This document shows, piece by piece, positions 1 through 64,000 of a DNA stretch of 64,000 bases. The notes under the pieces are model-generated. The model was not told where the DNA came from and did no database searches. It saw nothing but the letters and a program-made list of their open reading frames with translations. Position 1 is the first letter of the stretch, and each line of letters begins with the position of its first letter. The stretch lies in the IMG/VR virus record IMGVR_UViG_3300029945_000001, positions 62,001-126,000 of that record. One strand, 5' to 3'. A program made the translations under genes and the position numbers.

Positions 1-1
1 A

Positions 2-1639
2 ACTGATAATATTGATATTCTAAAAATGCCAGAAGCCACAACGAAAGCTGGTAATAATAAAGTTAAACAACATGTTGCATTGCGATATAAAACAACAGCT
101 ACTACATTCTTGGGGAATGGTGAAAAGGGTAAAAAGAATAAAGGTCATCCTGTTTATATAGAACTTCCTCCAGAAAGTGTTGTTCCTATTTATGTTCCAG
201 GTTCACCTAAAAACCACATTGGATATCTTGTTCTTTTGGGAGATTATGGTTCTCCTATTAACCTAACTGAATCTGTTAAAGATGTTACTTATTCAACATC
301 TAAACGAGTTAATTATGATACACTCTATAAAACATTCGGTTATAATGGAATTAAAGATCCTACCCAACAGTATTTAATGATGCAGACTCTATATGGACAA
401 CTTATTAATGCTCATGTTTCTGGAAAGTTAGAAAAGGTTGGATATAAAGATGTAGAATTTGGAAATATAGAAAATATTTACAAACACATGTTTACTAGAT
501 TCTTAGCATCAAGAAGATCAAACATATTATTTGTACCGAAAGAATTTATGATTTATCATCATTATGATCTAAATGCAGATGGTACTGGTAGATCTAAATT
601 AGAAGATATTAAATTTATATTGTCTTTAAAAATGACTATTATGATTGCCTCTGCACATTCTGCTATTCGCTCTGCTATTGACAAACGAACAGTTGAGGTT
701 ACATTAAATAATAAGATTACGAATGTTGAAGGACATCTTAAGAAGTTAGAAAAAGCGTTTGTTCAGAAAAACATGGTTAAATTTTCAACAGATCCGTCTC
801 AGGCTGTTAGAACTATATCGGAAAAATCATTATCTTTTAAGGCTAAAGGTATTCCTGGTCTGGGTGATTATGAAGTTACAAGTGAAGCTACACCCGATAA
901 TAGTAGTTCTGAATTTAGAGATATTTTAGAGTATTTTGATAATATTATTCAATATCACTTTGATGTTCCCCCATCTGCTTATAATTCAATGAACGAAAAC
1001 GAATTCTCTAGATCGATTGTTATGTCGAATATTTATTTTAGTAGAATTATTCAAGCTTTACAACAACTTACAATAAAACATTTAAATAATTTTATCAGAA
1101 CATATATTAGTTTTTCACAACCTCTTATTGAAGAAATTAATAAAATTATTAATATCAAAGTAGATGGCGAAGATAAACTATCAGATGGTTCTGGCGTAGA
1201 AGATGAAAATAAAACTGAAAGTACCAAAGAAAGACTTGAAGAGATTATTAATAGTATTAGTGTTCATCTACAGGTTCCGAATGTTGGTCCTAACAAAACA
1301 CAATTTGACGATCTTGATACATTCTCTGAGTCTCTTGATAAAGTACTTGATAAACTTTATAGTGTTCCTAAAGAACTTGAAGACGATCCTCTTACATTTG
1401 TTAAGTTTGTTGTTAAAGAAAAGATACTTAGAAAATATCTATCAGAACAAAATGTCATGGACTCTGATGAATTCCCAACAATCGGTGAGATCGATAAAGT
1501 TGCACTTGACGAAACTATTCATGAATGTATTAATCTTATTAATGCAATTAAAACATCAAAGCGTTTATATAAACAGAAAGCTAATAATAATAATCAAGAT
1601 GATGATAATTCTGGTTTCGAAGATAGTGATAAATACTAA
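2..1639 (+). CDS. putative portal protein (phiKZ gp129-like), 5' end outside window
   Basis: Frame is open from position 2 (TDNIDILKMP...). Motifs GHPVYIELPPESVVPIYVPG..HIGYLVLL and VPP..NEFSRS resemble phiKZ-like portal proteins; adjacent to tail tube and sheath. Confidence 0.6.
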   Translation, partial: TDNIDILKMPEATTKAGNNKVKQHVALRYKTTATTFLGNGEKGKKNKGHPVYIELPPESVVPIYVPGSPKNHIGYLVLLGDYGSPINLTESVKDVTYSTSKRVNYDTLYKTFGYNGIKDPTQQYLMMQTLYGQLINAHVSGKLEKVGYKDVEFGNIENIYKHMFTRFLASRRSNILFVPKEFMIYHHYDLNADGTGRSKLEDIKFILSLKMTIMIASAHSAIRSAIDKRTVEVTLNNKITNVEGHLKKLEKAFVQKNMVKFSTDPSQAVRTISEKSLSFKAKGIPGLGDYEVTSEATPDNSSSEFRDILEYFDNIIQYHFDVPPSAYNSMNENEFSRSIVMSNIYFSRIIQALQQLTIKHLNNFIRTYISFSQPLIEEINKIINIKVDGEDKLSDGSGVEDENKTESTKERLEEIINSISVHLQVPNVGPNKTQFDDLDTFSESLDKVLDKLYSVPKELEDDPLTFVKFVVKEKILRKYLSEQNVMDSDEFPTIGEIDKVALDETIHECINLINAIKTSKRLYKQKANNNNQDDDNSGFEDSDKY

Positions 1640-1648
1640 GTATAAAAC

Positions 1649-1680
1649 TGATAGGAATGGGCAAGTGCCCATTCCTATCA
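1649..1680. terminator. hairpin between convergent genes, probable bidirectional terminator
   Basis: TGATAGGAATGGGC-aagt-GCCCATTCCTATCA, 14-bp perfect stem. Confidence 0.75.
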
Positions 1681-1695
1681 TATCCGACAATTGTC

Positions 1696-2565
1696 TTAAC
1701 CCATAGCGTAATAATTAGCTTCAGCATCTTCCTGCTGAGCCTGAATACCCATATCAGCAAGTTCATCAGGAATATCGCTAGCAACCGGAGTAGCAAGATT
1801 GTAATTAACACGATGCAAACCAAGACGATCGGCGATGATCTGACCAGCAACTTTTGTATTATAATTATGTTGAATAAGACCAGTATAAGCAATAGATCTT
1901 TCAGGAACTTCACCATGAGAAATAGTACGTTTCCAACCAAAATTACTTGTTTCGGTCGGGAACATACAAGTGGAATAATAGGCATCAATAATGTTCTGAG
2001 GCTGCATTGTAGGATCAAACTGAATCCATAACACATCCATAGTAAATGTAGACAACAACATAGGATCGATAGCAGTATCGCCACCATTAATAGCAGACAA
2101 CAGAGAGAACTGAGTATCAGGATCTCTAATCATCTTAATCCAATTATAGTGGAAATTCCAAACAACATTACCAACAATTTCATTCCATGTAAACTGTGGC
2201 GTAATCGCTGAGCGCTTAGACACGGTAGGAACATGGAGTGTCTGACCATCGTGGCCAGCAGTAACATCAGTTGTTTCTAATGTAACATTAAAATCAATAC
2301 CAGAAACTTCTTTAGGATGTTGTTCGATAAGCGCCTTAAGAATATCAACCATACCATCAAATTGATAAAACATAGTAGGTGCCCGTGTGACAATGCCATA
2401 TGTCGGGAGGAACACCTGCGGTGTCGCAGAATCGATATTGACGAGATTAACGCCAAGACCATTCTGCGCACCAGCAGCAATGTTCACAACCTGATCAGCA
2501 TCCGTCACAGCAGCAACGCCACCAAGATTGCTCAGTAAAGAGCTGGAGAGCGAGGCCAGTGACAT
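1696..2565 (-). CDS. tail tube protein (phiKZ gp30-like)
   Basis: 289 aa directly downstream of the sheath; motifs such as KALIEQHP..VSGID, WIKMIRDPDTQ and QFDPT..IIDAYY..MFP. Confidence 0.75.
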   Translation of the reverse strand: MSLASLSSSLLSNLGGVAAVTDADQVVNIAAGAQNGLGVNLVNIDSATPQVFLPTYGIVTRAPTMFYQFDGMVDILKALIEQHPKEVSGIDFNVTLETTDVTAGHDGQTLHVPTVSKRSAITPQFTWNEIVGNVVWNFHYNWIKMIRDPDTQFSLLSAINGGDTAIDPMLLSTFTMDVLWIQFDPTMQPQNIIDAYYSTCMFPTETSNFGWKRTISHGEVPERSIAYTGLIQHNYNTKVAGQIIADRLGLHRVNYNLATPVASDIPDELADMGIQAQQEDAEANYYAMG

Positions 2566-2582
2566 TATAGATTATCCCTTTC

Positions 2583-4589
2583 TTAAGAGGCAACATTCAC
2601 TGAGAGAGTAGTATTCCAAACACGATTGCTACGATACCCAGAGAGGGCAACTGTGACGCTAGAAGAGTTTCCGTTCGCCAAGTCAACTGTAGTCTGAGTA
2701 ACCGTTGTAGCACTCGTGATAATGTTATTAAGAGCAGAGCTGATTTCATTATCAATGGACTTTTGTATCTGTTTAAATAACGTTTTTGGCCTAGCATTAC
2801 TTCCCGTAAAACTAGTCCATTTGTCACGAACAATATGTTTAACATAAACAACGTAGTCAACAATACATTCGTCAGAGAGGAGTGAAGAATCTGTTGTATA
2901 AACAGTACGGAGATCAGAGTAAAAAATGACAGAGGGGGTAGCATAGCAAATAATATTAGCGCCACAATCCCAAATCTCCTGAAGAACATCAGGGCTTTCC
3001 GGGATGTAATTGAATGTAGGCCGTTTGAAGACGGTGACTTCGCTTGCGGGGCGAGGTTTAGGCTCAGCCTTAATGGACGTCGTTCCATCGTAAATGCACC
3101 TTTTAATCAATCGGTCAAACGTGGCCGGAACATAGTTAGACCACGAGGCCGTTGTTCCGTCGTTGTTCAACTTAGCGCACTGACCATAGATAGAACCACG
3201 GCACGCCGGAGTTCCCATGATCGAAGATTCAGGATGAAGCAGAATGCGCTGACGCAGAGATGCCATCAGTGCAACATCCGCAGCAGCTGTATTTGGCTTA
3301 AGACTCACGTCCTGAGTAGCCATTGTCAACTGCACATCATCGCGAACATTCATAACACCATCGATAATAGATAATTTATTAGCTAAAGCAAAACCAGAAT
3401 CATAGAAATGAGTAATCGGATAACGATAAACATCCTGAATAGCCGGATATGTAGTACCTTCGAGATAAGCAACAACTAATTCTTCAAACATGTTAACGGA
3501 TGTATCGCCATCAGATCCACCCAATAAATAAAGTGTAACATCTTCATTAATGACTTCGGCCGAATCAGAAGTAATGGTAAAGTGATAATAAGAATTATTG
3601 TTAGAATCCATACCAGTCATGATATTAATCAAATCAGCAGAAGATGTGATTTCAGGAGAAACGTTGAGAATATCAGATGTGATCTTTTTAATATTGTCAT
3701 TATAAGTACAAACATTGTAAGGGAAAGGATTCGCAAAGTTCGTTGTAAGTTCATCACTGATATCAAGATATTGTGTTGTATTGGGATTATAAGCATTATC
3801 AATAAAAGCAAAAGTCTGACTAGGACTACCATACATGTCATAAACAGGAGCAGAAATAGCAGTAGTCGGAGAAACATAAGAAGGAGCAAAGACATAGGTC
3901 ATTGCGCCATTAACAGTTGACAACGAAGCAATGTTACCAGACAGAATAGAATTCGCCTGAGTCTTATCATAAGAAGAATCGTAATATAAGCTAAAACCAT
4001 AATTGTTCATCAGAGATCCAACATCGGCCGCTTCGACGGCCATGATCGGATATGTAGTATATGTAACACCACCATTCGATATTGTGTTCGGAGTTAATTC
4101 ATCAAACTCTTCAGAATCTGTAAGTGCACGAGCAGTCCAATCTAATTCATAACCATCAGCAGTAACCGAAGCACCATTGAGTGTCTGGGGAATAGGGTTA
4201 CTATTTTCATCATAAACTAAAGCACCAGTTGCTGTACGCTGATACTGGACGATTTGCGCCGGAGTCACCGTGCAGAAGATACCAAGAGTGGATTTTGTAG
4301 CGGCCGGATCAACCAGTCGAACAAAACAAATCTGCTGGTACTTGATAGCCTGATTAACAAACAGCGTCTGGTGATTGAAGAACTTCGAGGTGGTATTCAA
4401 GAAGCTCGAACCATAACTAGTCTGAATATCTGTCGTATCGCCGATCAGGGGAAAGTTAGGAACGCCCTTTTCAGTGAACGAGAACATAATAGGCAGATGT
4501 CGAGGCAGGACCGTGAAGGTCTGTCCAGATGCCGCAGAATTATCCTGAACCTGGATATTCAGAGCATTAGGATATGTATATGTCGACAT
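2583..4589 (-). CDS. contractile tail sheath protein (phiKZ gp29-like)
   Basis: 668 aa; N-terminal PRHLP..FTEKG, L.GGSDG, YP....YDSGF, HPES..MGTPACR are typical of phiKZ-like sheaths. Confidence 0.85.
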   Translation of the reverse strand: MSTYTYPNALNIQVQDNSAASGQTFTVLPRHLPIMFSFTEKGVPNFPLIGDTTDIQTSYGSSFLNTTSKFFNHQTLFVNQAIKYQQICFVRLVDPAATKSTLGIFCTVTPAQIVQYQRTATGALVYDENSNPIPQTLNGASVTADGYELDWTARALTDSEEFDELTPNTISNGGVTYTTYPIMAVEAADVGSLMNNYGFSLYYDSSYDKTQANSILSGNIASLSTVNGAMTYVFAPSYVSPTTAISAPVYDMYGSPSQTFAFIDNAYNPNTTQYLDISDELTTNFANPFPYNVCTYNDNIKKITSDILNVSPEITSSADLINIMTGMDSNNNSYYHFTITSDSAEVINEDVTLYLLGGSDGDTSVNMFEELVVAYLEGTTYPAIQDVYRYPITHFYDSGFALANKLSIIDGVMNVRDDVQLTMATQDVSLKPNTAAADVALMASLRQRILLHPESSIMGTPACRGSIYGQCAKLNNDGTTASWSNYVPATFDRLIKRCIYDGTTSIKAEPKPRPASEVTVFKRPTFNYIPESPDVLQEIWDCGANIICYATPSVIFYSDLRTVYTTDSSLLSDECIVDYVVYVKHIVRDKWTSFTGSNARPKTLFKQIQKSIDNEISSALNNIITSATTVTQTTVDLANGNSSSVTVALSGYRSNRVWNTTLSVNVAS

Positions 4590-4664
4590 TGAAAACTCCC
4601 ATTAGAAAGGTTTTTTAGAATAAAACCATCGTATAAGGATAATTCTTTTAAAAGGAACAAAAAA

Positions 4665-5696
4665 ATGAAAAACCGTGAATCTATCTTTGACGTATTTAGT
4701 GTTAAACAAACAGTTAATAATCCACAGTTAACCGAACTTATTAATTTCTTAATGGATAATAGAGATGTTAGACTTGACCACGATATTACTAAACAGATTA
4801 CATCTCGTGATCCCTTGATTAAACCAGGAATCAGTCATATTTTCCGTAGAGCTGTTATGAGTGGTAAAGACAATATTTTTTCTTTCTGTAATATTCCTAT
4901 GAATACAAATGCTCCAGAGATTGTCACTTATGACTATGTCAGTTTTGACTTTGCTCAGCTTGCTGGTAAGCATGCCAATTTATACAAAGACACTACCTTC
5001 ATTCCTGGATTTAAAGATACTGTTTTTTATAATGTTTCATCTGTTATTAAGACAAATAATGAACCTAGTGACATCAATCAATTTCAAGCAAAATGTGTGT
5101 TATCTATGTTATCAAGAAGTTACTATAATAGTGGTGTTTTACCTTGGTTAACACCTACAATCATTAGGTTTTTATGCCGAAGCTATAATATGTCCATTGG
5201 TACTGCCATAAGCAGTTCCTATGGACTTACCTATGCCGAAATGCAAATTATCAAGACAATTTTGTCATTTTATTTCTTAAAATGTGTTGCTTCTGTTCAT
5301 GAAGCAGAGGTTCTAATTAAGACCTCAAAACTCGATTTAGGTCCTACAAATGAGATCCAGGATGTTGTTAATAAAATAAAAGAATTACTCGGCGATAAAT
5401 ACGAAAATATATCATTTGATGACATGTGTTATTGTATTCAAAATTGTGGTATTGGTAGATTGTCTGGCGTTAATAGAAAATGGATGGTTCAGAGATTGAA
5501 AAGTCTTGGTCCTGATATGTTTACAACAAGTATTGCTTTGGAATACCCTCCCTACTTCTGCTATTTATTGTTATTGGCCGAGGCTGGTAAAAAGATCGGT
5601 ATGTTTAATATATTAATGAAGACCGATCTCAAAAGAGAAGTTAATGAATTTATTGACAACATTATTAAATCCCCTTCATTTATTTCTACAATCTAA
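4665..5696 (+). CDS. virion structural protein (phiKZ gp28-like)
   Basis: Divergent from the sheath as in phiKZ gene order; ALEYPPYF motif; similar size. Confidence 0.55.
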   Translation: MKNRESIFDVFSVKQTVNNPQLTELINFLMDNRDVRLDHDITKQITSRDPLIKPGISHIFRRAVMSGKDNIFSFCNIPMNTNAPEIVTYDYVSFDFAQLAGKHANLYKDTTFIPGFKDTVFYNVSSVIKTNNEPSDINQFQAKCVLSMLSRSYYNSGVLPWLTPTIIRFLCRSYNMSIGTAISSSYGLTYAEMQIIKTILSFYFLKCVASVHEAEVLIKTSKLDLGPTNEIQDVVNKIKELLGDKYENISFDDMCYCIQNCGIGRLSGVNRKWMVQRLKSLGPDMFTTSIALEYPPYFCYLLLLAEAGKKIGMFNILMKTDLKREVNEFIDNIIKSPSFISTI

Positions 5697-5711
5697 GAAT
5701 GGAGTATTTGT

Positions 5712-8318
5712 ATGACAGTTTCTAGTTCTACATTAGTCTCCTATCTTAATCTTAATTTTTTAGAAAAAGTATGGAATAGTCCTAGATTTTATTGTTTTGA
5801 AAATATAAGATTAAATCCGTTTGTTGTCGGCACCTCTAATATACTAATGAACTTAATTTCTGATACATATGAAACTATTGCATTACCGAATAACGAAATC
5901 CAGTATAGCGTTTTTACAACAGATTACTTTAGTATTCAGACGTTATTATTATTGGATACTGATGCTTGGTATCAGGCTAGTTCTTTAATAGATGAATATT
6001 CAGAACTAATTACTGTCTATACTGAAAATGGGTTTATGGTACCTAAGAGTTCTATTTATTTAAGATATTCATCAACGACTGAGAAGCTTTATATTGCTAT
6101 CGATAAGTTGGCATTATATAAAGTTGATGGAGTAAATTATAAATCTTGTTACCTTGATGTATTGCGGTTTGCTCCTAGCATGACAAAATCTAATAAGGTA
6201 TTACTAAATTATTATTCTGACATTATAATAAAATCTACTTTCACAAATCAGTTAGCGACCATAACAACTTTATTAACAAATTTAAACAATAATTATTATG
6301 ATCAAACTACATTCATTATTAATGGTGAAATAATCGACTCTAAGTCTAATTATTCTATTTCAATTGGTGATTATATTGAAATCATCACTGACTTCTCTAT
6401 TGATAAAACGGTGACTATAGATATTTCTTCAAATGCCACAAACTATATAGATACCATCAATAAAGGTAATTATACACTATTACATATTCCTAAAGAAAAT
6501 AATCCAAATAATGCTATTTATACATTTAATGATATGTCGATATATATAAAGAATAATGTATCTTCTAAGTCTATATATTTTAATAGATCTACTACAGGTG
6601 CTATAAATCAAATAACTCACAATGATATCTCGATTAATAATCTAGAATTATCTGCTGCACAAGATACGCTCAATACTACCAATATAAGTGTTATTCTTAA
6701 ATTAAGAAGTCACCAAAATAAATATATTATTCAAGATATTAATTATATAAATTATTTATACGAGCTTCCAGATGATGAAATAGTACAATTCTTATTAGCT
6801 AAAAATAGTGATACCTCATTGTCATTCTGGTCGTTGTTAAATTTACAACAATCTTTACAAACAAGTTTATTCTTTAATGTTACAAATGATACATCATTGT
6901 CGACATTAGCTAAATATACAAATGGTTTAGGATATGACTGTATCGCAAACGTTTTAAGTGGTTATGACGATACAACTATTTTAAATCAGAGTAGTACAGT
7001 AACCATCCCTGTTAAAAAGCCTATTATCCTTAGTGATTCTTCTACAAAAAATATTTTTTATATGAATGGTAAGAAGGTTATGGATACTTTATATAAATAT
7101 TCTGATAATGGACTAAGTATCGGTTATACAACACTCAGTAAAGATTTATATATTCCCCCTAAGTCTAATTGTAGAAATCAATTATTTCAACACAACGATA
7201 GTACACATGAGCTCTTTTCTCCTAAAATTGGGGTTACCCAAGTTACTGTTAATATGACAGATTTTAAAATATACTTAATGAATGATATTGATCCCATACA
7301 AGGATTTAATAGAACATATACAAAATCTTTTACAGAAGTTACTCCAGATAATCATTCATTAGTAACAACAATAGGAACAGATAGTTCTATTCTAGCATTT
7401 GGATATCTTTATTATAATAAAACATTTATAATTGTTAATAATACTTACACTTATAGTACATCTATAAATTTAGATACTGATATGAGTGAAGGGAATGTAT
7501 TATATCACGATCTGGATATCCTGTATTCAGACGATGTAACGACTTTACCCTTATTGAATTCTAGTAACATAGAAGCACATCTAAATGGATATTATTTAAT
7601 ACCCGATATTGATTACAATGTTATTACTTATATAGATACAAATGGATATTTTTGTGGTAGACAATTTATTTTAACAAACAATATATTCTTACAAGAATCA
7701 TCTAATATTTTAGAAATTATGAACCATACAGCAAGAATAGATTATCAGACTATTGATTATGTTTTAAACGGCCAATTAAATCAGAATGGTGAAATAGATT
7801 TTGAATTGGTTAATAGTTCAAAAGTATATATCAATGGATTGTTACAGAATTACAATTCTGATATATTTAGTATGACATTAGATGTCCCTAATGGTTCGCC
7901 ATATATTATCAGAAATATTATTCCTAAACAGACAGATGTTTATTTAAGTACATATAATCAGAATTCAGATAACCCAAATAAACAGGCTATTCAAAAATAC
8001 TTCACAAAAGAATTTACAGTTGCACAAGATCCTATATTTGTAAATAAAATGCATATCGTTTTTAGTCCTTATTTTACATATCTTATTCAACAGATTAATA
8101 ATGGATCGCTAGTTTTAACAAACGATCCTGATAATACCAAATTTATAAATCAGGTTAGTCAATATGACTATATAAAAAATATGGATCAGACTTTAAGTGA
8201 TTCTACAATTATCAATTTCAATTTTGTTTATTGGAATATTACATATTCAGATACTGTCATTAATGATTCAACACAATATGCACTATTTAAGAAACTTGTT
8301 ACGCTAATAAGAGGATAG
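5712..8318 (+). CDS. virion/baseplate structural protein (phiKZ gp27-like)
   Basis: 868 aa; VWNSP, QITHNDISI, LNGYYLIPDIDY, H.VFSP motifs; synteny. Confidence 0.6.
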   Translation: MTVSSSTLVSYLNLNFLEKVWNSPRFYCFENIRLNPFVVGTSNILMNLISDTYETIALPNNEIQYSVFTTDYFSIQTLLLLDTDAWYQASSLIDEYSELITVYTENGFMVPKSSIYLRYSSTTEKLYIAIDKLALYKVDGVNYKSCYLDVLRFAPSMTKSNKVLLNYYSDIIIKSTFTNQLATITTLLTNLNNNYYDQTTFIINGEIIDSKSNYSISIGDYIEIITDFSIDKTVTIDISSNATNYIDTINKGNYTLLHIPKENNPNNAIYTFNDMSIYIKNNVSSKSIYFNRSTTGAINQITHNDISINNLELSAAQDTLNTTNISVILKLRSHQNKYIIQDINYINYLYELPDDEIVQFLLAKNSDTSLSFWSLLNLQQSLQTSLFFNVTNDTSLSTLAKYTNGLGYDCIANVLSGYDDTTILNQSSTVTIPVKKPIILSDSSTKNIFYMNGKKVMDTLYKYSDNGLSIGYTTLSKDLYIPPKSNCRNQLFQHNDSTHELFSPKIGVTQVTVNMTDFKIYLMNDIDPIQGFNRTYTKSFTEVTPDNHSLVTTIGTDSSILAFGYLYYNKTFIIVNNTYTYSTSINLDTDMSEGNVLYHDLDILYSDDVTTLPLLNSSNIEAHLNGYYLIPDIDYNVITYIDTNGYFCGRQFILTNNIFLQESSNILEIMNHTARIDYQTIDYVLNGQLNQNGEIDFELVNSSKVYINGLLQNYNSDIFSMTLDVPNGSPYIIRNIIPKQTDVYLSTYNQNSDNPNKQAIQKYFTKEFTVAQDPIFVNKMHIVFSPYFTYLIQQINNGSLVLTNDPDNTKFINQVSQYDYIKNMDQTLSDSTIINFNFVYWNITYSDTVINDSTQYALFKKLVTLIRG

Positions 8319-8324
8319 AAAGGC

Positions 8325-10049
8325 ATGACAGTCATCACAGTCCTAAAAGAGGATGCATCTAACGTAGCAAGTGGTTATGTTAGAGTTTATCCATTAAGTA
8401 AAATATATAATCCTAATTTAAATCAAACATCTGGATCTTATATTGTTCCGCAGGTAGACTCATTGGTTATCGATGTTGACAATGGTGGATTGTTGTACTA
8501 TGTAGAAAGTGTTAATGAAATCACAAATGTTTCTACATTGGTTCCTGCTAAAATCATTACTGATTCAATAGAAACCGAATTAGATCAGATCTCGGTTATT
8601 TCTTATGGAAATGATTTATTTTATCTTTATTATGATCCTTTGAACACCCCAACAGATATTGATATCGATAGTAAATTACATATTGTCGGTCCTGTCGGAA
8701 TGAAATACCAGATTATAGAAAATGTTGGAACTGCTACAGAAAAAGTTATAAGTCAGTATTACGATATTGATGGAAATTATGTTGGTAATGTTGTTCCTAT
8801 GGTTCCTTGTTTTGAAGACGGAACTAAAGGTGTTCATTATTTAAAGAGTTGTTATACGACACAGCCTATTGTTGATGGAACTTCTTATCAGATTAATGTA
8901 TTTAATTCTGCTGGTAAATTAATTGGTGAAGTTAAGAATGTTATTTCTAAGAAATCATACATTTTAAATAATGGTTTTAATTCTCTTCCTGTTATAAACA
9001 ACTTAAGTATTGTTGGAAATCAAATGAGAAACGATAATGAAATTTATATTTATCAGAATCAGAATATAGACAGTTTGAATATTAGAGGTATATTAACATT
9101 TGAAGATGGAAGAACACAAGAAGTTCTCCCAGATACATCTAAATGTGTTTTATATGGATTTACTAATTTCGTATCTTCTTATCCTGGTTATAAACAACCA
9201 TTATTGTTAAAATATATGCTTGATAGTGATGAACCTATTTCAAGAGAACTTATGTTAACAAATGATATATTTATTACTGGAGAAACTAATCTTATTGTTA
9301 TTCCAAATAATGTGTCTTATGGTATTAAATTACTGGTTGTTCCTCAATGGTCGGCAAATTTAAATCAATATACATTAAAGTTCTTCTTATACTCAACAGA
9401 ACGAAATTCATCTGTCGATGTCACTCAGTATGTTACAACGACAAGTCTTGATACATCCACAGGACTTACTAATTTTAGTGGAAATTATTATACAGGGTAT
9501 CAAACATTACAAGCATCTATCGATTTAAATAATTTTGATAATACAACATTTGGAGTTGGTTCTATTTATTTACAGACAATCGTTATTAAGTTACAACCGT
9601 TCAATGCATATAACAGATACATATTTGGAGATAGTATTACTGGAACAATTTATGGTATCGATAATACTCTTGTTCATAGACCTGTTCTATATAACGATAT
9701 CATAAAGAATGTTTATTTTATTCCGTCTAGTTTATTCTCAACAGTTGATAATTTCTTACAAGCATTTTATTATAATACATTACCTGTTTATGATAGTTCA
9801 AATACATCTTCACCTCCTGTTCCTACACACTTCTGCATAAGAGATATTGTTACTGGTAATATGCTAACAAATGACATTATCCCGATTGCAAACTATCAAC
9901 AAGCATTCAACTTTGTTAATAATACTTCATATTTAAATAATAATGTGTTGATTGAATTTATTCAGCAGATCAATACAACAACAAATAATACTCTTTATGG
10001 TGCCCCCATTGATGTTTATTCAAACACATATATTCCAACATTATCTTAA
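8325..10049 (+). CDS. virion/baseplate structural protein (phiKZ gp26-like)
   Basis: 574 aa; VPQVDSLVID, ISQYYD, FLQAFYY..LP.YD..PPVPTHF motifs; synteny. Confidence 0.6.
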   Translation: MTVITVLKEDASNVASGYVRVYPLSKIYNPNLNQTSGSYIVPQVDSLVIDVDNGGLLYYVESVNEITNVSTLVPAKIITDSIETELDQISVISYGNDLFYLYYDPLNTPTDIDIDSKLHIVGPVGMKYQIIENVGTATEKVISQYYDIDGNYVGNVVPMVPCFEDGTKGVHYLKSCYTTQPIVDGTSYQINVFNSAGKLIGEVKNVISKKSYILNNGFNSLPVINNLSIVGNQMRNDNEIYIYQNQNIDSLNIRGILTFEDGRTQEVLPDTSKCVLYGFTNFVSSYPGYKQPLLLKYMLDSDEPISRELMLTNDIFITGETNLIVIPNNVSYGIKLLVVPQWSANLNQYTLKFFLYSTERNSSVDVTQYVTTTSLDTSTGLTNFSGNYYTGYQTLQASIDLNNFDNTTFGVGSIYLQTIVIKLQPFNAYNRYIFGDSITGTIYGIDNTLVHRPVLYNDIIKNVYFIPSSLFSTVDNFLQAFYYNTLPVYDSSNTSSPPVPTHFCIRDIVTGNMLTNDIIPIANYQQAFNFVNNTSYLNNNVLIEFIQQINTTTNNTLYGAPIDVYSNTYIPTLS

Positions 10050-10062
10050 GTTATGTCATTAA

Positions 10063-10094
10063 CTGTATAAGGTGCCACGTGGCACCTTATACAG
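10063..10094. terminator. perfect 32-bp palindrome after structural gene
   Basis: CTGTATAAGGTGCCAC|GTGGCACCTTATACAG. Confidence 0.65.
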
Positions 10095-10122
10095 ATAGAC
10101 AAATCGAAAGGAAAAAACTTCT

Positions 10123-11649
10123 ATGTCGGTATATCAGTATTATCACACATATGTTGTTGAAGACGGACAAATAACAGATACAAACGACGAAACACCATTA
10201 CTTTCTTCTTTCTTACAGAAAAGAGTTTACATCATAGTTTCTAAGTATAATGTCAATACGTTAATCATGTTAAACATAAAGGATTATATATCAAAAGAAT
10301 CTAATATTAATCTAAATCTATCTATAGCTGAATTCTGCGATAATCTTAATGATCTATTGGTTTTAAAATATACATCAAATGATATCCCATTAAAGAATAT
10401 TACAACTGGAGCATTTGATAACAGACTTAATATATATGATGCTAATAGTTTAAAAGATGTAGACATTTCTTATACTTCTATTAGTGATCCTTCAAATAAA
10501 AATAACAAATATAGTTTCTTTCAATCTAATGATTTAGTATTGACATCTGATTCTAATAGAGATTTTACAAATTGTCTTATTACAGTTAATGGTGTATTTC
10601 ATAGTACTGAATATTACAATAATAACTTCTTTGTTAAAAATGGTTTTTCTAATATTAAAAATACAAAACAAAAGAATGTCTGTTTAATAGACACAACTAA
10701 TTTGGGTGGTCATTCTACAATTCCTATTACATTAGAAGATATAGAAATTCCTTCTGGTTCTTCAATTCCTTCTAGCATAACTTTGAATTTTAAAAATGCT
10801 AATTTCTTAAATAAAACTATTATTCCCGTTATCTATGGATATCCACTTTTAAATAAAGACTTTTTTAAAGTCTTAGACAATACAAGAATTAAAATATATA
10901 TTAATAGGATCGATTATATTTACCAATTCTTAAAATCACCCAATACTTTATTTTCAAAATACAATTCTTATTTAATCGATAGGCATAGAGAATTCTACAT
11001 CGATACACCAGAACCAGATATTATTGATTCTATTGTGGATCTCATGACAGTTGAATATACTAAATTTATGACTTATAATGAGCCTCATACTGGTATTGTT
11101 GATTTTGGTAAAAGAGAAGATACTCCAGAAATGGTAAATTCTCTAGATGTATTCTTTTCTGATTTTTATCCTAAGATGGTTTCTGAAGATAGAGACGTTA
11201 ATCTTATTGAATTTGAAAATTCACAATATTACAACCAATTAAAAAATCTATTTAATATTATTAAAAAATCACATTTACAATCTAAAGATTTTATCTTACA
11301 ATTATTAACCATGTTTAATTCATTTATTATAACTATTAATAATCCAGATATATTCATTAAAAATTATAAATGTTATTCATTAAATAATAAAGGATATATG
11401 TATACTTGTAAATCTAAAGATACACCTCGTGGATTATTGGTTTATAATAAGTCATTTGTATTACCATATAACATCTGTACAGATGGTACTCTCAATCATC
11501 ATATTTTAAATATAGATTTCTACGACCACACAAATCTGTTATATGATAAAAATCCATTTACAGATTATTTCCCTAATCCTTTCTATGATCAGAATAATGC
11601 CACAAATTACCCTGTAGAGATTGTAGAGTTCTATTCTAAAGCTATCTAA
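10123..11649 (+). CDS. putative virion structural protein
   Basis: 508 aa; NCLITVNGVFH and SFIITINNP motifs seen in phiKZ-like structural proteins; located in the structural cluster. Confidence 0.5.
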   Translation: MSVYQYYHTYVVEDGQITDTNDETPLLSSFLQKRVYIIVSKYNVNTLIMLNIKDYISKESNINLNLSIAEFCDNLNDLLVLKYTSNDIPLKNITTGAFDNRLNIYDANSLKDVDISYTSISDPSNKNNKYSFFQSNDLVLTSDSNRDFTNCLITVNGVFHSTEYYNNNFFVKNGFSNIKNTKQKNVCLIDTTNLGGHSTIPITLEDIEIPSGSSIPSSITLNFKNANFLNKTIIPVIYGYPLLNKDFFKVLDNTRIKIYINRIDYIYQFLKSPNTLFSKYNSYLIDRHREFYIDTPEPDIIDSIVDLMTVEYTKFMTYNEPHTGIVDFGKREDTPEMVNSLDVFFSDFYPKMVSEDRDVNLIEFENSQYYNQLKNLFNIIKKSHLQSKDFILQLLTMFNSFIITINNPDIFIKNYKCYSLNNKGYMYTCKSKDTPRGLLVYNKSFVLPYNICTDGTLNHHILNIDFYDHTNLLYDKNPFTDYFPNPFYDQNNATNYPVEIVEFYSKAI

Positions 11650-11936
11650 TTTAATTATATGCGCATAGTAGTACATACAACGTTTTAAAAGAAATCTGCG
11701 CACTTATATCTTGTGAAACTAAAATATGTATTTTGTTAAATGATAGAGTGGGCGATAGCCCACTCTATCATCATTTTCTTATATTGATTAACTTTATTGA
11801 CTTGTTCTTATGACTTTAGTTTTTTCAAGTTCAAATGAAACACACAAGATAGATCTGAGGATTAAACGAAGAGTTTTTAAGAAAAACTCTTCGACCGAAG
11901 ATTAATTTATTTATATAAAAAATATTTTATTTATTC

Positions 11937-12054
11937 ATAGTAGTCGTCGTTTATTTACTTTTATTTTCATTAAATCTTTTTATATAAAATTATTAAAATG
12001 TGAAAAAATAAAAGTTTTGACATTATATAGGTTGAAGCCGACGACGACTACTAT
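11937..12054. repeat. 14-bp inverted repeat flanking a very AT-rich spacer
   Basis: ATAGTAGTCGTCGT (11937-11950) and ACGACGACTACTAT (12041-12054). Confidence 0.8.
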
Positions 12055-12325
12055 TCCTTAAGGATTTCTGGATACTAGGATATTTTCGGGAGAAAATAGA
12101 CTAGGAGAAAGAAAGACTTATGGAAGAGAGGAGGAGGAGGCATCAACACACTACAAGATGGTCAGAGAATGTAAAAAATTATAATCATTAAAAACCCTTT
12201 AAAGTAAGAGTATTTTATAAAACCATTAAAATTATATCATTCATCCTCGGAAGAGGGTGGATGGTTTATATTTTTTATTAAAGTCATGATCTTATAGATT
12301 TGTTTTTACCAAAAAAGGAATTGAT

Positions 12326-13048
12326 ATGAAGAAAACACCTTATCTTAAGTCTTATGAAAAAACAAAAGATTTAGATCAATTTTTAGAGTATGATGTTGAT
12401 TTAAAAGAATGTAGATTTATTGGTGATAGCATGACTATCTTTATTCCTATGAGATATGAAGCATATGGATTTTTAGAAGTTTCAGATACTTGTAAGTATT
12501 TAGGATTAGTTGATATAATCGTTAATGATAAGTATCAAACTGGATTTAATATTCTAGCCGAAATAGAAAGTGAATTTACAGATCAATCTAAGATCATGGT
12601 GGGTAATACCCAGTATCTTGTTTTAGAATTATCTCACGGTGATAGATTCATGTGTAATACAAAGCTTGTTAAGAACAAAAATATAGCATTCGCAGTTTGG
12701 GTAGAATCTATTACAAGAGGTAAGTTAATTTACAATATGGATTATTTTGCATTAACTCATTTATTAGATTTGAGTGGTCCTAATTGTGCAGCCGATCTTA
12801 AGATCAATCACAGTATTATAGAAATCATTTACAGTCATCTGAGTAGAGATATCAATGATATCAATGTTCAATATAGACATACTGATATGACAAACGATTT
12901 TCAGTTAATTCCATTAAGAAGTGTTGCCGATGCTACTACAAATACCGCCTCTAAGATTACTGGATCTTATTTAGGAGATGCTTTAAATAATGCTATCATT
13001 AATCCATCCCAGGAAAAATATCCATTAGAGACTATTTTACGAAGTTAA
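12326..13048 (+). CDS. putative virion RNA polymerase beta-prime C-terminal subunit (phiKZ gp176/SPN3US gp244-like)
   Basis: 240 aa; C-terminal LIPLRSV..TTNTASKITGSYLGDALNNAIINP..LETILR resembles the beta-prime C-terminal region; near the prohead protease as in phiKZ. Confidence 0.5.
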   Translation: MKKTPYLKSYEKTKDLDQFLEYDVDLKECRFIGDSMTIFIPMRYEAYGFLEVSDTCKYLGLVDIIVNDKYQTGFNILAEIESEFTDQSKIMVGNTQYLVLELSHGDRFMCNTKLVKNKNIAFAVWVESITRGKLIYNMDYFALTHLLDLSGPNCAADLKINHSIIEIIYSHLSRDINDINVQYRHTDMTNDFQLIPLRSVADATTNTASKITGSYLGDALNNAIINPSQEKYPLETILRS

Positions 13049-13200
13049 GCTAGATGTCAGGAACCCTTACGGGTTCCTGACATCTTAAATTACTATTTAG
13101 ATTTTTGTTTTATTTTATAAGTTCTTCAATGAGGAAATATGTATGTCAAAATAATTCGATGACTACATGTTGAGTATTTTTGATTATAAAGATTTTATTA

Positions 13201-13731
13201 AAGATAAAAGAAAAAGATATTAGAATACATGATATTATTCATGTTGTTAGAAACGGAGATGTTATTCCAGGTATTTCATACTCTTTAGAATTATTATCTC
13301 TTTTTGTTTTATCAAAATAAGAAATACCTTCAAAATGTCCATGTTGTCAATCAACTCTTATTAAAGTAAAAACTTCTCTTATCTGTAACAATGAAGATTG
13401 TGAAGATAAAATTCTATTTAAACTTTATCATTTTGTATCTAAAGCAGGACTTAATATAAAAGGATTAGGATTAGAAAATATTAAATTAATTATGAAAAGA
13501 TACAAAGTGAAAACTTATTATGAATTATTATCTTGCGAAACCTCTATCATACAAAACTATTTAAAAGATCATAAAATCACAATAAATGCATTCATTTTAG
13601 GATTAGGGTTTACAAAGACTCAACTAAAAAATACTTTTAGTAATTATAAAACTTTTGAAGAATTATCAAAATGTAAACAATTAGAGCAGCATCATGATGT
13701 ACTAACTTTTATAAAAGAGGTTCAAAAATGA
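13201..13731 (+). pseudogene. ligA: remnant of NAD-dependent DNA ligase (end of OB fold, Zn finger, HhH)
   Basis: One frame reads KIKEKDIRIHDIIHVVRNGDVIPGI...*EIPSKCPCCQS..LICNNEDC..LYHFVSKAGLNIKGLG, with in-frame TAA at 13318-13320; no adenylation domain upstream. Confidence 0.8.
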
Positions 13732-13838
13732 AGTTTACAGCTATATGTGTTTTTGTGTATTTTGTTTTCTTATTTTTGTTATTATAAAGATAATATTTTT
13801 CATTTTAAATAAATTAAACACAAACAAGGAAAATCTAC

Positions 13839-14288
13839 ATGGAAAGCACTAGAGTGTTCTGTGGTTTTCCCGGCGTTGGAAAATCTACACTAGTTAACAA
13901 TAATCATTTAATATCTCAAAAAGTATTAGATTCTGATAGTAGCAAATTTGATAAACAATATTTTCCAGATAATTATATTTCTCATATCAAAGAAACAATC
14001 GAAAATAATAAATATATTTTAGCATCTACACATAAAACTGTTAGAGATGCTTTAGCCATAAATAAAATACGGTATTTTATTTTTATGCCAGAGTATGGAT
14101 TGAAAGATGAATATATTGAGCGATATATAAAGAGAGGTAGCCCAGAATCATTTGTAAAGCTGATGGATGATAATTGGGATTCTTTTTGGGCTAGCTGTCA
14201 GTCAGATACCGAATGCATCAGTATAGTTTATATGAAACGTGGAGAAGTTTTATCTAAATATATGGAGTTGTTTGGTGTCATTACTTAA
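13839..14288 (+). CDS. small P-loop NTPase/kinase-like protein
   Basis: N-terminal Walker A GFPGVGKS followed by DSDSS. Confidence 0.7.
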   Translation: MESTRVFCGFPGVGKSTLVNNNHLISQKVLDSDSSKFDKQYFPDNYISHIKETIENNKYILASTHKTVRDALAINKIRYFIFMPEYGLKDEYIERYIKRGSPESFVKLMDDNWDSFWASCQSDTECISIVYMKRGEVLSKYMELFGVIT

Positions 14289-14324
14289 TTATGATCTAAA
14301 CAGACAAAACAAAAAGGATAAAAG

Positions 14325-14525
14325 ATGAAAAAGAATATGCAAGGTATAACTATATGGAGATTAAATAATTTAATTGAACATTCTAAAGAAAATTTCGTTA
14401 ATGTTGATAAAGGATGGATTCCTTGCAGACCACTCGGTTGTTTTGGTTTTAGATATAAATTAAAAGCTATTTTAATGGTTCTTAGAGGCGAAGCTGATGT
14501 TGTTATATGGCCAAAGATATGTTAA
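14325..14525 (+). CDS. hypothetical protein
   Basis: RBS AAGGA; 66 aa; WIPCRPLG motif. Confidence 0.6.
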   Translation: MKKNMQGITIWRLNNLIEHSKENFVNVDKGWIPCRPLGCFGFRYKLKAILMVLRGEADVVIWPKIC

Positions 14526-14540
14526 TGATCTTTATGGAGT

Positions 14541-14804
14541 ATGTCAATGAGAGAAGATCTACTACGAAGTGATCCACAAGGTATTATAATAAAAACTATA
14601 CAAGAATGTAGTGAAGTTATTTTAGCACTTACAAAACTACAAACATTTGGAAATGTTGCTACAGATCCAAAAACAAATATTACATATGACAATATAAAAG
14701 ATGTATTAGACGAAGTTAAAGATATGGAACATGCAGTTTCTAAATTAAGAAAAATATTAGATTACAAAACGAACTGTAAACTTGAAACAGGAGAAACGAC
14801 GTGA
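14541..14804 (+). CDS. MazG-like nucleotide pyrophosphohydrolase
   Basis: QECSEVILALTKLQTFG ... DEVKD acidic helix pattern; overlaps thyA start. Confidence 0.55.
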   Translation: MSMREDLLRSDPQGIIIKTIQECSEVILALTKLQTFGNVATDPKTNITYDNIKDVLDEVKDMEHAVSKLRKILDYKTNCKLETGETT

Positions 14805-15766
14805 GACAATATAAACAACTTTTACATCATATTAAAGTGAATGGTAGACCTTTTATGGATCGTACTGGTACCGGATGCCTTGGTGTCTTTGGTAGTATGG
14901 TCCAATTTAATGTCGAAGATTCTATTCCTATTTTGACTGCGAAGTATGTTAATATAAAAAATATTATCCATGAACTATTATGGTTCTTATCTGGTGATAC
15001 CAATATTAAATATCTTGTTGAAAATAATGTTCATATTTGGACAGACTGGCCGTTAAAGAAATATAATAATGATTCCGGCTGTGCTATTTTAAATAGAAAA
15101 GAGTTTGAAGATGCTATTATGACAGTTGCTGGATTTTCTGAAAAATGGGGTGATATTGGCCCTTGTTATGGAAAACAGTGGCGTAACTGGAAAGGTAAAA
15201 TAAATAGTGCTACTCCTATTTTTACCAACAGATCAAAAGACAATTTACATGGTATAATTGATATTGAATATGAATATCACGATCAAATTAAAAATATTAT
15301 TGATGCAATTAATAATAATCCTACTGATCGTGGTATTATTTTAAGTGGCTGGAATGTTGCCGATCTCAATGGAATGGCACTTCGTCCATGTCACACGATG
15401 TATCAGTTTAAAGCATATCCGGATACAAAACAGTTATCTATGATTCAATATTGTCGTTCTCAAGATTTATTCTTAGGGACTCCTTACAATTGGGTTTCTG
15501 GTACTCTCTTATTAAAAATGATTGCTCAAGTTACTGGTTATACTCCATATGAATTTATTTGGGATGGTGGTGATGTACATCTTTATAATAACCATATGGA
15601 ACAGGTTGAAAAATATTTAGATCTTCCTACATTTAAATTACCTAATATTGCTATTGATCAATCTGTTATAAATATAGATTATTTTAAGTTTGAACATTTT
15701 GATATTGAAAAGTTTGAACAAAATTATAAACACGGTCCTTTTATTCCTGCCCCTGTTGCTGTTTGA
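14801..15766 (+). CDS. thyA: thymidylate synthase
   Basis: DRTGTG, ELLWFLSG, YGKQWRNW, MALRPCH, RSQDLFLGTPYN, GDVHLYNNH. Confidence 0.97.
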   Translation: MRQYKQLLHHIKVNGRPFMDRTGTGCLGVFGSMVQFNVEDSIPILTAKYVNIKNIIHELLWFLSGDTNIKYLVENNVHIWTDWPLKKYNNDSGCAILNRKEFEDAIMTVAGFSEKWGDIGPCYGKQWRNWKGKINSATPIFTNRSKDNLHGIIDIEYEYHDQIKNIIDAINNNPTDRGIILSGWNVADLNGMALRPCHTMYQFKAYPDTKQLSMIQYCRSQDLFLGTPYNWVSGTLLLKMIAQVTGYTPYEFIWDGGDVHLYNNHMEQVEKYLDLPTFKLPNIAIDQSVINIDYFKFEHFDIEKFEQNYKHGPFIPAPVAV

Positions 15767-15815
15767 TTCTATCAGTAGATGGAGTGCCATTGGCACTCCA
15801 TCTACTATTTAGATA

Positions 15816-15890
15816 TATATTACACGTTTGTAACGATTTAATTTTGGCGCTTTGAAAAGTGTACTTCCTTTTTAAATAGATATATATTAC
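15816..15890 (+). promoter_or_regulatory. two tandem phiKZ-type early promoter motifs (TATATTAC)
   Basis: TATATTAC at 15816-15823 and 15883-15890, just after a hairpin. Also on + strand at 17635, 25831, 26627, 31566, 35634, 44577, 46707, 50041, 50557, 56484 and 63959. Matches the phiKZ early promoter consensus. Confidence 0.8.
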
Positions 15891-15971
15891 TTAAATGAAT
15901 AAGTTCACTTCTTGAGTGAGCTTTGTTGACTTAAAGGTACGTTGTTACCTATAATCTTGGGAGACTGTATC

Positions 15972-16157
15972 ATGGAAAAACTCATCGCGCGTGCTAAAGA
16001 AATCGGTGTGTGGCAAATCACTATCGATATTATCATAAACAACCATATCTACAATGAAGATGAAAAGATCGCTGAGCTTACCAGAGTCATCGATATGTAT
16101 GGTGTCCTCAGTAAGTCTGATGGTCAAATTGGCTCCGAGAATATGACTTGTCACTGA
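15972..16157 (+). CDS. hypothetical early protein
   Basis: GGGAG RBS before ATG at 15972; downstream of early promoter. Confidence 0.55.
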   Translation: MEKLIARAKEIGVWQITIDIIINNHIYNEDEKIAELTRVIDMYGVLSKSDGQIGSENMTCH

Positions 16158-16320
16158 GTGTATATATAATTCAGATCTTACAAGATAGACAGGACCGTAC
16201 GGTCCTGTCTATCTGTATCTATCATATTTTTTATTTTTTCAAAAAGTGTAGTTGAAGATTATACAAATATATATTGTTATATTGAAGAAGAGATATAAAA
16301 ATATCTCATAACCCTTTCTT

Positions 16321-16650
16321 ATGGTGAATATCATGACCATCATGACCGACGCCCATGCCGCTAAGCAGTACAATGCTACCTTCATCAATTCGGTTATTGC
16401 CGCCAAGGCCAAGACCGACTCCTCCAAGCAGCTCGTCCGCTTCTTCTTTGACTATCTGGTTGCTGCTGTGAAAAGCAAGACCAACGATAAGTCGTACATC
16501 GAACTCCCGATCAGTATGCTGGTTGCTGATTTCAGCACGGTTTACAATGCCGATATGAAATCTGTGTTTTCGACAGTGTTCGAATCCATCCGTTTGCTGA
16601 AGATCAAGAACATCCGCACCATGGACCAGAACATTCAAATCGTCTTTTAA
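16321..16650 (+). CDS. hypothetical protein with strongly C-ending codon usage
   Basis: 109 aa; bounded by a promoter-like motif and a hairpin. Confidence 0.7.
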   Translation: MVNIMTIMTDAHAAKQYNATFINSVIAAKAKTDSSKQLVRFFFDYLVAAVKSKTNDKSYIELPISMLVADFSTVYNADMKSVFSTVFESIRLLKIKNIRTMDQNIQIVF

Positions 16651-16750
16651 GAAGGAGGGAATCTATTCCCTCCTTCTTATTTTTTGTTTTTAACCTTAAA
16701 ATACTATAGACTGTAGCTTTCTTTATTTTTTAGAAAGGATCGAAGGTATT

Positions 16751-17572
16751 ATGGCTACATTAGAAGATGTCTCTCGTCTGGTATTTACAGTTGAAACTCT
16801 TTATACCCAGGATAATAAATCTTTAGGCGTTCTTCGTCCTGATGAAAATGGTTATTATGATACGCCTTTGGCAGCTTTGGGGATTCCCTCTCGTAACAAT
16901 ACTTATTACTATGTTAAGAATTTCTTAGACTCTATGACAAATAAAGATTCTCCTATAAACATCATGTTGACTGGTGGTAATTTGTATGGCGAATGGGGAC
17001 ATCCCATGCGTACGGATTATCCTGATGACGATACATTCTTACAGAGACTTCGTATTATTGATGAAAAGAAATATTCTCATCATATTAAATCTGTTTATAC
17101 TGGAGATACTTTAGAGAATGGTGGTAAGTTAGTTAGAGGATTAGTGAAACCTTATGGTCCTTATGGCCATTGTGTTGAGCAGAACTTTGCTGAACGATTC
17201 ATGAATACTTCATTTAGTTTAAGAGCTATCGTTGATCAACAGATTAAAAACAATTTGGCTATGAGAACTATTAAATCTCTTTATACATTCGATGCTGTTG
17301 GTGTTGGTGGTTATGCTGAAGCTTCTAAGCGTTTCAGTGGTGCCACAGAGTCACTTGAACGAATGGATATTAAGTTATCATTAGATACCATTACAACAAC
17401 TGAGTTTGGTCTTGAGTGTTTTACACAATCAGAAATTAATGATTTAATGAAATCTAAGAAGGTTATTGTTGGTAAGACTACTGTTAATCTTATTAAAGTT
17501 AATGACAGTTATAGATCAGAAGATAAAGCTAGGTCTATCTTTACTGAAGCTATGAAATTGACAAGACGTTAA
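16751..17572 (+). CDS. prohead (head maturation) protease, phiKZ gp175-like
   Basis: LYGEWGHP (His), SFSLRA (Ser), TFDAV (Asp); GATES and GLE self-cleavage-like sites in the C-terminal part. Confidence 0.8.
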   Translation: MATLEDVSRLVFTVETLYTQDNKSLGVLRPDENGYYDTPLAALGIPSRNNTYYYVKNFLDSMTNKDSPINIMLTGGNLYGEWGHPMRTDYPDDDTFLQRLRIIDEKKYSHHIKSVYTGDTLENGGKLVRGLVKPYGPYGHCVEQNFAERFMNTSFSLRAIVDQQIKNNLAMRTIKSLYTFDAVGVGGYAEASKRFSGATESLERMDIKLSLDTITTTEFGLECFTQSEINDLMKSKKVIVGKTTVNLIKVNDSYRSEDKARSIFTEAMKLTRR

Positions 17573-17662
17573 AGTTGACATAGTGAGGATGGCGTCTGCC
17601 ATCCTCACTATGTATTTAAATCTCATTTTAAGTATATATTACATTATTGTACACGAACGATT

Positions 17663-18211
17663 TTGTTCATACGGAGAAACACCATGGCTGTTCTTAAACT
17701 GAGTGAAGTCTTGACTACAGATCAGATTCGTCAGAAATATCGTTATATTGCTATTTTGTTTTCACAAGATCCTAAGAAATACATTTTCAAAAAACAAGCA
17801 CTTTGTGATGATTTGAGATATAGTAATCTTAAAGAATTAGCCGATGAAGAAGAAATTCTCCATAATAGGTTTATGATGGACATTTCAGTTGGTCGTAATT
17901 ACTTGGAATATGAAACTATTCAAAAATTATCGACTGAAACATTTCCTATCATACATGAAAAGATTGAACGTCTTGCTAGTCAGGATGATATTGATATGGT
18001 TGTTATTAACACAACCACCGTTGAAAACAGTGAAGAACTTTTTGAGAAAAACGCCCATATCGTTATTTCATCTGAAGAAGAACATGTTGCAGCATTGGCG
18101 CGCATTGATATTCTTATGAATGCTGAGGAGGGAACTCTTGAAGCTGATGAGTTAGCGACGCTTGCTTCAGCAGTCCAACTATATGAAAAATATAAGTTTC
18201 CATTAGGTTAA
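17663..18211 (+). CDS. early protein with C-terminal HigA-antitoxin-like helical domain, no HTH
   Basis: C-terminus ISSEEEHVAALARIDILMNAEEGTLEADELATLASAVQLYEKYKFPL resembles the N-terminal domain of HigA/XRE antitoxins; likely start ATG 17684. Confidence 0.55.
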   Translation: MFIRRNTMAVLKLSEVLTTDQIRQKYRYIAILFSQDPKKYIFKKQALCDDLRYSNLKELADEEEILHNRFMMDISVGRNYLEYETIQKLSTETFPIIHEKIERLASQDDIDMVVINTTTVENSEELFEKNAHIVISSEEEHVAALARIDILMNAEEGTLEADELATLASAVQLYEKYKFPLG

Positions 18212-18347
18212 TAACTGATTTGAAATATATGTAGGGGGTGACATCATCACCCCCTTAAGATCTATTTATAATTATTGTTTTATTTTTTTAATAAAATAGT
18301 ATTTTTTAATATTTTATAAGAAACCTATTTTTATTAGGAGTATTTAT

Positions 18348-21254
18348 ATGACGGTTCTTTATAAAGAAGATTGGGTAAGGAAAAACGCATTTGTTCATTC
18401 TAATACACAAAATAAGTCATTTATTAGAGCAAGTTTATTATTAGAAAGTATGGGAATTAAGAATTGTCTATTTCCATTAACTATCTATGATAAAGACTTA
18501 ATGAATATAGATCCTCATAAATTAAATGATAATTCAGTAGAATTAAGAATGAGAATAGCTATTGAGTGTAAACGAAATGTTTGGTATTATGTAAGAGAAG
18601 TTGTTAGAGTTGGTGCACAAGGTTCAGATCCTATTCCATTTAATGCAGATCGTGGTAATATAGCCATGATTTGGGTATTTGAAAATAATTTCCATTACAT
18701 GAGTATCCAGCCCAGACAGACTGGAAAAGAACAACCATTAACAGCTAATGTTAAGACTCCAAATGGTTGGATAAAAATGGGTGATATTAAAGTTAGCGAC
18801 GATGTCATTGCCCACGATGGAACAACTGTAAAAGTAAAAGGTGTTTATCCGCAAGGAATTAAACCTGTTTACAAAATAACTTTTGAAGATGGAAGATCTA
18901 CAGAATGCGGTGAAGAACATCTTTGGAAGATCTATAATAAATATGAATTATCACAGAATCCTACAACAGAGGTCGTTTCATTAGATAGAATAAAAGATCT
19001 TATTAATGATTATCCTAATATAAAATCTTTATTAAGTATACCCCTTATTACATCAGAAATAAAAGACGATGTTAATCTTCCAGTAGATCCATATATGTTT
19101 GGTAATTTATGTAGAGGTGAAAATATTCCAGAAGATTATTTAAATGCATCAACTTCTCAGAGGTTATCACTTCTTAGAGGTATTATGACGAATTTATTTA
19201 TATCAAATAAAATAGGAGATATTTCATATTCTGTAGAAAGTTTAAAAGCTGTAAATAATATAAAATATTTAGTCCGTAGTTTAGGCGGAATATGTAGAAG
19301 TGTTGAAAGAGATGATTCTTATGATCTTTATATCAAGTTGAATAACCAACAGAATAAATTAAGTTTAGGTATTTCTAATATAGAATTTGTAGGATATAAA
19401 GAAACACAATGTATTGAAATTGATCATCCTGATCACTTATATGTAACTGATGATTTTGTCGTTACTCATAATACAACATGCGCTGTTGTGTTAACTTCAT
19501 ATGTTATTTATATTAGAGGTAAGAATTTTAACTTTGGATTATATACTAAAGACAGTGATCTTGTTCATGCAAATGTGCAGCGTTTAAAAATGGTTAAAGA
19601 TAATCTTCCTAAATATCTTATTCATAAGTCTACTAGGGATGCTGATAATAAAGAAGGATTGTCTTATAATGTATTAAATAATAACTATATTACGTTTATT
19701 GGATCTAAAGATAAACAGGCCGCCGATAACCTTGGTCGCGGTATGACCGGACCGGCATATCATTTCGATGAGCCAGCTTATACCAATAATATCAATATTA
19801 CATATCCGGTTATGATGTCTTCTACAAATGCTGCTGTCGAATCTGCTCGTAAAAATGGTATGCCGCATTCAAATATATTGACAACAACAGCCGGTCGTAC
19901 TGATACTGATCGTGGTAAATATGCATTTGAATTATTAACAGGATCATTATCATTCAGTGAAAGATTCTACGACTTAAAGAATAGAAAAGAATTGGAAACT
20001 ATTGTTAAAAATAATTCTGGTAATAATATCATCTCTGGTGTATTCTCGCATCTTATGCTTGGATTTAGTAATGAATGGTTAAATGAAAAGATCCGTAACT
20101 CTAATTCAACACAAGACGAAATTAATAAAGATTATTATAACATCTGGAGTACTGGTTCAGAACTCAGTATCTTGAAACAAGAAATATTGAAAAAGATCAA
20201 TGAAAGTATTAGAGAACCAGATCATGTCGAATTTATTCATGGTTATGTCATTAGTTGGTATATAAGTGAAGAAGAAAGAACGTCAGATCACTTTAAGAAT
20301 AAACAATTTGTTTTGGGTATGGATAGTTCAGAAAATATTGGTAGAGATTTTACAGCATTGGTCATGGTCGATATATCAACACTAGAAGTTGTAGCAACAT
20401 TTAAATGTAATGAATCCAGTACAACTAAAATTGCTATTTTTATTAGCGACTTCTTAGTCAAATATAAAAACGTCTTATTTATTCCTGAAAGAAAAAGTAC
20501 TGGTGGTTCTATTACTGATCAGGTTCTTGAAATCTTTGAGAAATATAGGATCAATCCATTTAAACGTATTTATAATAAAGTGGTACAGGAGAGACAGGCT
20601 AATGAATATAAAGATGTTAAAATAGACGATATTGATCTTTTATTAAAATATCCTGCTATTAGAAGGTTCTTAGGATTCACAACTCAAGAAAAGACTCGTG
20701 AATTCTTATATAAGAATGTTCTTAATAAAGCAGCAGAACTCAATGCAGATAAAATCATTGATAAAACATTAGCAAGTGAACTAAGTTGTTTGGCTATTGT
20801 TAATGGTAGAATAGATCACCAGAATGGTAAACACGACGATATGGTTATTGCATATTTATTGTGCTGTTTTGTTATATTCTTTGGTAAGAATTTAGATTAT
20901 TATGGAATTGACATTTCTGCACTGACTGATAATTACGATGTTAATGGTAATAAGATCGATAAAAGATATAGAGATAAACAGATTGCTTTCAGAAAAGAGA
21001 TTTTAAAATTAGAAGATTTAATGGCAAATACAGCAAGTCTCGTACTAAAAGAATATTATAGAAAACAGATAGAAAATCTCAGAACTATTATTGATGAGGA
21101 TCTTGTATTAGAACCTATTAGTGTTGCTGTTGTTAATAGTGTCGTTGAATCTTATGGTAAGCTTTATTCAGCAAATGAAATCAAGTCTAATGATAATTCT
21201 CCCGTTATGTCAGAAACACAAATGTTAAATCTTGTAAAATTACTTCCATTATAA
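18348..21254 (+). CDS. terL: terminase large subunit (phiKZ gp25-like) containing an intein
   Basis: Walker A QPRQTGK|T split by the intein; GRGMT, HFDEP, TTTAG, GMDSSE, RIDH..GKHDDMVIA. Confidence 0.92.
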   Translation: MTVLYKEDWVRKNAFVHSNTQNKSFIRASLLLESMGIKNCLFPLTIYDKDLMNIDPHKLNDNSVELRMRIAIECKRNVWYYVREVVRVGAQGSDPIPFNADRGNIAMIWVFENNFHYMSIQPRQTGKEQPLTANVKTPNGWIKMGDIKVSDDVIAHDGTTVKVKGVYPQGIKPVYKITFEDGRSTECGEEHLWKIYNKYELSQNPTTEVVSLDRIKDLINDYPNIKSLLSIPLITSEIKDDVNLPVDPYMFGNLCRGENIPEDYLNASTSQRLSLLRGIMTNLFISNKIGDISYSVESLKAVNNIKYLVRSLGGICRSVERDDSYDLYIKLNNQQNKLSLGISNIEFVGYKETQCIEIDHPDHLYVTDDFVVTHNTTCAVVLTSYVIYIRGKNFNFGLYTKDSDLVHANVQRLKMVKDNLPKYLIHKSTRDADNKEGLSYNVLNNNYITFIGSKDKQAADNLGRGMTGPAYHFDEPAYTNNINITYPVMMSSTNAAVESARKNGMPHSNILTTTAGRTDTDRGKYAFELLTGSLSFSERFYDLKNRKELETIVKNNSGNNIISGVFSHLMLGFSNEWLNEKIRNSNSTQDEINKDYYNIWSTGSELSILKQEILKKINESIREPDHVEFIHGYVISWYISEEERTSDHFKNKQFVLGMDSSENIGRDFTALVMVDISTLEVVATFKCNESSTTKIAIFISDFLVKYKNVLFIPERKSTGGSITDQVLEIFEKYRINPFKRIYNKVVQERQANEYKDVKIDDIDLLLKYPAIRRFLGFTTQEKTREFLYKNVLNKAAELNADKIIDKTLASELSCLAIVNGRIDHQNGKHDDMVIAYLLCCFVIFFGKNLDYYGIDISALTDNYDVNGNKIDKRYRDKQIAFRKEILKLEDLMANTASLVLKEYYRKQIENLRTIIDEDLVLEPISVAVVNSVVESYGKLYSANEIKSNDNSPVMSETQMLNLVKLLPL
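18729..19472 (+). mobile_element. class 3 intein (248 aa) with degenerate LAGLIDADG domain
   Basis: EQPL..VKTPNGW.KMGDI start; block B CGEEHLW; block F TQCIEID; block G LYVTDDFVVTHN followed by Thr; W-C-T triad; remnants DPYMFG, RLSLLRGIM, LVRSLGG. Confidence 0.9.
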
Positions 21255-21334
21255 ATTCATCTTAAAGATAGGGGAGATATCTCCCCTATCTAAGCCATCA
21301 TATAGCTTTTCATATTGGCGACTGGGGGTCGTAT

Positions 21335-21544
21335 ATGGCCATAATGACTGCATGTTATTTTGCATATCTGTTATTAGGCTTCAGACTTTCTTTTATCCGT
21401 TTCATGGGAATCGATTATACAAATATTGATATTGATAAAATAGGTGTCATTCGTATCGGAGTGACATTTACAATCCTTGCACTACTATTCCCACTGTATG
21501 CTATTTTAAATAAATCTGATCTTGAAAAGATCCTATCTGCATAG
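21335..21544 (+). CDS. small two-TM membrane protein
   Basis: Two hydrophobic stretches; GGGGG RBS. Confidence 0.55.
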   Translation: MAIMTACYFAYLLLGFRLSFIRFMGIDYTNIDIDKIGVIRIGVTFTILALLFPLYAILNKSDLEKILSA

Positions 21545-21559
21545 GAGGAATATGGTACT

Positions 21560-22801
21560 ATGGATCATATTTATCAAGAATTCAATAAATTAAACGTCGT
21601 TATAGATTCTAAGAAAATAGATGCAGTGAACGATATGTTAGTTTGTTTCGAAGTAAGAGGACAACATCCTCTCGTTTTTAATTCTCAGTATTTAGGTATT
21701 CATAAATGCGCATTTCTAGAAAATGACAGTAATGCACTATTTGAAATATTTGGTGTTACGGCAGATCAGATTATAAATCATTTACAATCTATTCCAGCTA
21801 TTAGAGAAATATCTGGTAAAGTAACATCAGATCCATTCAATATGTTTTGTATCTGGTTACTTCATCTATCTTTTATTTTTATTCCAGATCAAAAAGCTAG
21901 ACATGCTTTTATGCTTAACATTTCAAAATATCTCCATTATAGATTCTTTACATCTATTGTTAATTATAATTTTGGTCTAGGTGTTGATGAGAAAACAATG
22001 GTTGCTACTGTCAATAACTTGTCTAAGAAATACGATATTGTTGTTTATGGTACATGGAAGAAAGTGATCGAAGAAAGATGTAAGGATCTTATTTCTGATC
22101 AGAGTATTCATATTCATTATTTGAAAGATGGAAAACCTGATAATAAAATTATTTATGTTTTGACTGATATCAATACAAGAATTAGAGCTAGACTTTACAA
22201 TGTTATTGGTGAGTTTTATATGAATAGAGATAGAGGAACTGCTATTTCAAATAGATCCTCTACTACAGAATATGAAGGTGAAAAAGTATTAGTCCATACA
22301 TCTTCTATTCAAGATGCTATGATCAGTAATTTAACTATGGAAGTTATTAACGAAAGAACCTTTGTTCATAAAGAAACAGTAAAATATATCATTAGATCTT
22401 TTCCAAGTGTATCCGAAAGCATGTTAACAGACGCTTTAGTTAAAATAGCCATGATAGCAGATGCTCAGAGTCATTCTAAAGAACAGAATTTAATAAAAAT
22501 ACAAGACGGGAAACCTTTGTATATTGGTATCAAAGTTCTTATTACAAATCTAATCAAGAATTCATATGCATATTGTAAAAGAAATAAAATAGATATTTCT
22601 AACAGAAAAGAAATATTTGTTAAATGTCTTAATATCTATTCGGCATCTAGAATCTCAGATGACGATATTGCAGCAGTTAAAGATAGCATTGTTCATCTTG
22701 TGGAAATTATGGGTGAAACTAAAAGAGAGGCTACTAAATCTTCTCTCAGATTGGCTATTATCATGTATATTCTTGTTAGAAGTTTTAGATTTATTAAATA
22801 A
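21560..22801 (+). CDS. conserved phiKZ-like hypothetical protein
   Basis: 413 aa; SDPFNMFCIWL and LSKKYDI..YGTW motifs; strong GGAGG RBS. Confidence 0.6.
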   Translation: MDHIYQEFNKLNVVIDSKKIDAVNDMLVCFEVRGQHPLVFNSQYLGIHKCAFLENDSNALFEIFGVTADQIINHLQSIPAIREISGKVTSDPFNMFCIWLLHLSFIFIPDQKARHAFMLNISKYLHYRFFTSIVNYNFGLGVDEKTMVATVNNLSKKYDIVVYGTWKKVIEERCKDLISDQSIHIHYLKDGKPDNKIIYVLTDINTRIRARLYNVIGEFYMNRDRGTAISNRSSTTEYEGEKVLVHTSSIQDAMISNLTMEVINERTFVHKETVKYIIRSFPSVSESMLTDALVKIAMIADAQSHSKEQNLIKIQDGKPLYIGIKVLITNLIKNSYAYCKRNKIDISNRKEIFVKCLNIYSASRISDDDIAAVKDSIVHLVEIMGETKREATKSSLRLAIIMYILVRSFRFIK

Positions 22802-22846
22802 TATACAAGAGGATGGCCCGATGGCCATCCTCTTGTAAGTGTCTAT

Positions 22847-23653
22847 TTAGATACTCATAAGCATAATACGTTCGATCGTATCGGGGTCTAAGAAAGCTCC
22901 GCCTCTAAATTCATCTATTAAATCTTTATATCTATCAAATTCTTGTTTATAATCTTCAATGATATCTTTAAACTTTCCTAATTCTTGACCGCCGCTTAAT
23001 TCAGCTTCATTTATTTTTAAAATAAGTTTTGTATAAATATAACATTTCGTCATGCATAAACCAAGATCTGCTAAAGGAGCAACTGCATCATGGTGTAAAT
23101 TTGTAAATTCTTTATCATATTCTAATCTACACGTCATAACCCAATCAACACTAAAGTTAGTCATAGGTGTCAGTTTAATAACATTACCTGTTTGTAAGAC
23201 AGGAGTTGGTGTAATAACTTCATTGGCAAGTGTTCTGCTGTCAATGGCGGCTTGTGCAAGATTATAAAGATTATTTCCTCTATCATTAAAATCGGTAGGA
23301 TCTGACATTCTACTATAAGCAAAAGGATATGATAGGTCAGTAACAGCCGTAATATTCCTATGTTCTCTAACAGCAGGAGGGATTCTATAAACAGCGGACA
23401 TATTAGAAGTTATAACACCAGAAATTCCAGGAACGGGACTTGTTGGTTCCATAATACATTGACTTAGATAAATACGTTTTGTAGCACCAGCATAAATATT
23501 ACAATCAGGAAGAACATATGCTTCAATAACAGTATCCATAATTCTTTGATCTAGTGTAACTTTCCATTTATTTGGCTCAAAAGCCACATCAAGAATTCCT
23601 TCAGGAATATGTAAATATATTTTTCTAAGTATTTGTTCAAAACCATTTATCAT
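22847..23653 (-). CDS. putative virion structural protein
   Basis: 268 aa; IPEGILDVAF, VLPDCNI, ELSGGQELGKFKDIIEDY resemble a phiKZ-like core structural protein. Confidence 0.5.
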   Translation of the reverse strand: MINGFEQILRKIYLHIPEGILDVAFEPNKWKVTLDQRIMDTVIEAYVLPDCNIYAGATKRIYLSQCIMEPTSPVPGISGVITSNMSAVYRIPPAVREHRNITAVTDLSYPFAYSRMSDPTDFNDRGNNLYNLAQAAIDSRTLANEVITPTPVLQTGNVIKLTPMTNFSVDWVMTCRLEYDKEFTNLHHDAVAPLADLGLCMTKCYIYTKLILKINEAELSGGQELGKFKDIIEDYKQEFDRYKDLIDEFRGGAFLDPDTIERIMLMSI

Positions 23654-23747
23654 AAACAGTACTCCTTTTAGATGAAAAAATTAATTCATAAAATGTTAAG
23701 ATATATATTATTAAAATAGCTTATGGATAATTCCTCGGAGAATTTGT

Positions 23748-24164
23748 ATGTATAATCATAAACTCGATGTCTATGACATAAGTAAAGATTATAGCGTCTT
23801 AAAAGTTAATATAAAATTTGATGTTTATAAATTTGTAATTAAATCTGTAAAGATGAATGCTATGGTTATAGAAAATATTATTGATGAGATTGCTTTTTCT
23901 GATAGAGAACCTATTAAAATTAAAACCATTTATGGTACTTATAATCTTAATATCGATACTATTTATAAATGTGAAATTTCAGATATTAATGGGGATGTTA
24001 AAACAAAGGTAAGAGAAGACGAACCATGCTTATTAAATATTTATATTATTGGTGATCCTGTCAAACCCGATATTAATAAGAAAGAACATGTTAGTTGTGG
24101 TAAAACTATAAAAGAAATTATTGATGCGGTAAATCATAAATTAACTGATAGGCGTGAAGGATAA
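23748..24164 (+). CDS. hypothetical protein
   Basis: GGAG RBS; downstream of TATATTAT motif. Confidence 0.65.
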   Translation: MYNHKLDVYDISKDYSVLKVNIKFDVYKFVIKSVKMNAMVIENIIDEIAFSDREPIKIKTIYGTYNLNIDTIYKCEISDINGDVKTKVREDEPCLLNIYIIGDPVKPDINKKEHVSCGKTIKEIIDAVNHKLTDRREG

Positions 24165-24170
24165 TCAATC

Positions 24171-24530
24171 GTGGATTTCTCTGAATATAGTACTTTAAAA
24201 AAAACCATGTTACGACACGAACGGGTACATTATTATCTTAAAAAGAGAATGGATAGAAAATTAAGTAAGCTTAAAGAACTAACCGGTCCTACAAATTTAA
24301 ATGAACTTATTAATTATTTCAGAACTAGATTAAGTTTAGCAAGTACTGTGTTGATTGCAGGTTATACAGTCAATATTAGTCAACAAACAGTTATATTTAG
24401 TATCGTTAGCGATGATAAAAAACTAGAAAAAATGTTGTATGATGAGATTGTTAATATAACTGGCTTTAATTATAATTTTGAAATTGTTGATTTTGGTTTA
24501 TATAAGCTCTCAATTAGAACAAGGGTGTAG
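24171..24530 (+). CDS. hypothetical protein
   Basis: Tightly packed operon; GAAGGA RBS. Confidence 0.6.
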   Translation: MDFSEYSTLKKTMLRHERVHYYLKKRMDRKLSKLKELTGPTNLNELINYFRTRLSLASTVLIAGYTVNISQQTVIFSIVSDDKKLEKMLYDEIVNITGFNYNFEIVDFGLYKLSIRTRV

Positions 24531-24532
24531 AA

Positions 24533-24856
24533 ATGTATCTAAATTGTAAAGTAAGAGATGATAAAATTATTATTTCTAAAAATGATATTGAACAATATCA
24601 TACTAATATCATCAGAGCTAAAGATATCGGTCCTTGTTACATAATTGTGAATGATGATGAACAATATAGTAGCATCATCAATAATATTAGAATATTTATC
24701 TGCGATGGTGAATTTATTCATATGAAAGATAATGACGTTGAAGACATCACTGTTGATAATTTTAAAGATGGTACAAATATAGTAATTAATTGGAAAAATA
24801 ATAAGAATGCATTAAAACAATATAATAGTTTTATTATGAAATTAGCTGCATTATAA
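24533..24856 (+). CDS. hypothetical protein
   Basis: Tightly packed operon. Confidence 0.6.
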   Translation: MYLNCKVRDDKIIISKNDIEQYHTNIIRAKDIGPCYIIVNDDEQYSSIINNIRIFICDGEFIHMKDNDVEDITVDNFKDGTNIVINWKNNKNALKQYNSFIMKLAAL

Positions 24857-24899
24857 AAAGTCGTAGTATATTTATTTAAATATTTAGAGGAGAACGACG

Positions 24900-25073
24900 A
24901 TGTATGGATCTATCTTTGAGCAAGCGACTAATTCCTGTAGACTTGCTTTATCTGCGGCTAAAACAGAATACCTCTCATTGAAGGATAAAAATATTCCTAC
25001 TAAAAATAAAATTATTGTTAATAAATATATCTCTGTTTATAAAGAAAATATGAATATTAAAACTATTGGTTAA
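24900..25073 (+). CDS. small hypothetical protein (57 aa, below ORF-track cutoff)
   Basis: GAGGAG RBS, then MYGSIFEQATNSCRLAL...KTIG. Confidence 0.5.
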   Translation: MYGSIFEQATNSCRLALSAAKTEYLSLKDKNIPTKNKIIVNKYISVYKENMNIKTIG

Positions 25074-25222
25074 ATAGTGTGATATTGTTAATTAAAATCA
25101 TAAGGATGTGGCAAAATGCCACATCCTTATATTCCTTAATAATTGTATACTTTTTAATATACGCATTTCAAATTTTTTTGATTATATATTATTAATGCGA
25201 TGACTTAAATAAGGAGCGGATC

Positions 25223-25816
25223 ATGAAATATGCTACAAAAGAATCGATGACATATGGATTATGTCTATTTTATATTTTCAATGCTATAGCAGCACCAGTA
25301 ATGTTTGTCGACGTGTTTGCTAAGGGAGGAAAGCAATTATTCAGTATAACTGAGTTTTGTGGAGCTGTATTAGCATTATCGGCAACAATAATACTAAAGA
25401 AGTATAAAAATAAAATAATAAATATATTTCCTATACTCTCTATTTTGGTTGGTATGGGAAATATAATTGTCATACTCGCGACATTACCAATGATATACAA
25501 AATATGGATAGATACAACTATAACCGTATTCTTCCTAGGGTTTACAACAAGCGTACAGGAGGTTATTGTTGCTAGAAAATTTAAAAGTGTTATGGAGAAG
25601 TATATCGTTGAAAAGACAGTTATGAATAACTGCTCTAAATTGTTAGCACTGTCTGGGGGTATATTAGTAACAACATGTATTTCTCTGACATTGTATCAGG
25701 TGTTGTGGATAGAGGCCCTGGCTGATATATCTTGGACATCTTTGGCCATATGGTCTTGGATACAACTAAGAAGAATTGAGAGTGGGGCTTTACGCCACAC
25801 TCCTTTTATTTTTTAA
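25223..25816 (+). CDS. multi-pass membrane protein (about 6 TM, half-MFS-like)
   Basis: Six hydrophobic segments; AAGGAG RBS. Confidence 0.6.
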   Translation: MKYATKESMTYGLCLFYIFNAIAAPVMFVDVFAKGGKQLFSITEFCGAVLALSATIILKKYKNKIINIFPILSILVGMGNIIVILATLPMIYKIWIDTTITVFFLGFTTSVQEVIVARKFKSVMEKYIVEKTVMNNCSKLLALSGGILVTTCISLTLYQVLWIEALADISWTSLAIWSWIQLRRIESGALRHTPFIF

Positions 25817-25861
25817 CAATATCTTAAACATATATTACTTATATAGGTACATCTCGAATTA

Positions 25862-26542
25862 GTGGAGAAAATAAAAATGTCTATGTTAAAGAGTTTTCTA
25901 GAAAGCATTAAAATCATAGAAACAGACGATGACTATTATAAATATATTATTCGTATTGATGAACTTAGAATTTGTAGTAATAGAACTGCATTAGAATCAC
26001 ATCAGTTAAAGATATTAGAATTGATGGTTAACCAATATAGGGCGAATAGTTATTATAAATCAGATATTAATCCCAAATCAAGAAGTGTTGTTCAAGATTG
26101 GGTTAAAGAAAATATGACTCTTCGTCAACAAGCTACTTTGTTATCAGCACTTCGTGGTTGTGATGGTGTATCAAAACACGATCCTGCAAAGAAGTTGACA
26201 AGAGCACTTCGTAAAGTTATGCTTAATCCTGCCGATCCTGATTTTATGAATGACCCCAATAATACATTCATGAAGGGATCTATATCTATCGAAATCATTA
26301 ATGAATTTTTAGGTGATATTGATCATTATCCCACACATTGGTTAATTCATTTTACTCATGCTGCTATGCTTGTGGGATTCTTTCATCCAGACAACGAGGT
26401 TGGTATTATCTGGTTATCTCTTTATCATGCTATTGTTACTAATTTACATATGCATCCTGAAACTAAAGATGAAGTTAATATAAGACTTCGTGATGGCCGT
26501 AGAACTGTTGATGAAGAAATTGGAGCACGCGCTCGCATATGA
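25862..26542 (+). CDS. hypothetical phage protein with His-rich C-terminal domain
   Basis: SVVQDWV..LRQQ..LL.ALRGCDG and HYPTHW..HFTHAA..HP. Confidence 0.65.
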   Translation: MEKIKMSMLKSFLESIKIIETDDDYYKYIIRIDELRICSNRTALESHQLKILELMVNQYRANSYYKSDINPKSRSVVQDWVKENMTLRQQATLLSALRGCDGVSKHDPAKKLTRALRKVMLNPADPDFMNDPNNTFMKGSISIEIINEFLGDIDHYPTHWLIHFTHAAMLVGFFHPDNEVGIIWLSLYHAIVTNLHMHPETKDEVNIRLRDGRRTVDEEIGARARI

Positions 26543-26659
26543 GTTAAGTTGATATATAAGGAGGATAAATCCTCCTTATATATCTAATATTTTTTATAAA
26601 ATCTGTAACCAAATTAATTTTGAATATATATTACTTATAGGAAGCATGTCAAATACGGA

Positions 26660-26926
26660 GTGATTATCATGGCTGTATATGTCGATATTAACGGGCTTAA
26701 ACTTGCACCTATTTATTGTGGTGATGGTCCTATTGTCCGCACTGTTGACAATGTTACCATATATGCCACAGAAGAAGACGATGTCGCTATTTTGGCAGAT
26801 GGCAACGAATTGAAAAGAATCATTCTTCTCTGTACCAACATCAGAACAATTGAGCCAGGTATTGTTCACACAATGCGTTGGGGTGGTGAAGATGCTAGAT
26901 TTATCTTTAACAATTTAATCATGTAG
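26660..26926 (+). CDS. hypothetical early protein
   Basis: Downstream of TATATTAC at 26627; GGAG RBS. Confidence 0.6.
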   Translation: MIIMAVYVDINGLKLAPIYCGDGPIVRTVDNVTIYATEEDDVAILADGNELKRIILLCTNIRTIEPGIVHTMRWGGEDARFIFNNLIM

Positions 26927-26936
26927 GAGTGATGAC

Positions 26937-27215
26937 ATGAACATGCGTGAAGCTTCTAAAGAAGAGAAATTGGAGATTCTCGGTTCTATGGCTGAGTTCT
27001 CCTGGTGCTGGGATGAACACTTCCTCGTTAGGATCGAGAATAAATTGTTTTTGTGGTCTGATCCCGATCACTGCGGAAACAATCGGTTTCTCGAACTCAA
27101 TATTCCATTTACGCAGGCTGTTGCCAAATATAGCGGTGCTACTGTTCGAGATAAAGGGTGTCAGATAGTTCGTGACTATTGTGGCGATAACATCACTATT
27201 CAACTACGAAATTAG
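26937..27215 (+). CDS. hypothetical protein
   Basis: AGGAG RBS. Confidence 0.6.
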   Translation: MNMREASKEEKLEILGSMAEFSWCWDEHFLVRIENKLFLWSDPDHCGNNRFLELNIPFTQAVAKYSGATVRDKGCQIVRDYCGDNITIQLRN

Positions 27216-27226
27216 GAGTAGTAACC

Positions 27227-27619
27227 GTGTCTCTGTTTGTATTTGCTAAAAATTTGTTCAGATATATAACGATGATTCTATCAAAATCATCGTTATATAT
27301 TGTAAATATTAGTAAAAAGAGTAAAACAAAAATAATTACTAATAATAATGATTCATCTGTTACAATTAAAGAAATTATAACAACATATGAACATAGTAAT
27401 GTTCTTAATTATATCGGAATAGACGGTTATATACGTTCACTAGTTTATACTGGAATATGTTCTAATTCTCCTATTGTTAAACGAATTACTTATAATATTA
27501 AAAACGATGTAGAAAAAGAATGCGCTAATAAACTACTACAGTATTTGAAGTGTTATTATAAATGTTCTGAAGAAATAGATCTAATTAATCAGATCGGTAT
27601 AATTATAATTGATTGGTAA
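27227..27619 (+). CDS. hypothetical protein
   Basis: AGGAG RBS, GTG start. Confidence 0.55.
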   Translation: MSLFVFAKNLFRYITMILSKSSLYIVNISKKSKTKIITNNNDSSVTIKEIITTYEHSNVLNYIGIDGYIRSLVYTGICSNSPIVKRITYNIKNDVEKECANKLLQYLKCYYKCSEEIDLINQIGIIIIDW

Positions 27620-27666
27620 TATCACATGCATGAAAACATAAAAAACTACGAACGGAGAAGGAAACT

Positions 27667-27918
27667 ATGTCTACAGACTATTACCCGAAACAACCAATAC
27701 CAATAGATACTTTTGTAAAATTGGCTATAGTAAATGGAGTTAATATTAATTATTGTTTGGAATATCAGAAAGATGAAATAACATATTTTCATGCTATAAA
27801 AACTGTTAATAATAATCCAGGACTCATTGTTGTCGAGATTGATCATAAAGCTGGTGTTATCGAAGGATTTGGCAGATATGGATGTAATCATACAGACTGG
27901 CTAGAGAAATTTCTATGA
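27667..27918 (+). CDS. hypothetical protein
   Basis: AAGGA RBS. Confidence 0.6.
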   Translation: MSTDYYPKQPIPIDTFVKLAIVNGVNINYCLEYQKDEITYFHAIKTVNNNPGLIVVEIDHKAGVIEGFGRYGCNHTDWLEKFL

Positions 27919-27997
27919 AAACATTACAATATTAAATTAAATGAATTAATAGGTTAAATTCAATTCAGTATATACAGAAAGAAAAGGAGAATACTAC

Positions 27998-28414
27998 ATG
28001 GCATATGATACAATTGATAATTTGATGCTTAATGGTACTTATGTGCTGGGAGTTTTTGGTAATAGATATGGTGGTGGTTATATTGCTGCTATGTGTTGGC
28101 ATATGGATTTGTTGTTAGTAATTGAAGATGATTATACTGGCGGTGATGATCGAGGGTGTTCCGTAAGTGAATTCTTCTCTACAAATGATGTATACCCCGC
28201 AGCATGGGGAGAAACACCATCGGCGGCATTAGCGGAATTAGAAACTAAATTAAAGAATATTGTTAGTTCATCGAATTATGATTATGATAAATGGAATACA
28301 TTAGTTATAGGTACAGTAACAGAATATCACAATGCTCGCCAATTGGCACAATACTTAGAATTTCCAAATACACTACAAGTAGCTATAGATGAATGGAAGA
28401 AACAATTACTGTAA
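27998..28414 (+). CDS. hypothetical protein
   Basis: AAGGAG RBS. Confidence 0.65.
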   Translation: MAYDTIDNLMLNGTYVLGVFGNRYGGGYIAAMCWHMDLLLVIEDDYTGGDDRGCSVSEFFSTNDVYPAAWGETPSAALAELETKLKNIVSSSNYDYDKWNTLVIGTVTEYHNARQLAQYLEFPNTLQVAIDEWKKQLL

Positions 28415-28532
28415 GTTATTTAAACTATATAATAAAAAATTTTAAATGGTAATAAAAAAGAGTTAAGTATAGTGGCAGAGAGTAATATCTCTGTACGATA
28501 GTTAACTTTTTATTTTATCAGGAGAAATTATC

Positions 28533-29366
28533 ATGCTTGAAGAAGCAACTATCCGTCAGAAAATTGGTGAAGATATCACCAACGTTACAAATGGTAATTT
28601 CGATGGACCACTCTGGGTCTGGAGAGATAAAAACGAAACAACAGGTGTCTTGGGGTTAATCTCTAAATTGAACCACCATATTCCCGAAGGGCTTGAGTAT
28701 GCATGGTTTCACAATAGTGTTGAGAGATTTATTCAGGACCTTCTCTCAGCAAGTGATTGTAGTAATGAGTCATATGAGACGATTACCAGGTTTATCAACT
28801 CTGTTATTAAGGTCGGTACTGGTGGAGCCGAGTATACGATTTTCTACCATACCCCATTCGATCGTATAACTGGTGCAGATTCATATCGCCCAGCTATTTT
28901 TACTGTAACCCCGGGTGTTTCCAATATCATATTGCATCACAACGTTCCGACATATGACTGCCGGGCACGTGATGAATACATTAAAAATGGTTATGGAGAT
29001 CGTGAGTTCTTCCGAACATATCGTCTCAGTGAGAAGCAGTTGAGTGATGGCAAATTCTGGTTTTTAAATGGAGAAGTCTTCGACTCTTCTGGAGAACCTG
29101 AGTTATTCACTCTTAAGATCGTCACGAATAATGAGGCCGATGTGACATCTGTCACGTTTCCCATTGATGATTATGTGACTGGAGAAATGAATGACGGGCA
29201 TCTCATTATAACGCTCATCAATCCCGATAGAGTCAAGAACATTGATATCAATACCGACGACTTCTCATTTGCTGAACTCGGAGATGCTATTTTCAAACGT
29301 AAACGAGAGCTTGTCATCAACACCGGATACAAATATCCTGATCAAGCGGAGGTTATAGATGTCTGA
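28533..29366 (+). CDS. hypothetical protein
   Basis: AGGAG RBS; 277 aa. Confidence 0.7.
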   Translation: MLEEATIRQKIGEDITNVTNGNFDGPLWVWRDKNETTGVLGLISKLNHHIPEGLEYAWFHNSVERFIQDLLSASDCSNESYETITRFINSVIKVGTGGAEYTIFYHTPFDRITGADSYRPAIFTVTPGVSNIILHHNVPTYDCRARDEYIKNGYGDREFFRTYRLSEKQLSDGKFWFLNGEVFDSSGEPELFTLKIVTNNEADVTSVTFPIDDYVTGEMNDGHLIITLINPDRVKNIDINTDDFSFAELGDAIFKRKRELVINTGYKYPDQAEVIDV

Positions 29367-29535
29367 GAAAAAACCGATCCGTACTACAGAAGAGCTACTC
29401 GAAGCATGGAAACATCTTCGTAATGCAACTCCGAGAGAGCTTGCGGTTGTCGATCCTTACTTTCTTCCAGAAGTAATGTATCGCCTCAAGGAGATAAATG
29501 ATGAACTTACAGATCCACATCTGTGGCCAACATGA
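29359..29535 (+). CDS. small hypothetical protein (58 aa, below ORF-track cutoff)
   Basis: GGAGG RBS; MSEKKPIRTTEELLEAWKHLRNA...HLWPT; overlaps the previous stop. Confidence 0.55.
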   Translation: MSEKKPIRTTEELLEAWKHLRNATPRELAVVDPYFLPEVMYRLKEINDELTDPHLWPT

Positions 29536-29544
29536 AAGATACTG

Positions 29545-29925
29545 ATGCGAGACGAGATCTCGTCTCGCATCAGCTACAAAAAAACACAATACTGGGGTAG
29601 GAGCATGATCATGATTTCGCCTATATATCCACTAAGTCTAGTCTCTGTTATTTTGATTTTTATTATTGTCTATAGAATTCTAATAGAATTGAAAGCGATT
29701 AGTGCCATTAATATGGGATTTTATCAAGGATTGCCGAGCACACATTTACGCCAAGTAGAGCATGCTTGTATTGTTATCAGAACACCAATCTTTGAGAATG
29801 AACTCAAGTCCGTAGTTAGATGTATAAAGAACGATCTGTGGATACAGGCTATCTATCAAAATAAGAAATCAGATTATCCCAATATAGCAAGGTTTGCTAA
29901 ATATCACAACATTGAACTAGAATAA
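29545..29925 (+). CDS. hypothetical membrane-anchored protein
   Basis: One TM segment; likely start ATG near 29605 after GGGAG. Confidence 0.55.
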   Translation: MRDEISSRISYKKTQYWGRSMIMISPIYPLSLVSVILIFIIVYRILIELKAISAINMGFYQGLPSTHLRQVEHACIVIRTPIFENELKSVVRCIKNDLWIQAIYQNKKSDYPNIARFAKYHNIELE

Positions 29926-29939
29926 AGGAGTTTAAGCTT

Positions 29940-30218
29940 ATGACTCTTGACGAAGAAGAACTTGAGCTAAGTAAACAGCTCGATAATATTTACATTGCTA
30001 TTGTGAATGAATATCATTTAAGATCTCAGTATATAGTTAAACGATTATTTGAAATTAAGCAACAGAAGATTTTATTACAACCGCTATCTATATCGTTTGA
30101 TGAAGTACAACCCTGTTATAATAAACAAGAATTTCTGGATCGGATGGCACAGCTTCCAAAATTAGATGACTCCGAGAGTCTCTCTGCTATCTTTAAAGAA
30201 GAAGGAACATCATCATGA
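29940..30218 (+). CDS. hypothetical protein
   Basis: AAGGAG RBS. Confidence 0.6.
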   Translation: MTLDEEELELSKQLDNIYIAIVNEYHLRSQYIVKRLFEIKQQKILLQPLSISFDEVQPCYNKQEFLDRMAQLPKLDDSESLSAIFKEEGTSS

Positions 30219-30539
30219 AACAACTCACTATCTCGACGACATTCGATGATGCACAGCATGAACTCGCACTAAAGGATGTGCTGGATAAGTCAATGCGGTG
30301 TGTAATCAATAAGCAGATGAAAGTGTTATTTGCAGACCCACATCTTGATGTTTCTGATTGCCGGTGGTTTAAAGGACCCCCCGATCTATCTGCTGACACT
30401 AAGCTTATTCAAGGTGGTTAATATTACCAAAGACGGCATAATGTGCTATGACGGTATCCCTGACGATAATATCCTCGTCAAATCTCGCTTGGCGGCCGAT
30501 GCCGAGATCCTTAAGGATCTCTTGAAAGAAAAAACATGA
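30215..30539 (+). pseudogene. hypothetical gene, possibly frameshifted (ORFs 30215-30421 and 30330-30539)
   Basis: Two overlapping short ORFs; the second lacks an RBS and reads like a C-terminal continuation. Confidence 0.35.
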
Positions 30540-30609
30540 TCAAATATATACAAGATAAGTCCACTCTTTGAATTGTGTAATCAAACACAGTTCATTGGAG
30601 TATGACTAG

Positions 30610-30816
30610 GTGACTAAAGAACAAGAACTGAAGTTTTGGGATGCTTTGGGCGATGGCTCTGGCTGGCCTAAAATGACGGACGACCCAGAAGTCAACTTTG
30701 TGGTAGACTGGTTCGTGGCCGACAAAGACGATTGGGATTTCTCCTATACCACATGGGACGAACTCCCTGAGGAGGACAAAATCGTCTACCGTTACGAAGC
30801 AGAGCATATGAAGTAA
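30610..30816 (+). CDS. small acidic Trp-rich hypothetical protein
   Basis: GGAG RBS; followed by a hairpin. Confidence 0.6.
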   Translation: MTKEQELKFWDALGDGSGWPKMTDDPEVNFVVDWFVADKDDWDFSYTTWDELPEEDKIVYRYEAEHMK

Positions 30817-30931
30817 AACTACATAGAGGATGTGCCGATGCACATCCTCTATTTTTTTATTTGTAGTCAATTATATTTCAAATATATATTATTATTATGT
30901 AATGTTATAACAGAAGGTAAGGTGTACTAAA

Positions 30932-31489
30932 ATGTCTAACGTTGACAATGATCTTGTCGCGCCACTCAATGCCAAATATATTGAACTTTATAAGGAGCTT
31001 GATAGCATACTTAAAGAGATCTCCGATGCTCAACTACGAATAACCAATCTCGATAGTGAGCGATTGGAACTTGTAGAACGAATCGCACATATTCGTAATA
31101 CAGCGACCATGTTTAACATAACTTTGACAGAGGTGCTGGTAGAACAGGATATCCCACCAACCGATACGCCAATCGATATCAGTCGGTGTGAGCATGATCT
31201 CGATATTGATAAGACTGGCTTTAATTGGTATAATAAAGTAGCTAATGAGGCAGTTTATCTCAAAAATGGTACTAAACTTACGTTTCTATATAAAGCTAAA
31301 TCGTATTATGCAACAATAATTGATGGTATGCCTGTGACAGATATTGGTGGAATTAAATACTCATCTGTACCATTGTGGTACAAATCGGTAACTTCTGCTA
31401 TCGGGAGTTCGATAGATAAAATATCCGTTAGACTCCCAGGCGATCCGGAATGGATATGTGCTCGACGTCTGTTTCGACCTATATCCTAG
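30932..31489 (+). CDS. coiled-coil protein with putative RAMA-like DNA-binding domain
   Basis: N-terminal heptads; C-terminal LKNGTKLTFLYKAKSYYATIIDG..Y.S..W pattern. Confidence 0.45.
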   Translation: MSNVDNDLVAPLNAKYIELYKELDSILKEISDAQLRITNLDSERLELVERIAHIRNTATMFNITLTEVLVEQDIPPTDTPIDISRCEHDLDIDKTGFNWYNKVANEAVYLKNGTKLTFLYKAKSYYATIIDGMPVTDIGGIKYSSVPLWYKSVTSAIGSSIDKISVRLPGDPEWICARRLFRPIS

Positions 31490-31643
31490 AAAGGTTAATG
31501 CCAGTGGAGTAGTCTATATAGACTACTCCATTATTTTTTATTTGTGATTAAGCATATTTCAGATATATATTACTTAAGTGAAACAAGTTTACTTCTTAAG
31601 TGAACTTTACTGGAATTACAACATACATCCTTGGAGTAACATC

Positions 31644-32405
31644 ATGGAAACAGATACAAATACCACCATTTACACGACTATTATTTCTGGGGGTATCACT
31701 CCGTTGGTTAATTGGCCGATTTCTGGATTCGATAATGCTCGACGTATCAATTTCGATCACGATCGTTATGAATTCGAAGTAGTGACAACCAATCCGAAAG
31801 ATAAAGATCGGCGTATTTTTAAACCATCTGGTATAGATTGGGAATTCGCTGAAGAATACGTTGGTAAAATCGATGAATCTCCGCATGATACGTATGTGTC
31901 ATTGTGGATGAGGCCCCGCCGTGAACTGAAAGACCTTAAGTTCGATAATGATTATCGTCACTATATCTACCACCACGGAGTGGAGAATGTGCGATTTATC
32001 ATTCCAGTTAAGCGACTTCAACAGATTCTGATGATCGCATTTACGACAAGCGATCAGCCTGAGACTGCTGCGGTTTGCAAAATCGTTGAGGGTTTCAATC
32101 GGACTGTTCTCGACAACTACAAGTATCAACTTCAGCCCATTGCACATGAGAATGCATCAGAAACGTTCTATGTTAGCGATCTTGTATCGCTGATGCGGGA
32201 ACTTCCTGATCAGTTCATGATGGTCGACCATTTCAAGGCTGGCGATAAGGTCGTGATTTCTGAAACCAGACACGCCGTTCATGAAGTATTCAAGGTCGTT
32301 GATATCACGGATCTTACTGGGCGTAAGCACCATCAGGATGTATTTTTGAAAGAGATCCCTGATTGTGTGTTTTCTGGCGATAGTCTGATAAGAGCTTATA
32401 AATAA
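31644..32405 (+). CDS. hypothetical early protein
   Basis: GGAG RBS before ATG 31644 (ORF track starts at 31578); downstream of TATATTAC at 31566. Confidence 0.65.
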   Translation: METDTNTTIYTTIISGGITPLVNWPISGFDNARRINFDHDRYEFEVVTTNPKDKDRRIFKPSGIDWEFAEEYVGKIDESPHDTYVSLWMRPRRELKDLKFDNDYRHYIYHHGVENVRFIIPVKRLQQILMIAFTTSDQPETAAVCKIVEGFNRTVLDNYKYQLQPIAHENASETFYVSDLVSLMRELPDQFMMVDHFKAGDKVVISETRHAVHEVFKVVDITDLTGRKHHQDVFLKEIPDCVFSGDSLIRAYK

Positions 32406-32489
32406 TGAGATCTGGGAGGGTGTAATTACACCCTCCAATTTTTCAATAAAACAGAATATACGATCATATCAAACATCCTGGAGGTAATC

Positions 32490-33158
32490 ATGTTTACACA
32501 ATCTGACTTCAAGCACTGGTTTCCTATCGAACAGACCCGTCATTACATCGCCGACATTATTCCCGATGGGGCGAAGGTTTTGGAAATTGGCGCCTGCCAT
32601 ATTCCATTTCCGAAAGCTACGACATATGTCGATTATGTCTATGATCCCAAGATCGACAATGTCGTTTGTGATGTTACCAAAGAACGACTTCCTTTTGAAG
32701 ACAAGTCATTCGACTTCGTCTATTGTCGGCACGTCATTGAAGACCTGTGGAATCCCTTCCTGGTTCTCAGTGAAATGCAGCGGGTGGCCAAAGCCGGTTA
32801 CATTGAAACCCCATCTATCGCACAAGAACTTGCTCGGGGTGTCGGCGCCGGCTCATTTAACTTCCGAGGCCATTGTCATCACCATTGGTTCGTTTATAAC
32901 GACAGTGGTGTGCTGAAGTTTATCAGCAAGCTTCCTTGGATCGAACACGTCGAGTTCGACGAAGAACAAATCGAACATATGCTTAAGACATACCCCATAT
33001 ACTGGAATACATACTTTCAGTGGACGGACAAGTTTGACTTTGAGCATGTCCAGGGTCAATATCCGATGTTGCAGAATGACATCATTTCTGGCTTACATGT
33101 CGGATACCAGAATGCAAATGCTTTTACAGAGACAATCATCGATCACTATAAAGAATAA
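32490..33158 (+). CDS. class I SAM-dependent methyltransferase (Methyltransf_11-like)
   Basis: VLEIGA, LPFEDKSFDFVYCRHVIEDL, EMQRVAKAGYIETP. Confidence 0.85.
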   Translation: MFTQSDFKHWFPIEQTRHYIADIIPDGAKVLEIGACHIPFPKATTYVDYVYDPKIDNVVCDVTKERLPFEDKSFDFVYCRHVIEDLWNPFLVLSEMQRVAKAGYIETPSIAQELARGVGAGSFNFRGHCHHHWFVYNDSGVLKFISKLPWIEHVEFDEEQIEHMLKTYPIYWNTYFQWTDKFDFEHVQGQYPMLQNDIISGLHVGYQNANAFTETIIDHYKE

Positions 33159-33419
33159 TAAAAATATGTGATTGATAAAGAATACGTTATATTGTTGAAA
33201 CTATTTGATCTCTTACTATAGATCACTGGAGTGAGTTTTGTATTCACTCCAGAATTATGTAGTAACTGAAAACTATGGGAAGAATCCTCAATAACCGTGA
33301 AGCACTCGGTTATATCTACAACAAGGAATCTGGAGAGTTTTACTCCCTAGATGACAAAGCTACAGTCAATGAACTCTATGACACCTATAATTGGTGTTAA
33401 ATGAACTTAGGAGATCGAG

Positions 33420-34325
33420 ATGTCACTAGATAGAAAAATTACCCGCAATGCTGATGGTTCTGTTTCATCTCTGAGTGATAAATTGGACGAGGCTATCGAT
33501 TATGGTCTCAGTCGGCTCATGGATGTCACGTATCATAATGCATATAGTGATAGTGGGGAGCTATTATCATTAAAGTCGTTCGGTGCAATATGGCCGCTTG
33601 GGTGGATTCCAAATGATCTTGCTGATGATATCCTGATATTTGGTCCTGACAGCGAACAGATGAATCCGAGTGTACTCTGGCCGATAGATATATCATTGGC
33701 TATTCCACAAGACGATGGTACTATCCAACTGATGCATGTACAAACTATATCCCCAAGAGAACTGCGGGGAAAGGTTTCTAATTTTGCACAGCACATCGTA
33801 AAGGTCTCCACTGCATTCATCCTGAGGAATGGGACTTATACTACAGAAGTTAACTACTTTGGTTATCTCAATAAGAAATGGAGTGCGCTTAAACCAATAA
33901 TACGCATGGTTACATACAATCAGAATGGAGGTCTCACAGCTGGTAAGAACTATGCTAATTTTAATATCAATGTAAATGTGACGATGGCTATGTCTGTTGC
34001 ATTAACTAGGCGGTATATGTGGGAAGTTACCTTTCAAATAAAAGATAGCCCAACTCTCTTATTTCTAACAAACCCATCAGGTATTAGAGAACTCTTTCAG
34101 AATCGTGATGTTCCTGTTGGAGAAAATAGAAAAAAGGCTCTTCGTAACTGGGTTCGTGCACATACACGAGAACTAAAGAATTCTCAGAACGAAGAAGATA
34201 TCGTCTTCGTACGTCGACATTTCAGAGGTAAAACATCTTTTGATTGGCAGGGGTACTCCTGCACTATAACACCTAGTGAATATGATCTTGAAAAGTACTT
34301 CTCTAGTAAAGAAACTAAACAATAG
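33420..34325 (+). CDS. hypothetical protein
   Basis: AGGAG RBS; basic C-terminal WVRAHTR...VRRHFRG motif. Confidence 0.7.
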   Translation: MSLDRKITRNADGSVSSLSDKLDEAIDYGLSRLMDVTYHNAYSDSGELLSLKSFGAIWPLGWIPNDLADDILIFGPDSEQMNPSVLWPIDISLAIPQDDGTIQLMHVQTISPRELRGKVSNFAQHIVKVSTAFILRNGTYTTEVNYFGYLNKKWSALKPIIRMVTYNQNGGLTAGKNYANFNINVNVTMAMSVALTRRYMWEVTFQIKDSPTLLFLTNPSGIRELFQNRDVPVGENRKKALRNWVRAHTRELKNSQNEEDIVFVRRHFRGKTSFDWQGYSCTITPSEYDLEKYFSSKETKQ

Positions 34326-34461
34326 TCATAAACTATGTGCAAGGAGATGTGGTATATACCACATCTCCTTGGATCGCTTATTATTTTTTTAACAATATCT
34401 TACGCATATATTATTTGTATGTAGTTCAATGTCATAACTATAACTTAAAAGGATATGGGTC

Positions 34462-34812
34462 ATGCTAGAAGTATCTCAGAGAAAAGTAACCGATACCATA
34501 TCGGTATTGATCAATCTTCCCAATGACGATTCACCAAAACATAATTTTATTTTAGATATTTTCTTTGAACCGTATTTAAAAGATATAGGTCCACATCGAT
34601 ATATTGTATTATCACAACACAATGATAATATTCGCGTACAATTAAACATGGTTAATACAATTTCAATAGATAGTAATAGTGTTTTTCTTATATATGAATT
34701 CTACAAGTATTATGTAAGAATAACTAATCATTCCGATAATAATGATATTAAACTTATACACGATAAGTTACTTAATTTATGGATAGGTGGACATATGGTA
34801 TCGTTAAAATAG
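34462..34812 (+). CDS. hypothetical protein
   Basis: AAGGA RBS after promoter-like motif. Confidence 0.6.
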   Translation: MLEVSQRKVTDTISVLINLPNDDSPKHNFILDIFFEPYLKDIGPHRYIVLSQHNDNIRVQLNMVNTISIDSNSVFLIYEFYKYYVRITNHSDNNDIKLIHDKLLNLWIGGHMVSLK

Positions 34813-34999
34813 TAGTGATCAAATTATATATTTATTAAATGTATGTTTAGATATGAAATATCCAGAATGACAAAACACGATAGTAGATGAGAGTACTCTC
34901 ATCTACTATCAGTATTTTATTTAAAAATAAACGATAATGAAATTTATTCAAATATATATTATTTATTTGACATATCTAGCATAAAAAAAGGACATCGCT

Positions 35000-35569
35000 A
35001 TGCTTGACTACACACCAGACAAAGTCATATTTCGTCATTATGACACTATTGATCATGACGTATATGATCGGAAGTTCATAACTGGGACTATCCATAATGG
35101 TTCCAAAGCAAACCTCAAACGTTGGGCAATGCTCAATGGTTTGTTGAACATCATGGAAGATGAAGACGGACTTCAGGGAGGGAGGTCTCTCCACGTATCA
35201 TATGGATCGACAAAGCCGGGATGTAACAAACGCATTGCACAAATGCAATATCATCCATGGCTCATTGTCCCTCCAGAAGAATTAAGTGTGTTCATTATGC
35301 CAGTCAGAGGAAATCTATTCCGACACAGAGTAGGATTTATCATAGATTCTGAGTGGCTGAAGAATCGCATCCGCTCAATCAAGAAGTCTTATGGTCTTCT
35401 CGATGAGAATATATACAATCCTCACATCACTGTGAGCGTTGGTACGAAAATACCGGCCAAGTTGTCGAAGCCAAACTTCGCCATCGTGATTATTGGTGAA
35501 CAAACGTTGCCATATGTAACCAAACACGTACAAGAAGAAATATCGAATAGAACATCGGCATATGCATAA
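35000..35569 (+). CDS. 2H phosphoesterase, Acb1/T4 57B-like candidate
   Basis: Two HxS/T motifs (SLHVSYG, YNPHITVS) with typical spacing; stand-alone early cassette. Confidence 0.6.
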   Translation: MLDYTPDKVIFRHYDTIDHDVYDRKFITGTIHNGSKANLKRWAMLNGLLNIMEDEDGLQGGRSLHVSYGSTKPGCNKRIAQMQYHPWLIVPPEELSVFIMPVRGNLFRHRVGFIIDSEWLKNRIRSIKKSYGLLDENIYNPHITVSVGTKIPAKLSKPNFAIVIIGEQTLPYVTKHVQEEISNRTSAYA

Positions 35570-35686
35570 TAAAAGAAGTCTGGTGGACAAATGTCCACCA
35601 GACTCTTTATTTTTTTCATAAAGTTATAAAATATATATTACTAATAAGGAATAGAATATAGATAGATAAATAAATAGGAGTATCGC

Positions 35687-36430
35687 ATGTCTTCTATACT
35701 TGGTAAGGATATTACTTATATTACTGTTACTAAAAATTATACAAATAATTATGTTATTTGTGAAAATGGTAATACCATCATTGATGTTGATACAGAATTT
35801 TTATCATGGTGTGATAACAAAGTATTAGAAGAATTTATTATCCGGAGAACTGAAATTTTTAATCGAAAAGATATTTTTACTAAATATGGATATATACTAC
35901 CCGATATAAATAACATTGCTTGTTATAAAGTTGAGATGGTAGTAGAATCAACTTCATTAAAATATTTTATTAAAACTGGCGAGATTGATAAAATGCGAGT
36001 GATACGTTTTGATATTAAAAATATGCCTAATGTAATTGATATTTCTGATATTAATAAATTTATTTTACAAAAATATAAAATTACTACCGATGATGTCGAG
36101 AATATTTATTGTATATATAATACGAAAACTTATCCGTATAAAACTATGATGGTTAAAAAAGAAATAGCAGATGAAATAAATAAACTTAAAAAGTTTAAAA
36201 GATTTGAATGTGGAATAGTAGCACATCCTTATAGTAGAGAAGAGGTCATTCCTTTGTTTATTAATGAAGATTATAAAAATAATGAAGAGTATATTTCATT
36301 ATCTAAATATATTGAAGATTTTAAGAAAACTAATAAGAAATACAGATTTTATACATGGGTATATTCTTGGTGTGTTTCTTGTTCTAAGTTTTTAAAACTG
36401 TTAAACCCTAAGAATCTTTTTAGAAAATAG
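35687..36430 (+). CDS. hypothetical protein
   Basis: AGGAG RBS after TATATTAC at 35634. Confidence 0.65.
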   Translation: MSSILGKDITYITVTKNYTNNYVICENGNTIIDVDTEFLSWCDNKVLEEFIIRRTEIFNRKDIFTKYGYILPDINNIACYKVEMVVESTSLKYFIKTGEIDKMRVIRFDIKNMPNVIDISDINKFILQKYKITTDDVENIYCIYNTKTYPYKTMMVKKEIADEINKLKKFKRFECGIVAHPYSREEVIPLFINEDYKNNEEYISLSKYIEDFKKTNKKYRFYTWVYSWCVSCSKFLKLLNPKNLFRK

Positions 36431-36436
36431 ATTATT

Positions 36437-37615
36437 ATGCTTGAATTAATAGTAGATTACTTAAAATCAAATATAGTTGCTAGTGGTCTTATTGTAGGTT
36501 CAGTGTCCGGTTTTCTACTATATATAATAAAAGGTATTCCAAAAGCTACATTTGATACTTTTTTAAAATATTTTTCTGTATCATTGACTGTAAGAAATGA
36601 TGATCCTATATTTAGTGATATAGCAAATTATGTAACAAAACTAAGAAATAATGTAAAACATTTTCATTATTCTAATGATAAATATGAATTTAATGAAATA
36701 ATTTATTCTGTAGATAGTAATAGAATTGTTACTATAAATAGAATTACTGAAAATAATCAAATAAGTTGGGGTAGTGGTAAGAATAAGGTAGAGACGATTA
36801 TCATAAAGTGGTATCTCACAAGAAATACAAAGCTAATAACAAAGTTTGTAGAACAGTTAAAATTATCTAATGAAGATAGTAAAATGATAGATGTTTATAG
36901 TAGAAGTAATGATTATTTCGAAATCATTAAAAAGAATAAGAGAAGTATAAATTCTATTTATCTTAATGGTGATATATTAGATAATCTTTTGAGTGATATA
37001 AAATTATTTATATCTAGTGAACAAAAAGAATGGTATGTAAAGAGAGGTATTCCATATCACAGAGGATACTTGTTTTGGGGTCCTCCTGGAACTGGAAAAT
37101 CATCTTCTATATTAGCTATCGCTTCTCATTTTAACTTACCTATATTTTATTGTAATTTTAGTAACATACGTAGTGTTTCTGCATATAACAATAAAATGAA
37201 AATTGTAGTTTTAGAAGATGTTGATACTTTGAATATTGGCAATAAGCGCGATAGTACAGACGATGTTGACAAACGCATATGCGATGATAAATCCAATGTT
37301 CCTCCTGAGCATAAAGATAACAATAATGTTACACTTGTCTCTTTTCTGTCTTTAAGTGATGTGTTAAATGTTTTAGATGGTATCATTGCTCCAGAAAATT
37401 GTATTGTGATTATGACATCTAATCATCCTGAAGTTCTTGATAGTGCACTTATTAGACCTGGTCGTTGTGATGAAGCTATTAAGTTTGATTTATTAGATCA
37501 AAATACCGCAGATAGAATGAAGAAAGATTTTGATATGGATGACCTTGATGTGATAACTCCTATTTCGGCAGCTGCTTTACAAAATGAACTTCTTAAAGCA
37601 AGAAAAGTTCTATAA
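36437..37615 (+). CDS. BCS1-like AAA+ ATPase with N-terminal TM
   Basis: WY..RGIPYHRGYLFWGPPGTGKSS, VVLEDVD, LNVLDG, LDSALIRPGRCD. Confidence 0.88.
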   Translation: MLELIVDYLKSNIVASGLIVGSVSGFLLYIIKGIPKATFDTFLKYFSVSLTVRNDDPIFSDIANYVTKLRNNVKHFHYSNDKYEFNEIIYSVDSNRIVTINRITENNQISWGSGKNKVETIIIKWYLTRNTKLITKFVEQLKLSNEDSKMIDVYSRSNDYFEIIKKNKRSINSIYLNGDILDNLLSDIKLFISSEQKEWYVKRGIPYHRGYLFWGPPGTGKSSSILAIASHFNLPIFYCNFSNIRSVSAYNNKMKIVVLEDVDTLNIGNKRDSTDDVDKRICDDKSNVPPEHKDNNNVTLVSFLSLSDVLNVLDGIIAPENCIVIMTSNHPEVLDSALIRPGRCDEAIKFDLLDQNTADRMKKDFDMDDLDVITPISAAALQNELLKARKVL

Positions 37616-37642
37616 TAAATGGCATGCAGAGGAGAATAACTC

Positions 37643-37960
37643 ATGATACCTACAAAATTTTATAAAAAATATTACGATTAATAATATAGAAATATAGAAG
37701 GACATGATAAACAAGCAGTTAAAATGACATTATACTGTTTTACTTGTACTAAAATTCTTTATTCTTATTCTGTTCAGTGTGCACTTGTTAGAAACAAAAT
37801 GTATAATACAGAAGATTTACATTGGGTAGATTCTATTATTGGTATATCTAAATGCCTTAGTATAAAAAGAATAGCTAGGTTTAATGAAAAATATAGAGTA
37901 AGTAGATTTCTAAGAAAGTATGTTAATAATAGACTCAGGATGATACAACGACACGAATAA
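37643..37960 (+). pseudogene. hypothetical gene interrupted by in-frame TAA TAA
   Basis: GAGGAG RBS before ATG 37643, same frame as ORF 37724-37960, two stops after codon 12. Confidence 0.4.
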
Positions 37961-37982
37961 TCACTTTCCCAAAAGGACTACC

Positions 37983-39788
37983 ATGTCAACGAAAGATGAA
38001 AAGTTACATGTACTAACGTGCTGTTTTAACCCAGAGAATTATAAAGTTCGATATAAGTTGGATCATGACTTTACTGAATATCTTAAAGATTTCCCTAATG
38101 TTATTCATTATAAAATCGAACTGGCATTTGGCGATCAGGAGTTTGTAACAACATCTATTGATAATCCTAACCATATGCAATTACGTACAAATACTATTCT
38201 CTGGTATAAAGAAAACTTGTTAGAAATTCTACGTAAATCAAAATTACCTAAGGATTGTAAGTTTGCATGGATGGATGCTGATATTACTTTTAGTAATGTC
38301 AATATCATTAATGATACATTATCAGCACTTAATGAAAATAGCATTGTTCATATGTTTGATAAGAAGATTAATCTCGGTCCTGATGAAGAAGAACTTAATA
38401 GTAGTACTGGTAGTATTGCTAAGTATATTAACACTAGTAATTTCGGCGGCGCGTCTGGCTTAGCATGGGCAGCAAATAATGAATTTATTAATGCAATTGG
38501 TGGACTTATCGATTGGTGTATTATTGGTTCTGCCGACTGGTGTATGTCAGCAGCTATGCTAGATTGTTTATCTGAATTGGAGTATGATAAATATAATGAA
38601 TACACCAAACCACTACTTGATGCATGGCATGCTAAATTACAGGAAAATGATATTGGTGTAGGATATGTGCATGGTATATGTTATCATCATTTTCATGGTC
38701 ATAAGAAGGACCGTGGGTATGATTGGCGACATAATATTCTTATGAAACATGAGTTTGACCCTAGTAATGATTTACTTTATTTAGATAATGGACTATTGGA
38801 TATTAGTGTAAAGAAAATGGAATTACGTAATGAATTGCGCGAATACTTCCATAGTCGCCAAGAAGATAACGATGTCGAAAATATACTACATGTAGTAACT
38901 ACGGTATTCAATCCATCTGGTTATAATAGTCGATATTTTCTATATAATCAGTTTAAACGATATATGGCTAAATTTAAGAATGTTGTTCTTTATACAGTTG
39001 AATTAACTATTGGTGATCAGCATCATGTTGTAACAGATAACTATAATCCGCGTCATTTACAACTACATACTAACAATGTGTTATGGTATAAAGAAAATCT
39101 TATTAATGAAGGTATTAAGAAACTAATTCCTGCTTCAGCTAAAAATATCGCATACTTTGATGCAGATATGGCGTATTATGATGATAATTGGCCTATGTAC
39201 ATTGTTGATAAACTGAAAGAGTGTGATGTTGTACAATGCTGGTCGTCTTTGGATTTCTTAGATGAAAATTATAATGTATATAAAACACGTAATAGTTTTA
39301 TGTCAGATTATATGTCTGGTCTGCGTCCATCTTTGGATAATCCATTGGGTCCTCCTGGTCTAGCATGGGCAATGACACGCGAAGCTTATGACAAGATTGG
39401 GAGAATTTATGATAAAAATATTGTTGGTGCTAATGATAGGGATTTCTGCCATATTCTTGTTAATGAACATTACCGAATGCCAGAAACATTGAATGGATAT
39501 GATGAACTTATGAGATATAACAATATTGTACGTGCTGCTAATCTATCATACGGATATGTCGACTTGGTCGCAATGCATTATTTTCACGGACATACAAAAG
39601 ACCGTGGATATGGTGTACGAGATTCCATCTTAAATGACATTGATATATCACAAGATCTTAGTTATGATGAGAATGGGCTTCTTCAGATAGTTAACAATAA
39701 AGACCATATCTACTTAAAACTAAAGAAATACTTCGATTCTCGTAATGAAGATGTAGGACATGTGGTAAAAGACGCTGCTGCTGAATAA
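37983..39788 (+). CDS. tandem-duplicated glycosyltransferase-like (GT-A) protein
   Basis: Two ~295-aa repeats, each with LHV.T..FNP, LWYKENL, DAD (DxD), GLAWA, H.FHG..KDRGY. Confidence 0.7.
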   Translation: MSTKDEKLHVLTCCFNPENYKVRYKLDHDFTEYLKDFPNVIHYKIELAFGDQEFVTTSIDNPNHMQLRTNTILWYKENLLEILRKSKLPKDCKFAWMDADITFSNVNIINDTLSALNENSIVHMFDKKINLGPDEEELNSSTGSIAKYINTSNFGGASGLAWAANNEFINAIGGLIDWCIIGSADWCMSAAMLDCLSELEYDKYNEYTKPLLDAWHAKLQENDIGVGYVHGICYHHFHGHKKDRGYDWRHNILMKHEFDPSNDLLYLDNGLLDISVKKMELRNELREYFHSRQEDNDVENILHVVTTVFNPSGYNSRYFLYNQFKRYMAKFKNVVLYTVELTIGDQHHVVTDNYNPRHLQLHTNNVLWYKENLINEGIKKLIPASAKNIAYFDADMAYYDDNWPMYIVDKLKECDVVQCWSSLDFLDENYNVYKTRNSFMSDYMSGLRPSLDNPLGPPGLAWAMTREAYDKIGRIYDKNIVGANDRDFCHILVNEHYRMPETLNGYDELMRYNNIVRAANLSYGYVDLVAMHYFHGHTKDRGYGVRDSILNDIDISQDLSYDENGLLQIVNNKDHIYLKLKKYFDSRNEDVGHVVKDAAAE

Positions 39789-39931
39789 ACTCATAGAGAA
39801 TCAGAAGTTATCGCACGAAGTGTAAGAGACTGGTGCGTGCGCACCAGTCTCTTATTACATTTTATTTAAACATAAGATCATATAAATATGAATAATAGAC
39901 TCTATTATAAAATTATTCTAAGATAGAAGTG

Positions 39932-40057
39932 TTCGATTGCACGTGCCTGGAAAACACGCGTCTCAGCAGTGATGTGGCAATTGGCCTACAACAAGCACAT
40001 CATCTAACGTACCAGGCAATCGAGTAGGTGCTCACCATAATGTTGAGATTTTGAGCA
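39932..40057 (+). ncRNA. candidate doubly pseudoknotted structured RNA or leader
   Basis: GC-rich intergenic island with nested stems and two cross-pairings (see finding). Confidence 0.5.
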
Positions 40058-40095
40058 CTCAACTTTTTGAAGAATTAAACCAGAAGGATCAAAAA

Positions 40096-41223
40096 ATGCA
40101 GATCAAAGAAGCAATACATAATCTATTTTTCAATGTGTTGAAATTAAAAGAGAATGATACTTTATGGTTAGAATTTGATAATCCTTCTGTTGGTAGTCTT
40201 ATGGTTAATACTATTAAAAATTTTAAACAGAACACAAATTTTAAAGTAAATTATGTTGATGTACAAGCTGATATTCTTAGATTATCTATATCTAAAAGTA
40301 ATATTGAAGAAAGAGAATTTGTCGATGAGATGATGCGTAAGATGAAATTGTGTAATAAATATATAAGATTTGTTGACGATGGTGCTATTAGTCATTTTTG
40401 TTCTTTATATGAACAGTTCGGTATTAAAGAACTTGTTGGTAAAAGAAGAATGTTAATGTCTGAAGTTACTCGATATAGAGTTAATAATCTCAAGTGGGTA
40501 GTCTCTGTAATTCCCTCTATACCATTAGCAAATTTTTATAAATGTGATTTTGATGAATTTTCAAAGATGATTATTGATGGTATTAATTTGAATTATGCAG
40601 AACTTGAAAAGTATGCAACTCCACTTATAGATATCTTAAATCAAAAAGGTAAAACTGTTCGTATATATAGCGATGCTCGATTTACTGATCTTACATTCAA
40701 GCTATCTGGAGCTGGCACTGAACTTTGTGCTGGTAAGATCAATATCCCAGACGGTGAAGTATTTACATCTCCTGAATTAAATAGTGTCAATGGTACAATT
40801 ATGTTTGGCCCTAGTTACTATAATGGAGAATTCTTTAAATATATTTATTGTGAATTTAAAGATGGTGTTTGTTATAAATCTCTTGCAGAAAGTGAAGAGC
40901 GTACAAATGCTTTAAATAAGATTCTAGATGTTGATCCTGGAGCAAGAAAAGTTGGTGAATTTGCACTTGGGTTAAATACTAAAATCACTAAGTCGACAGG
41001 ATTTGTTTTGACTGATGAAAAAGTATTTGGATCTATACATCTTGCTTTAGGTAAAGCTTATGAAACTATGTCGGATAATGGGAATAGATTGGCCAATCAT
41101 TGGGACCTTGTTCACAATCAACAATTAAGATATGGTGGCGGTGCCCTTTATATCGATGGTGTTCTTATAAGAAAAGATGGATTATTTGTTCCAGAAGAAC
41201 TTACACCTCTAAATACTTTATAA
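40096..41223 (+). CDS. aminopeptidase, peptidase family M29 (AmpS/aminopeptidase II-like)
   Basis: NIPDGEVFTSP, GEFALG, DEKVFGSIHLALGKAY, HWDLV; GAAGGA RBS before ATG 40096. Confidence 0.88.
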   Translation: MQIKEAIHNLFFNVLKLKENDTLWLEFDNPSVGSLMVNTIKNFKQNTNFKVNYVDVQADILRLSISKSNIEEREFVDEMMRKMKLCNKYIRFVDDGAISHFCSLYEQFGIKELVGKRRMLMSEVTRYRVNNLKWVVSVIPSIPLANFYKCDFDEFSKMIIDGINLNYAELEKYATPLIDILNQKGKTVRIYSDARFTDLTFKLSGAGTELCAGKINIPDGEVFTSPELNSVNGTIMFGPSYYNGEFFKYIYCEFKDGVCYKSLAESEERTNALNKILDVDPGARKVGEFALGLNTKITKSTGFVLTDEKVFGSIHLALGKAYETMSDNGNRLANHWDLVHNQQLRYGGGALYIDGVLIRKDGLFVPEELTPLNTL

Positions 41224-41226
41224 TGA

Positions 41227-42150
41227 ATGGCTATTGTAGAGGTACCAACTAAAGATTTAATGGAACTTAGATTACATACACAAGTTATGATACATCCTGG
41301 CAATGCACTTGGTATTAAGAGTGGCGGAATAGCAGATGCTTTTGAAAAAGAATATCCTAATTCTTTTGATATGTATAAAACAGGTGGATTTGTAGAAGGT
41401 ACTTTTAGAGTAGGAACCGTTCTTGAAACTATAGAGAAAAATCATGTTATTCTTCATCTCATTACGAAAAATCATTATGGCGATGTTATGTCATATGACG
41501 ATCTTAGAGTGTGTCTTAATAACTTAAAAGACTATTTGTTAGATAATTCATTTATAGATAGATCAAAATATGTTTGTTGTATTCCTATTCTCGGGTGTTA
41601 TAATAATCAATTAGATACAGATACTGTTGTTAAAATGTATTATGATATTTTAGATGATATACCAAATATAATTCAATTATGTAGACAACCAGAAAGTTAT
41701 AATAGATTTCCTCAATATCTTGGTCTTTGTGGTCATATACGATTTAATAATAAGAAACTATTAAAAGTTGAATTATCTACTTTTATAAATAATGTATTTC
41801 CTACAGCACTTAAAGCCATAGTGATAACAGATACGAATAATGATTTTAATAGAACAGTCGAAGACGTTGTTGATGAACTTAATATAAAACTTATTAAAGT
41901 ACCAACAGATTTTAAACAATTTAAAAAGAATGGTTTTTATATTAGAAATTCTATTATGTTTAATATTTGTACAGCATTCTTATCTATTAATAAAAACAAA
42001 TTCTATTCGTCTTTATCTTACTTTTTAGAAGAGAAGGTTGTTAAGTATAATAGAAACTGTGATGATCTCAGAGTTATTAAAAAATATAATGAACCAGATC
42101 TTTTTGTTCCAGATAGAAAAGTCTTTATTAATTCAAACATATATTACTAA
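41227..42150 (+). CDS. macrodomain fused to degenerate SLOG/YspA-like domain
   Basis: GIADAFEKEYP, LITKNHY, PILGC (macro); CGHIRF ... VPTDFKQF..GFYIRNSIM (SLOG-like). Confidence 0.6.
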   Translation: MAIVEVPTKDLMELRLHTQVMIHPGNALGIKSGGIADAFEKEYPNSFDMYKTGGFVEGTFRVGTVLETIEKNHVILHLITKNHYGDVMSYDDLRVCLNNLKDYLLDNSFIDRSKYVCCIPILGCYNNQLDTDTVVKMYYDILDDIPNIIQLCRQPESYNRFPQYLGLCGHIRFNNKKLLKVELSTFINNVFPTALKAIVITDTNNDFNRTVEDVVDELNIKLIKVPTDFKQFKKNGFYIRNSIMFNICTAFLSINKNKFYSSLSYFLEEKVVKYNRNCDDLRVIKKYNEPDLFVPDRKVFINSNIYY

Positions 42151-42176
42151 TCTGAACAAACAAAAGGAAAGATTGT

Positions 42177-43304
42177 ATGGATTTCGGAGAAGATTCTAAT
42201 TTCGATTTTAAATTATCTTCGGATGTAGCAAAAGGTGTTGTTATAAATAACAATAATTCCATTGGTCAATCCCATACTTTTGAATTAACATCATCTAAAG
42301 ACAGTAAAGAACTTATATTACGACCCATTAAAGATTTTACAACTCCTAAACGTATCTATGGTAGAGATCTTATTGTAAAGAGAGATCGTGTTTTAAATAA
42401 ATATAAGTCTACAACGACGACTCTTGGTGTATTGGCGGTTGGTGAAAAAGGAAGTGGTAAGTCACTTCTCCTCCAGATGATTAGTATTCTGGCGTGGGAA
42501 AGATACCAACTCAATACAGTTGTTATTGCAGACGATAGTTTAACGTATAATAAGGCTGGTGAATTATTGCTTGATTATATTTCTAAGTTACCCCCATGTG
42601 TTATCATTATCGACGAATTTGAAAAGATATTTAACATTTATGATCAGAAACGACTTCTTACACTCATGTCTGGTTTGTATGCTACTCGAAAGATTTTCTT
42701 ATTATCTGCTAATGATAAAAATCGTATTGATCAACATATGCTCAATAGGCCTGAAAGAATTCGATATTATTATCAGTTTAGTGGTGTTGGTGAAGATTAC
42801 ATTCGTGAATTTTGCGAAGAACGACTTAATGATAATATCTCTGATAGAATTAATAAGAATGAAGAAATTAATGATATTGTTTCTATTGCAAAAACATTTA
42901 GTGCATTTAATCACGACATGTTGCAGGCGCTTGTTGAAGAGATTAATGAGTTTAAAGAACCTGCATATACAGCAGTTAAGTATCTGAATATTAATCCTGA
43001 AAATGCTAATAAAATGAAATGGTCTATTGGTATATTCGATAAAGACAATAAACCATTCCAAGCTGTTAATCCTAATGTTCATACAAAACATCCTCTTGAT
43101 ATTGAAAATTTAATGGTTAGTTATTCTGATGGTAATAGTCCTTGGAATAGTATTGTTTTGACATCTGCTGATTATGTTGATGCTCAGAATGAAAATACTA
43201 TTTATGTATACAAACAAGGTGATGTGACTGTTAAGTTTATTAAAGTTGAAGATAAAATTGTTGATTATTTAACCGGGACAATTCAAACAGGAGAAAAGAA
43301 ATGA
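42177..43304 (+). CDS. AAA+ ATPase
   Basis: GEKGSGKS, IIIDEFEK, MLNRPERIRY. Confidence 0.85.
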   Translation: MDFGEDSNFDFKLSSDVAKGVVINNNNSIGQSHTFELTSSKDSKELILRPIKDFTTPKRIYGRDLIVKRDRVLNKYKSTTTTLGVLAVGEKGSGKSLLLQMISILAWERYQLNTVVIADDSLTYNKAGELLLDYISKLPPCVIIIDEFEKIFNIYDQKRLLTLMSGLYATRKIFLLSANDKNRIDQHMLNRPERIRYYYQFSGVGEDYIREFCEERLNDNISDRINKNEEINDIVSIAKTFSAFNHDMLQALVEEINEFKEPAYTAVKYLNINPENANKMKWSIGIFDKDNKPFQAVNPNVHTKHPLDIENLMVSYSDGNSPWNSIVLTSADYVDAQNENTIYVYKQGDVTVKFIKVEDKIVDYLTGTIQTGEKK

Positions 43305-44071
43305 TAGCTTTAAAATCGACAGTTGGAAATGTTTATATATTAGAAAGTATTGGTATTATTAAACAGCTTAGTACTTTTAAAAATGGTAATGAAATACGTA
43401 TTCAGGTCGTATTAGATAATAAGCATATTCCTATTAATGATAATCCGTGTACTATTGATATTGATTGTGAAGATAGTAATGAAGTGAGATCTACTCTTGA
43501 TATATTATTTGCTCATGCTGATAATAGTAACGATATTACGGATATTATCTATAAGTGTTCAGGAGATTTACAAGTTACTACTAATAACGTGGTTACTGGC
43601 GGAACTGGCCTCACTGGATGTGATATCGGTAGTGGTAGTAGTACTACATTTATCGATATGGGTAATTCTGGTATTAAAGAAAGCGATAGCGAAGGACCTA
43701 CGTTTCTCAAAGGACTGGATAATTATCACTTTAATTTCTCTATCGTATTAGATGAAAATATTATTAGTAGTATTACAACAACTCCTAATTTTAGACAAGA
43801 ATTTATAAATGGCGATGATGATATTATTTGGAACATGTCTGCGGATAACGATAAAGTTAATATGAGTATTTCTGGGACAGAATTTGAAATACAACTCAGT
43901 TCTATCAATATAGGTGTACATAAACTCATTAGAACTATTAGAAATGAATTGATAAAGATGTTTACTGAGTTTAATAATGCTGAAGTAATTATTTTATCAA
44001 ATGATAGTGGAAATAATCGTATTATTGATCTTTCACCATATTCTACTAAAGCATGCTTAGTACTGAAGTAA
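43301..44071 (+). CDS. hypothetical protein
   Basis: AGGAG RBS; overlaps the upstream stop. Confidence 0.6.
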   Translation: MIALKSTVGNVYILESIGIIKQLSTFKNGNEIRIQVVLDNKHIPINDNPCTIDIDCEDSNEVRSTLDILFAHADNSNDITDIIYKCSGDLQVTTNNVVTGGTGLTGCDIGSGSSTTFIDMGNSGIKESDSEGPTFLKGLDNYHFNFSIVLDENIISSITTTPNFRQEFINGDDDIIWNMSADNDKVNMSISGTEFEIQLSSINIGVHKLIRTIRNELIKMFTEFNNAEVIILSNDSGNNRIIDLSPYSTKACLVLK

Positions 44072-44514
44072 TTATTTTATCAAATAAAGAAGATATTGAA
44101 AAAGTCATAGAAGATGTCAAACCACTTATTATAGAAAGTATAAATAGTATTAAATCAAGAGAATATGGTGAAATGTTTGTTTTGAGTGAAGACAGAATTA
44201 TAACTATAATTAAAATGAATACATTGGTTATCCTAAAGAACAAGGACAATAATGATATTATCGGTTATGCTTCTATTATTAAACTTGAAGCATTCAAAGA
44301 TGCTATTTTTATTAATGATATTTTTGTTAGATATGAATATAGAGGACGACGTTATGGTCACTTATTAATGGATGAAATAATTGATGAATTCAGAGATAGT
44401 TGTTCAAATATTATCCTTAATTCTGATATTGATAATTATATCGCAAACAGATTCTATAAAAAGTTAGGATTTGAAATAACAAATTATACACAACGTTTAA
44501 AACTTTTGCCATGA
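44053..44514 (+). CDS. GNAT acetyltransferase
   Basis: IFVRYEYRGRRYGHLLM (motif A), N..ANRFYKKLGF (motif B). Confidence 0.88.
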   Translation: MLSTEVIILSNKEDIEKVIEDVKPLIIESINSIKSREYGEMFVLSEDRIITIIKMNTLVILKNKDNNDIIGYASIIKLEAFKDAIFINDIFVRYEYRGRRYGHLLMDEIIDEFRDSCSNIILNSDIDNYIANRFYKKLGFEITNYTQRLKLLP

Positions 44515-44636
44515 ATATGGGTACTACCTGGGTAATTCCAGGTAGTACCATTTTTAATTCAATATCATTTTAAGTATATATTACTTTATTGGTCAAATCT
44601 TGACTAATTTTGTTTCTCCTTTTGAAAGGACATCAC

Positions 44637-45689
44637 ATGTCTCTGAACGATTCTAAAGTTGCCCCCGGTATTCCGTCTTTTATTGTTTCTACCCAGCGGC
44701 GGGCACCTGAAGTCCAGACGATCATTGCTGCCAAAAATGCTCCTACGATTTCGTTTTATTTCTGTGGTGGTACTGGCATCAATACTTACAATCGTGTTTC
44801 GATGTTGCTTCCCGAATCTGCCCATATTCAGATCTTCGATACTGCCGATAAATCGAATCGCATCGACACCAATATCGATGTTACGATTCTGACGCCGGCC
44901 GCCGTCGGTTCTGGCGGCGATCGCAATGAAAACAGCCGTACTATCGCCGCTGCCTTGTCTGAAGTCGACCACGTGAATGAAGACATTGCATTTGTCGTTT
45001 TCGGCAAGTCTGGCGGTTCTGGCTCTGTGATCGGTCCGTTGTGGGCCAAAGAACTGCATCGTCGCGATCAGAGCATTCGTATTATCGGCATTGCCATCGC
45101 CGACCACGAATCCTCGCAGCAGCATTCCGACAACATGAAGGGTGCCACTAAGTCGCTGATTAGCATCTGCGAAAAGAATGGCATTTCTATTCCGCTCATC
45201 ATCTACGACAACAAGTATGGGCGGAATATCGTCGACAAGGAAGTCACCAATCTGTTCAAGATGTTTCTTCAGATTTTCACGACGCAAATCAACGAGATCG
45301 ATCCGTCTGATTTCCTGAATTTCATCGCGCACAAGTCGACGACGCCCGGCATCAAGTGCCTGAATGTGCGATGCACCAATTCAAACGAGATCGTCAGCTC
45401 TGCGATCCAGGAAGATTCTGATGTCTATGAATCCATTCTGACTATCATCGGTTCTACCGATGCAGAGTCCGAGTTCAAGCAGGTGTCGGCGACCAGGTCG
45501 TTCAGTGGCATCTTCGAATCTCCTGATTTCCCGTCTATTCGTCTGGCCATTTCCGAATTTTCTTCAAAGTTCGAAGAGCTGGCCAAGGAGACCGAAGATC
45601 ATCTGAATTCGCTTAAGCAGGCCAAAGCCGCTCAGAACAAAGCTTCGGTCTGGAAAGTTTCCGGCGACGAAGATGACCTGATCTCATAA
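44637..45689 (+). CDS. phuZ: phage tubulin PhuZ
   Basis: FCGGTGIN, GSGGDR, tubulin signature GGSGSVIGP, IDPSDFLNF, acidic C-terminal tail; GAAAGGA RBS before ATG 44637; early promoter at 44577. Confidence 0.9.
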   Translation: MSLNDSKVAPGIPSFIVSTQRRAPEVQTIIAAKNAPTISFYFCGGTGINTYNRVSMLLPESAHIQIFDTADKSNRIDTNIDVTILTPAAVGSGGDRNENSRTIAAALSEVDHVNEDIAFVVFGKSGGSGSVIGPLWAKELHRRDQSIRIIGIAIADHESSQQHSDNMKGATKSLISICEKNGISIPLIIYDNKYGRNIVDKEVTNLFKMFLQIFTTQINEIDPSDFLNFIAHKSTTPGIKCLNVRCTNSNEIVSSAIQEDSDVYESILTIIGSTDAESEFKQVSATRSFSGIFESPDFPSIRLAISEFSSKFEELAKETEDHLNSLKQAKAAQNKASVWKVSGDEDDLIS

Positions 45690-45916
45690 GTATCAGTGTC
45701 TTCGCTTAGGGGGAGGTTTAATCAGACCCTCCCCCTTGTGTGTTGGTTATTATTAGTATTATTTTACCATAATGGGACTATCTTATGAAAGATATTAGAA
45801 TTCCTTAATAAGGAACTTTAGTGTCTTATATCCATATCTTTATTATCAAAACCAAAACTCAACGAGGTGATTAGCTCTTTGCCAGAGAGCTTACAGAGTA
45901 AGGAAGGAATGTACGG

Positions 45917-46630
45917 ATGAAGAATTTTTGGATCAAGCATCCTAATCCTATTGGTCTTGTTATAGGTATTATTATTGGTATTGTTATTAATGTCTTTTTC
46001 TATTCCGACATTTTATTTATTAAACTTATTAATGCCCAAATTGTTGATCCTTCTTTTAGAATTGTAAAAGAAACACATCCAATCGAACCATTTAGTTATA
46101 ATGATAAATTCAAGACAAAAAGTAACTTGACTTTCTTAACAGTTGGTGGTATAAATGAGAATATTCTTAATGATCGAGAATATACTTTGGCCGATGTACC
46201 AGCTAGTCAGAGAAAAGATATTAAAGCTTTAGCAAATACCGTTTATTACGAAGCTCGTGGTGAAGAACGAACTGGTAGAATTGCTATTCAATATGTTGTG
46301 AAAAATAGAGCTGCTCAACTTAATAAATCCTATTATGATATTATTCATCAATCAGCGGTTATCAAGAAAAATAATGGAAAAAGTGTACGTATTTTTCAAT
46401 TTTCATATCTCGGCAACAAACACACAGGAGGGATCAAAGAACCAGAAGTGATGAAACAGATTATCTCTGATATCATACATGTTGAAAAAAATCCTACAGG
46501 TATATTTAAAAATCCAATCGGAAAAGCAACGATGTACAACGATACAATTCCACAATCGTGGAAAGGACATGTTGTCGTTGTAGCAACACTAGGCGCTCAC
46601 AAGTTTTGTTATCCTAAAAGAGAAGCTTGA
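45917..46630 (+). CDS. cell wall hydrolase (SleB/Hydrolase_2 family) with N-terminal TM
   Basis: LANTVYYEARGE..G.IA..V.NR, FQFS, GAHKFC. Confidence 0.85.
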   Translation: MKNFWIKHPNPIGLVIGIIIGIVINVFFYSDILFIKLINAQIVDPSFRIVKETHPIEPFSYNDKFKTKSNLTFLTVGGINENILNDREYTLADVPASQRKDIKALANTVYYEARGEERTGRIAIQYVVKNRAAQLNKSYYDIIHQSAVIKKNNGKSVRIFQFSYLGNKHTGGIKEPEVMKQIISDIIHVEKNPTGIFKNPIGKATMYNDTIPQSWKGHVVVVATLGAHKFCYPKREA

Positions 46631-46755
46631 TTATGAACATAGCGATGAGATCAGCCGTAATGGCTGATCTCATCATATTCTTATTTTTTCATTGTTAATA
46701 CAAAAATATATTACTTAATTGTATAGTTAGTAACCCATCACACAAAGAGGATACG

Positions 46756-47037
46756 ATGGATAAGACCAACATTCAGATCACCGTTGCTGGAGGGTCTATT
46801 ACCAATGTCAATGCGGATAATCCTGCGCTGATCGGCGAAGTCGTTATCACCGATGTTTCGAAGGAGCTTCCCGTTCATTGTATCTTCGAGAACGACGTCG
46901 AGAAAACCGATGTCGCTGCACTGATCACCAGTCTCAGTGCAGCTTCTGATGAAGAAGTCATTGCCGAAGCTGCTCCGCAGACTGAAGTGATTTCTGCCGA
47001 AGTCGATGTCGAAGAAGAAGAGGAAGTCGCCGAGTAA
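46756..47037 (+). CDS. small highly acidic early protein
   Basis: Glu-rich C-terminus; own promoter (46707) and hairpin. Confidence 0.7.
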   Translation: MDKTNIQITVAGGSITNVNADNPALIGEVVITDVSKELPVHCIFENDVEKTDVAALITSLSAASDEEVIAEAAPQTEVISAEVDVEEEEEVAE

Positions 47038-47326
47038 TACGGATTCGATATACAGGAGAAAGGATGTCCTTTCTCCTGTATATTTATCTTATTTTTTATA
47101 ATTTTAGATACTCTCATTACTGTTGTGACTGTTCATATTTTAAATAACTGAAGTATAAATACATCAATGACACTAGCTTATATTTACTTGTTTTTCAATG
47201 AAATTTGATATCATCGGATATCTATATTCTTGTATTTATGAATAAACTATATTTTGAAATTTAAATATTTCTGAGTCGGATTATACTATGAATTTTTACT
47301 TGTTTTTTAAAGGAACGGTCAGGAAA

Positions 47327-49978
47327 ATGACTTCAAAAACTATCTTTACAGACCCGCTTTCAGTCGATGTGTGGAATCGCACATATCGATATGGTGACGA
47401 ACCAACTGTGGATGATACTTTCAATAGAGCTGCTATTCATTGTGCTAATATAGAAAAGAATCAACAATTAAGAACAAAGTGGACTAAGAAATTTAATTCT
47501 ATTATGACTAATTTTGGCTTTGTTCCAGGTGGTCGTATCTTAGCAAATATTGGAACTAAATTTACAGGTACATCCTTACATAACTGCTTTATTAGCCCTC
47601 TTATAAAATTCGATGTTGATTCTATTGAAGGTATTTATACGACACTTATGCATCAAGCAATGACTCTTAAATCAGAAGGTGGTTGGGGATTTAATTTTGG
47701 CGTTTTTGGCCCTCGCGGTCGTCATATTCGTGGTTCTGGCGCCGAATCTCCTGGTATTGTTTCTTGGATGGAATTATTTGATAAATCTTCAGATGTTCTC
47801 ACTCGTGGTTCTGGAAATGATTATAAAAATTCAGATGTTAAGAAGAAGATCCGTAAGGGCGCTCAGATGGCTATTTGTCCTGATTGGCATCCTGATGTTA
47901 TTGAATTTATTGTTGCTAAACAGACTCCTAATTATCTAACTAAGTTCAATATGTCGGTTGCACTATCGAATGAATTTATGGAACGATATACTACTATAGA
48001 AATTAAGAAAGAAGTTATCAATAGTTATAACGATCTAATCAAATCTGTTCCTCAAGATGAAGTTCATGACGAAGTTGTTTCCTTATATATCGATAGAATT
48101 GAACAGTTAGAACGTGATATTAATACATCAAATATTTGGTTATTGGAATATCCTGATACAAAATTTGATAAGTATAAAACTGAATGGGATGGTAATCTTA
48201 ACAAGTGGAAAGCTGCTGGATATCCTGTTATAGTCTATAATGAAACTACAGTTATTGAACTTTTTGATATCATTACAGAAAATACATATAAGCGTAATGA
48301 GCCTGGTATCCTATTCTTAGACCGTGCTCAACAGTTAAATACATTCTGGTATGGTGATAATATCTTTGCTTCCAACCCTTGCGGTGAACAGTTGATGTCT
48401 GATGGTAATGTTTGTAATGTGGGAAATACCAATGTTGCTGCTTTTTGTGAATTCGATGGTACTAAGTTTGTATTTAATAGAGATAAATTCATCGAGGCTG
48501 TTAAGACAAGTGTTAGATATCTTGATAACATTATTGATGTTGCTAAATATCCTCTCCCTGAATATGAAAAGAATTCCAAAGAAAAGCGCCGTATTGGAAC
48601 TGGTCTGTTCGGTATTGGTTCTGCTTTATATCTATTAAAACTTAAATATGGTTCTAAAGAAGCTATTGCTTTTTGTAATAGTTTCTGTAGTGATTATGCA
48701 GTTGCTGCTTATGAAGCATCTATTGATCTTGCTGTAGAAAAAGGTATGTTCCCTCTTTGTAATCCGTTGGAACATGCAAGTGGTATTTTTATAAATAGAC
48801 TTAATCTCAGTAAAGAATATATGGAAAAATTACTTAAGCGTGGTATTCGCAATAGTGCAGTTCTTTCATTCCAGCCTACTGGAAATGGATCTTCTTTTGC
48901 TAATGTTGTAAGTAGTGGTATGGAACCAGTTTTCAGTAAAGAGTATGATCGTTGGGTTATTATGGATGTTATTCCTGAAGATATTAAAGATGTTACTCCA
49001 AACTTCTTTAAGAATGAATTCTTTGAAACTTCTATGTTTAAATTTGAAAAACGTGGCGATGACGATGTGTTGGTCGGTACTTCTAAAAACGGTAATAGTT
49101 ATATGATTGATAAAAATCGTGGATTGACTATGAAGTATGCTTGTAAAGATTTTGCTATTCGCTTATTGGACGACTATGGTATTCGTGATCAATACGAAGA
49201 TGTTTTAGTTACTGCTGAGGATCTTACAGTTCAAGAACATATTGATATGCTTTCTGTATTTGCATATTGGGTTGATAGTTCTATCTCTAAGACTATTAAC
49301 GTTCCTAATGATTATCCTTATTCTGATTTTAAGAAAGTTTATCTTGAAGCATTTAAAGGTGGTAATATCAAAGGATTGACAACATATCGTTCTGGTACTA
49401 TGATGGCTGTTCTTGAGACTTCTAGTAATAAAGAAATTATTGTTGAAGATGAAATCGTTGAAGAAATGAAACTAGCCGATACGCTCCCTGCCGCTCGACA
49501 TGTTGTAAATTCTGAAGGTAAGAAGTGGTATATTCATATTACTCTTGATGAAGATAATAATCGCCCAGTAGAAATATTCGTCGATACAAATGCCCGTGAG
49601 AAAAATATTAAGCATTCAACAACTACTGTTATTAGTCAATTATTAGCATTTGCACAAGAAAAAGGTGTTCATGCCTCTCAGATAGAATCTATTCAACAGA
49701 AGATAGATAATACTACAGCTTACGTACATAAATTATGTAAAGTTCTTTCACTTATTCTTAGACATGGTATTCATATTAAAAATCTTGTTAAAGAGCTTGA
49801 TAAAATCGATTGTGATCTAGGGTCGACCATTTTCCATATTAGAAAAATCCTTAGTTCTTATATTAAGGATGGTGAAAAAGTTGATGGTGAGTCGTGTCAG
49901 AATTGCGGCTCTACTATGATTGTTTATGAAGATGGTTGTAAAACATGTAAGAACTGTGGTTCGAGTAAGTGCGGCTGA
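47327..49978 (+). CDS. nrdJ: class II (adenosylcobalamin-dependent) ribonucleotide reductase
   Basis: PGGRILAN, NCF, SNPCGEQ..CNVG, RRIGTG, RNSA..QPTG, DSSISKTIN, KGLTTYR, C-terminal CxxC..CxxC; no nrdB nearby; ORF track start 47288. Confidence 0.9.
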   Translation: MTSKTIFTDPLSVDVWNRTYRYGDEPTVDDTFNRAAIHCANIEKNQQLRTKWTKKFNSIMTNFGFVPGGRILANIGTKFTGTSLHNCFISPLIKFDVDSIEGIYTTLMHQAMTLKSEGGWGFNFGVFGPRGRHIRGSGAESPGIVSWMELFDKSSDVLTRGSGNDYKNSDVKKKIRKGAQMAICPDWHPDVIEFIVAKQTPNYLTKFNMSVALSNEFMERYTTIEIKKEVINSYNDLIKSVPQDEVHDEVVSLYIDRIEQLERDINTSNIWLLEYPDTKFDKYKTEWDGNLNKWKAAGYPVIVYNETTVIELFDIITENTYKRNEPGILFLDRAQQLNTFWYGDNIFASNPCGEQLMSDGNVCNVGNTNVAAFCEFDGTKFVFNRDKFIEAVKTSVRYLDNIIDVAKYPLPEYEKNSKEKRRIGTGLFGIGSALYLLKLKYGSKEAIAFCNSFCSDYAVAAYEASIDLAVEKGMFPLCNPLEHASGIFINRLNLSKEYMEKLLKRGIRNSAVLSFQPTGNGSSFANVVSSGMEPVFSKEYDRWVIMDVIPEDIKDVTPNFFKNEFFETSMFKFEKRGDDDVLVGTSKNGNSYMIDKNRGLTMKYACKDFAIRLLDDYGIRDQYEDVLVTAEDLTVQEHIDMLSVFAYWVDSSISKTINVPNDYPYSDFKKVYLEAFKGGNIKGLTTYRSGTMMAVLETSSNKEIIVEDEIVEEMKLADTLPAARHVVNSEGKKWYIHITLDEDNNRPVEIFVDTNAREKNIKHSTTTVISQLLAFAQEKGVHASQIESIQQKIDNTTAYVHKLCKVLSLILRHGIHIKNLVKELDKIDCDLGSTIFHIRKILSSYIKDGEKVDGESCQNCGSTMIVYEDGCKTCKNCGSSKCG

Positions 49979-50052
49979 TCTGATGATCGGTATAGGATGG
50001 GCAATTGCCCATCCTATACCATATAAAAAATTTATAGATATATATTACATGT

Positions 50053-50469
50053 TTGAAACATCTAAAAAATATCTTAAAAACAATAACTACTATTGAGACA
50101 ATACCATCATGGAGGATTAAAATAATGGAAGATCTAGATATCGTAAATGAAGCTACACTCAGGATAAAAATATCTATATTTAAAGCTAATATTGTAATAT
50201 TAGAAAATAGTAATATACCTGATGATGTATATTGTTTTCTAACGGATGATGAACATCCTGTCAACCAAACATCTTATTTGAAATATATAATTAGACAAAT
50301 AGTTGATATAGCTGATATGATTCTTATAACACACGACGGGAAAGTTAATTATGAACTCTTACGTGAGTTAAGAAAAGATAATATTAAAATAGGACCTGGA
50401 GAGAAAGATAGTTTTGGTTGGTTAACTGGAGTTATTTATACCAAAAAAGGAAAAATAGTATACGGTTAA
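50053..50469 (+). CDS. hypothetical protein
   Basis: C-terminal GEKDSFGWLTGVIYTKKGKIVYG; likely start near 50125 after GGAGG. Confidence 0.6.
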   Translation: MKHLKNILKTITTIETIPSWRIKIMEDLDIVNEATLRIKISIFKANIVILENSNIPDDVYCFLTDDEHPVNQTSYLKYIIRQIVDIADMILITHDGKVNYELLRELRKDNIKIGPGEKDSFGWLTGVIYTKKGKIVYG

Positions 50470-50617
50470 TGATTAAACAATAGATGAGGGTATGGAGCAT
50501 GTGCTCCATACCCTCATATCTTTTTTATAAAAGTGCATTTCCGTTTTAAATAGATATATATTACTTTATTGACTTAAAGGTATTAATTTACCTATATCCT
50601 TTCTAGGAGATCGGATC

Positions 50618-51346
50618 ATGTTGAAGATTATCATGAGCGTGATGGTCGCCATTACGTTAAGTGCTTGCGCTGCTCAGCAAGAGTCGCCCAAGACTGTCAA
50701 GCAGGAAAAGTCTGAGGAAGTCATTCAGGCTATGCCTGATTGGGTTAAGAACCCTCCGACGGGTGAAGGTTATGTGTTCGGTATCGGAAGTGGCGTCTCT
50801 GCTATTTCCAGCTATGCTCGGGAACGAGCTATTCACGATGCCATCTTGGATCTTGCTCGTCAGCAGGATTCTGAGATGACCTCGAAACAGCGTGAGTATA
50901 TTTCCGAAACCGGAGACGAAACACACCGCAAAGCAAACTCGACATCCGATCGTGCATCGACAATGACCATCAAGCGGATGGTCGGAGCTTTCTCAGTCAT
51001 TAAGACTGAGTTCTATTCGATGCCGAATGGAAACTTCAAGGTATATGCTCTTGTCAAGTGCGAACTTGGCAACGGCGATACCGTCGATACCAACAAAGCT
51101 GCTACTGATACAGTGACTGAACAGAAGGCCAAGGAGGCACATCAAAATGAAGATCCTGACGCGTCGAAACAACCGGAAAATGATCCGCCTGCTGCGCAGC
51201 CTCAAGTATCTAGTGACGATAGTCCCGATACTGGTCATCTTGTTCCTCATAAAAATAAGTACCAGGTCATCTCTGGTCCTGTGAACAACGAACCGCCACC
51301 TCCTGTGGCAGATCCACTTCCTCCCGTGAAGCGATTGGCCCTTTAG
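50618..51346 (+). CDS. LPP20-like lipoprotein
   Basis: Lipobox LSAC; PDWV..P, G.GSG...AR..A...A...LA pattern. Confidence 0.7.
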   Translation: MLKIIMSVMVAITLSACAAQQESPKTVKQEKSEEVIQAMPDWVKNPPTGEGYVFGIGSGVSAISSYARERAIHDAILDLARQQDSEMTSKQREYISETGDETHRKANSTSDRASTMTIKRMVGAFSVIKTEFYSMPNGNFKVYALVKCELGNGDTVDTNKAATDTVTEQKAKEAHQNEDPDASKQPENDPPAAQPQVSSDDSPDTGHLVPHKNKYQVISGPVNNEPPPPVADPLPPVKRLAL

Positions 51347-51378
51347 ATCTGATCAGATGGTCAGAGAAGGAGTAAATC

Positions 51379-52170
51379 ATGCGTGTATTACTATCTCTGA
51401 TCCTTATGATCGCCTGTGGTTCTGCAATGGCCGAGACACAGTATACCACCGAGAATGGTACTTATACTCTCGGTGACAATGACACCAAAGCGCAGGCCCA
51501 AAAAGCCTGCATCGAAAATGCCAAACAGTCGGCTATAGAAAAGGCCGGTGTATTCGTGAATTCGAATTTTCAAGATCGGAAACACGAAGGAGAAGAAGGA
51601 TACAAAGAATCATCTTCTGTGTCTCTGAGCTCTATTTCTGCTGGTATTGTTTTGGCAGAAGTTCAAAGCCAGTCTATGATGATCGAACCATCGGGTCATC
51701 AGGTTACGAACTGTGTAGTTCGTGTCGGAATTGATCCCGAAGAGATCAAAAAAGCATCTACTACTGCTTCTGTTAATACAGATCAGTTGAAGAAGCTGAA
51801 TGAAGAAGTTGCTGCTCTGAAGATGCAAATCGCAGAGCAGCAAAAGAAACAAGCTGACAATCAGGTACCTTCCAATGTTTCTCAGAACACTCAGACTACG
51901 GCCGTTAGTGTTCCTCGGATCGTTGACGAGGATAAGGTTGTTTACACATATAGTCCCGCACCGCCTCAGGTTGTGTATGCGCCCCCTCCAGGATATGTGG
52001 AACGACAGACTTATACCTTACAGCCCCCTCCTCCCGTTCGTCATCAGGAGAGAGTCTTCTATATTCATCCTCAGACGGTACCGTATGGCTATTATCAGAC
52101 GGTACCGTATGGCTATTACCAGCGGAGTGTTTCTTATGGTGGATGGGGTGGAGCTAGGAGGTTTCATTAA
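51379..52170 (+). CDS. secreted protein with LPP20-like domain and Pro/Tyr-rich tail
   Basis: Signal peptide (AMA); A...C...AK..AIEKAGVFV pattern. Confidence 0.6.
   Translation: MRVLLSLILMIACGSAMAETQYTTENGTYTLGDNDTKAQAQKACIENAKQSAIEKAGVFVNSNFQDRKHEGEEGYKESSSVSLSSISAGIVLAEVQSQSMMIEPSGHQVTNCVVRVGIDPEEIKKASTTASVNTDQLKKLNEEVAALKMQIAEQQKKQADNQVPSNVSQNTQTTAVSVPRIVDEDKVVYTYSPAPPQVVYAPPPGYVERQTYTLQPPPPVRHQERVFYIHPQTVPYGYYQTVPYGYYQRSVSYGGWGGARRFH
52072..52119 (+). repeat. 24-bp tandem duplication encoding QTVPYGYY twice
   Basis: CAGACGGTACCGTATGGCTATTA(T/C) x2. Confidence 0.9.
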
Positions 52171-52285
52171 GGGTAGGGACTGTGGTGCATGTGCACTACA
52201 GTCCCTCTCTTTTATTTTTTTCTATTAAATTTGAAATATTTAATATTTAAAGAGATGATATAGAAATACTGAAAGGTGATTTCTA

Positions 52286-52807
52286 ATGTCAATTATCATT
52301 TCTGACTATGATATTGTTTTAGGATGTCATATTAATCAACCTGTTATTTATTTTACACCCATACAAATAAAAACAATGAGAGAAAGAATATTTAAATTAG
52401 ATCAGACTGATTTTTCTAAGTTGTTAGGAATGAGTAGAACTTCTATTTGCCAATGGGAAAACGATAGACGATATTGTTGTTATAATACTTTAATATTATT
52501 AAATATGATTTATAGACTTTATTATAATGACATCGACAAGGTTAAAAATGCTATAAAAGTCATTAATAATTATAAGAATAAAAAGAAATATGCTAAAGAT
52601 CTTATTAATAAAATATTAAATGATAATAGTTTATCTCATATACAATTAAATAAGTACATGTATAATTTTGATATTAATAATAGTGCTGTTAGAACATGGT
52701 CTAATTCAAAACACGAACCTCGTGGTAGTGCATTGATATTATTAACTATGTTGGATATTTATGGTATTGATTTTATCAACAACACTCTCAATATAAGGAA
52801 AAATTGA
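52286..52807 (+). CDS. XRE-family HTH protein, probably two HTH domains
   Basis: IKTMRE..LDQTDFSKLLGMSRTSICQWEN and AVRTWSNSKHEPRG. Confidence 0.7.
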   Translation: MSIIISDYDIVLGCHINQPVIYFTPIQIKTMRERIFKLDQTDFSKLLGMSRTSICQWENDRRYCCYNTLILLNMIYRLYYNDIDKVKNAIKVINNYKNKKKYAKDLINKILNDNSLSHIQLNKYMYNFDINNSAVRTWSNSKHEPRGSALILLTMLDIYGIDFINNTLNIRKN

Positions 52808-52811
52808 GGAT

Positions 52812-53666
52812 ATGTCAGAGATGTATGAATCTACTAAAATTTCTCAAAACAAAATTGTAGAAATTATTAGAGAACTTTTTACTTATGGAGAATTGTGTGT
52901 CGATAGAGACGATAATATTCATAATCTTAGAACTCACAAAGTCTATAAATCTTTTGGATCTTCGTCGGCATATATGACATTTTCTTATAGTAAAGATGGT
53001 ATTGGAAAAATAAAGTTTCCTAAAAGATTGGTTGTCTGGATGCATTATAACGATATGAATCCTCCACCGGACAATAAAGTTATTTTAACACACAGTACTG
53101 AAAAGAATGATTTTAGATATAGATATATGTTTTTAGATAATGATTCTGGTGTAACGAAGAAAAGAGCTTTGACAGAAGAACAAGTTCTTAGATATAGAAA
53201 GGCATATAGTGAAGGAACTATGTCTCTTGGTGAAATTACTCTAGTTTTAAGTGATGTATTAAAGAAATCTGGTGTTGAATCTATGTTACGTGGTAAAACA
53301 TATAAAGATTATCAAATATTCCCTACTCCGGTTAAAGAAACAAAAATAACTCTTAATAGACTTGTTAGAGAAAGAAAAGCTACTAAGAAAATAGTACATT
53401 ATGTATCTGATGATCTTGTATGTGTTACAGATATACCATATGAAACACCATCACCAAATTCTCTTAGACAGATCATTATTTATCATATGCATTTTGTTAA
53501 GAAAGTACCACTTGTATATGTTGCAGAAGTTTTTCATTATGAATTAGATTTTACAAAAGAACAATACGAAGCATATCAAACTGAACATTATGCAAATGAT
53601 ATTAGAAAAGTTAGAGTAAAATATGGTAGAAGAAAAGATGTCTGTGAAAGATATAAATTACTTTAG
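52812..53666 (+). CDS. DNA-binding protein resembling a degenerate HNH homing endonuclease
   Basis: RLVVW.HY..P and LTEEQV..YR...RGKTYK patterns, without an intact HNH motif. Confidence 0.4.
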   Translation: MSEMYESTKISQNKIVEIIRELFTYGELCVDRDDNIHNLRTHKVYKSFGSSSAYMTFSYSKDGIGKIKFPKRLVVWMHYNDMNPPPDNKVILTHSTEKNDFRYRYMFLDNDSGVTKKRALTEEQVLRYRKAYSEGTMSLGEITLVLSDVLKKSGVESMLRGKTYKDYQIFPTPVKETKITLNRLVRERKATKKIVHYVSDDLVCVTDIPYETPSPNSLRQIIIYHMHFVKKVPLVYVAEVFHYELDFTKEQYEAYQTEHYANDIRKVRVKYGRRKDVCERYKLL

Positions 53667-53753
53667 GCGTGGATATAACAAGAGACGCCGTATGGGGCGT
53701 CTCTTGTTATATTTTTTATCATTTTATAGTTTTAGTCGTATGAGGAAACTGTC

Positions 53754-54515
53754 ATGTTTAATAGGTCTCTTATATATCACACATGTGAGTTAGAAAAGAC
53801 AAATATAAATTACATACAACCTAGTGACATTGATGTATTTGGTACTGAATCTTATATAGAAACAACAAACACACATTTATCTGGACATATTGAAAGATCA
53901 AATCATATCCTAAAACACATTGATAATTTTATTGAAGAAATAGAATCAAATATGTCGAAAAAACAATTTAGTGAAGAAAAATTCAAGTTATTGAAAACAA
54001 AGAAAAATACATTAAAATGTAATGATCTATTATCTGGATTACAAGAATCATTTAAGTTAGTAAATATTACAAAAAGTATTTTAAATATGCCTATTTCTAA
54101 AAGTGAAGAAGATTTGAAAAAGTTAATTGATAAAATAAAGAATATAAATCTTAAGATGTTTACTTCTGTTGAAAAAGATCATGGACGATATTACATCATT
54201 GTTCCTAATGATAAAATCAATAAAGTATCTTCTGGTAAAGATGTTACCTATACCTCTTTAGGATATTCAAAATTATTTATTTCTAAAATTACTGATGGAA
54301 ATTATAAAAATATATTGACATCTCTTATTAATTTAAAATCTGATTTTGAAAATGTTACTAAGAAATATGAATCTTCAGATAAATCTAAATATGCTAGAGC
54401 GCATCATTTTGCAGTATATGAACTCTACAGATGTAATCTTGAAAGAAGTTGGTATTATTATTTTGATAATGCTTTGGCCATTGCTAAGACGATAGTAAAA
54501 GGAAGTTATATTTAA
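53754..54515 (+). CDS. hypothetical, possible internal head protein
   Basis: N-terminal GTES resembles the S/A/G-X-E cleavage motif of phiKZ-like prohead proteases. Confidence 0.4.
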   Translation: MFNRSLIYHTCELEKTNINYIQPSDIDVFGTESYIETTNTHLSGHIERSNHILKHIDNFIEEIESNMSKKQFSEEKFKLLKTKKNTLKCNDLLSGLQESFKLVNITKSILNMPISKSEEDLKKLIDKIKNINLKMFTSVEKDHGRYYIIVPNDKINKVSSGKDVTYTSLGYSKLFISKITDGNYKNILTSLINLKSDFENVTKKYESSDKSKYARAHHFAVYELYRCNLERSWYYYFDNALAIAKTIVKGSYI

Positions 54516-54575
54516 ATTACATATTAAATAATTTAAACATTATACGAAATGTAGTAGAAGAAAAGGTATAGATAT

Positions 54576-54956
54576 ATGACAACACATAAAGAATTTGTTG
54601 ATATTATTAATGATCTATCAAGTTTTATAACAACATTATTAGAAACAAAAGACACTAGCACTAAGAATGATATTAATTATGTTTATATTACTAGTTTGTT
54701 TTATGATACAATATTAACTCATTTTAAAACACATCTAGGTAATTTTTATAAGATTGAATTTAAAGAATTTAATGATGGCTTAGATAATCATAGACAATCA
54801 GATAATATAAATATTAGAGATAGTATTATATATTTCATCAATTTCTATAAAGAACTAAAAGCAAGTAATGAATTTATTACTACTTTAACACATATGGATA
54901 ATAAACTTATTATATTAATAAGGATTAAAGAATTGGATTATTTGTCTATTTTATAA
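54576..54956 (+). CDS. hypothetical protein
   Basis: AAGG RBS. Confidence 0.55.
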   Translation: MTTHKEFVDIINDLSSFITTLLETKDTSTKNDINYVYITSLFYDTILTHFKTHLGNFYKIEFKEFNDGLDNHRQSDNINIRDSIIYFINFYKELKASNEFITTLTHMDNKLIILIRIKELDYLSIL

Positions 54957-54982
54957 ACTCCAGGAAACACGGAAGAGAAAAC

Positions 54983-55435
54983 ATGAGCAATATAGTAGCC
55001 AACAACAACAACGTCTTGTCTTTTGACGGAATGTCGAATGTTATTAAGAACGCATTTGATAATTTTAATAATATGATTTCTGATGAGAATGATACTAATT
55101 TTAAGATCATTAGTCCTGCAATTATTGATTTTATTAAACGGACTGTTTCTCGTGAAATCGTAAACGGTGTTTTAAATTCATTATCTAATAGAACTATTAT
55201 TCCGTATGTTATGTTTACCAATATGATTCAGCAAGAATTATCCAAAAATCAGTTACTTAATATTGATAAGACTTTTGTAAATGCGCCTATGACATATTTT
55301 ATTAAGTTGTACCACGAACTTAATAAAGAATTTAGTAGAGATCCTGATAAAACAAAGGTGGTTGTTGGTTATGGTCCTGATGGTATGTTATGTATTGTTA
55401 TTACAATAAACTATGCTAATCTGACTGGTATGTAA
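54983..55435 (+). CDS. hypothetical protein
   Basis: 150-aa ORF in operon. Confidence 0.6.
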   Translation: MSNIVANNNNVLSFDGMSNVIKNAFDNFNNMISDENDTNFKIISPAIIDFIKRTVSREIVNGVLNSLSNRTIIPYVMFTNMIQQELSKNQLLNIDKTFVNAPMTYFIKLYHELNKEFSRDPDKTKVVVGYGPDGMLCIVITINYANLTGM

Positions 55436-55438
55436 TCT

Positions 55439-55861
55439 ATGAAAGTTTTTCTTGGAGGAACATCTTGTTCAAATTGGCGTAATAAAATTATTCCACTCTT
55501 GAAGATAGATTATTTTCATCCTATCGTTAATGACTGGACAAATGAAGCATATCGAAAAGAATTAGAAGCTAAAGAAGAATGTGATTACTTATTGTTTGTT
55601 ATTACTCCAGAAATGCAAGGTTGTTATTCAATAGCAGAAGCTGTTGATTTCAGCAATAAGAATCCAGATAGACTTATGTTTTGCGTATTAGATAATTACA
55701 ATGATAAGAAATTTGATGAATTTAATGTACGTTCTTTACGTGCTACTATTAACCTTATTAAAGGAAATGGTGGTAGGATTTTTAATACTCTAAAAGCAGC
55801 AGCTGTTTTCTTAAATGATAAAGCAGGAATGCATATACAGGAAGATAGTGATGCCGAATAG
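55439..55861 (+). CDS. nucleoside 2-deoxyribosyltransferase-like protein
   Basis: KVFLGGT...WR..II..L.IDYF.P.V.DW, ITP.M.G.YSIAE. Confidence 0.75.
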   Translation: MKVFLGGTSCSNWRNKIIPLLKIDYFHPIVNDWTNEAYRKELEAKEECDYLLFVITPEMQGCYSIAEAVDFSNKNPDRLMFCVLDNYNDKKFDEFNVRSLRATINLIKGNGGRIFNTLKAAAVFLNDKAGMHIQEDSDAE

Positions 55862-56426
55862 ATACAATATTGCTATAGATACTGAGTTTTATGAAGATGG
55901 GAAAGGTACTGTAAAATTATTATCCATTGGGATGCAAAGACAAGAAGATAGAAAAACACTTTATCTTGTTGTTCCTAATTATGAAGATATCTTGAATAAT
56001 ATTCCTGAAGGTCATTTTGTTCATGAGCAAGTAGCTCCATATTTGTTTGAAGAAGCTCCTACTATTAATTTTAGACATATGACCATTGACATGGAAAATA
56101 AACAAAAAATATTTAGAGAAACTATTAAAGAATTTATTGGTGTAAAACAACAGTTTATTGGATATTGTACGGCGTATGACATTGTTGCTTTTAAATCTAT
56201 TTTTGGAGACTTTGATAATATTCCTTCTACTCTTCCTTATACATTTAAAGATCTAGCATTCTTTATACCGCTTGTTGGTAAAGTTAAAAAAGACTTTGCT
56301 CCTGTAAGTAATTATGGAAATCTTCATAATGCTCTTACTGATGCTAAATGGGCACTTGGTGTATATGAAGAAATTTATAGAAACAATTTCAATATTAGAA
56401 GCATTATGGATATTGACTGGCGTTAA
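55851..56426 (+). CDS. DEDDh 3'-5' exonuclease (RNase AS-like)
   Basis: IAIDTEF, AYDIV, HNALTDA; ORF track start 55815. Confidence 0.8.
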   Translation: MPNRYNIAIDTEFYEDGKGTVKLLSIGMQRQEDRKTLYLVVPNYEDILNNIPEGHFVHEQVAPYLFEEAPTINFRHMTIDMENKQKIFRETIKEFIGVKQQFIGYCTAYDIVAFKSIFGDFDNIPSTLPYTFKDLAFFIPLVGKVKKDFAPVSNYGNLHNALTDAKWALGVYEEIYRNNFNIRSIMDIDWR

Positions 56427-56521
56427 TTGGATGGAGGTGTGGGCAATAGCCCACACCTCCATATTTCATTATTGTATTACCGATATATTACTTAAACAAA
56501 GTAAATACATGAGGATGAAAA

Positions 56522-57034
56522 ATGTCTGATATTCAATTTGATCGTGAAAAAGTCACTGCTTTCTTAAAAAAAGTATGGTAAGTTTAATAGAATAAGTCCC
56601 ATTACAAGAAAGATAGTTGAACGAGGAAAACGAAAAGCGTGTTTCTCGAACTCACTAACATATGCTATTTTAAATTTTGAAGATGTCGGTTACATCGAAG
56701 GATTAGTAGGTAGTAATTTTGTTGAAAATCCTTTAGAGAAAGCAAGACTTCATGGTTGGAATGTATTTAAAAATATGGATGTTTTTGAGCATTGTTTTGA
56801 TAAAACTCCTATTTATTTTGATAAAACATGGACTATCGTGGGCAGTGTAGTGGACTGTTTTACTATGGTGTTGAAATATGTCCTCATTTTGCTCACATGG
56901 TTATTGGTTTACAATTCGATAAAGATAGAAGCAAACCTGGTGGTTATTCTGTTTTAACATACGAACCTTTTCTCAATGGAGAATTTAAAGAATCGGAATG
57001 GCGACCGTATGGCTATGAAATAATAGAATCATAA
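56522..57034 (+). pseudogene. phage gene with Cys-His-Asp-like motifs broken by two compensating frameshifts
   Basis: MSDIQF..FLKK, +1 shift at the A7 run 56566-56572, then KYGK..KACFSNS..YIEGL..LHGWN..DKTW, then -1 shift near 56830 to DYRGQ..YYGVEI. Confidence 0.6.
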
Positions 57035-57099
57035 GAATATAAGGGGGAATAATATTCCCCCTTAAAACATTGTATAGATTCTTTTTATTAGGAGGATAC

Positions 57100-59214
57100 A
57101 TGTTTTCTATCCTAAATATTTTTTCTATAAAAGTAGAAGAAACTCCAGGTTCTAAATTTGTTACTCTTTCGAATATACAATCAAATAATTTAAGACGAGA
57201 TTTTGTTAAGACATTAGGGTCTCCACTTATTGAAAAATATATGTTACATAAAGCAACATATAATAAATTTGTTATTCATAAGTTTTTTATACCAGATCTC
57301 TACTATATATTAACTAAGATCTTGCTGACAAAAGGGCATATATATACAACTAGATCACACATTAAGGATCTCTTAAAACAAATAGAATTACATACTTGGT
57401 ATAAGTCTGCTTTTGAGCCACCAAAATCAGTACCTTTAAATCTAAGTAGATTGTCTGAATTGTCTAGGCCATTACTTCCTATTCAATTGGAAGCATTAAA
57501 AGAATATAATTTAAAGATTCCTAAGTTAAAATTAAGAGGTTTCTTACTGGATGCAGCGACTGGTAGTGGTAAATCTGGTATGTTACTTGCTATGGGTTTA
57601 TGTTCAGAAGCTAAATTCAAAGTTATTATTTGTCCAAAACATACGATTTCAAAAGTATGGGTCGATGAAGAACTTCCAAAGTCTTTTGGTAAGAAGAATA
57701 AGTTGAAAGTATTTAGGTCAGATGAACAAGATGAAATCGTTCCTGGTTATGATTGGTATTTTATTCATTATGAAGCTATTGGTAAACTATTACAATTCTT
57801 TCATAAACATAAATATCCTTCAGTGTTTATTGGTATAGATGAGTGTCATAATCTTAATGAATTAGGTTCTATGAGAACCAATATTTATATTGAATGTTGT
57901 GAAGCATCAAATGCACAAAACATCGTTCCGGCATCTGGTACTCCACTGAAAGCACTTGGTAGAGAAGTTGTGCCATTGTTACAAGTTACAGATCCGTTAT
58001 TTGATGATTATGCTAAAGATAGGTTCTTAAAAATCTATAGTAGATCGGCAGGATCTGCTGCCCATATCTTACAGAATAGAATATCATTAGTTTCACATAC
58101 AATTCCTAAGTCTGCTATTATGGGATCTGAAAAACCCATTGAAAAAACTATTTCTATTACATTACCAGATAGTGACAAATATACTTTACCGTTTTTAAAA
58201 ATAGAGTGTAAGAAATTCTTTATAGATAAAATGACAAAATATGATAAAGAGATGGATGTACATGAAAAACTATTTATATCGGTTATAAGAGATCACGAAA
58301 GAACATTAAAATCGAAAGAAGATCTTCATGAGTTTAATGTATATCTCGATTATATTAATAAGATAAAGAAAGGATACGATCCTATTACCATGGGTTTCAT
58401 GTCTATTTATTGTAATACTTATGAAAAGACTAAGATTATACCCAATCTACCTAAGGATATAAAAGATAAGTTTATTAAATCTAAATCAGTTGTTAAATAT
58501 GTTAAGATGGTTGTTATGGGAGAATGGTTAGCAGAAATAGGTAGGAAAAGAGTAGAGCTACACAAAGAACTTATTAGACATGCAGGCCTTGATGAAATTG
58601 TTAAAAATGCTGAAAAGAAAACTATATGTTTTAGTAATTATGTTGATGCTATTAAAGAAGGTGAAAGATATTTTAAAGAAGCCGGGTTTAATCCTCTTTG
58701 TGTTTATGGTGATACGAATGCAGATCTTGGTAATATCATAGATAAATTTAAATCAGACAAAACAGTAAATCCATTATTAGCAACAATACAATCTATGTCT
58801 ACTGGCATAACTCTCATTGTTGCAAATATTATTATTTTCTTTAATCTTCCATTTAGAGATTATGAAATGGAACAAGCTATTGCGCGAGCATTTAGACTTG
58901 GACAAGATACTCAAGTTTATGTTTATAAACTATTACTCAATACTAAAGAAGCCAATCTAGCTACAAGACTTGAAGAAATTCTCGAATGGAGTAGATCTTC
59001 TGTTTATGATCTCATGGGACATACTAATAATGAAATGACTAAAGATGAAGATATATTCATTACAGCTATTAATGATAATAATAATATTTCAAGTGATGAA
59101 ATCAAGAAATTGGCTCATAAAGTTGCAGCGAATGAAAATTATGAATTCAATACAAATGCTCACTATTATCAAAATAAATCTTTTTATAATCTTATGTTGA
59201 AATTAAGGGCTTAG
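57100..59214 (+). CDS. SNF2-family (SF2) helicase
   Basis: ATGSGKS, IDECH, ASGTP, QSMSTGITL, QAIARAFRLGQ; AGGAGG RBS before ATG 57100. Confidence 0.9.
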   Translation: MFSILNIFSIKVEETPGSKFVTLSNIQSNNLRRDFVKTLGSPLIEKYMLHKATYNKFVIHKFFIPDLYYILTKILLTKGHIYTTRSHIKDLLKQIELHTWYKSAFEPPKSVPLNLSRLSELSRPLLPIQLEALKEYNLKIPKLKLRGFLLDAATGSGKSGMLLAMGLCSEAKFKVIICPKHTISKVWVDEELPKSFGKKNKLKVFRSDEQDEIVPGYDWYFIHYEAIGKLLQFFHKHKYPSVFIGIDECHNLNELGSMRTNIYIECCEASNAQNIVPASGTPLKALGREVVPLLQVTDPLFDDYAKDRFLKIYSRSAGSAAHILQNRISLVSHTIPKSAIMGSEKPIEKTISITLPDSDKYTLPFLKIECKKFFIDKMTKYDKEMDVHEKLFISVIRDHERTLKSKEDLHEFNVYLDYINKIKKGYDPITMGFMSIYCNTYEKTKIIPNLPKDIKDKFIKSKSVVKYVKMVVMGEWLAEIGRKRVELHKELIRHAGLDEIVKNAEKKTICFSNYVDAIKEGERYFKEAGFNPLCVYGDTNADLGNIIDKFKSDKTVNPLLATIQSMSTGITLIVANIIIFFNLPFRDYEMEQAIARAFRLGQDTQVYVYKLLLNTKEANLATRLEEILEWSRSSVYDLMGHTNNEMTKDEDIFITAINDNNNISSDEIKKLAHKVAANENYEFNTNAHYYQNKSFYNLMLKLRA

Positions 59215-59230
59215 AAAAAGGAGCATCTTT

Positions 59231-59668
59231 ATGGATAAAGATTTTGAATATACTTTTGATACTCTTCCATTTACAGCACCATCCGATGAAGGATTTAGAG
59301 CTGGTGAAACTGATAATTTAAAATGGTATATTAATTGTGAATTACATGAAGTTGTTTCTTACATGGATAATGCTCTTAAAAAAGGATTCGCATTAAAGAC
59401 CGGTAGAGCATATGGTTCTGATGGTAAATTAACTGATCCTAAATATACTGGTCTTTATTATACAAATGAAGATCTTAATAGATATATTGAAAATACAAAT
59501 CAATATCTTAAAGAACATCCAGAACTCAAAGATATAACTGATTCATCTGCTATGATGCCTACTGTTGATACTATTATTAGATCTATGGCAAAGCTTCCAG
59601 ATGATAATATTATTAATATCGAAAGATATAAAAGGCCTCGTCGTGCTATGAGAAATAAAAAAATATAG
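59231..59668 (+). CDS. hypothetical protein
   Basis: AAGGAG RBS. Confidence 0.6.
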   Translation: MDKDFEYTFDTLPFTAPSDEGFRAGETDNLKWYINCELHEVVSYMDNALKKGFALKTGRAYGSDGKLTDPKYTGLYYTNEDLNRYIENTNQYLKEHPELKDITDSSAMMPTVDTIIRSMAKLPDDNIINIERYKRPRRAMRNKKI

Positions 59669-59707
59669 ATAGTATTTATTATATGTTTGTGAAAATGGAG
59701 TCGAAAA

Positions 59708-60031
59708 ATGATTGAAAAAAATATGGACGTCACCGATATCAATGGTGCTAAAAAGAACATCAGCGATCTGAAGGTCTTTGGTAATGGCGATACCTTCCAA
59801 CTTATCTGCAAAGCTAGTTCCCAGGAACAGGGTTGGATGAAGTCGACCAAAGCTATGGAAATCGTTGGTGTTGGCTGTGTTGTCCAGGTGACAACGCAAC
59901 AGCGCAGTCCTGACGGATCGTATGCTGTGGCAGAAGCCGTGACTTTTGTTCCAGGAACAAAGATCATCGGTGATGCTATCAATGGTCGTCGGATCGTTAT
60001 TTTCAATTACAATGATACCGATATCGAATAA
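59708..60031 (+). CDS. conserved phage protein of unknown function
   Basis: GNGDTFQLICKASS..GWMKSTKAM..GC.VQVTTQQ..AEAVTFVPG; GGAG RBS. Confidence 0.7.
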   Translation: MIEKNMDVTDINGAKKNISDLKVFGNGDTFQLICKASSQEQGWMKSTKAMEIVGVGCVVQVTTQQRSPDGSYAVAEAVTFVPGTKIIGDAINGRRIVIFNYNDTDIE

Positions 60032-60057
60032 TATTTGACTCAGTTGATATGGAAAAA

Positions 60058-60147
60058 GGATGGGTGGCCGAGTGGTTTAAGGCAACGGTCTTGAAAACCG
60101 TCGTAGGTGTGAGCTTACCGTGGGTTCGAATCCCACCCCATCCGCCA
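60058..60147 (+). tRNA. tRNA-Ser(UGA)
   Basis: GGATGGG/CCCATCC acceptor, CTTGAAA anticodon loop, long variable arm, TTCGAAT, encoded CCA. Confidence 0.97.
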
Positions 60148-60216
60148 TGTTAAATAAGTTTCAAAATATTTATACATATATATTAATTTATTGGAACCTG
60201 ATCATAAAAAGTTAAA

Positions 60217-61639
60217 CTACAGTTGAATTTCACAGTGTAGCAACCTTCTGCTCTGATCCGCACCGCCCCGCTGTGATCCGTTCTCCAGGAAAATGAGTGT
60301 CCTTTCTCATTTTAGTGTATTAGTCAACTGTGGGCTCTCGACCAAGGTGATGAAAATCATCTAAACCTGGGTATATGTTGAGAGTATAATTAAGATAGTG
60401 TTGTGACGAAGGTAACATCCGCGCCCTTCGCGTCAGGACGGCTAACCACATGCAGGTCAGTGTGCTAGCACAACACCGTAACATCTGCCACTAACATGCA
60501 ATCCGGCGACTATCAGTTTTCGAAGCATGTTTTAAAAGTCCTGATAATGCAGATGTATAGCAAATATCAAGTCGACTTGTAGAAATACAACATTCTGGTC
60601 AAGGTGCATGGAATTAACGGACCTAAACACCTTGTTGCGTCGGTTGACTTGAGAGTTCTCGTGTGGAGTTGTTGTCAATGCCGTGTCCTGGTCCTTGGAG
60701 GGGATGACGCCGTAGAAGATACCAATATGGAATACCGGAATATTCCCACATGAGCACGCTTTGTTTTCATGAGTTTTCTTTCTTTGTCCAAGTTACTGAA
60801 GATGATCTATAGCCATAGATCGAAACCTAGTTACGACGATGGTCTAACAGGCAGGACAAAGTACTGACCAGGTGTGCTGGCGCTGATATTATGCGACGTT
60901 TTATCGTTGCTGTAGATGCTGGCATATCGAAGATGTTTGTTGTGGTAAACACGCCGTTGAGATCAGCTATAGATGATCGATGATGTGGCGGTGTGCAATG
61001 AGATGATCATACGATTCCCAAGAAGGGAACTGTGATTATCTATGACTTATACACGACAGTGATCCATATGTGATCCATTGTGTGTTTGTTCTTTACATTG
61101 TTAATACCACGACGAACGTAATAACTGTGTGTTGTCTGGATAAGGGTCATGTATCCCGCAATCTGGTATCGCACTAACTCTGGTAGATATACAGTTGAGA
61201 CCGTGTCTCTAAATCTACAAGTGAGCATGTGTCTGGTGGGTTTGGGCTGAAAAAATGCCATCTGATCCACCAGACACATCTCGCGAAACCTCTTAAGTGG
61301 CGATACCGTTAGACTGAGACCCAGCTTGCTGACTAGCATTTTGTGCAGTTGGCTATGCGCGATTTATTTCGGGCATCTTCTGGCAGATATGTCGTTCTCC
61401 ACGAACCCTCCAGATCAGAGGACTTGCTCAAGATTGGTATCGTAGAGCAGGTAACTAATTTGTCCTGTAAACTATGTGATGTCGGAAAAGTCAGATCCGA
61501 TGATCTGATCAACATCATACTATCGGATGTAATGCCCCCATGGATGTTAATAGCATTTGCATTATGAGATCGGCAGATATACACATCTGATAGGAGTCGT
61601 ACCCCACACGATGAGCTCTGTGGAATCCAGAGCATCTGC
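60217..61639 (+). ncRNA. structured non-coding block A (back-to-back RNA modules)
   Basis: No credible ORF; about a dozen consecutive domains, each closed by a stem, mostly of 8-13 bp; promoter-like TATATTAA at 60179. Confidence 0.7.
60782..60861 (+). ncRNA. type I hammerhead ribozyme
   Basis: GTTA-CTGAAGA-t-GATCTAT(agcc)ATAGATC-GAAA-CC...GG-TC^TAAC, with stem I extended by CTTTGTCC/GGACAAAG. Confidence 0.85.
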
Positions 61640-61641
61640 AA

Positions 61642-61730
61642 GCGCGTATGGCGAAGCTGGCTGAAACGCATCAGACTTAAAATCTGACACATAAGAAACA
61701 CCGTGGGTTCGATCCCCACTACGCGCACCA
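61642..61730 (+). tRNA. tRNA-Leu(UAA)
   Basis: GCGCGTA/TACGCGC acceptor, TCAGA-CTTAAAA-TCTGA anticodon arm, T arm, CCA; variable region long but weakly paired. Confidence 0.9.
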
Positions 61731-61789
61731 TGAGGGGGTGTAAGTTATAACTTACACCCCTCCACCAACAATTTTCGATGACATACAAT

Positions 61790-61865
61790 GAGCACGTAAC
61801 TCAGTTGGTAGAGTACTCGACTTTTAATCGAGATGTCATGGGTTCGAGCCCCATCATGCTCACCA
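61790..61865 (+). tRNA. tRNA-Lys(UUU)
   Basis: CTCGA-CTTTTAA-TCGAG anticodon arm, 76 nt, CCA; one C.A mismatch in the acceptor stem. Confidence 0.92.
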
Positions 61866-61938
61866 TTTTTTTAAAACAAGAGACGAGCTTATCTATGTCT
61901 TCTTTTAGATATTGATAAACTCATGTTATAAAGGAAAT

Positions 61939-62014
61939 GGACGCGTAGCACAGCGGTTAGTGCCGACCGCTCATAACGGTCTGGTCGTAGGTTCGAATCC
62001 TACCGCGTCCACCA
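61939..62014 (+). tRNA. tRNA with CAU anticodon, probably tRNA-Ile2 (reads AUA after lysidine modification)
   Basis: GGACGCG/CGCGTCC acceptor, GACCG-CTCATAA-CGGTC anticodon arm; lacks initiator features. Confidence 0.85.
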
Positions 62015-62029
62015 ACCTTTTTCCATAAC

Positions 62030-63174
62030 GGTCTAGTTGGAAGTTCAGATCTCTCCGTACTGTAATAGGTAACCTCAGGAGATATAAGCATGACCAGATC
62101 ATGCAGGTTCGTTCTTCATAGATTGAACTTCTAAGACCACATCTGAGGTGCAATGCCTCGGCAGAGATAGCTATGTCATGTAGCATAAGTAAAAAAAACA
62201 CCAACGATGAAGTTGTACTCTCTAAAGAGTTAATGAACATGTTCAGACATCTTAGGTGAACATTTACACCTTCAAAAAGATGGTAGCAACAGTATGGGTG
62301 AGAACAAAGCCATCATGCTGGATATCTGGTAACAGTGTCCAGACCCATGTGCCCCCAAGAAACCATTGCGCTACGAGGATCTAGTGGAATTGATGCCATG
62401 CTTCGCATGCGCACAGGTTATAATAACCACATTGTCCTTATCTGAACATTTTTATTGACTCTCTCGGAGAAAACCCTCGTTTGTTGAAATGTTTATCACA
62501 AAGCTGTTATGACTCAATGACATAACAGTTTACCGCTTAAGGTTAACCATCTATCCCTCATCACCGTAGTACGCCTAGGAGTTGTCCTATGTGGTCCAAA
62601 ATGATGAATGATGAGCGGTGGCGAACAGCCGGGTTTGGAGACTGTGTGATATGGCCTCCTAACTGGGCTCTGTTGTTCTTTCATGCATTGACACCCAGTG
62701 TATCGAGAGAATATCGGTCCGTCTCGAACGGACAACTTTCCTGCTTTAGATCGTATGTTTTGGCATATGTCTTAATCCGCACCGGTCCGGCCGATGTATG
62801 GATATGGGCGTAACTCGTCAACGATCTGCTAACAGGCTGAAGAACATGGAAGGTATACCAGGACTACGATCGCCGGCTCTAACTTAAGTCATCTGGAGTC
62901 ACTCAGGGACTATCCTGCGGTGAACATACGATGAGAGTTATCTTGGGATCATTTCCGTATACACACAACTGCTGTGTCCATAAGTGTTCTGTGTCTGAAA
63001 GCAAGGCATGAAGTGATTTTGTCACCGCCAACCCGCTATGTGGGAGATCCGTGAAAAGGTCTCCCACTACGGTTTCTTTAGTGTAGATTAAGGTGAACAC
63101 CGAACACGGAATGGGCCTCCGCGCAACACAATCCCCCGATGTTGCTATGTTCGGTGTTCTCCTTAGTTTATACA
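62030..63174 (+). ncRNA. structured non-coding block B
   Basis: 20/21-bp stem 62227-62247/62441-62461, 12-bp stem 63095-63106/63148-63159 and many internal hairpins. Confidence 0.65.
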
Positions 63175-63242
63175 TATTAAATTCTTCAGGCAGCTGCTTA
63201 TTTTTTATTTCAAAGATAAATATATATTAATACATTGAATTC

Positions 63243-63322
63243 GCCGCAGTATCTCCTTGGCCTTCTAAGCTATTGAAAGAGTAACTGGACACATGGGGGT
63301 TCGAATCCCTCCTGCGGCGCCA
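63243..63322 (+). tRNA. atypical tRNA-Arg(UCU)-like RNA lacking a canonical D arm
   Basis: Perfect acceptor GCCGCAG/CTGCGGC+GCCA, T arm GGGGG-TTCGAAT-CCCTC, anticodon loop CTTCTAA; only 8 nt between acceptor and anticodon stems. Confidence 0.7.
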
Positions 63323-63393
63323 ATCATTTAAAATATTCTAATCCGGGATCGTCGGTCTGAGTCTGACCTGGAGACCACTAAGATACCATATAT

Positions 63394-63438
63394 CTTCTAA
63401 GCGGCAGGTCGTAGGTTCGAGTCCTACTGGGATCGCTA
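63394..63438 (+). pseudogene. 3' half of a canonical tRNA-Arg(UCU); 5' half missing
   Basis: CTTCTAA-GCGGC-AGGTC-GTAGG-TTCGAGT-CCTAC-TGGGATC-GCTA with no matching 5' acceptor, D or anticodon strand. Confidence 0.7.
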
Positions 63439-63872
63439 AGCTGCCATACATCTTCTTCAGTTTCGGGTCCTTCTGAGTAAGGCATTTGAGTATGCACACC
63501 GATCCATGAAAGTGGGGACAGTGTATCGGTTCTTTTAAAAGTTTTGGCTCCGTTAACTGAGTCTGGACTGCTCACCGGCATGTATGTGTCAGTGTTGTCG
63601 GAAAAGCATACAAATGCATTAATGGTTAGAGGGTGTCCATCTTCGGATCGGCATTTTGGCCATAGTCGCTAGAAATCAGTGAAACGGGCTGGTCTCGGGA
63701 TAAATTGTAAGTCTGACGACCGAGATAAGATTAATGACTTACCAAAGTCCTGGTGTGTTAAAAAACTTATGGTGATGTAACCAGGGATGCGAACTATGTT
63801 TGCCATCGGACGCCAAGCGATCGATGAAACCATTCTAAATTCCACTTAACTTTTAGGTCGATGTTATCGGGC

Positions 63873-63909
63873 TGTCACATGCATGGACGTAATGTCCATG
63901 TATGTGACA
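63873..63909 (+). terminator. hairpin ending the RNA cluster
   Basis: TGTCACATGCATGGAC-gtaat-GTCCATGTATGTGACA followed by TTATTTTTT. Confidence 0.75.
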
Positions 63910-64000
63910 AGTTCATTTATTTTTTAATACATTTTGAGTTTTATACAAAAAATAAATATATATTACTTATTTAGAAATATGGAGTGACTATCATGAATTA

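What the first reader, a model, noticed from the sequence alone, without database searches (positions are those of the whole stretch)
39932..40057. Doubly pseudoknotted RNA upstream of the aminopeptidase operon
Seen: a GC-rich island in AT-rich intergenic DNA. Rod: TTCGATTG (39932-39)/CAATCGAG (40017-24), CCTGG/CCAGG, TGATGTG (39970-76)/CACATCA (39996-40002). Downstream hairpin: GTGCTCA/TGAGCAC. The bulge TCTCAGCA (39961-68) is complementary to TGTTGAGA (40041-48) in the loop of that hairpin, and the apical CCTAC (39985-89) is complementary to GTAGG (40024-28). I recognise no known riboswitch consensus. Inference: an undescribed riboswitch-like leader, ribozyme or sRNA.
Basis: partly seen in the sequence, partly recalled or inferred. 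Interest (0 to 1): 0.65.

Follow-up and report, generated by a model that had tools for sequence, protein, structure and literature searches.

The report
Orphan structured leader before phage aminopeptidase
Every copy found elsewhere is identical, so nothing shows yet that the fold matters.

Summary
The stretch is a real GC island: 52% GC in its best 80 bases, against about 22-30% in the flanks. It lies in a 307-nt gap between the strong terminator of a 601-aa gene and the ribosome-binding site and ATG of an M29 aminopeptidase gene. The host genome is a 208-kb phiKZ-like jumbo phage from peat.

Support from the single sequence is modest:
- Four perfect helices of 7 bp or more, against 0.62 in shuffles (P about 0.003, uncorrected).
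- A 9-bp loop-to-loop pairing (P about 0.008).
- Folding-energy z-scores of only -0.8 to -1.6, with no strand preference.

The second "pseudoknot" (CCUAC/GUAGG) is at chance level and clashes with P1 and P4, so "doubly pseudoknotted" is not supported.

No Rfam family matches. Every other copy found is 100% identical. Neither flanking gene has a relative above about 41% identity, and those relatives lack the element. Covariation therefore cannot be tested.

My best reading, at about 0.4, is a lineage-specific structured 5' leader of a two-gene unit (M29 peptidase plus a phosphatase-like gene). It probably acts on read-through or mRNA stability. Riboswitch or ribozyme function is unproven.

The parts
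39822..39855 (+). Intrinsic terminator of the upstream 601-aa gene: a 15-bp perfect stem, 4-nt loop and T-rich tail. It sets the upstream limit of the transcription unit.
   Evidence: It has the same style as this phage's other + strand terminators (12-17 bp stems, 3-4 nt loops).
39856..39929 (+). AT-rich spacer (about 22-24% GC) in which a promoter must lie if the unit is transcribed on its own. Candidates are TATG at 39886-89 (the phiKZ late-promoter core) and the sigma-70-like pair TAGACT 39896-901, 17-nt spacer, TAAGAT 39919-24. None is verified.
   Evidence: Read from the sequence. The TATG consensus comes from PMC7618050. No phiKZ-type early promoter scores here, and sigma-70-like sites are not enriched in this genome. 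Inference only.
39930..39940 (+). P1, 5' strand. It pairs with 40016-40026: 11 bp with two G-U pairs, of which 39933-40 / 40016-23 is a perfect 8-bp Watson-Crick core.
   Evidence: Pair probability is only 0.03-0.06 when the whole 142 nt is folded, but P1 forms when the rod is folded alone.
39944..39950 (+). P2, 5' strand. It pairs with 40012-40018 (7 perfect bp) and shares 40016-18 with P1.
   Evidence: Pair probability is 0.96.
39951..39968 (+). Internal loop J2/3. Bases 39960-68 are complementary to 40041-49 in the loop of P4 (PK1: 9 bp including two G-U pairs, -11.4 kcal/mol).
   Evidence: P about 0.0075 against loop shuffles.
39969..40003 (+). P3 hairpin: stem 39969-76 / 39996-40003 (7 Watson-Crick pairs plus one G-U) and a 19-nt apical loop 39977-95. 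It contains an 11-codon ORF running from ATG 39972 to TAA 40005-07.
   Evidence: pair probability 0.86-1.0.
40004..40026 (+). J3/2 (40004-11), then the 3' strands of P2 (40012-18) and P1 (40016-26). GAGU 40022-25 can instead pair with ACUU 40062-65 to extend the downstream hairpin.
40027..40068 (+). P4 hairpin: 40028-34 / 40052-58, 7-8 bp, with a 17-nt loop that holds the PK1 3' strand (40041-49). It is followed by UCAAC and a U5 run (40064-68). A competing weak hairpin is GUUGAG 40042-47 / CUCAAC 40058-63. This is a possible weak attenuator, not a standard terminator.
   Evidence: (repeat I4).
40084..40098 (+). Ribosome-binding site AAGGA (40084-88) and the ATG (40096-98) of the M29 gene. Neither is predicted to be strongly occluded.
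   Evidence: unpaired probabilities 0.12-0.47 for the ribosome-binding site and 0.63-0.99 for the AUG.
40096..41223 (+). M29 family aminopeptidase gene (375 aa).
   Evidence: Pfam PF02073, E = 3.4e-27. The nearest non-identical relatives are 41% identical and bacterial.
41227..42150 (+). 307-aa phosphatase-like gene that starts 4 nt after the M29 stop. It is probably co-transcribed. The next gene (42177) has its own TATATTAC motif at 42140.
   Evidence: PHROG phrog_335 'phosphatase', E = 1.7e-12.

Best explanation
The stretch 39930-40068 (+ strand) is the structured 5' untranslated leader of a two-gene unit (M29 aminopeptidase plus a phosphatase-like gene) in an uncultured phiKZ-like jumbo phage from peat.

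The proposed fold is a three-helix rod (P1-P2-P3) followed by a hairpin (P4). The loop of P4 can pair with the internal loop of the rod (PK1).

I infer that it acts in cis. It either tunes how much transcription passes the weak hairpin-plus-U5 signal at 40027-40068, or protects the 5' end of the mRNA. The 3' strand of P1 (GAGU 40022-25) can instead form the base of an extended hairpin that abuts the U run. P1 and the fuller terminator-like form therefore partly exclude each other, which gives a possible switch.

Shown: the position, the composition, the complementarities and the absence of any known family. Inferred: transcription start, the fold in vivo, any switching, any effector.
For: 1. 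Position. It lies after a strong terminator (39822-55) and 16 nt before the ribosome-binding site and ATG of the M29 gene, with every neighbouring gene on the + strand.
2. Composition. It is a 47-52% GC island between 22-27% GC flanks in a 32% GC genome, while the downstream gene itself is about 27-30% GC. This suggests the GC content is maintained rather than simply imported. Outside the tRNA region only one intergenic island is richer.
3. Helices. There are four perfect helices of 7 bp or more against 0.62 expected (P about 0.003). P2, P3 and P4 have pair probabilities of 0.86-1.0.
4. PK1 is -11.4 kcal/mol, P about 0.0075.
5. Strand. P1, P3 and PK1 are lengthened by G-U pairs, which would be A-C mismatches on the minus strand.
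6. Leader length. Any start upstream of the element gives a leader of 165 nt or more. This phage's early-promoter motifs sit 12-126 nt before their start codons, about 50 nt at the median.
7. Precedent. In phiKZ-like phages 201phi2-1 and phiKZ, long-read transcriptomics found 5'UTR-derived small RNAs made by premature termination (PMC11512511).
8. RNA libraries. One peat metatranscriptome holds a 151-nt contig over 39939-40089 and another over 40083-40233. This fits a leader transcribed continuously with the gene.
Against: - Folding-energy z-scores are not significant (-0.84, and -1.3 to -1.6) and are the same on both strands.
- The helix-count statistic is post hoc, and 3.4% of genome windows reach the same count.
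- There is no evolutionary support at all. Every other copy is 100% identical.
- A covariance model built from the element finds nothing in any of these: relatives' loci, 12 viral records, 80 bacterial M29 loci with 1 kb of upstream sequence, 5 whole genomes that carry M29, 151 Bacillota genomes, 151 Verrucomicrobiota genomes, and 25 loci fished with a sequence pattern.
- P4 is unlike this phage's real terminators.
- P1 is not in the minimum-energy fold of the full stretch.
- No promoter could be identified.
- The RNA-library contigs have depth 2, and carry-over of DNA is not excluded.
Confidence: 0.4

Rival explanations
1. It is no functional RNA structure. The island is a compositional relic, for example DNA that arrived with the M29 cassette from a GC-richer donor or a decayed gene fragment, and its inverted repeats are coincidental.
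For: - Folding-energy z-scores are not significant on either strand.
- There is no homologue and no covariation.
- The M29 gene was clearly acquired from bacteria (nearest relatives 41% identical) and is absent from the same position in the relatives of the 601-aa gene.
- Other GC-rich 'intergenic' islands in this genome turned out to be small GC-rich ORFs.
Against: - The adjacent M29 gene has phage-like low GC, so an imported neutral flank should have decayed as well.
- Four perfect nested helices (P about 0.003) and a 9-bp loop-loop match (P about 0.008) are unlikely together.
- The bacterial M29 upstream regions examined show nothing similar.
Confidence: 0.3
2. It is a small RNA in its own right, about 135-140 nt from roughly 39930 to the U run at 40064-68. 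It would be made by premature termination in the 5'UTR and act in trans on phage or host messages.
For: - A hairpin plus U5 lies at the 3' end.
- Eight of the eleven sRNAs in phage 201phi2-1 arise this way (PMC11512511).
- The long unpaired loops (18, 19 and 17 nt) could serve as seed regions.
Against: - P4 is a poor terminator by this phage's own standard.
- Only 27 nt separate the U run from the ATG, so the gene must be transcribed through the element.
- The RNA-library contig 39939-40089 runs past the U run.
- No enrichment over the element is seen in four metatranscriptomes.
- No target was identified; only 10-11-nt chance matches occur in the genome.
Confidence: 0.12
3. It is a true ligand-sensing riboswitch or a self-cleaving ribozyme of a new class. 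PK1 would be part of the binding or catalytic core.
For: - The architecture (a rod with large internal loops, plus a hairpin docking into an internal loop) resembles the tertiary organisation of several riboswitches.
- P1 and the extended terminator-like stem partly exclude each other.
- No known family matches.
Against: - There is no second example anywhere, whereas riboswitch and ribozyme classes are normally recognised by recurrence.
- No known ribozyme core matches in Rfam.
- The expression platform is weak.
- The link between the gene's function and any ligand is unknown.
Confidence: 0.1
4. The island encodes a small protein: a 32-codon ORF from GTG 39929 to TAG 40025-27 (or the 11-codon ORF from ATG 39972). 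The high GC would reflect coding sequence of foreign origin.
For: - The open frame exists.
- Its GC pattern by codon position (first 0.62, third 0.53, second 0.38) is compatible with coding.
- This genome does carry GC-rich small ORFs.
Against: - It has no ribosome-binding site, and the start codon is GTG.
- Its codon usage is no better than in the other two frames (-0.63 against -0.69 and -0.91).
- The only hit among 1.84 billion representative proteins is a repeat protein with 8-9 of 24 identities per repeat.
Confidence: 0.05

Closest known systems
5'UTR-derived small RNAs and premature-termination leaders of phiKZ-like jumbo phages (201phi2-1 sRNA005, and the leader upstream of phiKZ gp182)
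   Same: It comes from the same broad kind of phage. The genome has a phiKZ-type TATATTAC early-promoter motif (about 20-24 intergenic copies) and a homologue of the phiKZ RNA polymerase subunit gp74. Like those RNAs, it is a structured element inside a 5'UTR that ends in a hairpin and a U run (PMC11512511).
   Different: There is no sequence or positional homology. Those RNAs precede a conserved tail gene and are conserved among related phages. This one precedes an acquired M29 peptidase gene and has no relative. No transcript ends have been mapped here.
Riboswitches with terminator-type expression platforms and a docking pseudoknot (for example ZTP: two sub-domains joined by a pseudoknot)
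   Same: It sits in a leader. It has a rod-like sub-domain plus a second hairpin joined by long-range pairing. P1 competes with a downstream stem next to a U run. The comparison with ZTP rests on my knowledge of published architectures, not on a test made here.
   Different: No Rfam riboswitch model matches, even at E<=10. There is no recurrence and no conserved core. The terminator is weak, and no ligand can be inferred.
5' stem-loops that stabilise mRNA (ompA-type 5' hairpins, phage mRNA leaders)
   Same: It is a stable GC-rich structure at or near the 5' end of an mRNA in an AT-rich genome, and the ribosome-binding site is not occluded. The comparison rests on general knowledge.
   Different: Such elements are usually simple hairpins. 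This one is about 140 nt with four helices and a possible tertiary contact.

Membership tests
Any Rfam 15 family (4227 models, including all curated riboswitches, ribozymes, leaders and phage RNAs) | A covariance-model score at or above the family's gathering threshold | tested here: not met
   In the whole window only tRNAs passed. At E<=10 on 421 nt and on 148 nt there was no + strand hit over the element. The only hits were chance-level minus-strand matches: over the upstream spacer, and one (9.4 bits against a cut-off of 60, E=7) over 40030-40064.
Riboswitch (as a class) | An aptamer that recurs across genomes, with a conserved core and covarying helices | tested here: inconclusive
   Only 100% identical copies exist. 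Covariance model R1 found nothing in any set searched. A model built from one sequence has limited reach.
Riboswitch (as a class) | An expression platform whose structure excludes part of the aptamer (a terminator/antiterminator pair, or sequestration of the ribosome-binding site) | tested here: inconclusive
   The 3' end of P1 (40022-25) can instead extend the P4 hairpin up to the U run. The terminator-like form has -40.0 kcal/mol and the P1 form -36.0. However, a shortened P1 can coexist with the extension, the hairpin is unlike this phage's terminators, and the ribosome-binding site is not sequestered.
Riboswitch (as a class) | Direct, specific ligand binding | not testable with these tools
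   This needs in-line probing, calorimetry or similar.
Self-cleaving ribozymes | A match to a known catalytic core, or demonstrated cleavage | tested here: not met
   No Rfam ribozyme model matches. Cleavage itself cannot be tested here.
Intrinsic terminator | A GC-rich stem with a short loop, followed at once by a U run | tested here: not met
   P4 has a 17-nt loop and the U5 run starts 5 nt after the stem. The scanner did not call it. The phage's own terminators have 12-17 bp stems and 3-4 nt loops. The alternative hairpin 40042-47 / 40058-63 abuts the U run but has only 6 bp, a 10-nt loop, -6.1 kcal/mol and a pair probability of 0.01.
tRNA or tRNA-like gene | A cloverleaf recognised by ARAGORN or the Rfam tRNA model | tested here: not met
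   ARAGORN found none in 39000-41000, and there is no Rfam tRNA hit. The GUUCGAUUG at 39931-39 merely resembles a T-loop.
M29 aminopeptidase (the downstream gene) | A Pfam PF02073 match above the gathering score | tested here: met
   95.7 bits against a cut-off of 27, E = 3.4e-27.

The most novel reading that the evidence does not exclude
This is a singleton, previously undescribed regulatory RNA fold: a three-helix rod whose internal loop docks into the loop of a downstream hairpin. It would sense a metabolite or a phage or host factor and gate transcription of an acquired aminopeptidase-phosphatase module. [quoted passage not shown]
Probability: 0.1. Interest if true: 0.7.

Novelty: new member of a known kind. 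Interest (0 to 1): 0.3.

Why it matters
If the fold is real and regulatory, it would be a rare case of a cis-acting structured leader in a jumbo phage that uses its own polymerases. In relatives of such phages, transcription is known to be separated from translation. It would also point to regulated use of an acquired peptidase and phosphatase pair during infection. As it stands it is a reasonable but unproven candidate. Its practical value is as a short, well-defined target of about 140 nt for chemical probing and reporter tests, and as a reminder that GC islands in AT-rich phage genomes are worth screening.

Tried and rejected
- Known families: Rfam at the gathering threshold and at E<=10 gave nothing. 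ARAGORN gave nothing.
- Second copy in the same genome: blastn-short and nhmmer found none.
- Close relatives by DNA: the phage collection gave no match in distant mode. An exact 24-mer scan of viral contigs returned only the same phage.
- Relatives through neighbouring genes: the M29, 601-aa, 307-aa and tail-sheath proteins each returned only 100% identical contigs from the viral contigs.
- The large protein search showed the next-best relatives at 41% (M29) and 38% (601-aa). They lie in unrelated contexts that lack the element.
- The other cluster members were only alternative start calls on identical DNA.
- Covariance model R1 gave no hit in any of these: relatives' loci, 12 viral records, 80 bacterial M29 loci, 5 whole genomes, 151 Bacillota genomes, 151 Verrucomicrobiota genomes.
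- The degenerate two-block pattern AAAACACGCG-N(28-58)-CTAACGTA gave 25 non-self loci in the viral contigs, none of which scored with the model.
- A pattern specific enough to avoid thousands of random hits would recover only the many identical peat copies.
- Promoter: there is no phiKZ-type early promoter in the gap. Gibbs sampling of 97 upstream regions gave only AT-rich and ribosome-binding-site motifs. Sigma-70-like sites are not enriched.
- Small-ORF reading: there is no credible relative.
- T-box, hammerhead and tRNA-remnant readings were considered from the sequence and dropped for lack of the defining motifs.
- Chimallin (phiKZ gp54) was not detected by sequence in this genome. Given its divergence this does not show absence, so I make no claim that the phage forms a nucleus.

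Full report
**Where the window lies.**
- The window is bases 62001-126000 of a 208,374-bp IMG/VR virus record with 32% GC.
- Its tail sheath is about 27% identical to those of phiKZ-like jumbo phages.
- It has a homologue of the phiKZ RNA polymerase subunit gp74, E = 1.8e-35.
- About 20-24 intergenic copies of AGATATATATTACT lie 12-126 nt before start codons. This contains the published phiKZ early-promoter core TATATTAC (PMC7058600).
- The same DNA occurs at 100% identity in at least 18 peat-metagenome runs and in several IMG/VR and ENA contigs.

**The locus.**
- A 601-aa ORF ends at 39788. It has no Pfam or PHROG match, and it is a tandem duplication of a roughly 300-aa domain.
- A 15-bp perfect terminator hairpin with a T-rich tail follows at 39822-39855.
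- Next comes about 75 nt of 22-24% GC spacer.
- The GC-rich island spans 39930-40068.
- The ribosome-binding site AAGGA lies at 40084-88, and the ATG of a 375-aa M29 aminopeptidase gene (PF02073, E = 3.4e-27) at 40096.
- A 307-aa phosphatase-like gene follows 4 nt after the M29 stop.
- The next gene (42177) has its own TATATTAC motif at 42140, so the 'operon' is probably two genes.

**Checking the observation.**
- The repeat finder recovered P1, P2, P3 and P4 independently as perfect inverted repeats of 8, 7, 7 and 7 nt.
- With G-U pairs, P1 grows to 11 bp (39930-40 / 40016-26), P3 to 8 bp and PK1 to 9 bp.
- P1 and P2 overlap by three bases at 40016-18.
- The island is real: 0.42-0.47 GC in 100-nt windows and 0.52 in the best 80 nt, against 0.24 and 0.27 on its two sides.
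- Among intergenic islands of the whole genome, only one outside the tRNA region is richer. That one looks like a small GC-rich ORF.

**Is it more than chance?** The evidence is mixed.
- For: four perfect helices of 7 bp or more occur in 142 nt, against a mean of 0.62 in 3000 dinucleotide shuffles (P about 0.003).
- For: the J2/3-to-L4 duplex is -11.4 kcal/mol, against a shuffle mean of -5.9 for the best loop pair (P about 0.0075).
- Against: both tests are post hoc on a region chosen for its repeats, and 3.4% of all 142-nt windows in the genome reach four such helices, mostly AT-only.
- Against: folding-energy z-scores are weak. They are -0.84 for 151 nt, -1.29 for the rod and -1.57 for rod plus P4. 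The minus strand scores alike.
- In the ensemble, P2, P3 and P4 are robust (0.86-1.0). P1 is not (0.03-0.06) unless the rod is folded alone.
- The second pseudoknot (CCUAC/GUAGG, -4.8 kcal/mol) is within chance. It also uses bases of extended P1 and of P4. I therefore drop 'doubly'.

**Known families.** None matches. Rfam 15 gives only tRNAs for the window at the gathering threshold. It gives nothing on the + strand over the element at E<=10, whether 421 nt or 148 nt is submitted. ARAGORN finds nothing.

**Comparative evidence, the test that would decide the matter, is not obtainable.**
- There is no second copy in the genome.
- All other copies are identical.
- In a database of 5.8 billion proteins, the M29 protein drops straight from 100% to 41% identity, and those relatives lie in bacterial contexts.
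- The 601-aa protein drops to 38% identity. In its relatives the next gene is different and the gap is only about 55-110 nt.
- Covariance model R1 (142 positions, 27 pairs) finds only itself. The sets searched were the window and relatives' loci, 12 viral records, 80 bacterial M29 loci with 1 kb upstream, 5 whole genomes, 151 Bacillota and 151 Verrucomicrobiota genomes, and 25 loci fished with a two-block loop pattern.
- A model built from a single sequence has limited reach. This shows 'not found', not 'absent'.

**Expression.**
- Six peat metatranscriptome runs hold small parts of a 3.4-kb stretch.
- In the four runs laid on it, short low-depth contigs scatter over the 601-aa gene and the M29 gene.
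- One run has a 151-nt contig over 39939-40089 and another over 40083-40233.
- This fits a leader transcribed together with the gene and past the U run.
- The depth is only 2, these are contigs rather than reads, and DNA carry-over is not excluded. There is no sign of an abundant small RNA.

**Mechanism (inferred).**
- Because a strong terminator lies upstream, the unit needs a promoter within 39856-39929.
- None could be identified with confidence. No early-promoter motif scores there.
- The 4-nt phiKZ late-promoter core TATG occurs at 39886-89 (PMC7618050).
- A sigma-70-like pair, TAGACT then 17 nt then TAAGAT, would start transcription near 39931. Such sites are not enriched in this genome.
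- Any of these starts gives a leader of 165 nt or more, which is unusually long for this phage.
- At the 3' side, P4 is followed by UCAAC and then U5.
- GAGU 40022-25, which belongs to the 3' strand of P1, can instead pair with ACUU 40062-65. This extends the hairpin up to the U run.
- That form is the minimum-energy fold (-40.0 kcal/mol). The P1 form is 4 kcal/mol less stable (-36.0).
- This allows a switch between a read-through form (P1 closed) and a more terminator-like form.
- The exclusion is only partial, because a 6-bp P1 can coexist with the extension.
- The hairpin (7-8 bp, 17-nt loop) is quite unlike this phage's own terminators, which have 12-17 bp stems and 3-4 nt loops.
- The ribosome-binding site is not predicted to be sequestered.
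- I therefore favour a cis-acting leader that modulates read-through or mRNA stability. My confidence is moderate to low.

**Rivals.**
- A compositional relic with coincidental repeats remains a serious rival (0.3).
- A trans-acting sRNA derived from the 5'UTR, as described for 201phi2-1 (PMC11512511), is possible (0.12).
- A true riboswitch or ribozyme is the most novel reading (0.1).
- The small-protein reading (a 32-codon ORF starting at GTG 39929) lacks a ribosome-binding site. Its codon usage is no better than in the other two frames. It has no credible relative among 1.84 billion representative proteins.

**Verdict.** The interpretation as an undescribed structured leader is plausible but unproven. 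'Doubly pseudoknotted' and 'riboswitch/ribozyme' go beyond the evidence. Because the element is an orphan, only experiments or future homologues can decide.

Noticed in passing
window 60150-63990: About 4 kb with no convincing ORF and 45-57% GC surrounds the tRNA genes. ARAGORN tRNAs, and Rfam strong ones plus 2 weak. Most of the GC-rich islands there (for example 60231-60929, 62339-62902 and 63404-63886) are assigned to nothing. They may be unrecognised structured RNAs or decayed tRNAs.
   Followed up: partly
whole genome, for example window 15816, 15883, 31566, 44577, 50041 and 50557: About 20-24 intergenic copies of AGATATATATTACT, followed by a conserved TG a few bases downstream, lie 12-126 nt before start codons. 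This is a phiKZ-type early promoter (core TATATTAC) in a 32% GC peat phage that is only about 27% identical to known phiKZ-like phages in its tail sheath.
   Followed up: partly
window 37983-39788: The 601-aa upstream protein is a tandem duplication of a roughly 300-aa domain. Most database relatives are single-domain proteins of 330-370 aa that cover half of it, and two carry Pfam PF00535 (glycosyltransferase 2). It has no Pfam or PHROG hit itself.
   Followed up: partly
window 36437-44514: This is an unusual accessory cluster for a phage, all on the + strand: a BCS1-like AAA ATPase, a 78-aa ORF, the duplicated 601-aa protein, the M29 aminopeptidase, a phosphatase-like protein, a second AAA ATPase, a 256-aa ORF and a GNAT acetyltransferase.
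   Followed up: no
L145 1-280 (genome 185250-185530, outside the window): There is a group I intron-like match: RF00028, 43.4 bits against a gathering score of 50, E = 2.7e-9. It is cut at the 5' end of the stretch I fetched.
   Followed up: no
L143 148-264, minus strand (genome about 5047-5163, outside the window): There is a weak PrrB/RsmZ-like match: 25.6 bits against a gathering score of 44, E = 0.002. It lies in a GC-rich intergenic island and might be a protein-sponge type sRNA, or chance.
   Followed up: no
window 29340-30820: A run of small ORFs is noticeably richer in GC than the rest of the genome. Each has a ribosome-binding site, and strong terminators lie at about 29540-29575 and 30823-30852. 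It looks like a block of foreign origin. These ORFs, not RNAs, explain the GC islands there.
   Followed up: partly
window 39817-39823 and 39926-39932: The heptamer GAAGTGT occurs immediately before both the upstream terminator hairpin and the P1 helix. It may be chance.
   Followed up: no
window 37900-41300: The phage DNA is 100% identical across many peat-metagenome runs from many studies, and no variant letters were seen in the four RNA-library runs laid on it. It is a remarkably clonal and widespread peat phage with no relative above about 41% protein identity for the two flanking genes in public data.
   Followed up: partly

Follow-up and report, generated by a model that had tools for sequence, protein, structure and literature searches.

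A protein-free RNA island in a phiKZ-like jumbo phage, with tRNAs, a rearranged tRNA type, a conserved pseudoknotted motif and a possible self-cutting ribozyme

What is encoded in almost 4 kb of a densely coding phage genome that carries no genes for proteins? This question is raised by positions 60058-63925 of the window, the 64,000-nucleotide stretch (positions 62,001 to 126,000 of IMG/VR record IMGVR_UViG_3300029945_000001) analyzed here from a phiKZ-like jumbo phage. In an earlier note, made from the sequence alone, the region was described as a protein-free operon in which tRNAs are interleaved with structured RNA modules and a ribozyme, and it was proposed that an early-expressed set of small RNAs, or one giant RNA, is cut by a hammerhead and by tRNA processing and acts as decoys or inhibitors of host proteins. 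The observation was confirmed, and all nine closing stems listed in that note are located exactly where it put them. The interpretation, on the other hand, is only partly supported. The stretch is protein-free and looks transcribed on the + strand, tRNAs are interleaved with structured modules, promoter-like starts and a terminator are present, GOLLD and ROOL signatures are absent, and a hammerhead-like domain exists. However, the hammerhead is only a candidate, the giant RNA has no support, part of the "structured RNA" is tRNA debris, and early timing and a decoy or inhibitor role were not examined. The two elements with real comparative evidence, a rearranged tRNA-Arg and a pseudoknotted motif, were missed in the note.

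First, the possibility that the region does code for proteins, either many very small ones or ones read with a reassigned stop codon, was considered. Small ORFs of 30-150 aa exist on both strands, but no ORF is longer than about 150 aa, and the longest is antisense to tRNA-Leu. Allowing read-through of TGA, TAG or TAA gives nothing over 207 aa, and the longest of these frames lie antisense to tRNAs. Ten ORF pieces have no Pfam or PHROG hit, no suppressor tRNA is present, the rest of the window reads well in code 11, and public gene calls leave a 3.96-kb gap here. Thus, a coding role is very unlikely.

Composition and signals also distinguish the region. Its GC content is 0.41-0.46 (0.42-0.445 in one measurement, against about 0.30 for the genome), while most other intergenic gaps are 0.24-0.35, with two short ones at 0.39 and 0.42, which argues against neutral spacer. 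The TATATTAA sites, described in the note as promoter-like, belong to a repeated motif, A[A/G]ATATATATTA[C/A]T, with 59 hits in the window against 27.9 +/- 5.4 expected. Most hits are on the + strand, and many lie 15-60 nt upstream of ORF starts. The strong terminator at 63873-63909 was confirmed. The features, all on the + strand, are as follows.

60058-60147 (+), tRNA-Ser(UGA), CCA encoded, upstream of the first promoter-like motif
60174-60187 (+), promoter-like motif ACATATATATTAAT, proposed start of RNA unit A
60200-61641 (+), block A, orphan and ORF-free, GC about 0.44, a tiled series of closed hairpin domains at 60217-60333, 60334-60385, 60398-60476, 60481-60556, 60567-60652, 60658-60754, 60871-60928, 61165-61307 and 61573-61639
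60782-60861 (+), type-I hammerhead-like domain
61165-61307 (+), three-way-junction domain with a long (about 16-bp) inner helix
61642-61730 (+), tRNA-Leu(UAA), CCA encoded
61734-61767 (+), perfect 13-bp inverted repeat followed by CCACCA, an acceptor-like minihelix, possibly a tRNA remnant or a processing signal
61790-61865 (+), tRNA-Lys(UUU), CCA encoded
61939-62014 (+), tRNA with CAU anticodon, elongator Met or Ile2, CCA encoded
62024-62051 (+), degenerate copy of the anticodon-to-T-arm part of the neighboring tRNA-Met (pseudo-tRNA fragment)
62052-63212 (+), block B, orphan and ORF-free, GC about 0.45, including a 237-nt domain closed by 22-nt arms (62226-62247/62441-62462) and a large hairpin at 63081-63173
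63218-63231 (+), promoter-like motif AAATATATATTAAT (exact match), proposed start of RNA unit B
63243-63322 (+), rearranged tRNA-Arg(UCU), CCA encoded
63382-63435 (+), 3' half of a tRNA-Arg(UCU) (anticodon loop, variable region, T-arm, acceptor 3' strand) without a matching 5' half, a remnant or unusual RNA
63709-63833 (+), new conserved pseudoknotted motif, here called R1
63873-63925 (+), intrinsic terminator, a 16-17-bp stem followed by a T-rich tail, end of unit B

The four canonical tRNAs (Ser, Leu, Lys and the CAU tRNA) were found by both ARAGORN and Rfam, with 63.3 bits for tRNA-Ser in Rfam. The CAU tRNA is not an initiator, since its 1-72 pair is G-C. All five complete tRNAs, including the rearranged one, encode CCA and read A/U-ending codons. 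In addition, there is tRNA debris. The fragment at 62024-62051 is a direct repeat with 79% identity, and the minihelix at 61734-61767 contains a direct repeat resembling the 3' end of tRNA-Met. The half at 63382-63435 scores 24.7 bits with the Rfam tRNA model, below threshold, and it shows 84-91% identity to the 3' halves of tRNA-Arg in Cr30, S-SM2 and Atu_ph07.

Does the remainder fold as RNA? Folding no better than shuffled controls had been named in the note as an outcome that would refute the idea, and this outcome was not observed, although the excess is modest. In fixed 150-nt windows the + strand has a mean z of -1.2 (P=0.002 against 0, P=0.004 against coding controls), whereas the - strand is at -0.42 (not significant), and + is below - in the paired comparison (P=0.015). 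Several windows fold no better than shuffles, and many have z near 0. In block A, 13 side-by-side stems of 8 bp or more can be placed, against 8.6 +/- 1.5 in shuffles (P about 0.005, + strand only), but blocks B and C show no such excess. Since an 8-bp stem with G-U allowed is common by chance (about 20 per 1.4 kb), single stems prove little. Domain z-scores in block A range from -0.1 to -8.3, biased by how the segments were chosen. The domain at 61165-61307 (MFE -61.4 kcal/mol, z -8.3, 0 of 200 shuffles) is one of the two most stable elements of the island, and the hairpin at 63081-63173 in block B has z -8.7. Two inverted repeats underlie the structures of block B.

Covariation among homologous loci, which had also been proposed beforehand as a criterion, could not be tested for blocks A and B (about 2.6 kb together), because no homologue was found in 50,697 phage genomes or in 57 fetched loci, and all public copies of this phage are identical or differ by one base in 16.9 kb. 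A blastn search of the phage collection with blocks A and B found only tRNA-like matches and the R1 match in phiHQ. These results leave room for the view that only the tRNAs, the rearranged tRNA and R1 are functional, and that blocks A and B are filler, consisting of decayed tRNA genes and horizontally acquired DNA of higher GC that has not yet drifted to the composition of the genome. The debris, the lack of homologues, the windows near z 0 and the chance frequency of short stems are in line with this view. However, recognizable tRNA-like sequence is under 15% of the island even at Rfam E<=10 and with R2, a model of the rearranged tRNA family. GC is evenly raised over 3.8 kb, and the structure excess is strand-specific, which DNA-level junk does not predict. 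Moreover, in 36 other phage loci, mostly tRNA islands, stretches free of both tRNAs and ORFs of 60 aa or more are mostly 100-350 nt, and at most 950 nt. Filler is therefore regarded as possible but rather unlikely.

Another possibility is that block A and/or block B is a single large "ornate" RNA of a new class that folds as one unit and perhaps multimerises. GOLLD and ROOL are large phage- or prophage-borne non-coding RNAs of unknown function, often next to tRNA genes, and GOLLD, ROOL and OLE form RNA-only assemblies (PMC12286853). The size (1.2-1.4 kb), the position next to tRNAs, the raised GC, the contiguous closed domains and the long-range complementary segments would fit this idea. However, the Rfam search that had been suggested in the note gave no match to the GOLLD or ROOL model, either at gathering score or at E<=10, and no Rfam hit of any kind in the orphan sequence. 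No long-range helices stand out statistically, no conserved architecture can be shown without homologues, and the tiled local hairpins fit beads on a string better than one global fold. A single ornate RNA thus seems improbable. The one giant RNA of the note has no support, since the second promoter-like motif at 63218 splits the island into two units.

The domain at 60782-60861 resembles a type-I hammerhead ribozyme. Stem I is formed by 60782-60789/60854-60861 plus 60792-60795/60845-60848, and carries an internal loop that could contact loop II. The core CUGAAGA (60796-60802) and GAAA (60822-60825) flank a 7-bp stem II (60804-60810/60815-60821). A15.1-U16.1 opens stem III (60825-60827/60841-60843), and C17 at 60844 is followed by stem I, so that the predicted cut lies between 60844 and 60845. 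All core residues and all three stems are present, but an extra U (60803) is inserted between A9 and G10.1, and with this insertion the core neither qualifies nor disqualifies the domain. An extra residue at this position is tolerated in a viroid hammerhead. Stem III has only 3 bp and a 13-nt loop. A hit to the structural descriptor is expected 0.0005 times per shuffle of the region, and the domain has z -4.1. Against this, no Rfam hammerhead model matches at E<=10, either in the 4.1-kb region or on the isolated 106 nt, and the hammerhead fold (-15.9 kcal/mol) is 8.4 kcal/mol above the MFE (-24.3 kcal/mol). As the nearest-neighbor model ignores tertiary contacts of the core, this difference does not settle whether the active fold is accessible. 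Self-cleavage giving a 2',3'-cyclic phosphate and a 5'-OH, which can be assayed at the bench in a day, was not measured. Hammerheads occur in phage and prophage transcripts (PMC3088659).

From these data, we favor, with moderate confidence, the view that the island is two RNA-only transcription units on the + strand, an expanded tRNA operon whose long leaders and spacers encode stable structured RNAs. Unit A would start near 60190 and carry the 1.4-kb chain of hairpin domains, then tRNA-Leu, tRNA-Lys and tRNA-Met/Ile2, and then 1.2 kb more of structured RNA. Unit B would start near 63235 and carry the rearranged tRNA-Arg(UCU), the tRNA-Arg remnant and a roughly 470-nt RNA that contains R1, and end at the terminator. 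The primary transcripts would be cut by host RNase P and 3'-end nucleases at the tRNAs, and possibly by the hammerhead-like domain after C60844, to release tRNAs for A/U-ending codons of this 30%-GC genome plus a set of non-tRNA RNAs. The end of unit A is not marked by a clear terminator, and tRNA-Ser lies upstream of the first promoter-like motif, both of which fit this view less well. What the analysis demonstrates is the absence of coding potential, the tRNAs, the two conserved RNA families, the excess of + strand structure, and the promoter-like and terminator signals, whereas transcription itself (no expression data were available), the processing steps, ribozyme activity and any function of blocks A and B are inferences. 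A bolder version is tentative and less likely than not. In it, blocks A and B encode one or more new classes of stable structured RNA, made by a phage that may form a phage nucleus, released by RNase P and a variant hammerhead, and acting in trans, for example on host RNA-binding or defense proteins, beside the two further new families.

The closest precedent is bacteriophage T4, a virulent phage whose small RNAs RNAC and RNAD still have unknown functions (PMC9697503). These RNAs sit in the T4 tRNA gene cluster, and have stayed unexplained for decades. Like that cluster, the island is an RNA-only cluster on one strand with promoter-like and terminator signals of its own, mixing tRNAs with non-tRNA sequence. 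The tRNA repertoire is also similar, since the T4 set includes Ser-UGA, Leu-UAA, Arg-UCU, Thr-UGU and Ile-CAU. The non-tRNA part is about 3 kb here, against roughly 0.25 kb in T4, is arranged as long leaders and trailers, and includes a rearranged tRNA, a pseudoknotted motif and a hammerhead-like domain. No direct comparison with rnaC or rnaD was run. Phage tRNA clusters are usually read as codon-supply or anti-defense devices, and this island is an extreme case, in which six-sevenths of a 3.9-kb RNA-only stretch is not canonical tRNA.

The element at 63243-63322 belongs to a phage-specific family of 34 distinct sequences with Arg and Ile anticodons. It has a 7-bp acceptor stem, a T-arm with GGTTCGAAT, a 7-nt anticodon loop with U33 and an encoded CCA, and it lies in a tRNA array, as do its relatives, which sit inside tRNA arrays of many large phages. 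However, the canonical cloverleaf order is not kept. A 3-bp D-like stem (columns 20-22 with 49-51 of the family alignment, 100% paired with changes on both sides) encloses the anticodon hairpin, and the GG-containing D-loop-like segment UAACUGGACACAU follows it, where the variable loop normally is, and precedes the T-arm. This is not loss of an arm as in D-arm-lacking mitochondrial tRNAs, and no description of it was found in a partial search of the literature. The Rfam tRNA model gives 29.2 bits against a threshold of 29, and ARAGORN does not call it. In the family, 97.7% of cells are paired, 18 of 19 pairs have changes on both sides, and the acceptor, T-arm and anticodon helices all covary. 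Model R2 gives 101.8 bits here, 31 bits or less for canonical tRNAs and only 21.7 bits for the half at 63382-63435. Aminoacylation and decoding were not assayed. The family is widespread, as 37 IMG/VR stretches match one strict pattern, while only 1 hit turns up in 185,579 cellular species genomes. Since standard annotation does not see it, phage tRNA repertoires for Arg and Ile are being under-counted. It also poses the question of how synthetases, modification enzymes and tRNA-targeting defense nucleases deal with a tRNA whose D-loop has moved.

The second conserved family, R1, is a pseudoknot of unknown function in jumbo phages. It is shared with phiHQ, Psa21, RP13 and two metagenome contigs, giving six distinct members, and has no Rfam hit. 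P1 (xxGUC/GACxx) is formed by 63709-63713/63736-63740 and P2 by 63749-63753/63781-63785, with CCAAAGUC between them and variable hairpins. The P2 loop AACUUAYGGUGA (pairing at 63769-63773) forms a pseudoknot with the downstream AAACCRU (63829-63833). A possible 13-aa frame in R1 is not conserved, whereas the helix strand beyond its stop codon covaries. HDV-like theta ribozymes are small structured RNAs embedded in phage tRNA regions and are thought to take part in tRNA maturation (PMC10879173). In RP13, R1 ends about 2 nt before the 5' end of tRNA-Leu, but R1 has a different architecture (P1, P2 and a loop-to-tail pseudoknot), lies upstream rather than downstream of the tRNA, and nothing here shows cleavage; whether the Rfam release searched includes theta ribozymes was not checked. 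The copy in the window scores 97.4 bits with a model of R1. All 15 pairs are formed in all six sequences, 7 pairs have changes on both sides, and 0 of 500 shuffles reach the score. The one compensatory change in the pseudoknot, C-G to U-A, is in this copy.

The island at window 60058-63925 lies between a helicase gene plus two small ORFs upstream and a 98-aa antitoxin-like HTH gene that starts at 63994. The latter ORF (16894-17190 of L025, a public copy of this locus) matches PF21716, 'probable addiction module antidote protein', and is an orphan without a toxin gene beside it. On the other side, the 107-aa ORF just upstream of tRNA-Ser (59708-60031) has unusually high GC (0.45-0.49). Its precomputed Pfam label, PF26760 'Lockin', was not reproduced with the local Pfam copy. 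By ARAGORN and Rfam, four canonical tRNAs are found in the island, namely Ser-UGA, Leu-UAA, Lys-UUU and a tRNA with the CAU anticodon. Two more, Thr-UGU and Asn-GUU, lie about 0.7 kb beyond the window end. The phage itself is a jumbo myovirus of 208 kb or more, and is probably a distant relative of phiKZ-like phages, since it has a tail sheath, PHROGs annotated as virion structural proteins, and an ORF at 44610-45689 that matches the PhuZ tubulin PHROG (E 1.4e-29). It may form a phage nucleus. The features discussed below are as follows.

60174: copy of the promoter-like motif
60782-60861: hammerhead-like domain
61165-61307: very stable element (z -8.3)
61734-61767: minihelix with CCACCA, regarded as tRNA debris
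62024-62051: tRNA debris
63081-63173: very stable element (z -8.7)
63218: copy of the promoter-like motif
63243-63322: rearranged tRNA
63382-63435: tRNA debris
63709-63833: R1, a pseudoknotted motif
63873: 16-17-bp hairpin with a T-run
63954: copy of the promoter-like motif for the next gene

Nothing in the island looks coding. The longest ORF is 151 aa and runs antisense to tRNA-Leu, no stop-codon reassignment opens a long frame, and ten ORF pieces hit no Pfam or PHROG family. Indeed, public gene callers leave the same 3.96 kb empty. Hidden coding is therefore the least likely of the readings considered here, and is regarded as very improbable. GC content is 0.42-0.445 against about 0.30 for the genome, whereas most of the other intergenic gaps of the phage are 0.24-0.35, and two short ones reach 0.39 and 0.42.

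All nine stems listed in the earlier note are found at the positions it gave, and its observation of a protein-free, structured island holds. Stems of 8 bp with G-U allowed are common in shuffles (about 20 per 1.4 kb). What stands out is their arrangement. In block A, the first of the orphan ORF-free stretches, 13 side-by-side closed stems can be placed against 8.6 +/- 1.5 expected (P about 0.005), and this is the case on the + strand only. Blocks B and C show no such excess. When arbitrary 150-nt windows were folded, the + strand had mean z -1.2 (P=0.002 against 0, P=0.004 against coding controls), the - strand was not significant, and + was lower than - (P=0.015). The elements at 61165-61307 and 63081-63173 are very stable. 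The earlier note had accepted in advance that folding no better than shuffled controls would count against it, and the island does fold better than shuffles, although the signal is moderate and uneven.

The TATATTAA sites, taken as promoter-like in the earlier note, are part of the motif A[A/G]ATATATATTA[C/A]T, which is enriched in the window (59 hits against 27.9 +/- 5.4). Most hits are on the + strand, and many lie 15-60 nt upstream of ORF starts; examples across the window are found at 25826, 30880, 31561, 34950, 35629, 42135, 44572, 50552 and 63954. It is probably a phage-specific promoter class. Its timing class was not established, since the genes behind the motif are mostly of unknown function and the papers examined give no sequence consensus. 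The copies at 60174, 63218 and 63954 divide the island into two units. The hairpin with a T-run at 63873 ends the second unit, while no clear terminator ends the first.

Two elements have comparative support. First, the rearranged tRNA scores 29.2 bits on the Rfam tRNA model and is missed by ARAGORN. By blastn, relatives were found in phages of Streptomyces, Microbacterium, Bacteroides (crAss-like) and Salmonella, and all but the Salmonella copy sit unannotated in or beside a run of tRNA genes. Cultured carriers include Streptomyces phage Stanimal and Microbacterium phage Zooman. A strict pattern found 37 IMG/VR stretches, mostly contigs of 40-415 kb, but only one hit in 185,579 cellular species genomes. 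This single hit is in CADBGE010000001.1, a 400-kb contig of an 'Erysipelotrichaceae' MAG (locus L069), which may be a misbinned huge phage. Among the fetched loci, relatives are present in L010, L014-L020 and L036-L068, and some contigs carry two or three copies (L043, L048 and L066). On 34 distinct sequences the proposed structure is 97.7% paired, and 18 of 19 pairs show changes on both sides. It consists of a 7-bp acceptor stem, a 3-bp D-like stem that encloses the anticodon hairpin, a conserved segment UAAYUGGNYACAU that resembles a D-loop but occupies the variable-loop position, and the T-arm. The anticodons are those for Arg (UCU, CCU, ACG, UCG; 16 sequences), Ile (GAU, UAU; 14 sequences) and CAU (4 sequences). 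Model R2, made for this tRNA type, separates members (54-102 bits) from canonical tRNAs (31 bits or less). The segment at 63382-63435 was considered as a second rearranged tRNA, but this reading was rejected because R2 gives it only 21.7 bits. The rearranged tRNA belongs to a phage-specific family of core-rearranged tRNAs that ARAGORN misses and GenBank records leave unannotated inside tRNA arrays.

Second, the R1 motif matches an intergenic stretch of Pseudomonas phage phiHQ, and through phiHQ it was found in Psa21 and Ralstonia phage RP13. Strict exact patterns in IMG/VR returned only this phage and Psa21, and a looser pattern added four chance matches, at least two of them inside one long ORF. 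A metagenome scan added two more distinct sequences. P1, P2 and a pseudoknot between the P2 loop and a downstream AAACCRU are paired in every sequence. Seven of 15 pairs change on both sides, and 0 of 500 shuffles reach the score. The single compensatory change in the pseudoknot is in the window copy. Reading R1 as a 13-aa ORF was rejected, since start and stop are not conserved and the helix strand beyond the stop covaries. The contexts of the motif differ. In RP13 it ends about 2 nt before the 5' end of tRNA-Leu, in phiHQ and Psa21 it lies upstream of an ORF that Psa21 annotates as an RNA-polymerase subunit gene, in one soil contig it precedes a small ORF, and here it precedes the terminator. 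R1 has no Rfam match, and a search of cellular genomes gave no hit. In phiHQ, a roughly 210-nt non-coding segment downstream of R1 (3113-3319 of locus L009; 47688-47899 of phiKZ AF399011.1) is conserved at 84-99% in dozens of phiKZ-like phages, and is unannotated in most of the listed records.

The ribozyme proposed in the earlier note is a candidate only. The domain at 60782-60861 fits a type-I hammerhead descriptor with CUGAAGA, a 7-bp stem II, GAAA, A15.1-U16.1, C17 at 60844, and a stem I with an internal loop, and shuffles of the region give 0.0005 hits. However, it has an extra U after A9, no Rfam model matches it even on the isolated piece, and the hammerhead fold is 8.4 kcal/mol above the MFE. 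The 5' strand and loop of stem II (60801-60813) have a 13-nt complement (92%) 150 nt downstream (60966-60978), a possible alternative pairing that would compete with the ribozyme fold. A second descriptor hit at 11855 was rejected as clearly spurious, because its stems are A-U pairs buried in a 12-bp hairpin. This hit lies in a 676-nt AT-rich intergenic gap (11650-12325) that holds two strong hairpins, near 11742-11769 and 11866-11893. It shows that shuffle-based expectations understate false positives, so that the shuffle null is optimistic. Activity of the domain at 60782-60861 is thought to be about as likely as not.

Blocks A and B outside these elements, about 2.6 kb, have no homologue in the collections searched. 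In a blastn search of 50,697 phage genomes the blocks themselves gave nothing, and the only hits were tRNA-like pieces and R1. Local blastn and nhmmer against 57 fetched loci, about 30 of them phage tRNA islands, matched only R1. The single domains of the blocks were not searched by nhmmer or cmsearch against all IMG/VR and Logan contigs. Comparison with Rfam, which had been put forward beforehand as a check on novelty, was made at gathering score and at E<=10 on the region, on the hammerhead piece and on the phiHQ locus, and only tRNAs were found. Covariation among homologues had likewise been put forward as a test, and it is the decisive one, but a search anchored on the helicase returned only 100%-identical contigs, and every public copy of this phage is identical apart from a single base. 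The source samples are the IMG samples 3300029883, 3300029945, 3300029952 and 3300030688, and ENA ERZ27249442. The nearest other helicase homologue is 44% identical, its neighbourhood is different and synteny is lost, so that present data gave no alignment in which the blocks could be examined for covariation. Some of the sequence is tRNA debris (61734-61767, 62024-62051 and 63382-63435), which makes up under 15% of the island. The main rival explanation, that the orphan blocks are filler, is possible but less likely than the reading favoured here.

The best-supported reading, held with moderate confidence, is that the island is an expanded tRNA operon in two RNA-only units, with embedded stable RNAs. 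The closest precedents are the T4 small RNAs RNAC and RNAD, whose functions are still unknown (PMC9697503), and the large RNAs GOLLD and ROOL (PMC12286853). The island is not a member of either of the latter two, and a single giant ornate RNA, one of the alternatives raised in the earlier note, is unlikely. The interpretation in that note is supported only in part, and its ideas of early expression and a decoy role are neither supported nor excluded. There is also a 16-nt complementarity (94%) between the leader and 5' end of tRNA-Ser (60048-60063) and the trailer of tRNA-Met (62012-62027), which brackets about 2 kb. About 0.1 such pairs are expected by chance in the region. It could be a processing stem or a coincidence.

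What the first reader, a model, noticed from the sequence alone, without database searches (positions are those of the whole stretch)
60481..60556. Compact H-type pseudoknot module and loop-loop modules within block A
Seen: inside the closing helix ACATCTGC/GCAGATGT, stem AACATGC (60493-99)/GCATGTT (60525-31) crosses stem TATCAG (60511-16)/CTGATA (60541-46). The module at 61573-61639 has two hairpins (TCGT-accccac-ACGA and GCTCTG-tggaatc-CAGAGC) whose loops are complementary (CCA/TGG). Inference: tertiary-folded aptamer- or ribozyme-like units, possibly undescribed ribozyme classes given the neighbouring hammerhead.
Basis: partly seen in the sequence, partly recalled or inferred. Interest (0 to 1): 0.6.

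Follow-up and report, generated by a model that had tools for sequence, protein, structure and literature searches.

The report
Chance-level pseudoknot inside processed phage RNAs

Summary
All stems exist exactly where stated. The support for them is weak.

- **Module 1 (60481-60556).** The 8/7/6-bp arrangement is rare in shuffles of the 4 kb non-coding region (2 of 300). The same motif occurs at 7 places in the 208 kb genome, mostly AT-rich and outside this block.
- **Crossing stem.** Given the nested stems, it has p≈0.06. It is not favoured energetically and competes with an 8-bp helix.
- **Module 2 (61573-61639).** The 3-nt loop-loop match has p≈0.26-0.29. Its closing helix has probability ~0 in nested folds.
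- **Relatives.** No Rfam family matches and no diverged homologue was found, so covariation cannot be tested.

The context is real. The window is part of a 208 kb peat jumbo phage.
- 60032-63990 is an ORF-free, GC-rich tRNA operon behind a phage promoter motif.
- A type I hammerhead-like motif predicts cleavage at 60844/60845 (1 of 2000 shuffles).
- Four peat metatranscriptomes hold exact RNA contigs over 60391-60712, 60845-61725, 62632-63030 and 63543-63809. None lies on coding flanks or on 60713-60844. One contig starts exactly at 60845.
- RNA-2 (60845-61641) folds far better than shuffles (z≈-6.9).
- Contigs span both modules intact, so there is no sign of self-cleavage in them.

The parts
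60170..60192 (+). Phage promoter-like motif (core TATATATTA at 60177) just after tRNA-Ser; the likely start of the block A transcript
   Evidence: The motif occurs 44 times on the + strand and 2 times on the - strand of the genome (about 12 expected per strand). Most copies lie just upstream of ORFs. Further copies are at 63221 and 63957.
60391..60712 (+). RNA-1 stable core: the part of the pre-hammerhead RNA that accumulates; it contains module 1
   Evidence: Exact RNA contigs lie at 60391-60665, 60405-60555, 60432-60571 and 60594-60712 in peat metatranscriptomes. There is none on 60188-60334 or 60713-60844. Fold z = +0.60.
60481..60556 (+). Module 1 of the finding: 8-bp closing helix, 7-bp hairpin stem S1, and a 6-bp candidate crossing stem S2
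   Evidence: Stems read. S1 has p>=0.93 in every context. The closing helix has p 0.97 in contexts up to 322 nt but 0.23 in longer ones. S2 has p≈0.06 by chance. Contigs span the module intact.
60432..60545 (+). Competing 8-bp helix GUCAGGAC (60432-39) / GUCCUGAU (60538-45). It uses the 3' arm of the candidate pseudoknot stem and excludes the closing helix in nested folds
   Evidence: It is in the MFE of 60391-60844, with p=0.71-0.72 in the 454-648 nt contexts.
60782..60861 (+). Type I hammerhead-like ribozyme. Stem I is CUUUGUCC-AA-GUUA / UAAC-AGGCA-GGACAAAG. The core is CUGAAGA (60796-802) plus an extra U. Stem II is 60804-10/60815-21, followed by GAAA 60822-25. Stem III is ACC/GGU. Predicted cleavage is after C60844
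   Evidence: A descriptor scan finds only this site in 60032-63990, and 1 of 2000 shuffles gives any hit. The local fold has z=-3.41 and keeps stems I and II. The X2 contig starts at 60845, and no contig covers 60713-60844 in 4 runs. No Rfam hammerhead model matches.
60845..61641 (+). RNA-2: an abundant, highly structured ~797-nt non-coding RNA. Its 5' end comes from hammerhead cleavage. Its 3' end is inferred from RNase P cleavage at the tRNA-Leu 5' end
   Evidence: Contigs lie at 60845-61247, 60854-61112, 60875-61725 and 60881-61605, at the highest depths in 3 of the 4 runs. MFE is -285.3 against -229±8 in shuffles. z is -6.7 to -6.9 on +, -2.5 on -, and about 0 in a coding control.
61573..61639 (+). 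Module 2 of the finding: two hairpins (61596-61612, 61615-61633) at the 3' end of RNA-2, ending 2 nt before tRNA-Leu. The proposed closing helix is 61573-78/61634-39
   Evidence: The hairpins have p 0.94-0.99. The closing helix has p~0 in nested folds, because it would cross the 11-bp helix 61520-30/61583-93 (p 0.98). The loop-loop match has p≈0.26-0.29 by chance. Contigs at 60875-61725 and 61472-61727 span it.
60058..60147 (+). tRNA-Ser(UGA), upstream boundary of block A
61642..61730 (+). tRNA-Leu(UAA) with encoded CCA, downstream boundary of block A. It is followed by tRNA-Lys 61790-61865 and tRNA-Met 61939-62014

Best explanation
The two modules are not separate devices. They are local helices inside two different stable non-coding RNAs, both carved out of one jumbo-phage tRNA-operon transcript.

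Proposed pathway:
1. A phage promoter at about 60177 starts + strand transcription (inferred from the motif).
2. A type I hammerhead cuts at 60844/60845. The motif is shown, and the RNA 5' start agrees with it.
3. The upstream product is trimmed back to a core of about 60391-60712, which carries module 1.
4. The downstream product, RNA-2 (60845-61641), is a strongly folded ~800-nt RNA. Its 3' end is set when RNase P releases tRNA-Leu at 61642 (inferred from standard tRNA processing).
5. The two hairpins of module 2 are therefore the 3'-terminal structure of RNA-2. They most likely help it resist 3' exonucleases and keep it from interfering with tRNA folding.

In module 1 the 7-bp hairpin is probably real. 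The closing helix is one of two competing pairings. The crossing stem and the module 2 loop-loop contact are most likely coincidental complementarity.

The function of the RNAs themselves is unproven. My best guess is a stable structured phage RNA of the kind found in phage tRNA islands, possibly part of the accessory or anti-defence equipment encoded around it.
For: - ORF-free, GC 44% block in a ~30% GC genome, with tRNAs on the + strand.
- Strand-biased promoter motif at 60177.
- Hammerhead descriptor hit unique in the region, with 1 of 2000 shuffles giving any hit.
- Exact RNA contigs in 4 peat metatranscriptomes over discrete blocks only. Depth is zero on the coding flank 59600-60040 and on 60713-60844. 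One contig starts at 60845. Both modules are spanned uncut.
- RNA-2 z about -6.9 on + against -2.5 on -.
- Module statistics and energetics.
- No Rfam family and no Pfam domain in the short ORFs.
Against: - The strict three-helix arrangement of module 1 is rare in composition-matched shuffles (2 of 300), so a real pseudoknot is not excluded.
- Nested folding programs cannot score crossing stems, so 'p=0' for such helices is a model limit.
- Contigs, not raw reads, were laid. Ends, strand and transcript continuity are therefore only suggestive.
- One contig (60875-61725) runs across the RNA-2/tRNA-Leu junction, so RNase P cleavage there is inferred, not seen.
- The hammerhead is not recognised by the Rfam models.
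Confidence: 0.6

Rival explanations
1. Module 1 is a genuine compact pseudoknot domain (aptamer, ribozyme or protein-binding fold) of a new class, and module 2 is a real loop-loop tertiary unit.
For: All three helices of module 1 are perfect Watson-Crick. The combination is found in 2 of 300 shuffles of the region. Loop lengths (11, 8 and 9 nt) are sterically compatible with the crossing. The RNA is expressed and stable. A ribozyme lies about 240 nt downstream.
Against: The same motif occurs at 7 genome loci, mostly AT-rich and outside this block. The crossing stem alone has p≈0.06, and the module 2 loop match has p≈0.26-0.29. The host RNA has z=+0.60. The pseudoknot is not favoured energetically, and a stronger competitor helix exists. 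There is no Rfam match. There is no second copy in the genome or in 49 related phages with a covariance model. Contigs span both modules uncut.
Confidence: 0.1
2. The blocks are functionless spacer DNA (decayed tRNA genes or foreign DNA) that is simply co-transcribed with the tRNAs. The RNA pieces accumulate only because they happen to be GC-rich and folded.
For: Partial tRNA copies and weak tRNA-like elements lie in the same region (62024-62051, 63243-63319, 63382-63435). No homologue was found anywhere. RNA-1 shows no excess folding.
Against: No tRNA-like match falls inside block A even at E<=10. RNA-2 folds 6-7 sd better than shuffles, and does so strand-specifically. A dedicated hammerhead sets its 5' end. 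The contigs reach depths of about 100-150 while the neighbouring genes give none. The region is 100% identical in every contig of this phage that was recovered.
Confidence: 0.2
3. RNA-2 (perhaps with the other blocks) is a new large ornate phage RNA that works like GOLLD or ROOL, that is, an RNA-only assembly near a tRNA island. In that case loop complementarities would be intermolecular contacts rather than intramolecular modules.
For: RNA-2 is about 800 nt, lies directly beside tRNAs in a phage, is very abundant and is very strongly folded. GOLLD and ROOL are described as phage or prophage RNAs, often near tRNA islands, held together by kissing loops (bioRxiv 10.1101/2024.12.08.627333).
Against: No ROOL match at E<=10, and no large-RNA family in the whole-Rfam scans. 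There is no covariation and no evidence of multimerisation. The 3-nt loop match is at chance level.
Confidence: 0.1

Closest known systems
GOLLD and ROOL large ornate RNAs of phages and prophages
   Same: Large (ROOL model 574 positions; GOLLD over 800 nt) non-coding RNAs of unknown function, encoded by phages and often near tRNA islands. RNA-2 is ~797 nt, adjoins tRNA-Leu, is abundant in RNA data and is strongly folded.
   Different: No match to ROOL or to any Rfam family. No covariation-supported structure. The 5' end is made by a hammerhead. Multimerisation was not tested.
Small stable RNAs of the phage T4 tRNA operon (species 1 and 2 RNAs; from my own knowledge, not tested here)
   Same: Non-tRNA stable RNAs that are co-transcribed with phage tRNAs, released by tRNA-processing enzymes, and still of unknown function.
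   Different: The T4 RNAs are about 120-140 nt and no ribozyme is involved. Here the RNAs are 270-800 nt and one boundary is a self-cleaving hammerhead. No sequence comparison was possible with the tools used.
Theta (minimal HDV-like) ribozymes next to phage tRNAs
   Same: Self-cleaving ribozymes embedded in phage tRNA loci that take over an RNA-processing step (PMC10879173). They have a nested double-pseudoknot topology in which two stems cross, as in module 1.
   Different: Theta ribozymes sit within ±5 nt of the tRNA. Module 1 is more than 330 nt from any tRNA. There is no room for P3/L3 and no GG for P1.1, and the first pair of the 7-bp stem is A-U, not G·U (read; motif rules from my own knowledge). 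No HDV-like Rfam family matches.
Type I hammerhead ribozyme
   Same: For the neighbouring element: CUGANGA and GAAA cores, a GUC cleavage triplet, closed stems II and III and an open stem I. An RNA 5' start lies at the predicted site.
   Different: There is an extra U between A9 and stem II, and stem III has only 3 bp with a 13-nt loop. No Rfam hammerhead model scores it. Cleavage has not been shown biochemically.
MALAT1/mascRNA-type 3'-end formation (from my own knowledge)
   Same: A long non-coding RNA whose 3' end is made by RNase P cutting at a downstream tRNA(-like) structure, leaving a structured, protective 3' terminus. Module 2 would play that role.
   Different: That is a eukaryotic system with a triple-helix ENE. 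Here the downstream element is a true tRNA-Leu, and the terminal structure is two simple hairpins. This is an analogy only.

Membership tests
Hammerhead ribozyme (type I), neighbouring element 60782-60861 | Conserved core C3-U4-G5-A6-N7-G8-A9 ... G12-A13-A14, A15.1-U16.1 pair, H17 cleavage nucleotide | tested here: met
   CUGAAGA 60796-802, GAAA 60822-25, A60825-U60843 and C60844. The descriptor scan gives a hit in 1 of 2000 shuffles. One extra U follows A9.
Hammerhead ribozyme (type I), neighbouring element 60782-60861 | Three helices around the core; stems II and III capped, stem I open | tested here: met
   Stem II has 7 bp, stem III has 3 bp, and stem I has 4 + 8 bp with an internal loop. 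Stem II and distal stem I are in the MFE.
Hammerhead ribozyme (type I), neighbouring element 60782-60861 | Match to curated Rfam hammerhead covariance models | tested here: not met
   No hammerhead family at E<=10 in 59500-64000 or in 60740-60900.
Hammerhead ribozyme (type I), neighbouring element 60782-60861 | Site-specific self-cleavage | tested here: inconclusive
   The X2 contig starts exactly at 60845. All four runs have zero contig depth on 60713-60844 and a high-depth contig starting between 60845 and 60881. Contigs cannot prove an RNA end, and end chemistry was not tested.
Known pseudoknot aptamers and small self-cleaving ribozymes in Rfam (preQ1, SAM-II/V, fluoride, ZTP, guanidine-III, HDV-like, pistol, twister, hatchet and others) | Sequence and structure match to the family model over 60481-60556 or 61573-61639 | tested here: not met
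   Whole-Rfam cmscan at gathering threshold and at E<=10 gives no hit in block A except chance-level miRNA models at 61217-61290.
   Contigs 60391-60665 and 60432-60571 span module 1. Contigs 60875-61725 and 61472-61727 span module 2. This excludes only efficient cleavage.
Conserved structured RNA motif (any class) | Homologues that keep the stems through compensatory changes | not testable with these tools
   All other contigs of this phage are 100% identical. There is no match in INPHARED phages, in 50 related jumbo phages by blastn, or in 49 by covariance model R1. The metagenome pattern scan found only the same phage.
ROOL / GOLLD large ornate RNAs | Match to the family covariance model | tested here: not met
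   ROOL RF03087 gives no hit at E<=10 in the genome. The whole-Rfam scans give no large-RNA family. My separate GOLLD query used a wrong accession recalled from memory (searched group-II-D1D4-1), so GOLLD rests only.
ROOL / GOLLD large ornate RNAs | Phage-encoded, near a tRNA island, several hundred nt, highly expressed | tested here: met
   family description.
Group I intron | Match to Intron_gpI model (P3-P7 pseudoknot core) | tested here: not met
   The only hit in the genome is at G000:185186-185529, outside the window. There is none in block A.

The most novel reading that the evidence does not exclude
The 4 kb tRNA island of this peat jumbo phage encodes a previously undescribed set of abundant structured RNAs. 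The main one is a ~800-nt RNA whose ends are made by a hammerhead (5') and RNase P (3'). This RNA would be a new class of large ornate phage RNA, in which pseudoknots such as module 1 or the 61573-78/61634-39 pairing are genuine tertiary contacts. It might serve counter-defence or RNA-only assembly.
Probability: 0.15. Interest if true: 0.75.

Novelty: new variant of a known kind. Interest (0 to 1): 0.4.

Why it matters
The pseudoknot and loop-loop modules do not currently justify a claim of new aptamers or ribozymes. The locus they drew attention to does matter. Phage tRNA islands are known to harbour enigmatic large RNAs (GOLLD, ROOL) and small ribozymes (theta). Here one operon combines a hammerhead-defined 5' end, a tRNA-defined 3' end and an ~800-nt RNA. 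That RNA is far more structured than chance and is readily assembled from environmental RNA, while the neighbouring genes are not. It sits next to an anti-defence sponge gene (Lockin). If the RNA has a function, this would be a tractable natural example of ribozyme/RNase P 'cassette' processing that yields a precise-ended long phage RNA.

Tried and rejected
1. **Known RNA families.** The whole window at gathering threshold, 59500-64000 at E<=10, and 60740-60900 alone gave only tRNAs.
2. **Group I intron.** The only hit in the genome lies outside the window.
3. **ROOL.** Nothing.
4. **GOLLD.** My query used a wrong accession from memory, RF01998, which is group-II-D1D4-1. Disregard that call.
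5. **Decayed protein gene.** The short ORFs in the blocks have no Pfam hit.
6. **Decayed tRNA array.** There is no tRNA-like hit inside block A.
7. **Internal paralogy between blocks A1, A2, B and C.** Local alignment scores equal those of shuffles.
8. **Homologues for covariation.**
   - INPHARED blastn gave nothing.
   - IMG/VR, JGI and ENA contigs of the same phage are all 100% identical.
   - The helicase cluster has only a 99%-identical variant, on a 3 kb contig.
   - The nearest helicase relatives are 33-45% identical and not syntenic.
   - blastn of block A against 50 such genomes gave only noise.
   - A relative's tRNA-array spacer also matched nothing.
   - Covariance model R1 of module 1 hit only itself.
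9. **Lockin neighbours.** The gene is mobile and has no RNA block beside it elsewhere.
10. **HDV-like or theta reading of module 1.** Rejected on missing P3/L3, P1.1 and G·U features, and on distance from any tRNA.
11. **A second hammerhead-descriptor hit at window 11855-11928.** It lies in very AT-rich sequence and I treat it as a probable false positive.

Full report
**What and where.** The window is G000:62001-126000 of a 208,374-bp IMG/VR virus record. It is a ~30% GC jumbo phage recovered repeatedly from peat and bog samples.
- Positions 60032-63990 form the only long GC-rich (44%), ORF-free stretch of the genome.
- It holds tRNA-Ser 60058-60147, tRNA-Leu 61642-61730, tRNA-Lys 61790-61865 and tRNA-Met 61939-62014, plus two weak tRNA-like elements at 63243-63319 and 63382-63435.
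- Gene callers on other assemblies of the same phage also leave these 4 kb empty.
- 'Block A' is the 1.5 kb between tRNA-Ser and tRNA-Leu.

**Is module 1 more than chance?**
- The 8/7/6 perfect Watson-Crick arrangement occurs in 2 of 300 dinucleotide shuffles of 60032-63990. That motif was defined after seeing it.
- The same motif occurs at 7 loci in the real genome, most of them AT-rich and outside this block. A reader scanning 64 kb would expect to meet one or two.
- Given the two nested helices, a 6-bp crossing stem between the loop and the linker arises in 5.8% of shuffles.
- The local MFE contains the closing helix and the 7-bp hairpin, with z=-1.99.
- The 7-bp hairpin has p>=0.93 in every context. 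The closing helix falls from 0.97 (contexts up to 322 nt) to 0.23 in longer contexts. There an 8-bp helix, 60432-39/60538-45, which also consumes the 3' arm of the crossing stem, takes over with p 0.71-0.72.
- Energetically, the nested optimum is -18.8 kcal/mol. Keeping the crossing arms free gives -14.5, and the crossing stem adds -8.5 of stacking. The pseudoknot therefore wins only if its initiation penalty is below about 4 kcal/mol. That is less than the ~9 kcal/mol of common models (the penalty value is from my own knowledge).
- The RNA that carries the module folds no better than shuffles: z=+0.60 for 60391-60712 and -0.17 for 60391-60844.

**Is module 2 more than chance?**
- The two hairpins are robust (p 0.94-0.99).
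- The 3-nt loop-loop match occurs in 26-29% of random loop pairs, and the local z is -0.18.
- The closing helix would itself cross a much stronger 11-bp helix, 61520-30/61583-93 (p=0.98). It is therefore another possible pseudoknot rather than a closing helix. A 6-mer match of that kind is also expected by chance.

**What is really there.**
1. *A phage promoter.* A motif with core TATATATTA occurs 44 times on the + strand and 2 times on the - strand, mostly just upstream of ORFs. Copies lie at 60177 (start of block A), 63221 and 63957. Block A is thus a + strand transcription unit that runs into the tRNAs.
2. *A hammerhead.* Positions 60782-60861 fit a type I hammerhead.
   - Stem I is CUUUGUCC-AA-GUUA / UAAC-AGGCA-GGACAAAG.
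   - The core is CUGAAGA, followed by one extra U.
   - Stem II has 7 bp, followed by GAAA. Stem III is ACC/GGU.
   - The cleavage triplet is GUC, with the cut after C60844.
   - A descriptor finds this site alone in the region, and in 1 of 2000 shuffles. The local fold has z=-3.41.
   - No Rfam hammerhead model scores it, so I describe it as hammerhead-like with all core features met.
3. *Expression.* Twenty-one peat metatranscriptome runs from 16 studies hold parts of the stretch. I laid four of them on 59600-64000.
   - Exact contigs (0 mismatches) cover 60391-60712, 60845/54/75/81 to 61725, 62632-63030 and 63543-63809.
   - The bin depths are fully accounted for by the listed contigs. Depth is therefore zero on the coding flank 59600-60040, and on 60188-60334, 60713-60844, 62099-62539 and 63128-63274.
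   - This pattern is not DNA carry-over.
   - In all four runs the high-depth contig begins between 60845 and 60881. In run X2 it begins exactly at 60845, the predicted first nucleotide after hammerhead cleavage.
   - Contigs cannot prove RNA ends or strand, so this is strong but indirect support.
4. *RNA-2.* RNA-2 (60845-61641) has MFE -285.3 against -229±8 for shuffles. z is -6.7 to -6.9 on the + strand, -2.5 on the - strand and about 0 for a coding control. It is a genuinely and strand-specifically structured RNA. Blocks B and C give z=-2.3 and -1.5.

**How the modules fit in.**
- Module 1 lies in the trimmed upstream hammerhead product. Module 2 is the last 67 nt of RNA-2 and ends 2 nt before the tRNA-Leu 5' end.
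- By standard tRNA processing, RNase P would create the RNA-2 3' end there. That step is inferred and was not observed; one contig actually bridges the junction.
- The two terminal hairpins are then most simply a protective, insulating 3' structure.
- Contigs span both modules uncut, in contrast to the hammerhead site. Nothing therefore suggests that they self-cleave.

**Comparison with known systems.**
- No Rfam family matches.
- Group I, ROOL and HDV-like readings fail.
- The nearest analogues in kind are GOLLD and ROOL, which are large phage RNAs near tRNA islands.
- Other analogues are theta ribozymes beside phage tRNAs and, from my own knowledge, the small stable RNAs of the T4 tRNA operon.
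- A distant relative (G006, helicase ~36% identical) also has a spread-out tRNA array. It contains a canonical CUGAUGA-stem II-GAAAC-stem III core with only a 3-bp stem I (which is why my descriptor misses it), and a weak group I-like hit. Ribozymes in the tRNA arrays of this phage group may therefore be a recurring theme. The spacers share no detectable sequence.

**Covariation could not be tested.**
- Every other contig of this phage is identical over the 4 kb.
- The next helicase relatives are at most 45% identical.
- No copy of block A or of module 1 was found by blastn, by pattern scan or by covariance model.

**Verdict.**
- The pseudoknot is statistically ambiguous, and the loop-loop contact is at chance level.
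- The aptamer or ribozyme interpretation of the modules is unsupported.
- The surrounding hammerhead-processed, abundant, structured RNAs of a phage tRNA island are real, have no described family, and deserve experimental follow-up.

Noticed in passing
window 59708-60031 (+): The 107-aa gene just upstream of tRNA-Ser is a Lockin-family protein (PF26760). It has more than 4,600 relatives at 60-80% identity in unrelated phages. The literature describes Lockin as a phage sponge for bacterial immune signals. The gene is GC-rich (about 0.43-0.51) compared with the genome, so the tRNA/RNA island adjoins an anti-defence gene.
   Followed up: partly
window 62632-63030 and 63543-63809 (+): Two further non-coding segments are present as exact RNA contigs in the peat metatranscriptomes, at depths up to about 108 and 41. 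Fold z-scores are -2.3 and -1.5. No Rfam match. They are probably additional stable RNAs of the same island.
   Followed up: partly
genome-wide; window 60177, 63221, 63957: Strongly strand-biased motif (A/G)ATATATATTA(C/T)T, with 44 copies on + and 2 on -, mostly 15-150 nt upstream of ORFs, often preceded by TTTCA. It is a likely phage-specific promoter consensus.
   Followed up: partly
window 63243-63319, 63382-63435, 62123-62135, 62024-62051: Weak or truncated tRNA-like elements (29.2 and 24.7 bits) that ARAGORN does not call. There are three copies of the anticodon-loop-like word CTTCTAAG (it would read Arg-UCU) within 1.3 kb, out of 8 on the + strand of the whole genome. A partial duplicate of the tRNA-Met 3' half is also present. 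These may be decayed or unusual tRNAs, or mimics.
   Followed up: partly
window 61735-61760 and 63873-63909: A perfect 13+13-nt palindromic hairpin lies right after tRNA-Leu, with no T-run. A 17-bp hairpin with a T-rich tail at the end of the island is a likely terminator, and is followed by the promoter motif at 63957.
   Followed up: no
G000:C1:185186-185529 (outside the window): A bona fide group I intron match (59.6 bits, above the Rfam cut-off) elsewhere in the same phage genome.
   Followed up: no
L109 (G006:C1:158500-167500, minus strand): A distant jumbo-phage relative has a tRNA array of 7-8 tRNAs with gaps of 0.5-2.5 kb. It has a hammerhead-like core (CTGATGA-GCTCA...TGAGC-GAAAC-hairpin-GTA) with only a 3-bp stem I, so my descriptor does not call it, and a weak group I intron hit (22.8 bits). 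No sequence similarity to block A.
   Followed up: partly
window 60848-60860 with 61458-61467, and 60782-60789: The 5' end of RNA-2 (GGACAAAG, the 3' strand of hammerhead stem I) can pair either with 60782-89 (hammerhead stem I) or with UUUGUCCUG at 61459-67. The latter pairing is in the MFE and centroid fold of RNA-2. This could be a post-cleavage refolding that locks the cut, but a repeat of this length is common by chance.
   Followed up: no
window 11855-11928 (+): My hammerhead descriptor also hits here, in a 640-nt AT-rich intergenic gap. There is no Rfam support, and the helices are AU/GU-rich. Probably a false positive.
   Followed up: partly

What the first reader, a model, noticed from the sequence alone, without database searches (positions are those of the whole stretch)
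60782..60861. Complete type I hammerhead ribozyme embedded in the RNA array
Seen: all core elements are in order. Stem I GTTA (60792-95)/TAAC (60845-48); CTGAAGA (60796-802); one extra U; stem II GATCTAT/ATAGATC with loop AGCC; GAAA (60822-25); stem III ACC/GGT; GUC triplet, giving predicted cleavage after C60844. Stem I continues past an internal loop (AA/AGGCA) into an 8-bp helix, and loop II GCC can pair with GGC of that internal loop. Known: CUGANGA/GAAA/NUH is the hammerhead core, loop II-stem I contacts typify fast natural hammerheads, and an extra base after A9 occurs naturally. Inference: it cuts the polycistronic RNA without host RNases, and the extended stem I could keep the two products associated.
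Basis: partly seen in the sequence, partly recalled or inferred. Interest (0 to 1): 0.8.

Follow-up and report, generated by a model that had tools for sequence, protein, structure and literature searches.

The report
Hammerhead ribozyme in jumbo-phage RNA island
A small self-cutting RNA (a type I hammerhead ribozyme) sits inside the tRNA and non-coding-RNA island of an uncultured peat jumbo phage, and an abundant, highly folded ~800-base RNA begins exactly at its predicted cut site in environmental RNA data.

Summary
Window 60782-60861 (+) holds a full type I hammerhead: the CUGAAGA and GAAA cores, the A15.1:U16.1 pair and a GUC cleavage triplet. Stem I has 4 bp, stem II 7 bp and stem III 3 bp. 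There is one extra U after A9, an 8-bp outer helix, and a 3-bp contact between loop II and the tail.

Chance expectation is about 0.002 per window. Rfam finds nothing, but a control shows Rfam also misses almost all comparable phage hammerheads.

Pattern scans recovered 54 other hammerheads with the same unusual stem III signature (CCUAG...CGAUGG). Of the 55 including the window, 35 carry the same extra U, and their stems covary. A model built only from other phage hammerheads hits the window at 33 bits (E about 1e-7).

In peat metatranscriptomes no RNA contig crosses 60844/60845, and one begins exactly at 60845. DNA runs hold the whole stretch; RNA runs hold at most the 3' half.

The 3' product (60845-61641) is a strongly structured, abundant RNA that abuts tRNA-Leu.

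Caveats: the hammerhead fold is not the predicted minimum-energy fold, this locus has no sequence variants, and the chemistry of the RNA end is unknown.

Verdict: a new member of a known ribozyme class, in an unusual context.

The parts
60174..60187 (+). Phage promoter-like motif (AAATATATATTAMT family); likely start of the transcription unit that contains the hammerhead
   Evidence: The motif occurs 18 times in the window against 2.3 expected. Almost all copies are on the + strand just upstream of ORFs. Copies lie at 60174, 63218 and 63954. Its function is inferred.
60782..60789 (+). 5' strand of the 8-bp outer helix (extension of stem I)
   Evidence: Pairs perfectly with 60854-60861. It forms in the predicted fold of the precursor.
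60792..60795 (+). Stem I, 5' strand (GUUA; positions 2.4-2.1)
   Evidence: Pairs with 60845-60848. Aligned as stem I by model R1.
60796..60802 (+). Catalytic core C3-A9 (CUGAAGA)
   Evidence: Read directly from the sequence. Invariant in the family alignments A2 and A3.
60803..60803 (+). Extra U between A9 and G10.1
   Evidence: Read from the sequence. The same insertion is present in 35 of 55 subclass members, including tandem neighbours that the search pattern did not select. Literature.
60804..60821 (+). Stem II hairpin (7 bp, G10.1:C11.1 at its base) with loop II AGCC at 60811-60814
   Evidence: It is present in every predicted fold.
60822..60825 (+). Core G12 A13 A14 plus A15.1
   Evidence: Read from the sequence. 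Invariant in A2 and A3.
60825..60843 (+). Stem III. Proximal pairs ACC/GGU, conserved internal loop UA/GAU, then distal pairs G60830:C60837 and U60831:A60836 closed by a UACG tetraloop.
   Evidence: The CCUAG...CGAUGG signature is shared with 54 other hammerheads, whose distal helix covaries.
60844..60844 (+). C17; predicted scissile bond between 60844 and 60845
   Evidence: Follows from the hammerhead numbering. An RNA contig of run X2 begins at 60845, and no contig in the four runs crosses the site.
60845..60848 (+). Stem I, 3' strand (UAAC; positions 1.1-1.4)
60849..60853 (+). Internal loop (tail) AGGCA. GGC at 60850-60852 is complementary to loop II GCC at 60812-60814 (candidate pseudoknot).
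   Evidence: The complement starts one A after stem I, the same position as the 4-7 bp pseudoknots of most A2 relatives examined. The general rule is in PMC3088659.
60854..60861 (+). 3' strand of the outer helix. The same bases belong to the closing helix of the mature RNA.
60826..60851 (+). Competing hairpin (10 bp, two bulges) that buries the cleavage site; the predicted minimum-energy alternative to stems I and III
60845..61641 (+). 3' cleavage product: a 797-nt non-coding, strongly structured, abundant RNA that ends at the 5' end of tRNA-Leu
   Evidence: The fold has a z-score of -6.7. No gene was called here in the public assemblies. RNA contigs with 0 mismatches have depth 18-151. No Rfam match and no match in GenBank phages.
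61459..61468 (+). Intramolecular partner of 60851-60860 in the cleaved product (helix swap with 60782-60789)
   Evidence: Inverted repeat I7. Predicted folds of the product versus the precursor. Prediction only.
61642..61730 (+). tRNA-Leu(UAA) directly following the long RNA
   Evidence: One RNA contig runs from 60875 to 61725 without a break.

Best explanation
Window 60792-60848, extended by the 60782-60789/60854-60861 helix, is an active type I hammerhead ribozyme. It belongs to a phage-borne subclass with an extra U after A9, a loop II to 3'-tail pseudoknot, and a CCUAG...CGAUGG internal loop in stem III.

Proposed sequence of events:
1. The ribozyme is transcribed as part of a long non-coding precursor. 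That transcript probably starts at the phage promoter-like motif near 60174-60187 (inferred).
2. The ribozyme cuts itself after C60844 (inferred from anatomy and family; consistent with RNA data).
3. The cut creates the 5' end of a 797-nt highly structured RNA (60845-61641). That RNA runs up to, and in part of the molecules into, tRNA-Leu.
4. The upstream fragment carrying the ribozyme is lost. (Shown: it is absent from the RNA assemblies.)
5. The freed 3' strand of the outer helix re-pairs with 61459-61468 and closes the large RNA domain (predicted only).

The ribozyme therefore acts as a built-in 5'-end maker for a phage non-coding RNA, not as a device that holds two RNA halves together.
For: 1. 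Anatomy. All core nucleotides and all three helices are present, with canonical pairs next to the core.

2. Chance. About 0.002 comparable motifs are expected per window.

3. Family.
- A scan of viral contigs with a core pattern returned 87 stretches. About 25 distinct sequences among them fold as type I hammerheads, often in tandem, and most have the extra U.
- A model (R1) built from 19 of them, without the window, scores the window at 33.2 bits (E 1.4e-7). The next hit scores 10 bits.

4. Subclass.
- A pattern demanding only the core plus CCUAG...GAUGGUC found 16 non-self viral and 48 non-self metagenome stretches, where about 0.2 would be expected by chance in the viral set.
- Stem I and the distal stem III were not imposed by that pattern, yet 94% of cells pair, against 67% in shuffles and 30-49% when the partners are slid. 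Eight pairs show changes on both sides.
- The pseudoknot partner sits at the same place as in the relatives.

5. RNA.
- In four peat metatranscriptomes there is zero contig coverage over 60713-60844. Depth is 18-151 just downstream.
- The contigs begin at 60845 (exactly), 60854, 60875 and 60881, all with 0 mismatches.
- For the stretch 60713-60976, 18 DNA runs hold 100% of the sampled words. The best RNA runs hold 0.45, 0.45, 0.40, 0.40, 0.35 and 0.35. A value of 0.44 is expected if the RNA starts at 60845.

6. No copy of the phage promoter motif lies in the ~650 nt between 60187 and 60845 (its only copies in 60000-63200 are at 60174 and 63218), and sigma-70-like hits are at chance level.

7. 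A parallel case. A subclass member with the same short distal stem III lies in the RNA island of a 327-kb contig, in the order hammerhead, 584-nt RNA, tRNA-Leu.

8. An extra nucleotide at this position is known in natural hammerheads, and U there increases the rate.
Against: - Under nearest-neighbour energies the hammerhead fold is 6.5-8.4 kcal/mol worse than a competing hairpin (60826-60851). It is not the minimum-energy fold at any transcript length tested.
- By contrast it is the minimum-energy fold in 18 of 19 of the first relative set (the other within 0.9 kcal/mol). In the subclass, the MFE keeps stem I closed in 42 of 55, by a cruder check of its outermost pair only.
- Stems I and III are short and A/U-rich. 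The pseudoknot has only 3 bp, where relatives have 4-7.
- Rfam models give no match even at E<=10. This is uninformative, because they also miss the relatives.
- All copies of this phage in the databases are identical over the island. No close relative exists, so this locus itself offers no covariation.
- Only one of the four laid contigs starts exactly at 60845. Contigs show presence, not molecule ends, and the 5' chemistry (OH or phosphate) is unknown.
- The first family set was ascertained with a pattern copied from the candidate, and with a descriptor that requires pairing. The R1 score and the A2 covariation are therefore partly circular.
Confidence: 0.75

Rival explanations
1. The motif is a decayed or very slow hammerhead relic. 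The RNA boundary near 60845 is instead made by host or phage ribonucleases. Candidates are RNase III acting on the competing hairpin stacked on the outer helix, or RNase E/G cleavage or exonucleolytic trimming that stops at the closing helix of the large RNA.
For: - The competing hairpin 60826-60851 is the predicted minimum-energy fold and places 60844/60845 inside a helix.
- The distal stem III is truncated to 2 bp, against 5-6 bp in most relatives.
- Three of the four contigs begin 9-36 nt downstream of 60845.
- The first predicted pair of the mature RNA is at 60848, so trimming to the structure would give a similar end.
Against: - Every catalytic nucleotide and every core-adjacent pair is intact.
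- The exact coincidence of a contig start with the predicted scissile bond would then be an accident.
- Runs X7 and X40 hold a share of words that fits a start at about 60845 rather than 60875.
- About a quarter of subclass members also lack the hammerhead fold as their minimum-energy fold.
- Energy models ignore the core's tertiary pairs and the pseudoknot.
Confidence: 0.15
2. The hammerhead-like motif is a chance arrangement inside a GC-richer, hairpin-rich RNA region and has no catalytic role.
For: - The island is full of stable hairpins, so a hairpin flanked by short motifs is more likely there than in shuffled sequence.
- A second descriptor hit in the window (11855-11928) shows that the descriptor can fire in A/T-rich spacers.
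- Rfam is silent.
Against: - Expectation is about 0.002 per window.
- The candidate shares non-core features with 54 natural hammerheads: the extra U, the CCUAG...CGAUGG loop with the unimposed C before GAU, and the position of the pseudoknot partner.
- R1 gives E 1.4e-7.
- The RNA boundary lies at the predicted site.
Confidence: 0.05
3. 60845 is a transcription start site, so the hammerhead is never part of the abundant RNA's precursor.
For: RNA contigs cannot tell a primary 5' end from a processed one. No contig covers 60713-60844.
Against: - No copy of the phage's over-represented promoter motif lies between 60187 and 60845.
- The only sigma-70-like hit nearby (60864-60892) would start transcription downstream of the observed contig starts, and such hits are at chance frequency.
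- Upstream RNA (60391-60712) is present in three of the four runs.
Confidence: 0.05

Closest known systems
Type I hammerhead ribozymes of phages and prophages with a loop II to stem I pseudoknot (Perreault et al. 2011, PMC3088659)
   Same: The same core, the same open-stem-I topology, and a pseudoknot between loop II and the sequence just 3' of stem I. Both occur in phage polycistronic transcripts and often lie between units that are then separated.
   Different: Published and newly fetched relatives sit between small protein genes, typically 20-30 nt upstream of a ribosome-binding site, with no tRNA nearby. This one sits between non-coding RNAs in a tRNA island. It also has weaker stems I and III, a 3-bp pseudoknot and an additional 8-bp outer helix.
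CChMVd (+) viroid hammerhead with an extra nucleotide between A9 and G10.1 (De la Pena and Flores 2001, as summarised in PMC1636495 and PMC3705267)
   Same: A one-nucleotide insertion at exactly the same core position. U at that position was reported to raise the trans-cleavage rate 3-4 fold.
   Different: The viroid hammerhead is type III, its natural insertion is A, and it processes rolling-circle multimers. Here the insertion is U, in a type I ribozyme of a DNA phage.
Theta (HDV-like) ribozymes next to tRNAs of gut phages (Kienbeck et al. 2024, PMC10879173)
   Same: A small self-cleaving ribozyme embedded in a phage tRNA region and proposed to process the RNA array (abstract only).
   Different: A different ribozyme class (HDV-like, not hammerhead). 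By my recollection, not checked in the paper here, those ribozymes sit directly beside tRNAs and trim tRNA ends. Here the ribozyme makes the 5' end of an ~800-nt RNA.
GOLLD and ROOL large ornate RNAs of phages and prophages (PMC5737381; bioRxiv 10.1101/2024.12.08.627333)
   Same: The 3' product is a large (797 nt), strongly structured non-coding RNA. It is encoded by a phage, next to tRNAs and probably co-transcribed with them.
   Different: No Rfam match to GOLLD, ROOL or any other family, even at E<=10. The two papers checked here (PMC5737381 by term search; the cryo-EM preprint by term count only) do not link a hammerhead to those RNAs; no wider search was made.
HHphage of halovirus HF2 (discussed in PMC3088659)
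   Same: A phage hammerhead whose predicted cut lies within a few nucleotides of the mapped 5' end of a major transcript.
   Different: That transcript is a polycistronic mRNA, and that ribozyme carries insertions near C3. Here the product is non-coding.

Membership tests
Hammerhead ribozyme | Conserved core: C3 U4 G5 A6 N7 G8 A9, G12 A13 A14, A15.1:U16.1, and H (not G) at position 17 | tested here: met
   CUGAAGA at 60796-60802, GAA at 60822-60824, A60825:U60843 and C60844. There is one extra U (60803) between A9 and G10.1. This is a documented natural variant and the majority state in the subclass.
Hammerhead ribozyme | Three helices meeting at the core, with standard pairs directly next to it (10.1-11.1, 1.1-2.1, 15.1-16.1) | tested here: met
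   G60804:C60821, U60845:A60795 and A60825:U60843. The stems have 4, 7 and 3 bp.
Hammerhead ribozyme, type I | Stem I open; stems II and III closed by loops | tested here: met
   The order along the strand is stem I 5' strand, core, stem II hairpin, GAAA, stem III hairpin, cleavage site, stem I 3' strand.
Hammerhead ribozyme | Tertiary contact between stem II loop and stem I that aligns the two helices | tested here: inconclusive
   GCC (60812-60814) is complementary to GGC (60850-60852). The complement starts one A after stem I, as in most relatives, which have 4-7 bp. Three base pairs can arise by chance, and pairing cannot be shown in silico.
Hammerhead ribozyme | Match to curated covariance models (Rfam Hammerhead_1, _II, _3, HH9, HH10) | tested here: not met
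   No hit at the gathering score or at E<=10. Control: in 12 loci with about 25 descriptor-positive phage hammerheads Rfam reported none at the gathering score. In a locus with 7 tandem copies it reported one descriptor-positive copy, below threshold at 24.7 bits, plus one weaker hit elsewhere at 15.8 bits. The test lacks sensitivity for this group.
   33.2 bits, E 1.4e-7, over the full model length; the next window hit scores 10 bits. Caveat: the training set was found with a pattern derived from the candidate, so the core part of the score is partly circular.
Stem III 'CCUAG...CGAUGG' hammerhead subclass (defined here) | A 3-bp proximal stem III, a UA/GAU internal loop, then a distal helix starting with G:C. 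Stems covary across members. | tested here: met
   The window has ACC-UA-G...C-GAU-GGU. The C before GAU was not imposed by the pattern and is invariant in all 15 aligned sequences. Covariation in stem I and the distal stem III is shown. There are 55 unique members. The window's distal helix is unusually short (2 bp plus a tetraloop), as in L150.
Hammerhead ribozyme | Site-specific self-cleavage giving 2',3'-cyclic phosphate and 5'-OH ends | not testable with these tools
   Indirect evidence only: an RNA contig starts at 60845, none crosses the site, and RNA runs hold at most the 3' half of 60713-60976.
Hammerhead ribozyme | Conservation and compensatory change among orthologues of this very locus | not testable with these tools
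   All 10 fetched copies of the island are 100% identical. The nearest helicase relative is 44% identical in protein. The one relative neighbourhood that could be read just downstream of the helicase (L009, 34% identical) has no RNA island there, and L013 (36%) also has none; the 44% contig held no DNA.
GOLLD / ROOL / other known large RNAs (for the 3' product 60845-61641) | Match to the family covariance model | tested here: not met
   Between 60845 and 61641 no match approaches a gathering score at E<=10; the only hits are two weak microRNA-model matches at about 61217-61290 (21-23 bits against gathering scores of 43-48), taken as chance. No similarity to GenBank phages apart from tRNAs.

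The most novel reading that the evidence does not exclude
The hammerhead is the maturation switch of a new class of module in very large phages: promoter, spacer RNA, hammerhead, large ornate RNA, tRNA-Leu.

Before the cut, the ribozyme's outer helix holds the future 5' end of the large RNA. Cutting releases that strand, which then closes the ~620-nt core of a 797-nt RNA. That RNA has no known relatives and is among the most abundant phage RNAs in peat metatranscriptomes.

A second, unrelated huge contig (327 kb; the same sequence in an 870-kb assembly) carries the same order: hammerhead, ~580-nt RNA, tRNA-Leu. This suggests a recurrent, ribozyme-dependent way of making giant non-coding RNAs in jumbo phages. 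It might relate to transcription inside a phage nucleus, since the window encodes a PhuZ-like tubulin.
Probability: 0.3. Interest if true: 0.75.

Novelty: new member of a known kind. Interest (0 to 1): 0.55.

Why it matters
Hammerheads are known in phages, but their reported role there is to separate protein-coding cistrons. Here one appears to set the 5' end of a large, highly expressed, unclassified structured RNA in a jumbo-phage tRNA/ncRNA island, and environmental RNA data support this.

If confirmed, four things follow:
- It is a natural case of ribozyme-defined ends for a giant non-coding RNA.
- It marks an ~800-nt RNA worth structural study, in the way GOLLD and ROOL were studied.
- Curated hammerhead models miss a large, covarying phage subclass, so phage ribozymes are under-counted.
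- It offers a testable helix-swap mechanism that couples cleavage to folding.

Tried and rejected
1. Rfam at the gathering score and at E<=10 gave nothing for the site. I rejected this as evidence against the ribozyme after the control on relatives.

2. Synteny route to orthologues. Helicase homologues (36-44% identical) were looked up in their contigs. L009 and L013 have no RNA island next to the helicase, and the third contig held no DNA.

3. Strain variation. All copies of the phage are identical over 57000-64000.

4. BLAST of the island against GenBank phages returned only tRNA hits.

5. Other hammerhead types and other cores in the island. CUGANGA occurs at 62837 and 63713 (+) and at 63460 and 63189 (-), but none gives a folding hammerhead. 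Type II and III descriptor hits elsewhere have minimal 3-5 bp stems and were taken as chance.

6. The repeat 60836-60859 / 62821-62844 (75%) lacks the U16.1 needed for a second cut site. The 19-nt complement of the core at 63443-63461 (16 of 19) is also unconvincing. Both are at the frequency expected by chance for a 4-kb region (plus my own estimate).

7. I looked for sequence similarity between the window's long RNA and the one downstream of the hammerhead in L150. There is none beyond tRNA-like parts.

8. The 601-aa ORF 37983-39788 was tested as a possible phage-nucleus shell protein. It has no Pfam or PHROG match.

9. A look-up of L150's ORF with the longest TTG start failed. It succeeded with the ATG start.
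Full report
**What the window is.** The window comes from an uncultured myovirus of about 230 kb with about 30% G+C, found repeatedly and without variation in peat metagenomes.
- It encodes phiKZ-like virion proteins, a tail sheath (about 27% identical to jumbo phages of Serratia, Klebsiella and Vibrio), a ribonucleotide reductase, an SNF2-type helicase and a PhuZ-like tubulin.
- Positions ~60040-63990 are a gene-free island of 44% G+C.
- The island holds tRNA-Ser, tRNA-Leu, tRNA-Lys and tRNA-Met, two weaker tRNA-like elements, and long stretches without any known RNA family.
- An A/T-rich motif (AAATATATATTAMT) occurs 18 times in the window against 2.3 expected. It is almost always on the + strand just before ORFs. 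Copies lie at 60174 and 63218 inside the island, so it is very probably the phage promoter.

**The observation.**
- I add a distal stem III element: G60830:C60837 and U60831:A60836, closed by UACG.
- A descriptor for type I hammerheads finds the site. In 4000 block shuffles it finds 0.002 motifs of equal stem quality per window, and 0.0015 with the outer helix.
- The descriptor's only other hit (11855-11928) consists of A/U-only stems in an A/T-rich spacer. It competes with a 12-bp terminator-like hairpin, so I regard it as chance.

**Why Rfam is silent.** No Rfam hammerhead model reports the site, even at E<=10 on a 401-base query. This proved uninformative.
- In 12 viral loci that hold about 25 well-folding hammerheads, Rfam reported none at the gathering score.
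- In a locus with seven tandem copies, it reported one descriptor-positive copy (24.7 bits, threshold 34) plus one weaker hit elsewhere at 15.8 bits.

**Relatives.**
- A core pattern taken from the candidate matched 87 viral stretches. About 25 distinct sequences fold as type I hammerheads, often in tandem between small same-strand ORFs.
- Tandem neighbours that the pattern did not select also carry an extra U (or A) after A9.
- A model built from 19 of them (A2, R1) scores the window at 33.2 bits (E 1.4e-7). The next hit scores 10 bits. This test is partly circular, because of how the set was found.
- A cleaner test used only the core plus the odd stem III signature CCUAG...GAUGGUC. It gave 16 non-self viral and 48 non-self metagenome stretches, where about 0.2 were expected by chance in the viral collection.
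- Together with the window these make 55 unique sequences. The base after A9 is an inserted U in 35, absent in 17, C in 2 and G in 1.
- Stem I and the distal stem III were not part of the pattern, yet they pair in 94% of cells. The figure is 67% in shuffles and 30-49% with slid partners, and eight pairs change on both sides.
- The C that pairs with the G of UAG is invariant although not imposed.
- In most relatives a 4-7 bp pseudoknot links loop II to the bases starting one or two nucleotides after stem I. The window's GGC sits in exactly that place.
- The candidate is therefore a member, by homology of peripheral elements as well as of the core, of a real and covarying hammerhead subclass.
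- The literature agrees on three points: phage hammerheads and such pseudoknots are common (PMC3088659); an extra nucleotide between A9 and G10.1 occurs naturally; and U there accelerates cleavage (PMC1636495, PMC3705267).

**RNA evidence.** Twenty-one peat metatranscriptome runs hold parts of the island. Only Logan contigs could be laid, on four runs.
- Coverage is patchy in a way that DNA contamination would not give. It is zero on the flanking genes and on the spacers.
- No contig covers 60713-60844 in any run.
- Perfectly matching contigs of depth 18-151 begin at 60845 (run X2), 60854 (X4), 60875 (X1) and 60881 (X3).
- As a second test I asked which runs hold 60713-60976. Eighteen DNA runs hold all sampled words. 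The best RNA runs hold 0.45, 0.45, 0.40, 0.40, 0.35 and 0.35. An RNA that starts at 60845 can hold at most 0.44.
- The cut form therefore dominates, and the ribozyme-bearing 5' fragment is not retained.

**The product.** Positions 60845-61641 fold with a z-score of -6.7. The stretch has no called gene, no match near any Rfam gathering score (only two weak microRNA-model hits) and no relative in GenBank phages.
- One contig runs on without a break to 61725, close to the 3' end of tRNA-Leu. At least some molecules therefore keep the tRNA.
- In the predicted fold of the precursor, 60854-60861 pairs with the ribozyme's 60782-60789.
- In the product alone, 60851-60860 pairs with 61459-61468 and closes a ~620-nt domain.
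- This helix swap is a prediction, not an observation.

**Weak points.**
- The hammerhead fold is 6.5-8.4 kcal/mol less stable than a competing hairpin (60826-60851). That hairpin uses a second GUUA copy to bind the UAAC of stem I.
- The hammerhead fold is not the minimum-energy fold at any transcript length tested.
- In the first set of relatives the hammerhead fold is the minimum-energy fold in 18 of 19, the other lying within 0.9 kcal/mol. In the subclass the MFE keeps stem I closed in 42 of 55, by a cruder check.
- Energy models leave out the core's non-canonical pairs and the pseudoknot, so this is a caution rather than a refutation. It leaves room for slow or regulated cleavage.
- There is no sequence variation at this locus. 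The end chemistry is unknown, and only one laid contig starts at the exact base.

**Context compared with relatives.**
- Almost all relatives lie between small protein genes, commonly 20-30 nt upstream of a Shine-Dalgarno-like sequence, with no tRNA in the fetched DNA.
- One exception is striking. L150/L162 comes from a 327-kb contig, and the same sequence lies in an 870-kb assembly. Its hammerhead has the same shortened distal stem III (2 bp plus a tetraloop) and scores 41.6 bits.
- That hammerhead lies in a ~6.6-kb gene-poor island. The island holds tRNA-Phe, a CUA-anticodon tRNA, a group I intron in a tRNA-Ser-like gene, and tRNA-Arg.
- The hammerhead is followed by 584 nt of non-coding RNA and then directly by tRNA-Leu.
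- The order hammerhead, long RNA, tRNA-Leu is the same as in the window. The long RNAs share no detectable sequence.
- In a distant jumbo relative (L009), a weaker hammerhead-like motif precedes a strongly structured 300-nt RNA that ends in a terminator. Its stems I and III are good and its stem II is poor.

**Verdict.**
- The interpretation as a self-cleaving type I hammerhead is well supported (confidence about 0.75).
- The proposed tethering role is not supported.
- The ribozyme itself is a new member of a known kind.
- What is unusual is its place and apparent job: making the 5' end of a large, abundant, unclassified phage RNA.

Noticed in passing
window 60845-61641 (and 61642-61730): A 797-nt non-coding RNA with a very strong predicted structure (z -6.7). 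It is the most deeply covered stretch of the island in two of the four peat metatranscriptomes laid, has no Rfam family, and directly abuts tRNA-Leu. It is a candidate new large structured phage RNA.
   Followed up: partly
window 60391-60712, 62632-63030, 63543-63809: Three further stretches of the island appear as perfectly matching RNA contigs in several metatranscriptomes. The middle one has depth of about 13-108. None matches a known RNA family.
   Followed up: no
window 63243-63319 and 63382-63435: Two weak tRNA-like elements (29.2 and 24.7 bits; ARAGORN calls neither). The second looks like a 3' half of a tRNA. A promoter-like motif lies just upstream at 63218.
   Followed up: no
window 9265-63967 (18 sites; e.g. 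25826, 30880, 35629, 44572, 50552, 60174, 63218, 63954): The A/T-rich motif AAATATATATTAMT is about 8-fold over-represented. It is almost always on the + strand just upstream of ORFs, so it is a likely phage promoter consensus.
   Followed up: partly
window 11855-11928: A second descriptor-positive type I hammerhead-like motif (stems of 7, 5 and 3 bp, no insertion). All its stems are A/U-only, and it overlaps a 12-bp terminator-like hairpin (11867-11895). Model R1 does not hit it. Probably chance.
   Followed up: partly
window 44610-45689: An ORF matching phage tubulin PhuZ (PHROG E 1.4e-29). This hints that the phage may be a nucleus-forming, phiKZ-like jumbo phage. No shell-protein match was found for the 601-aa ORF 37983-39788.
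   Followed up: partly
window 18348-21254: A 968-aa ORF. Terminase large-subunit matches cover only its N-terminal ~130 residues and residues ~700-840. In between are matches to DnaC-like loader and primase families. It may be an interrupted or mosaic terminase gene.
   Followed up: no
L162 3366-10000 (= L150; contig Ga0247724_1000002, 326.6 kb; same sequence in an 869.6-kb ENA contig, L161): A ~6.6-kb gene-poor RNA island in a very large contig. It holds tRNA-Phe, a CUA-anticodon (suppressor-type) tRNA, a group I intron inside a tRNA-Ser-like gene, and tRNA-Arg. A tmRNA/tRNA-like 3' end lies just before a hammerhead (8030-8087), which is followed by 584 nt of RNA and tRNA-Leu(CAG).
   Followed up: partly
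L009 6165-6515: In a 280-kb distant relative of the phage, a hammerhead-like motif (25.8 bits; good stems I and III, poor stem II) precedes a 300-nt strongly structured RNA (z -5.0) that ends in an intrinsic terminator. It lies in a 512-nt intergenic gap.
   Followed up: partly
L042 1853-5188; L090 12305-13550; L027, L053, L086, L102, L132, L144, L146: Viral contigs with 2-7 tandem type I hammerheads, one between nearly every pair of small same-strand ORFs. Rfam's Hammerhead_1 model reports almost none of them, so this phage subclass is under-detected by the curated models.
   Followed up: partly
L046 2533-2588 (-): A Twister-P5 ribozyme (62 bits) lies on the same strand of the same viral contig as a hammerhead (1329-1387, -). 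One phage therefore carries two self-cleaving ribozyme classes.
   Followed up: no
window 63443-63461 vs 60795-60813: A 19-nt stretch 2.6 kb downstream is complementary (16 of 19) to the hammerhead core and the 5' side of stem II. By my estimate this is about what chance gives in a 4-kb region, so it was not pursued as an antisense regulator.
   Followed up: no
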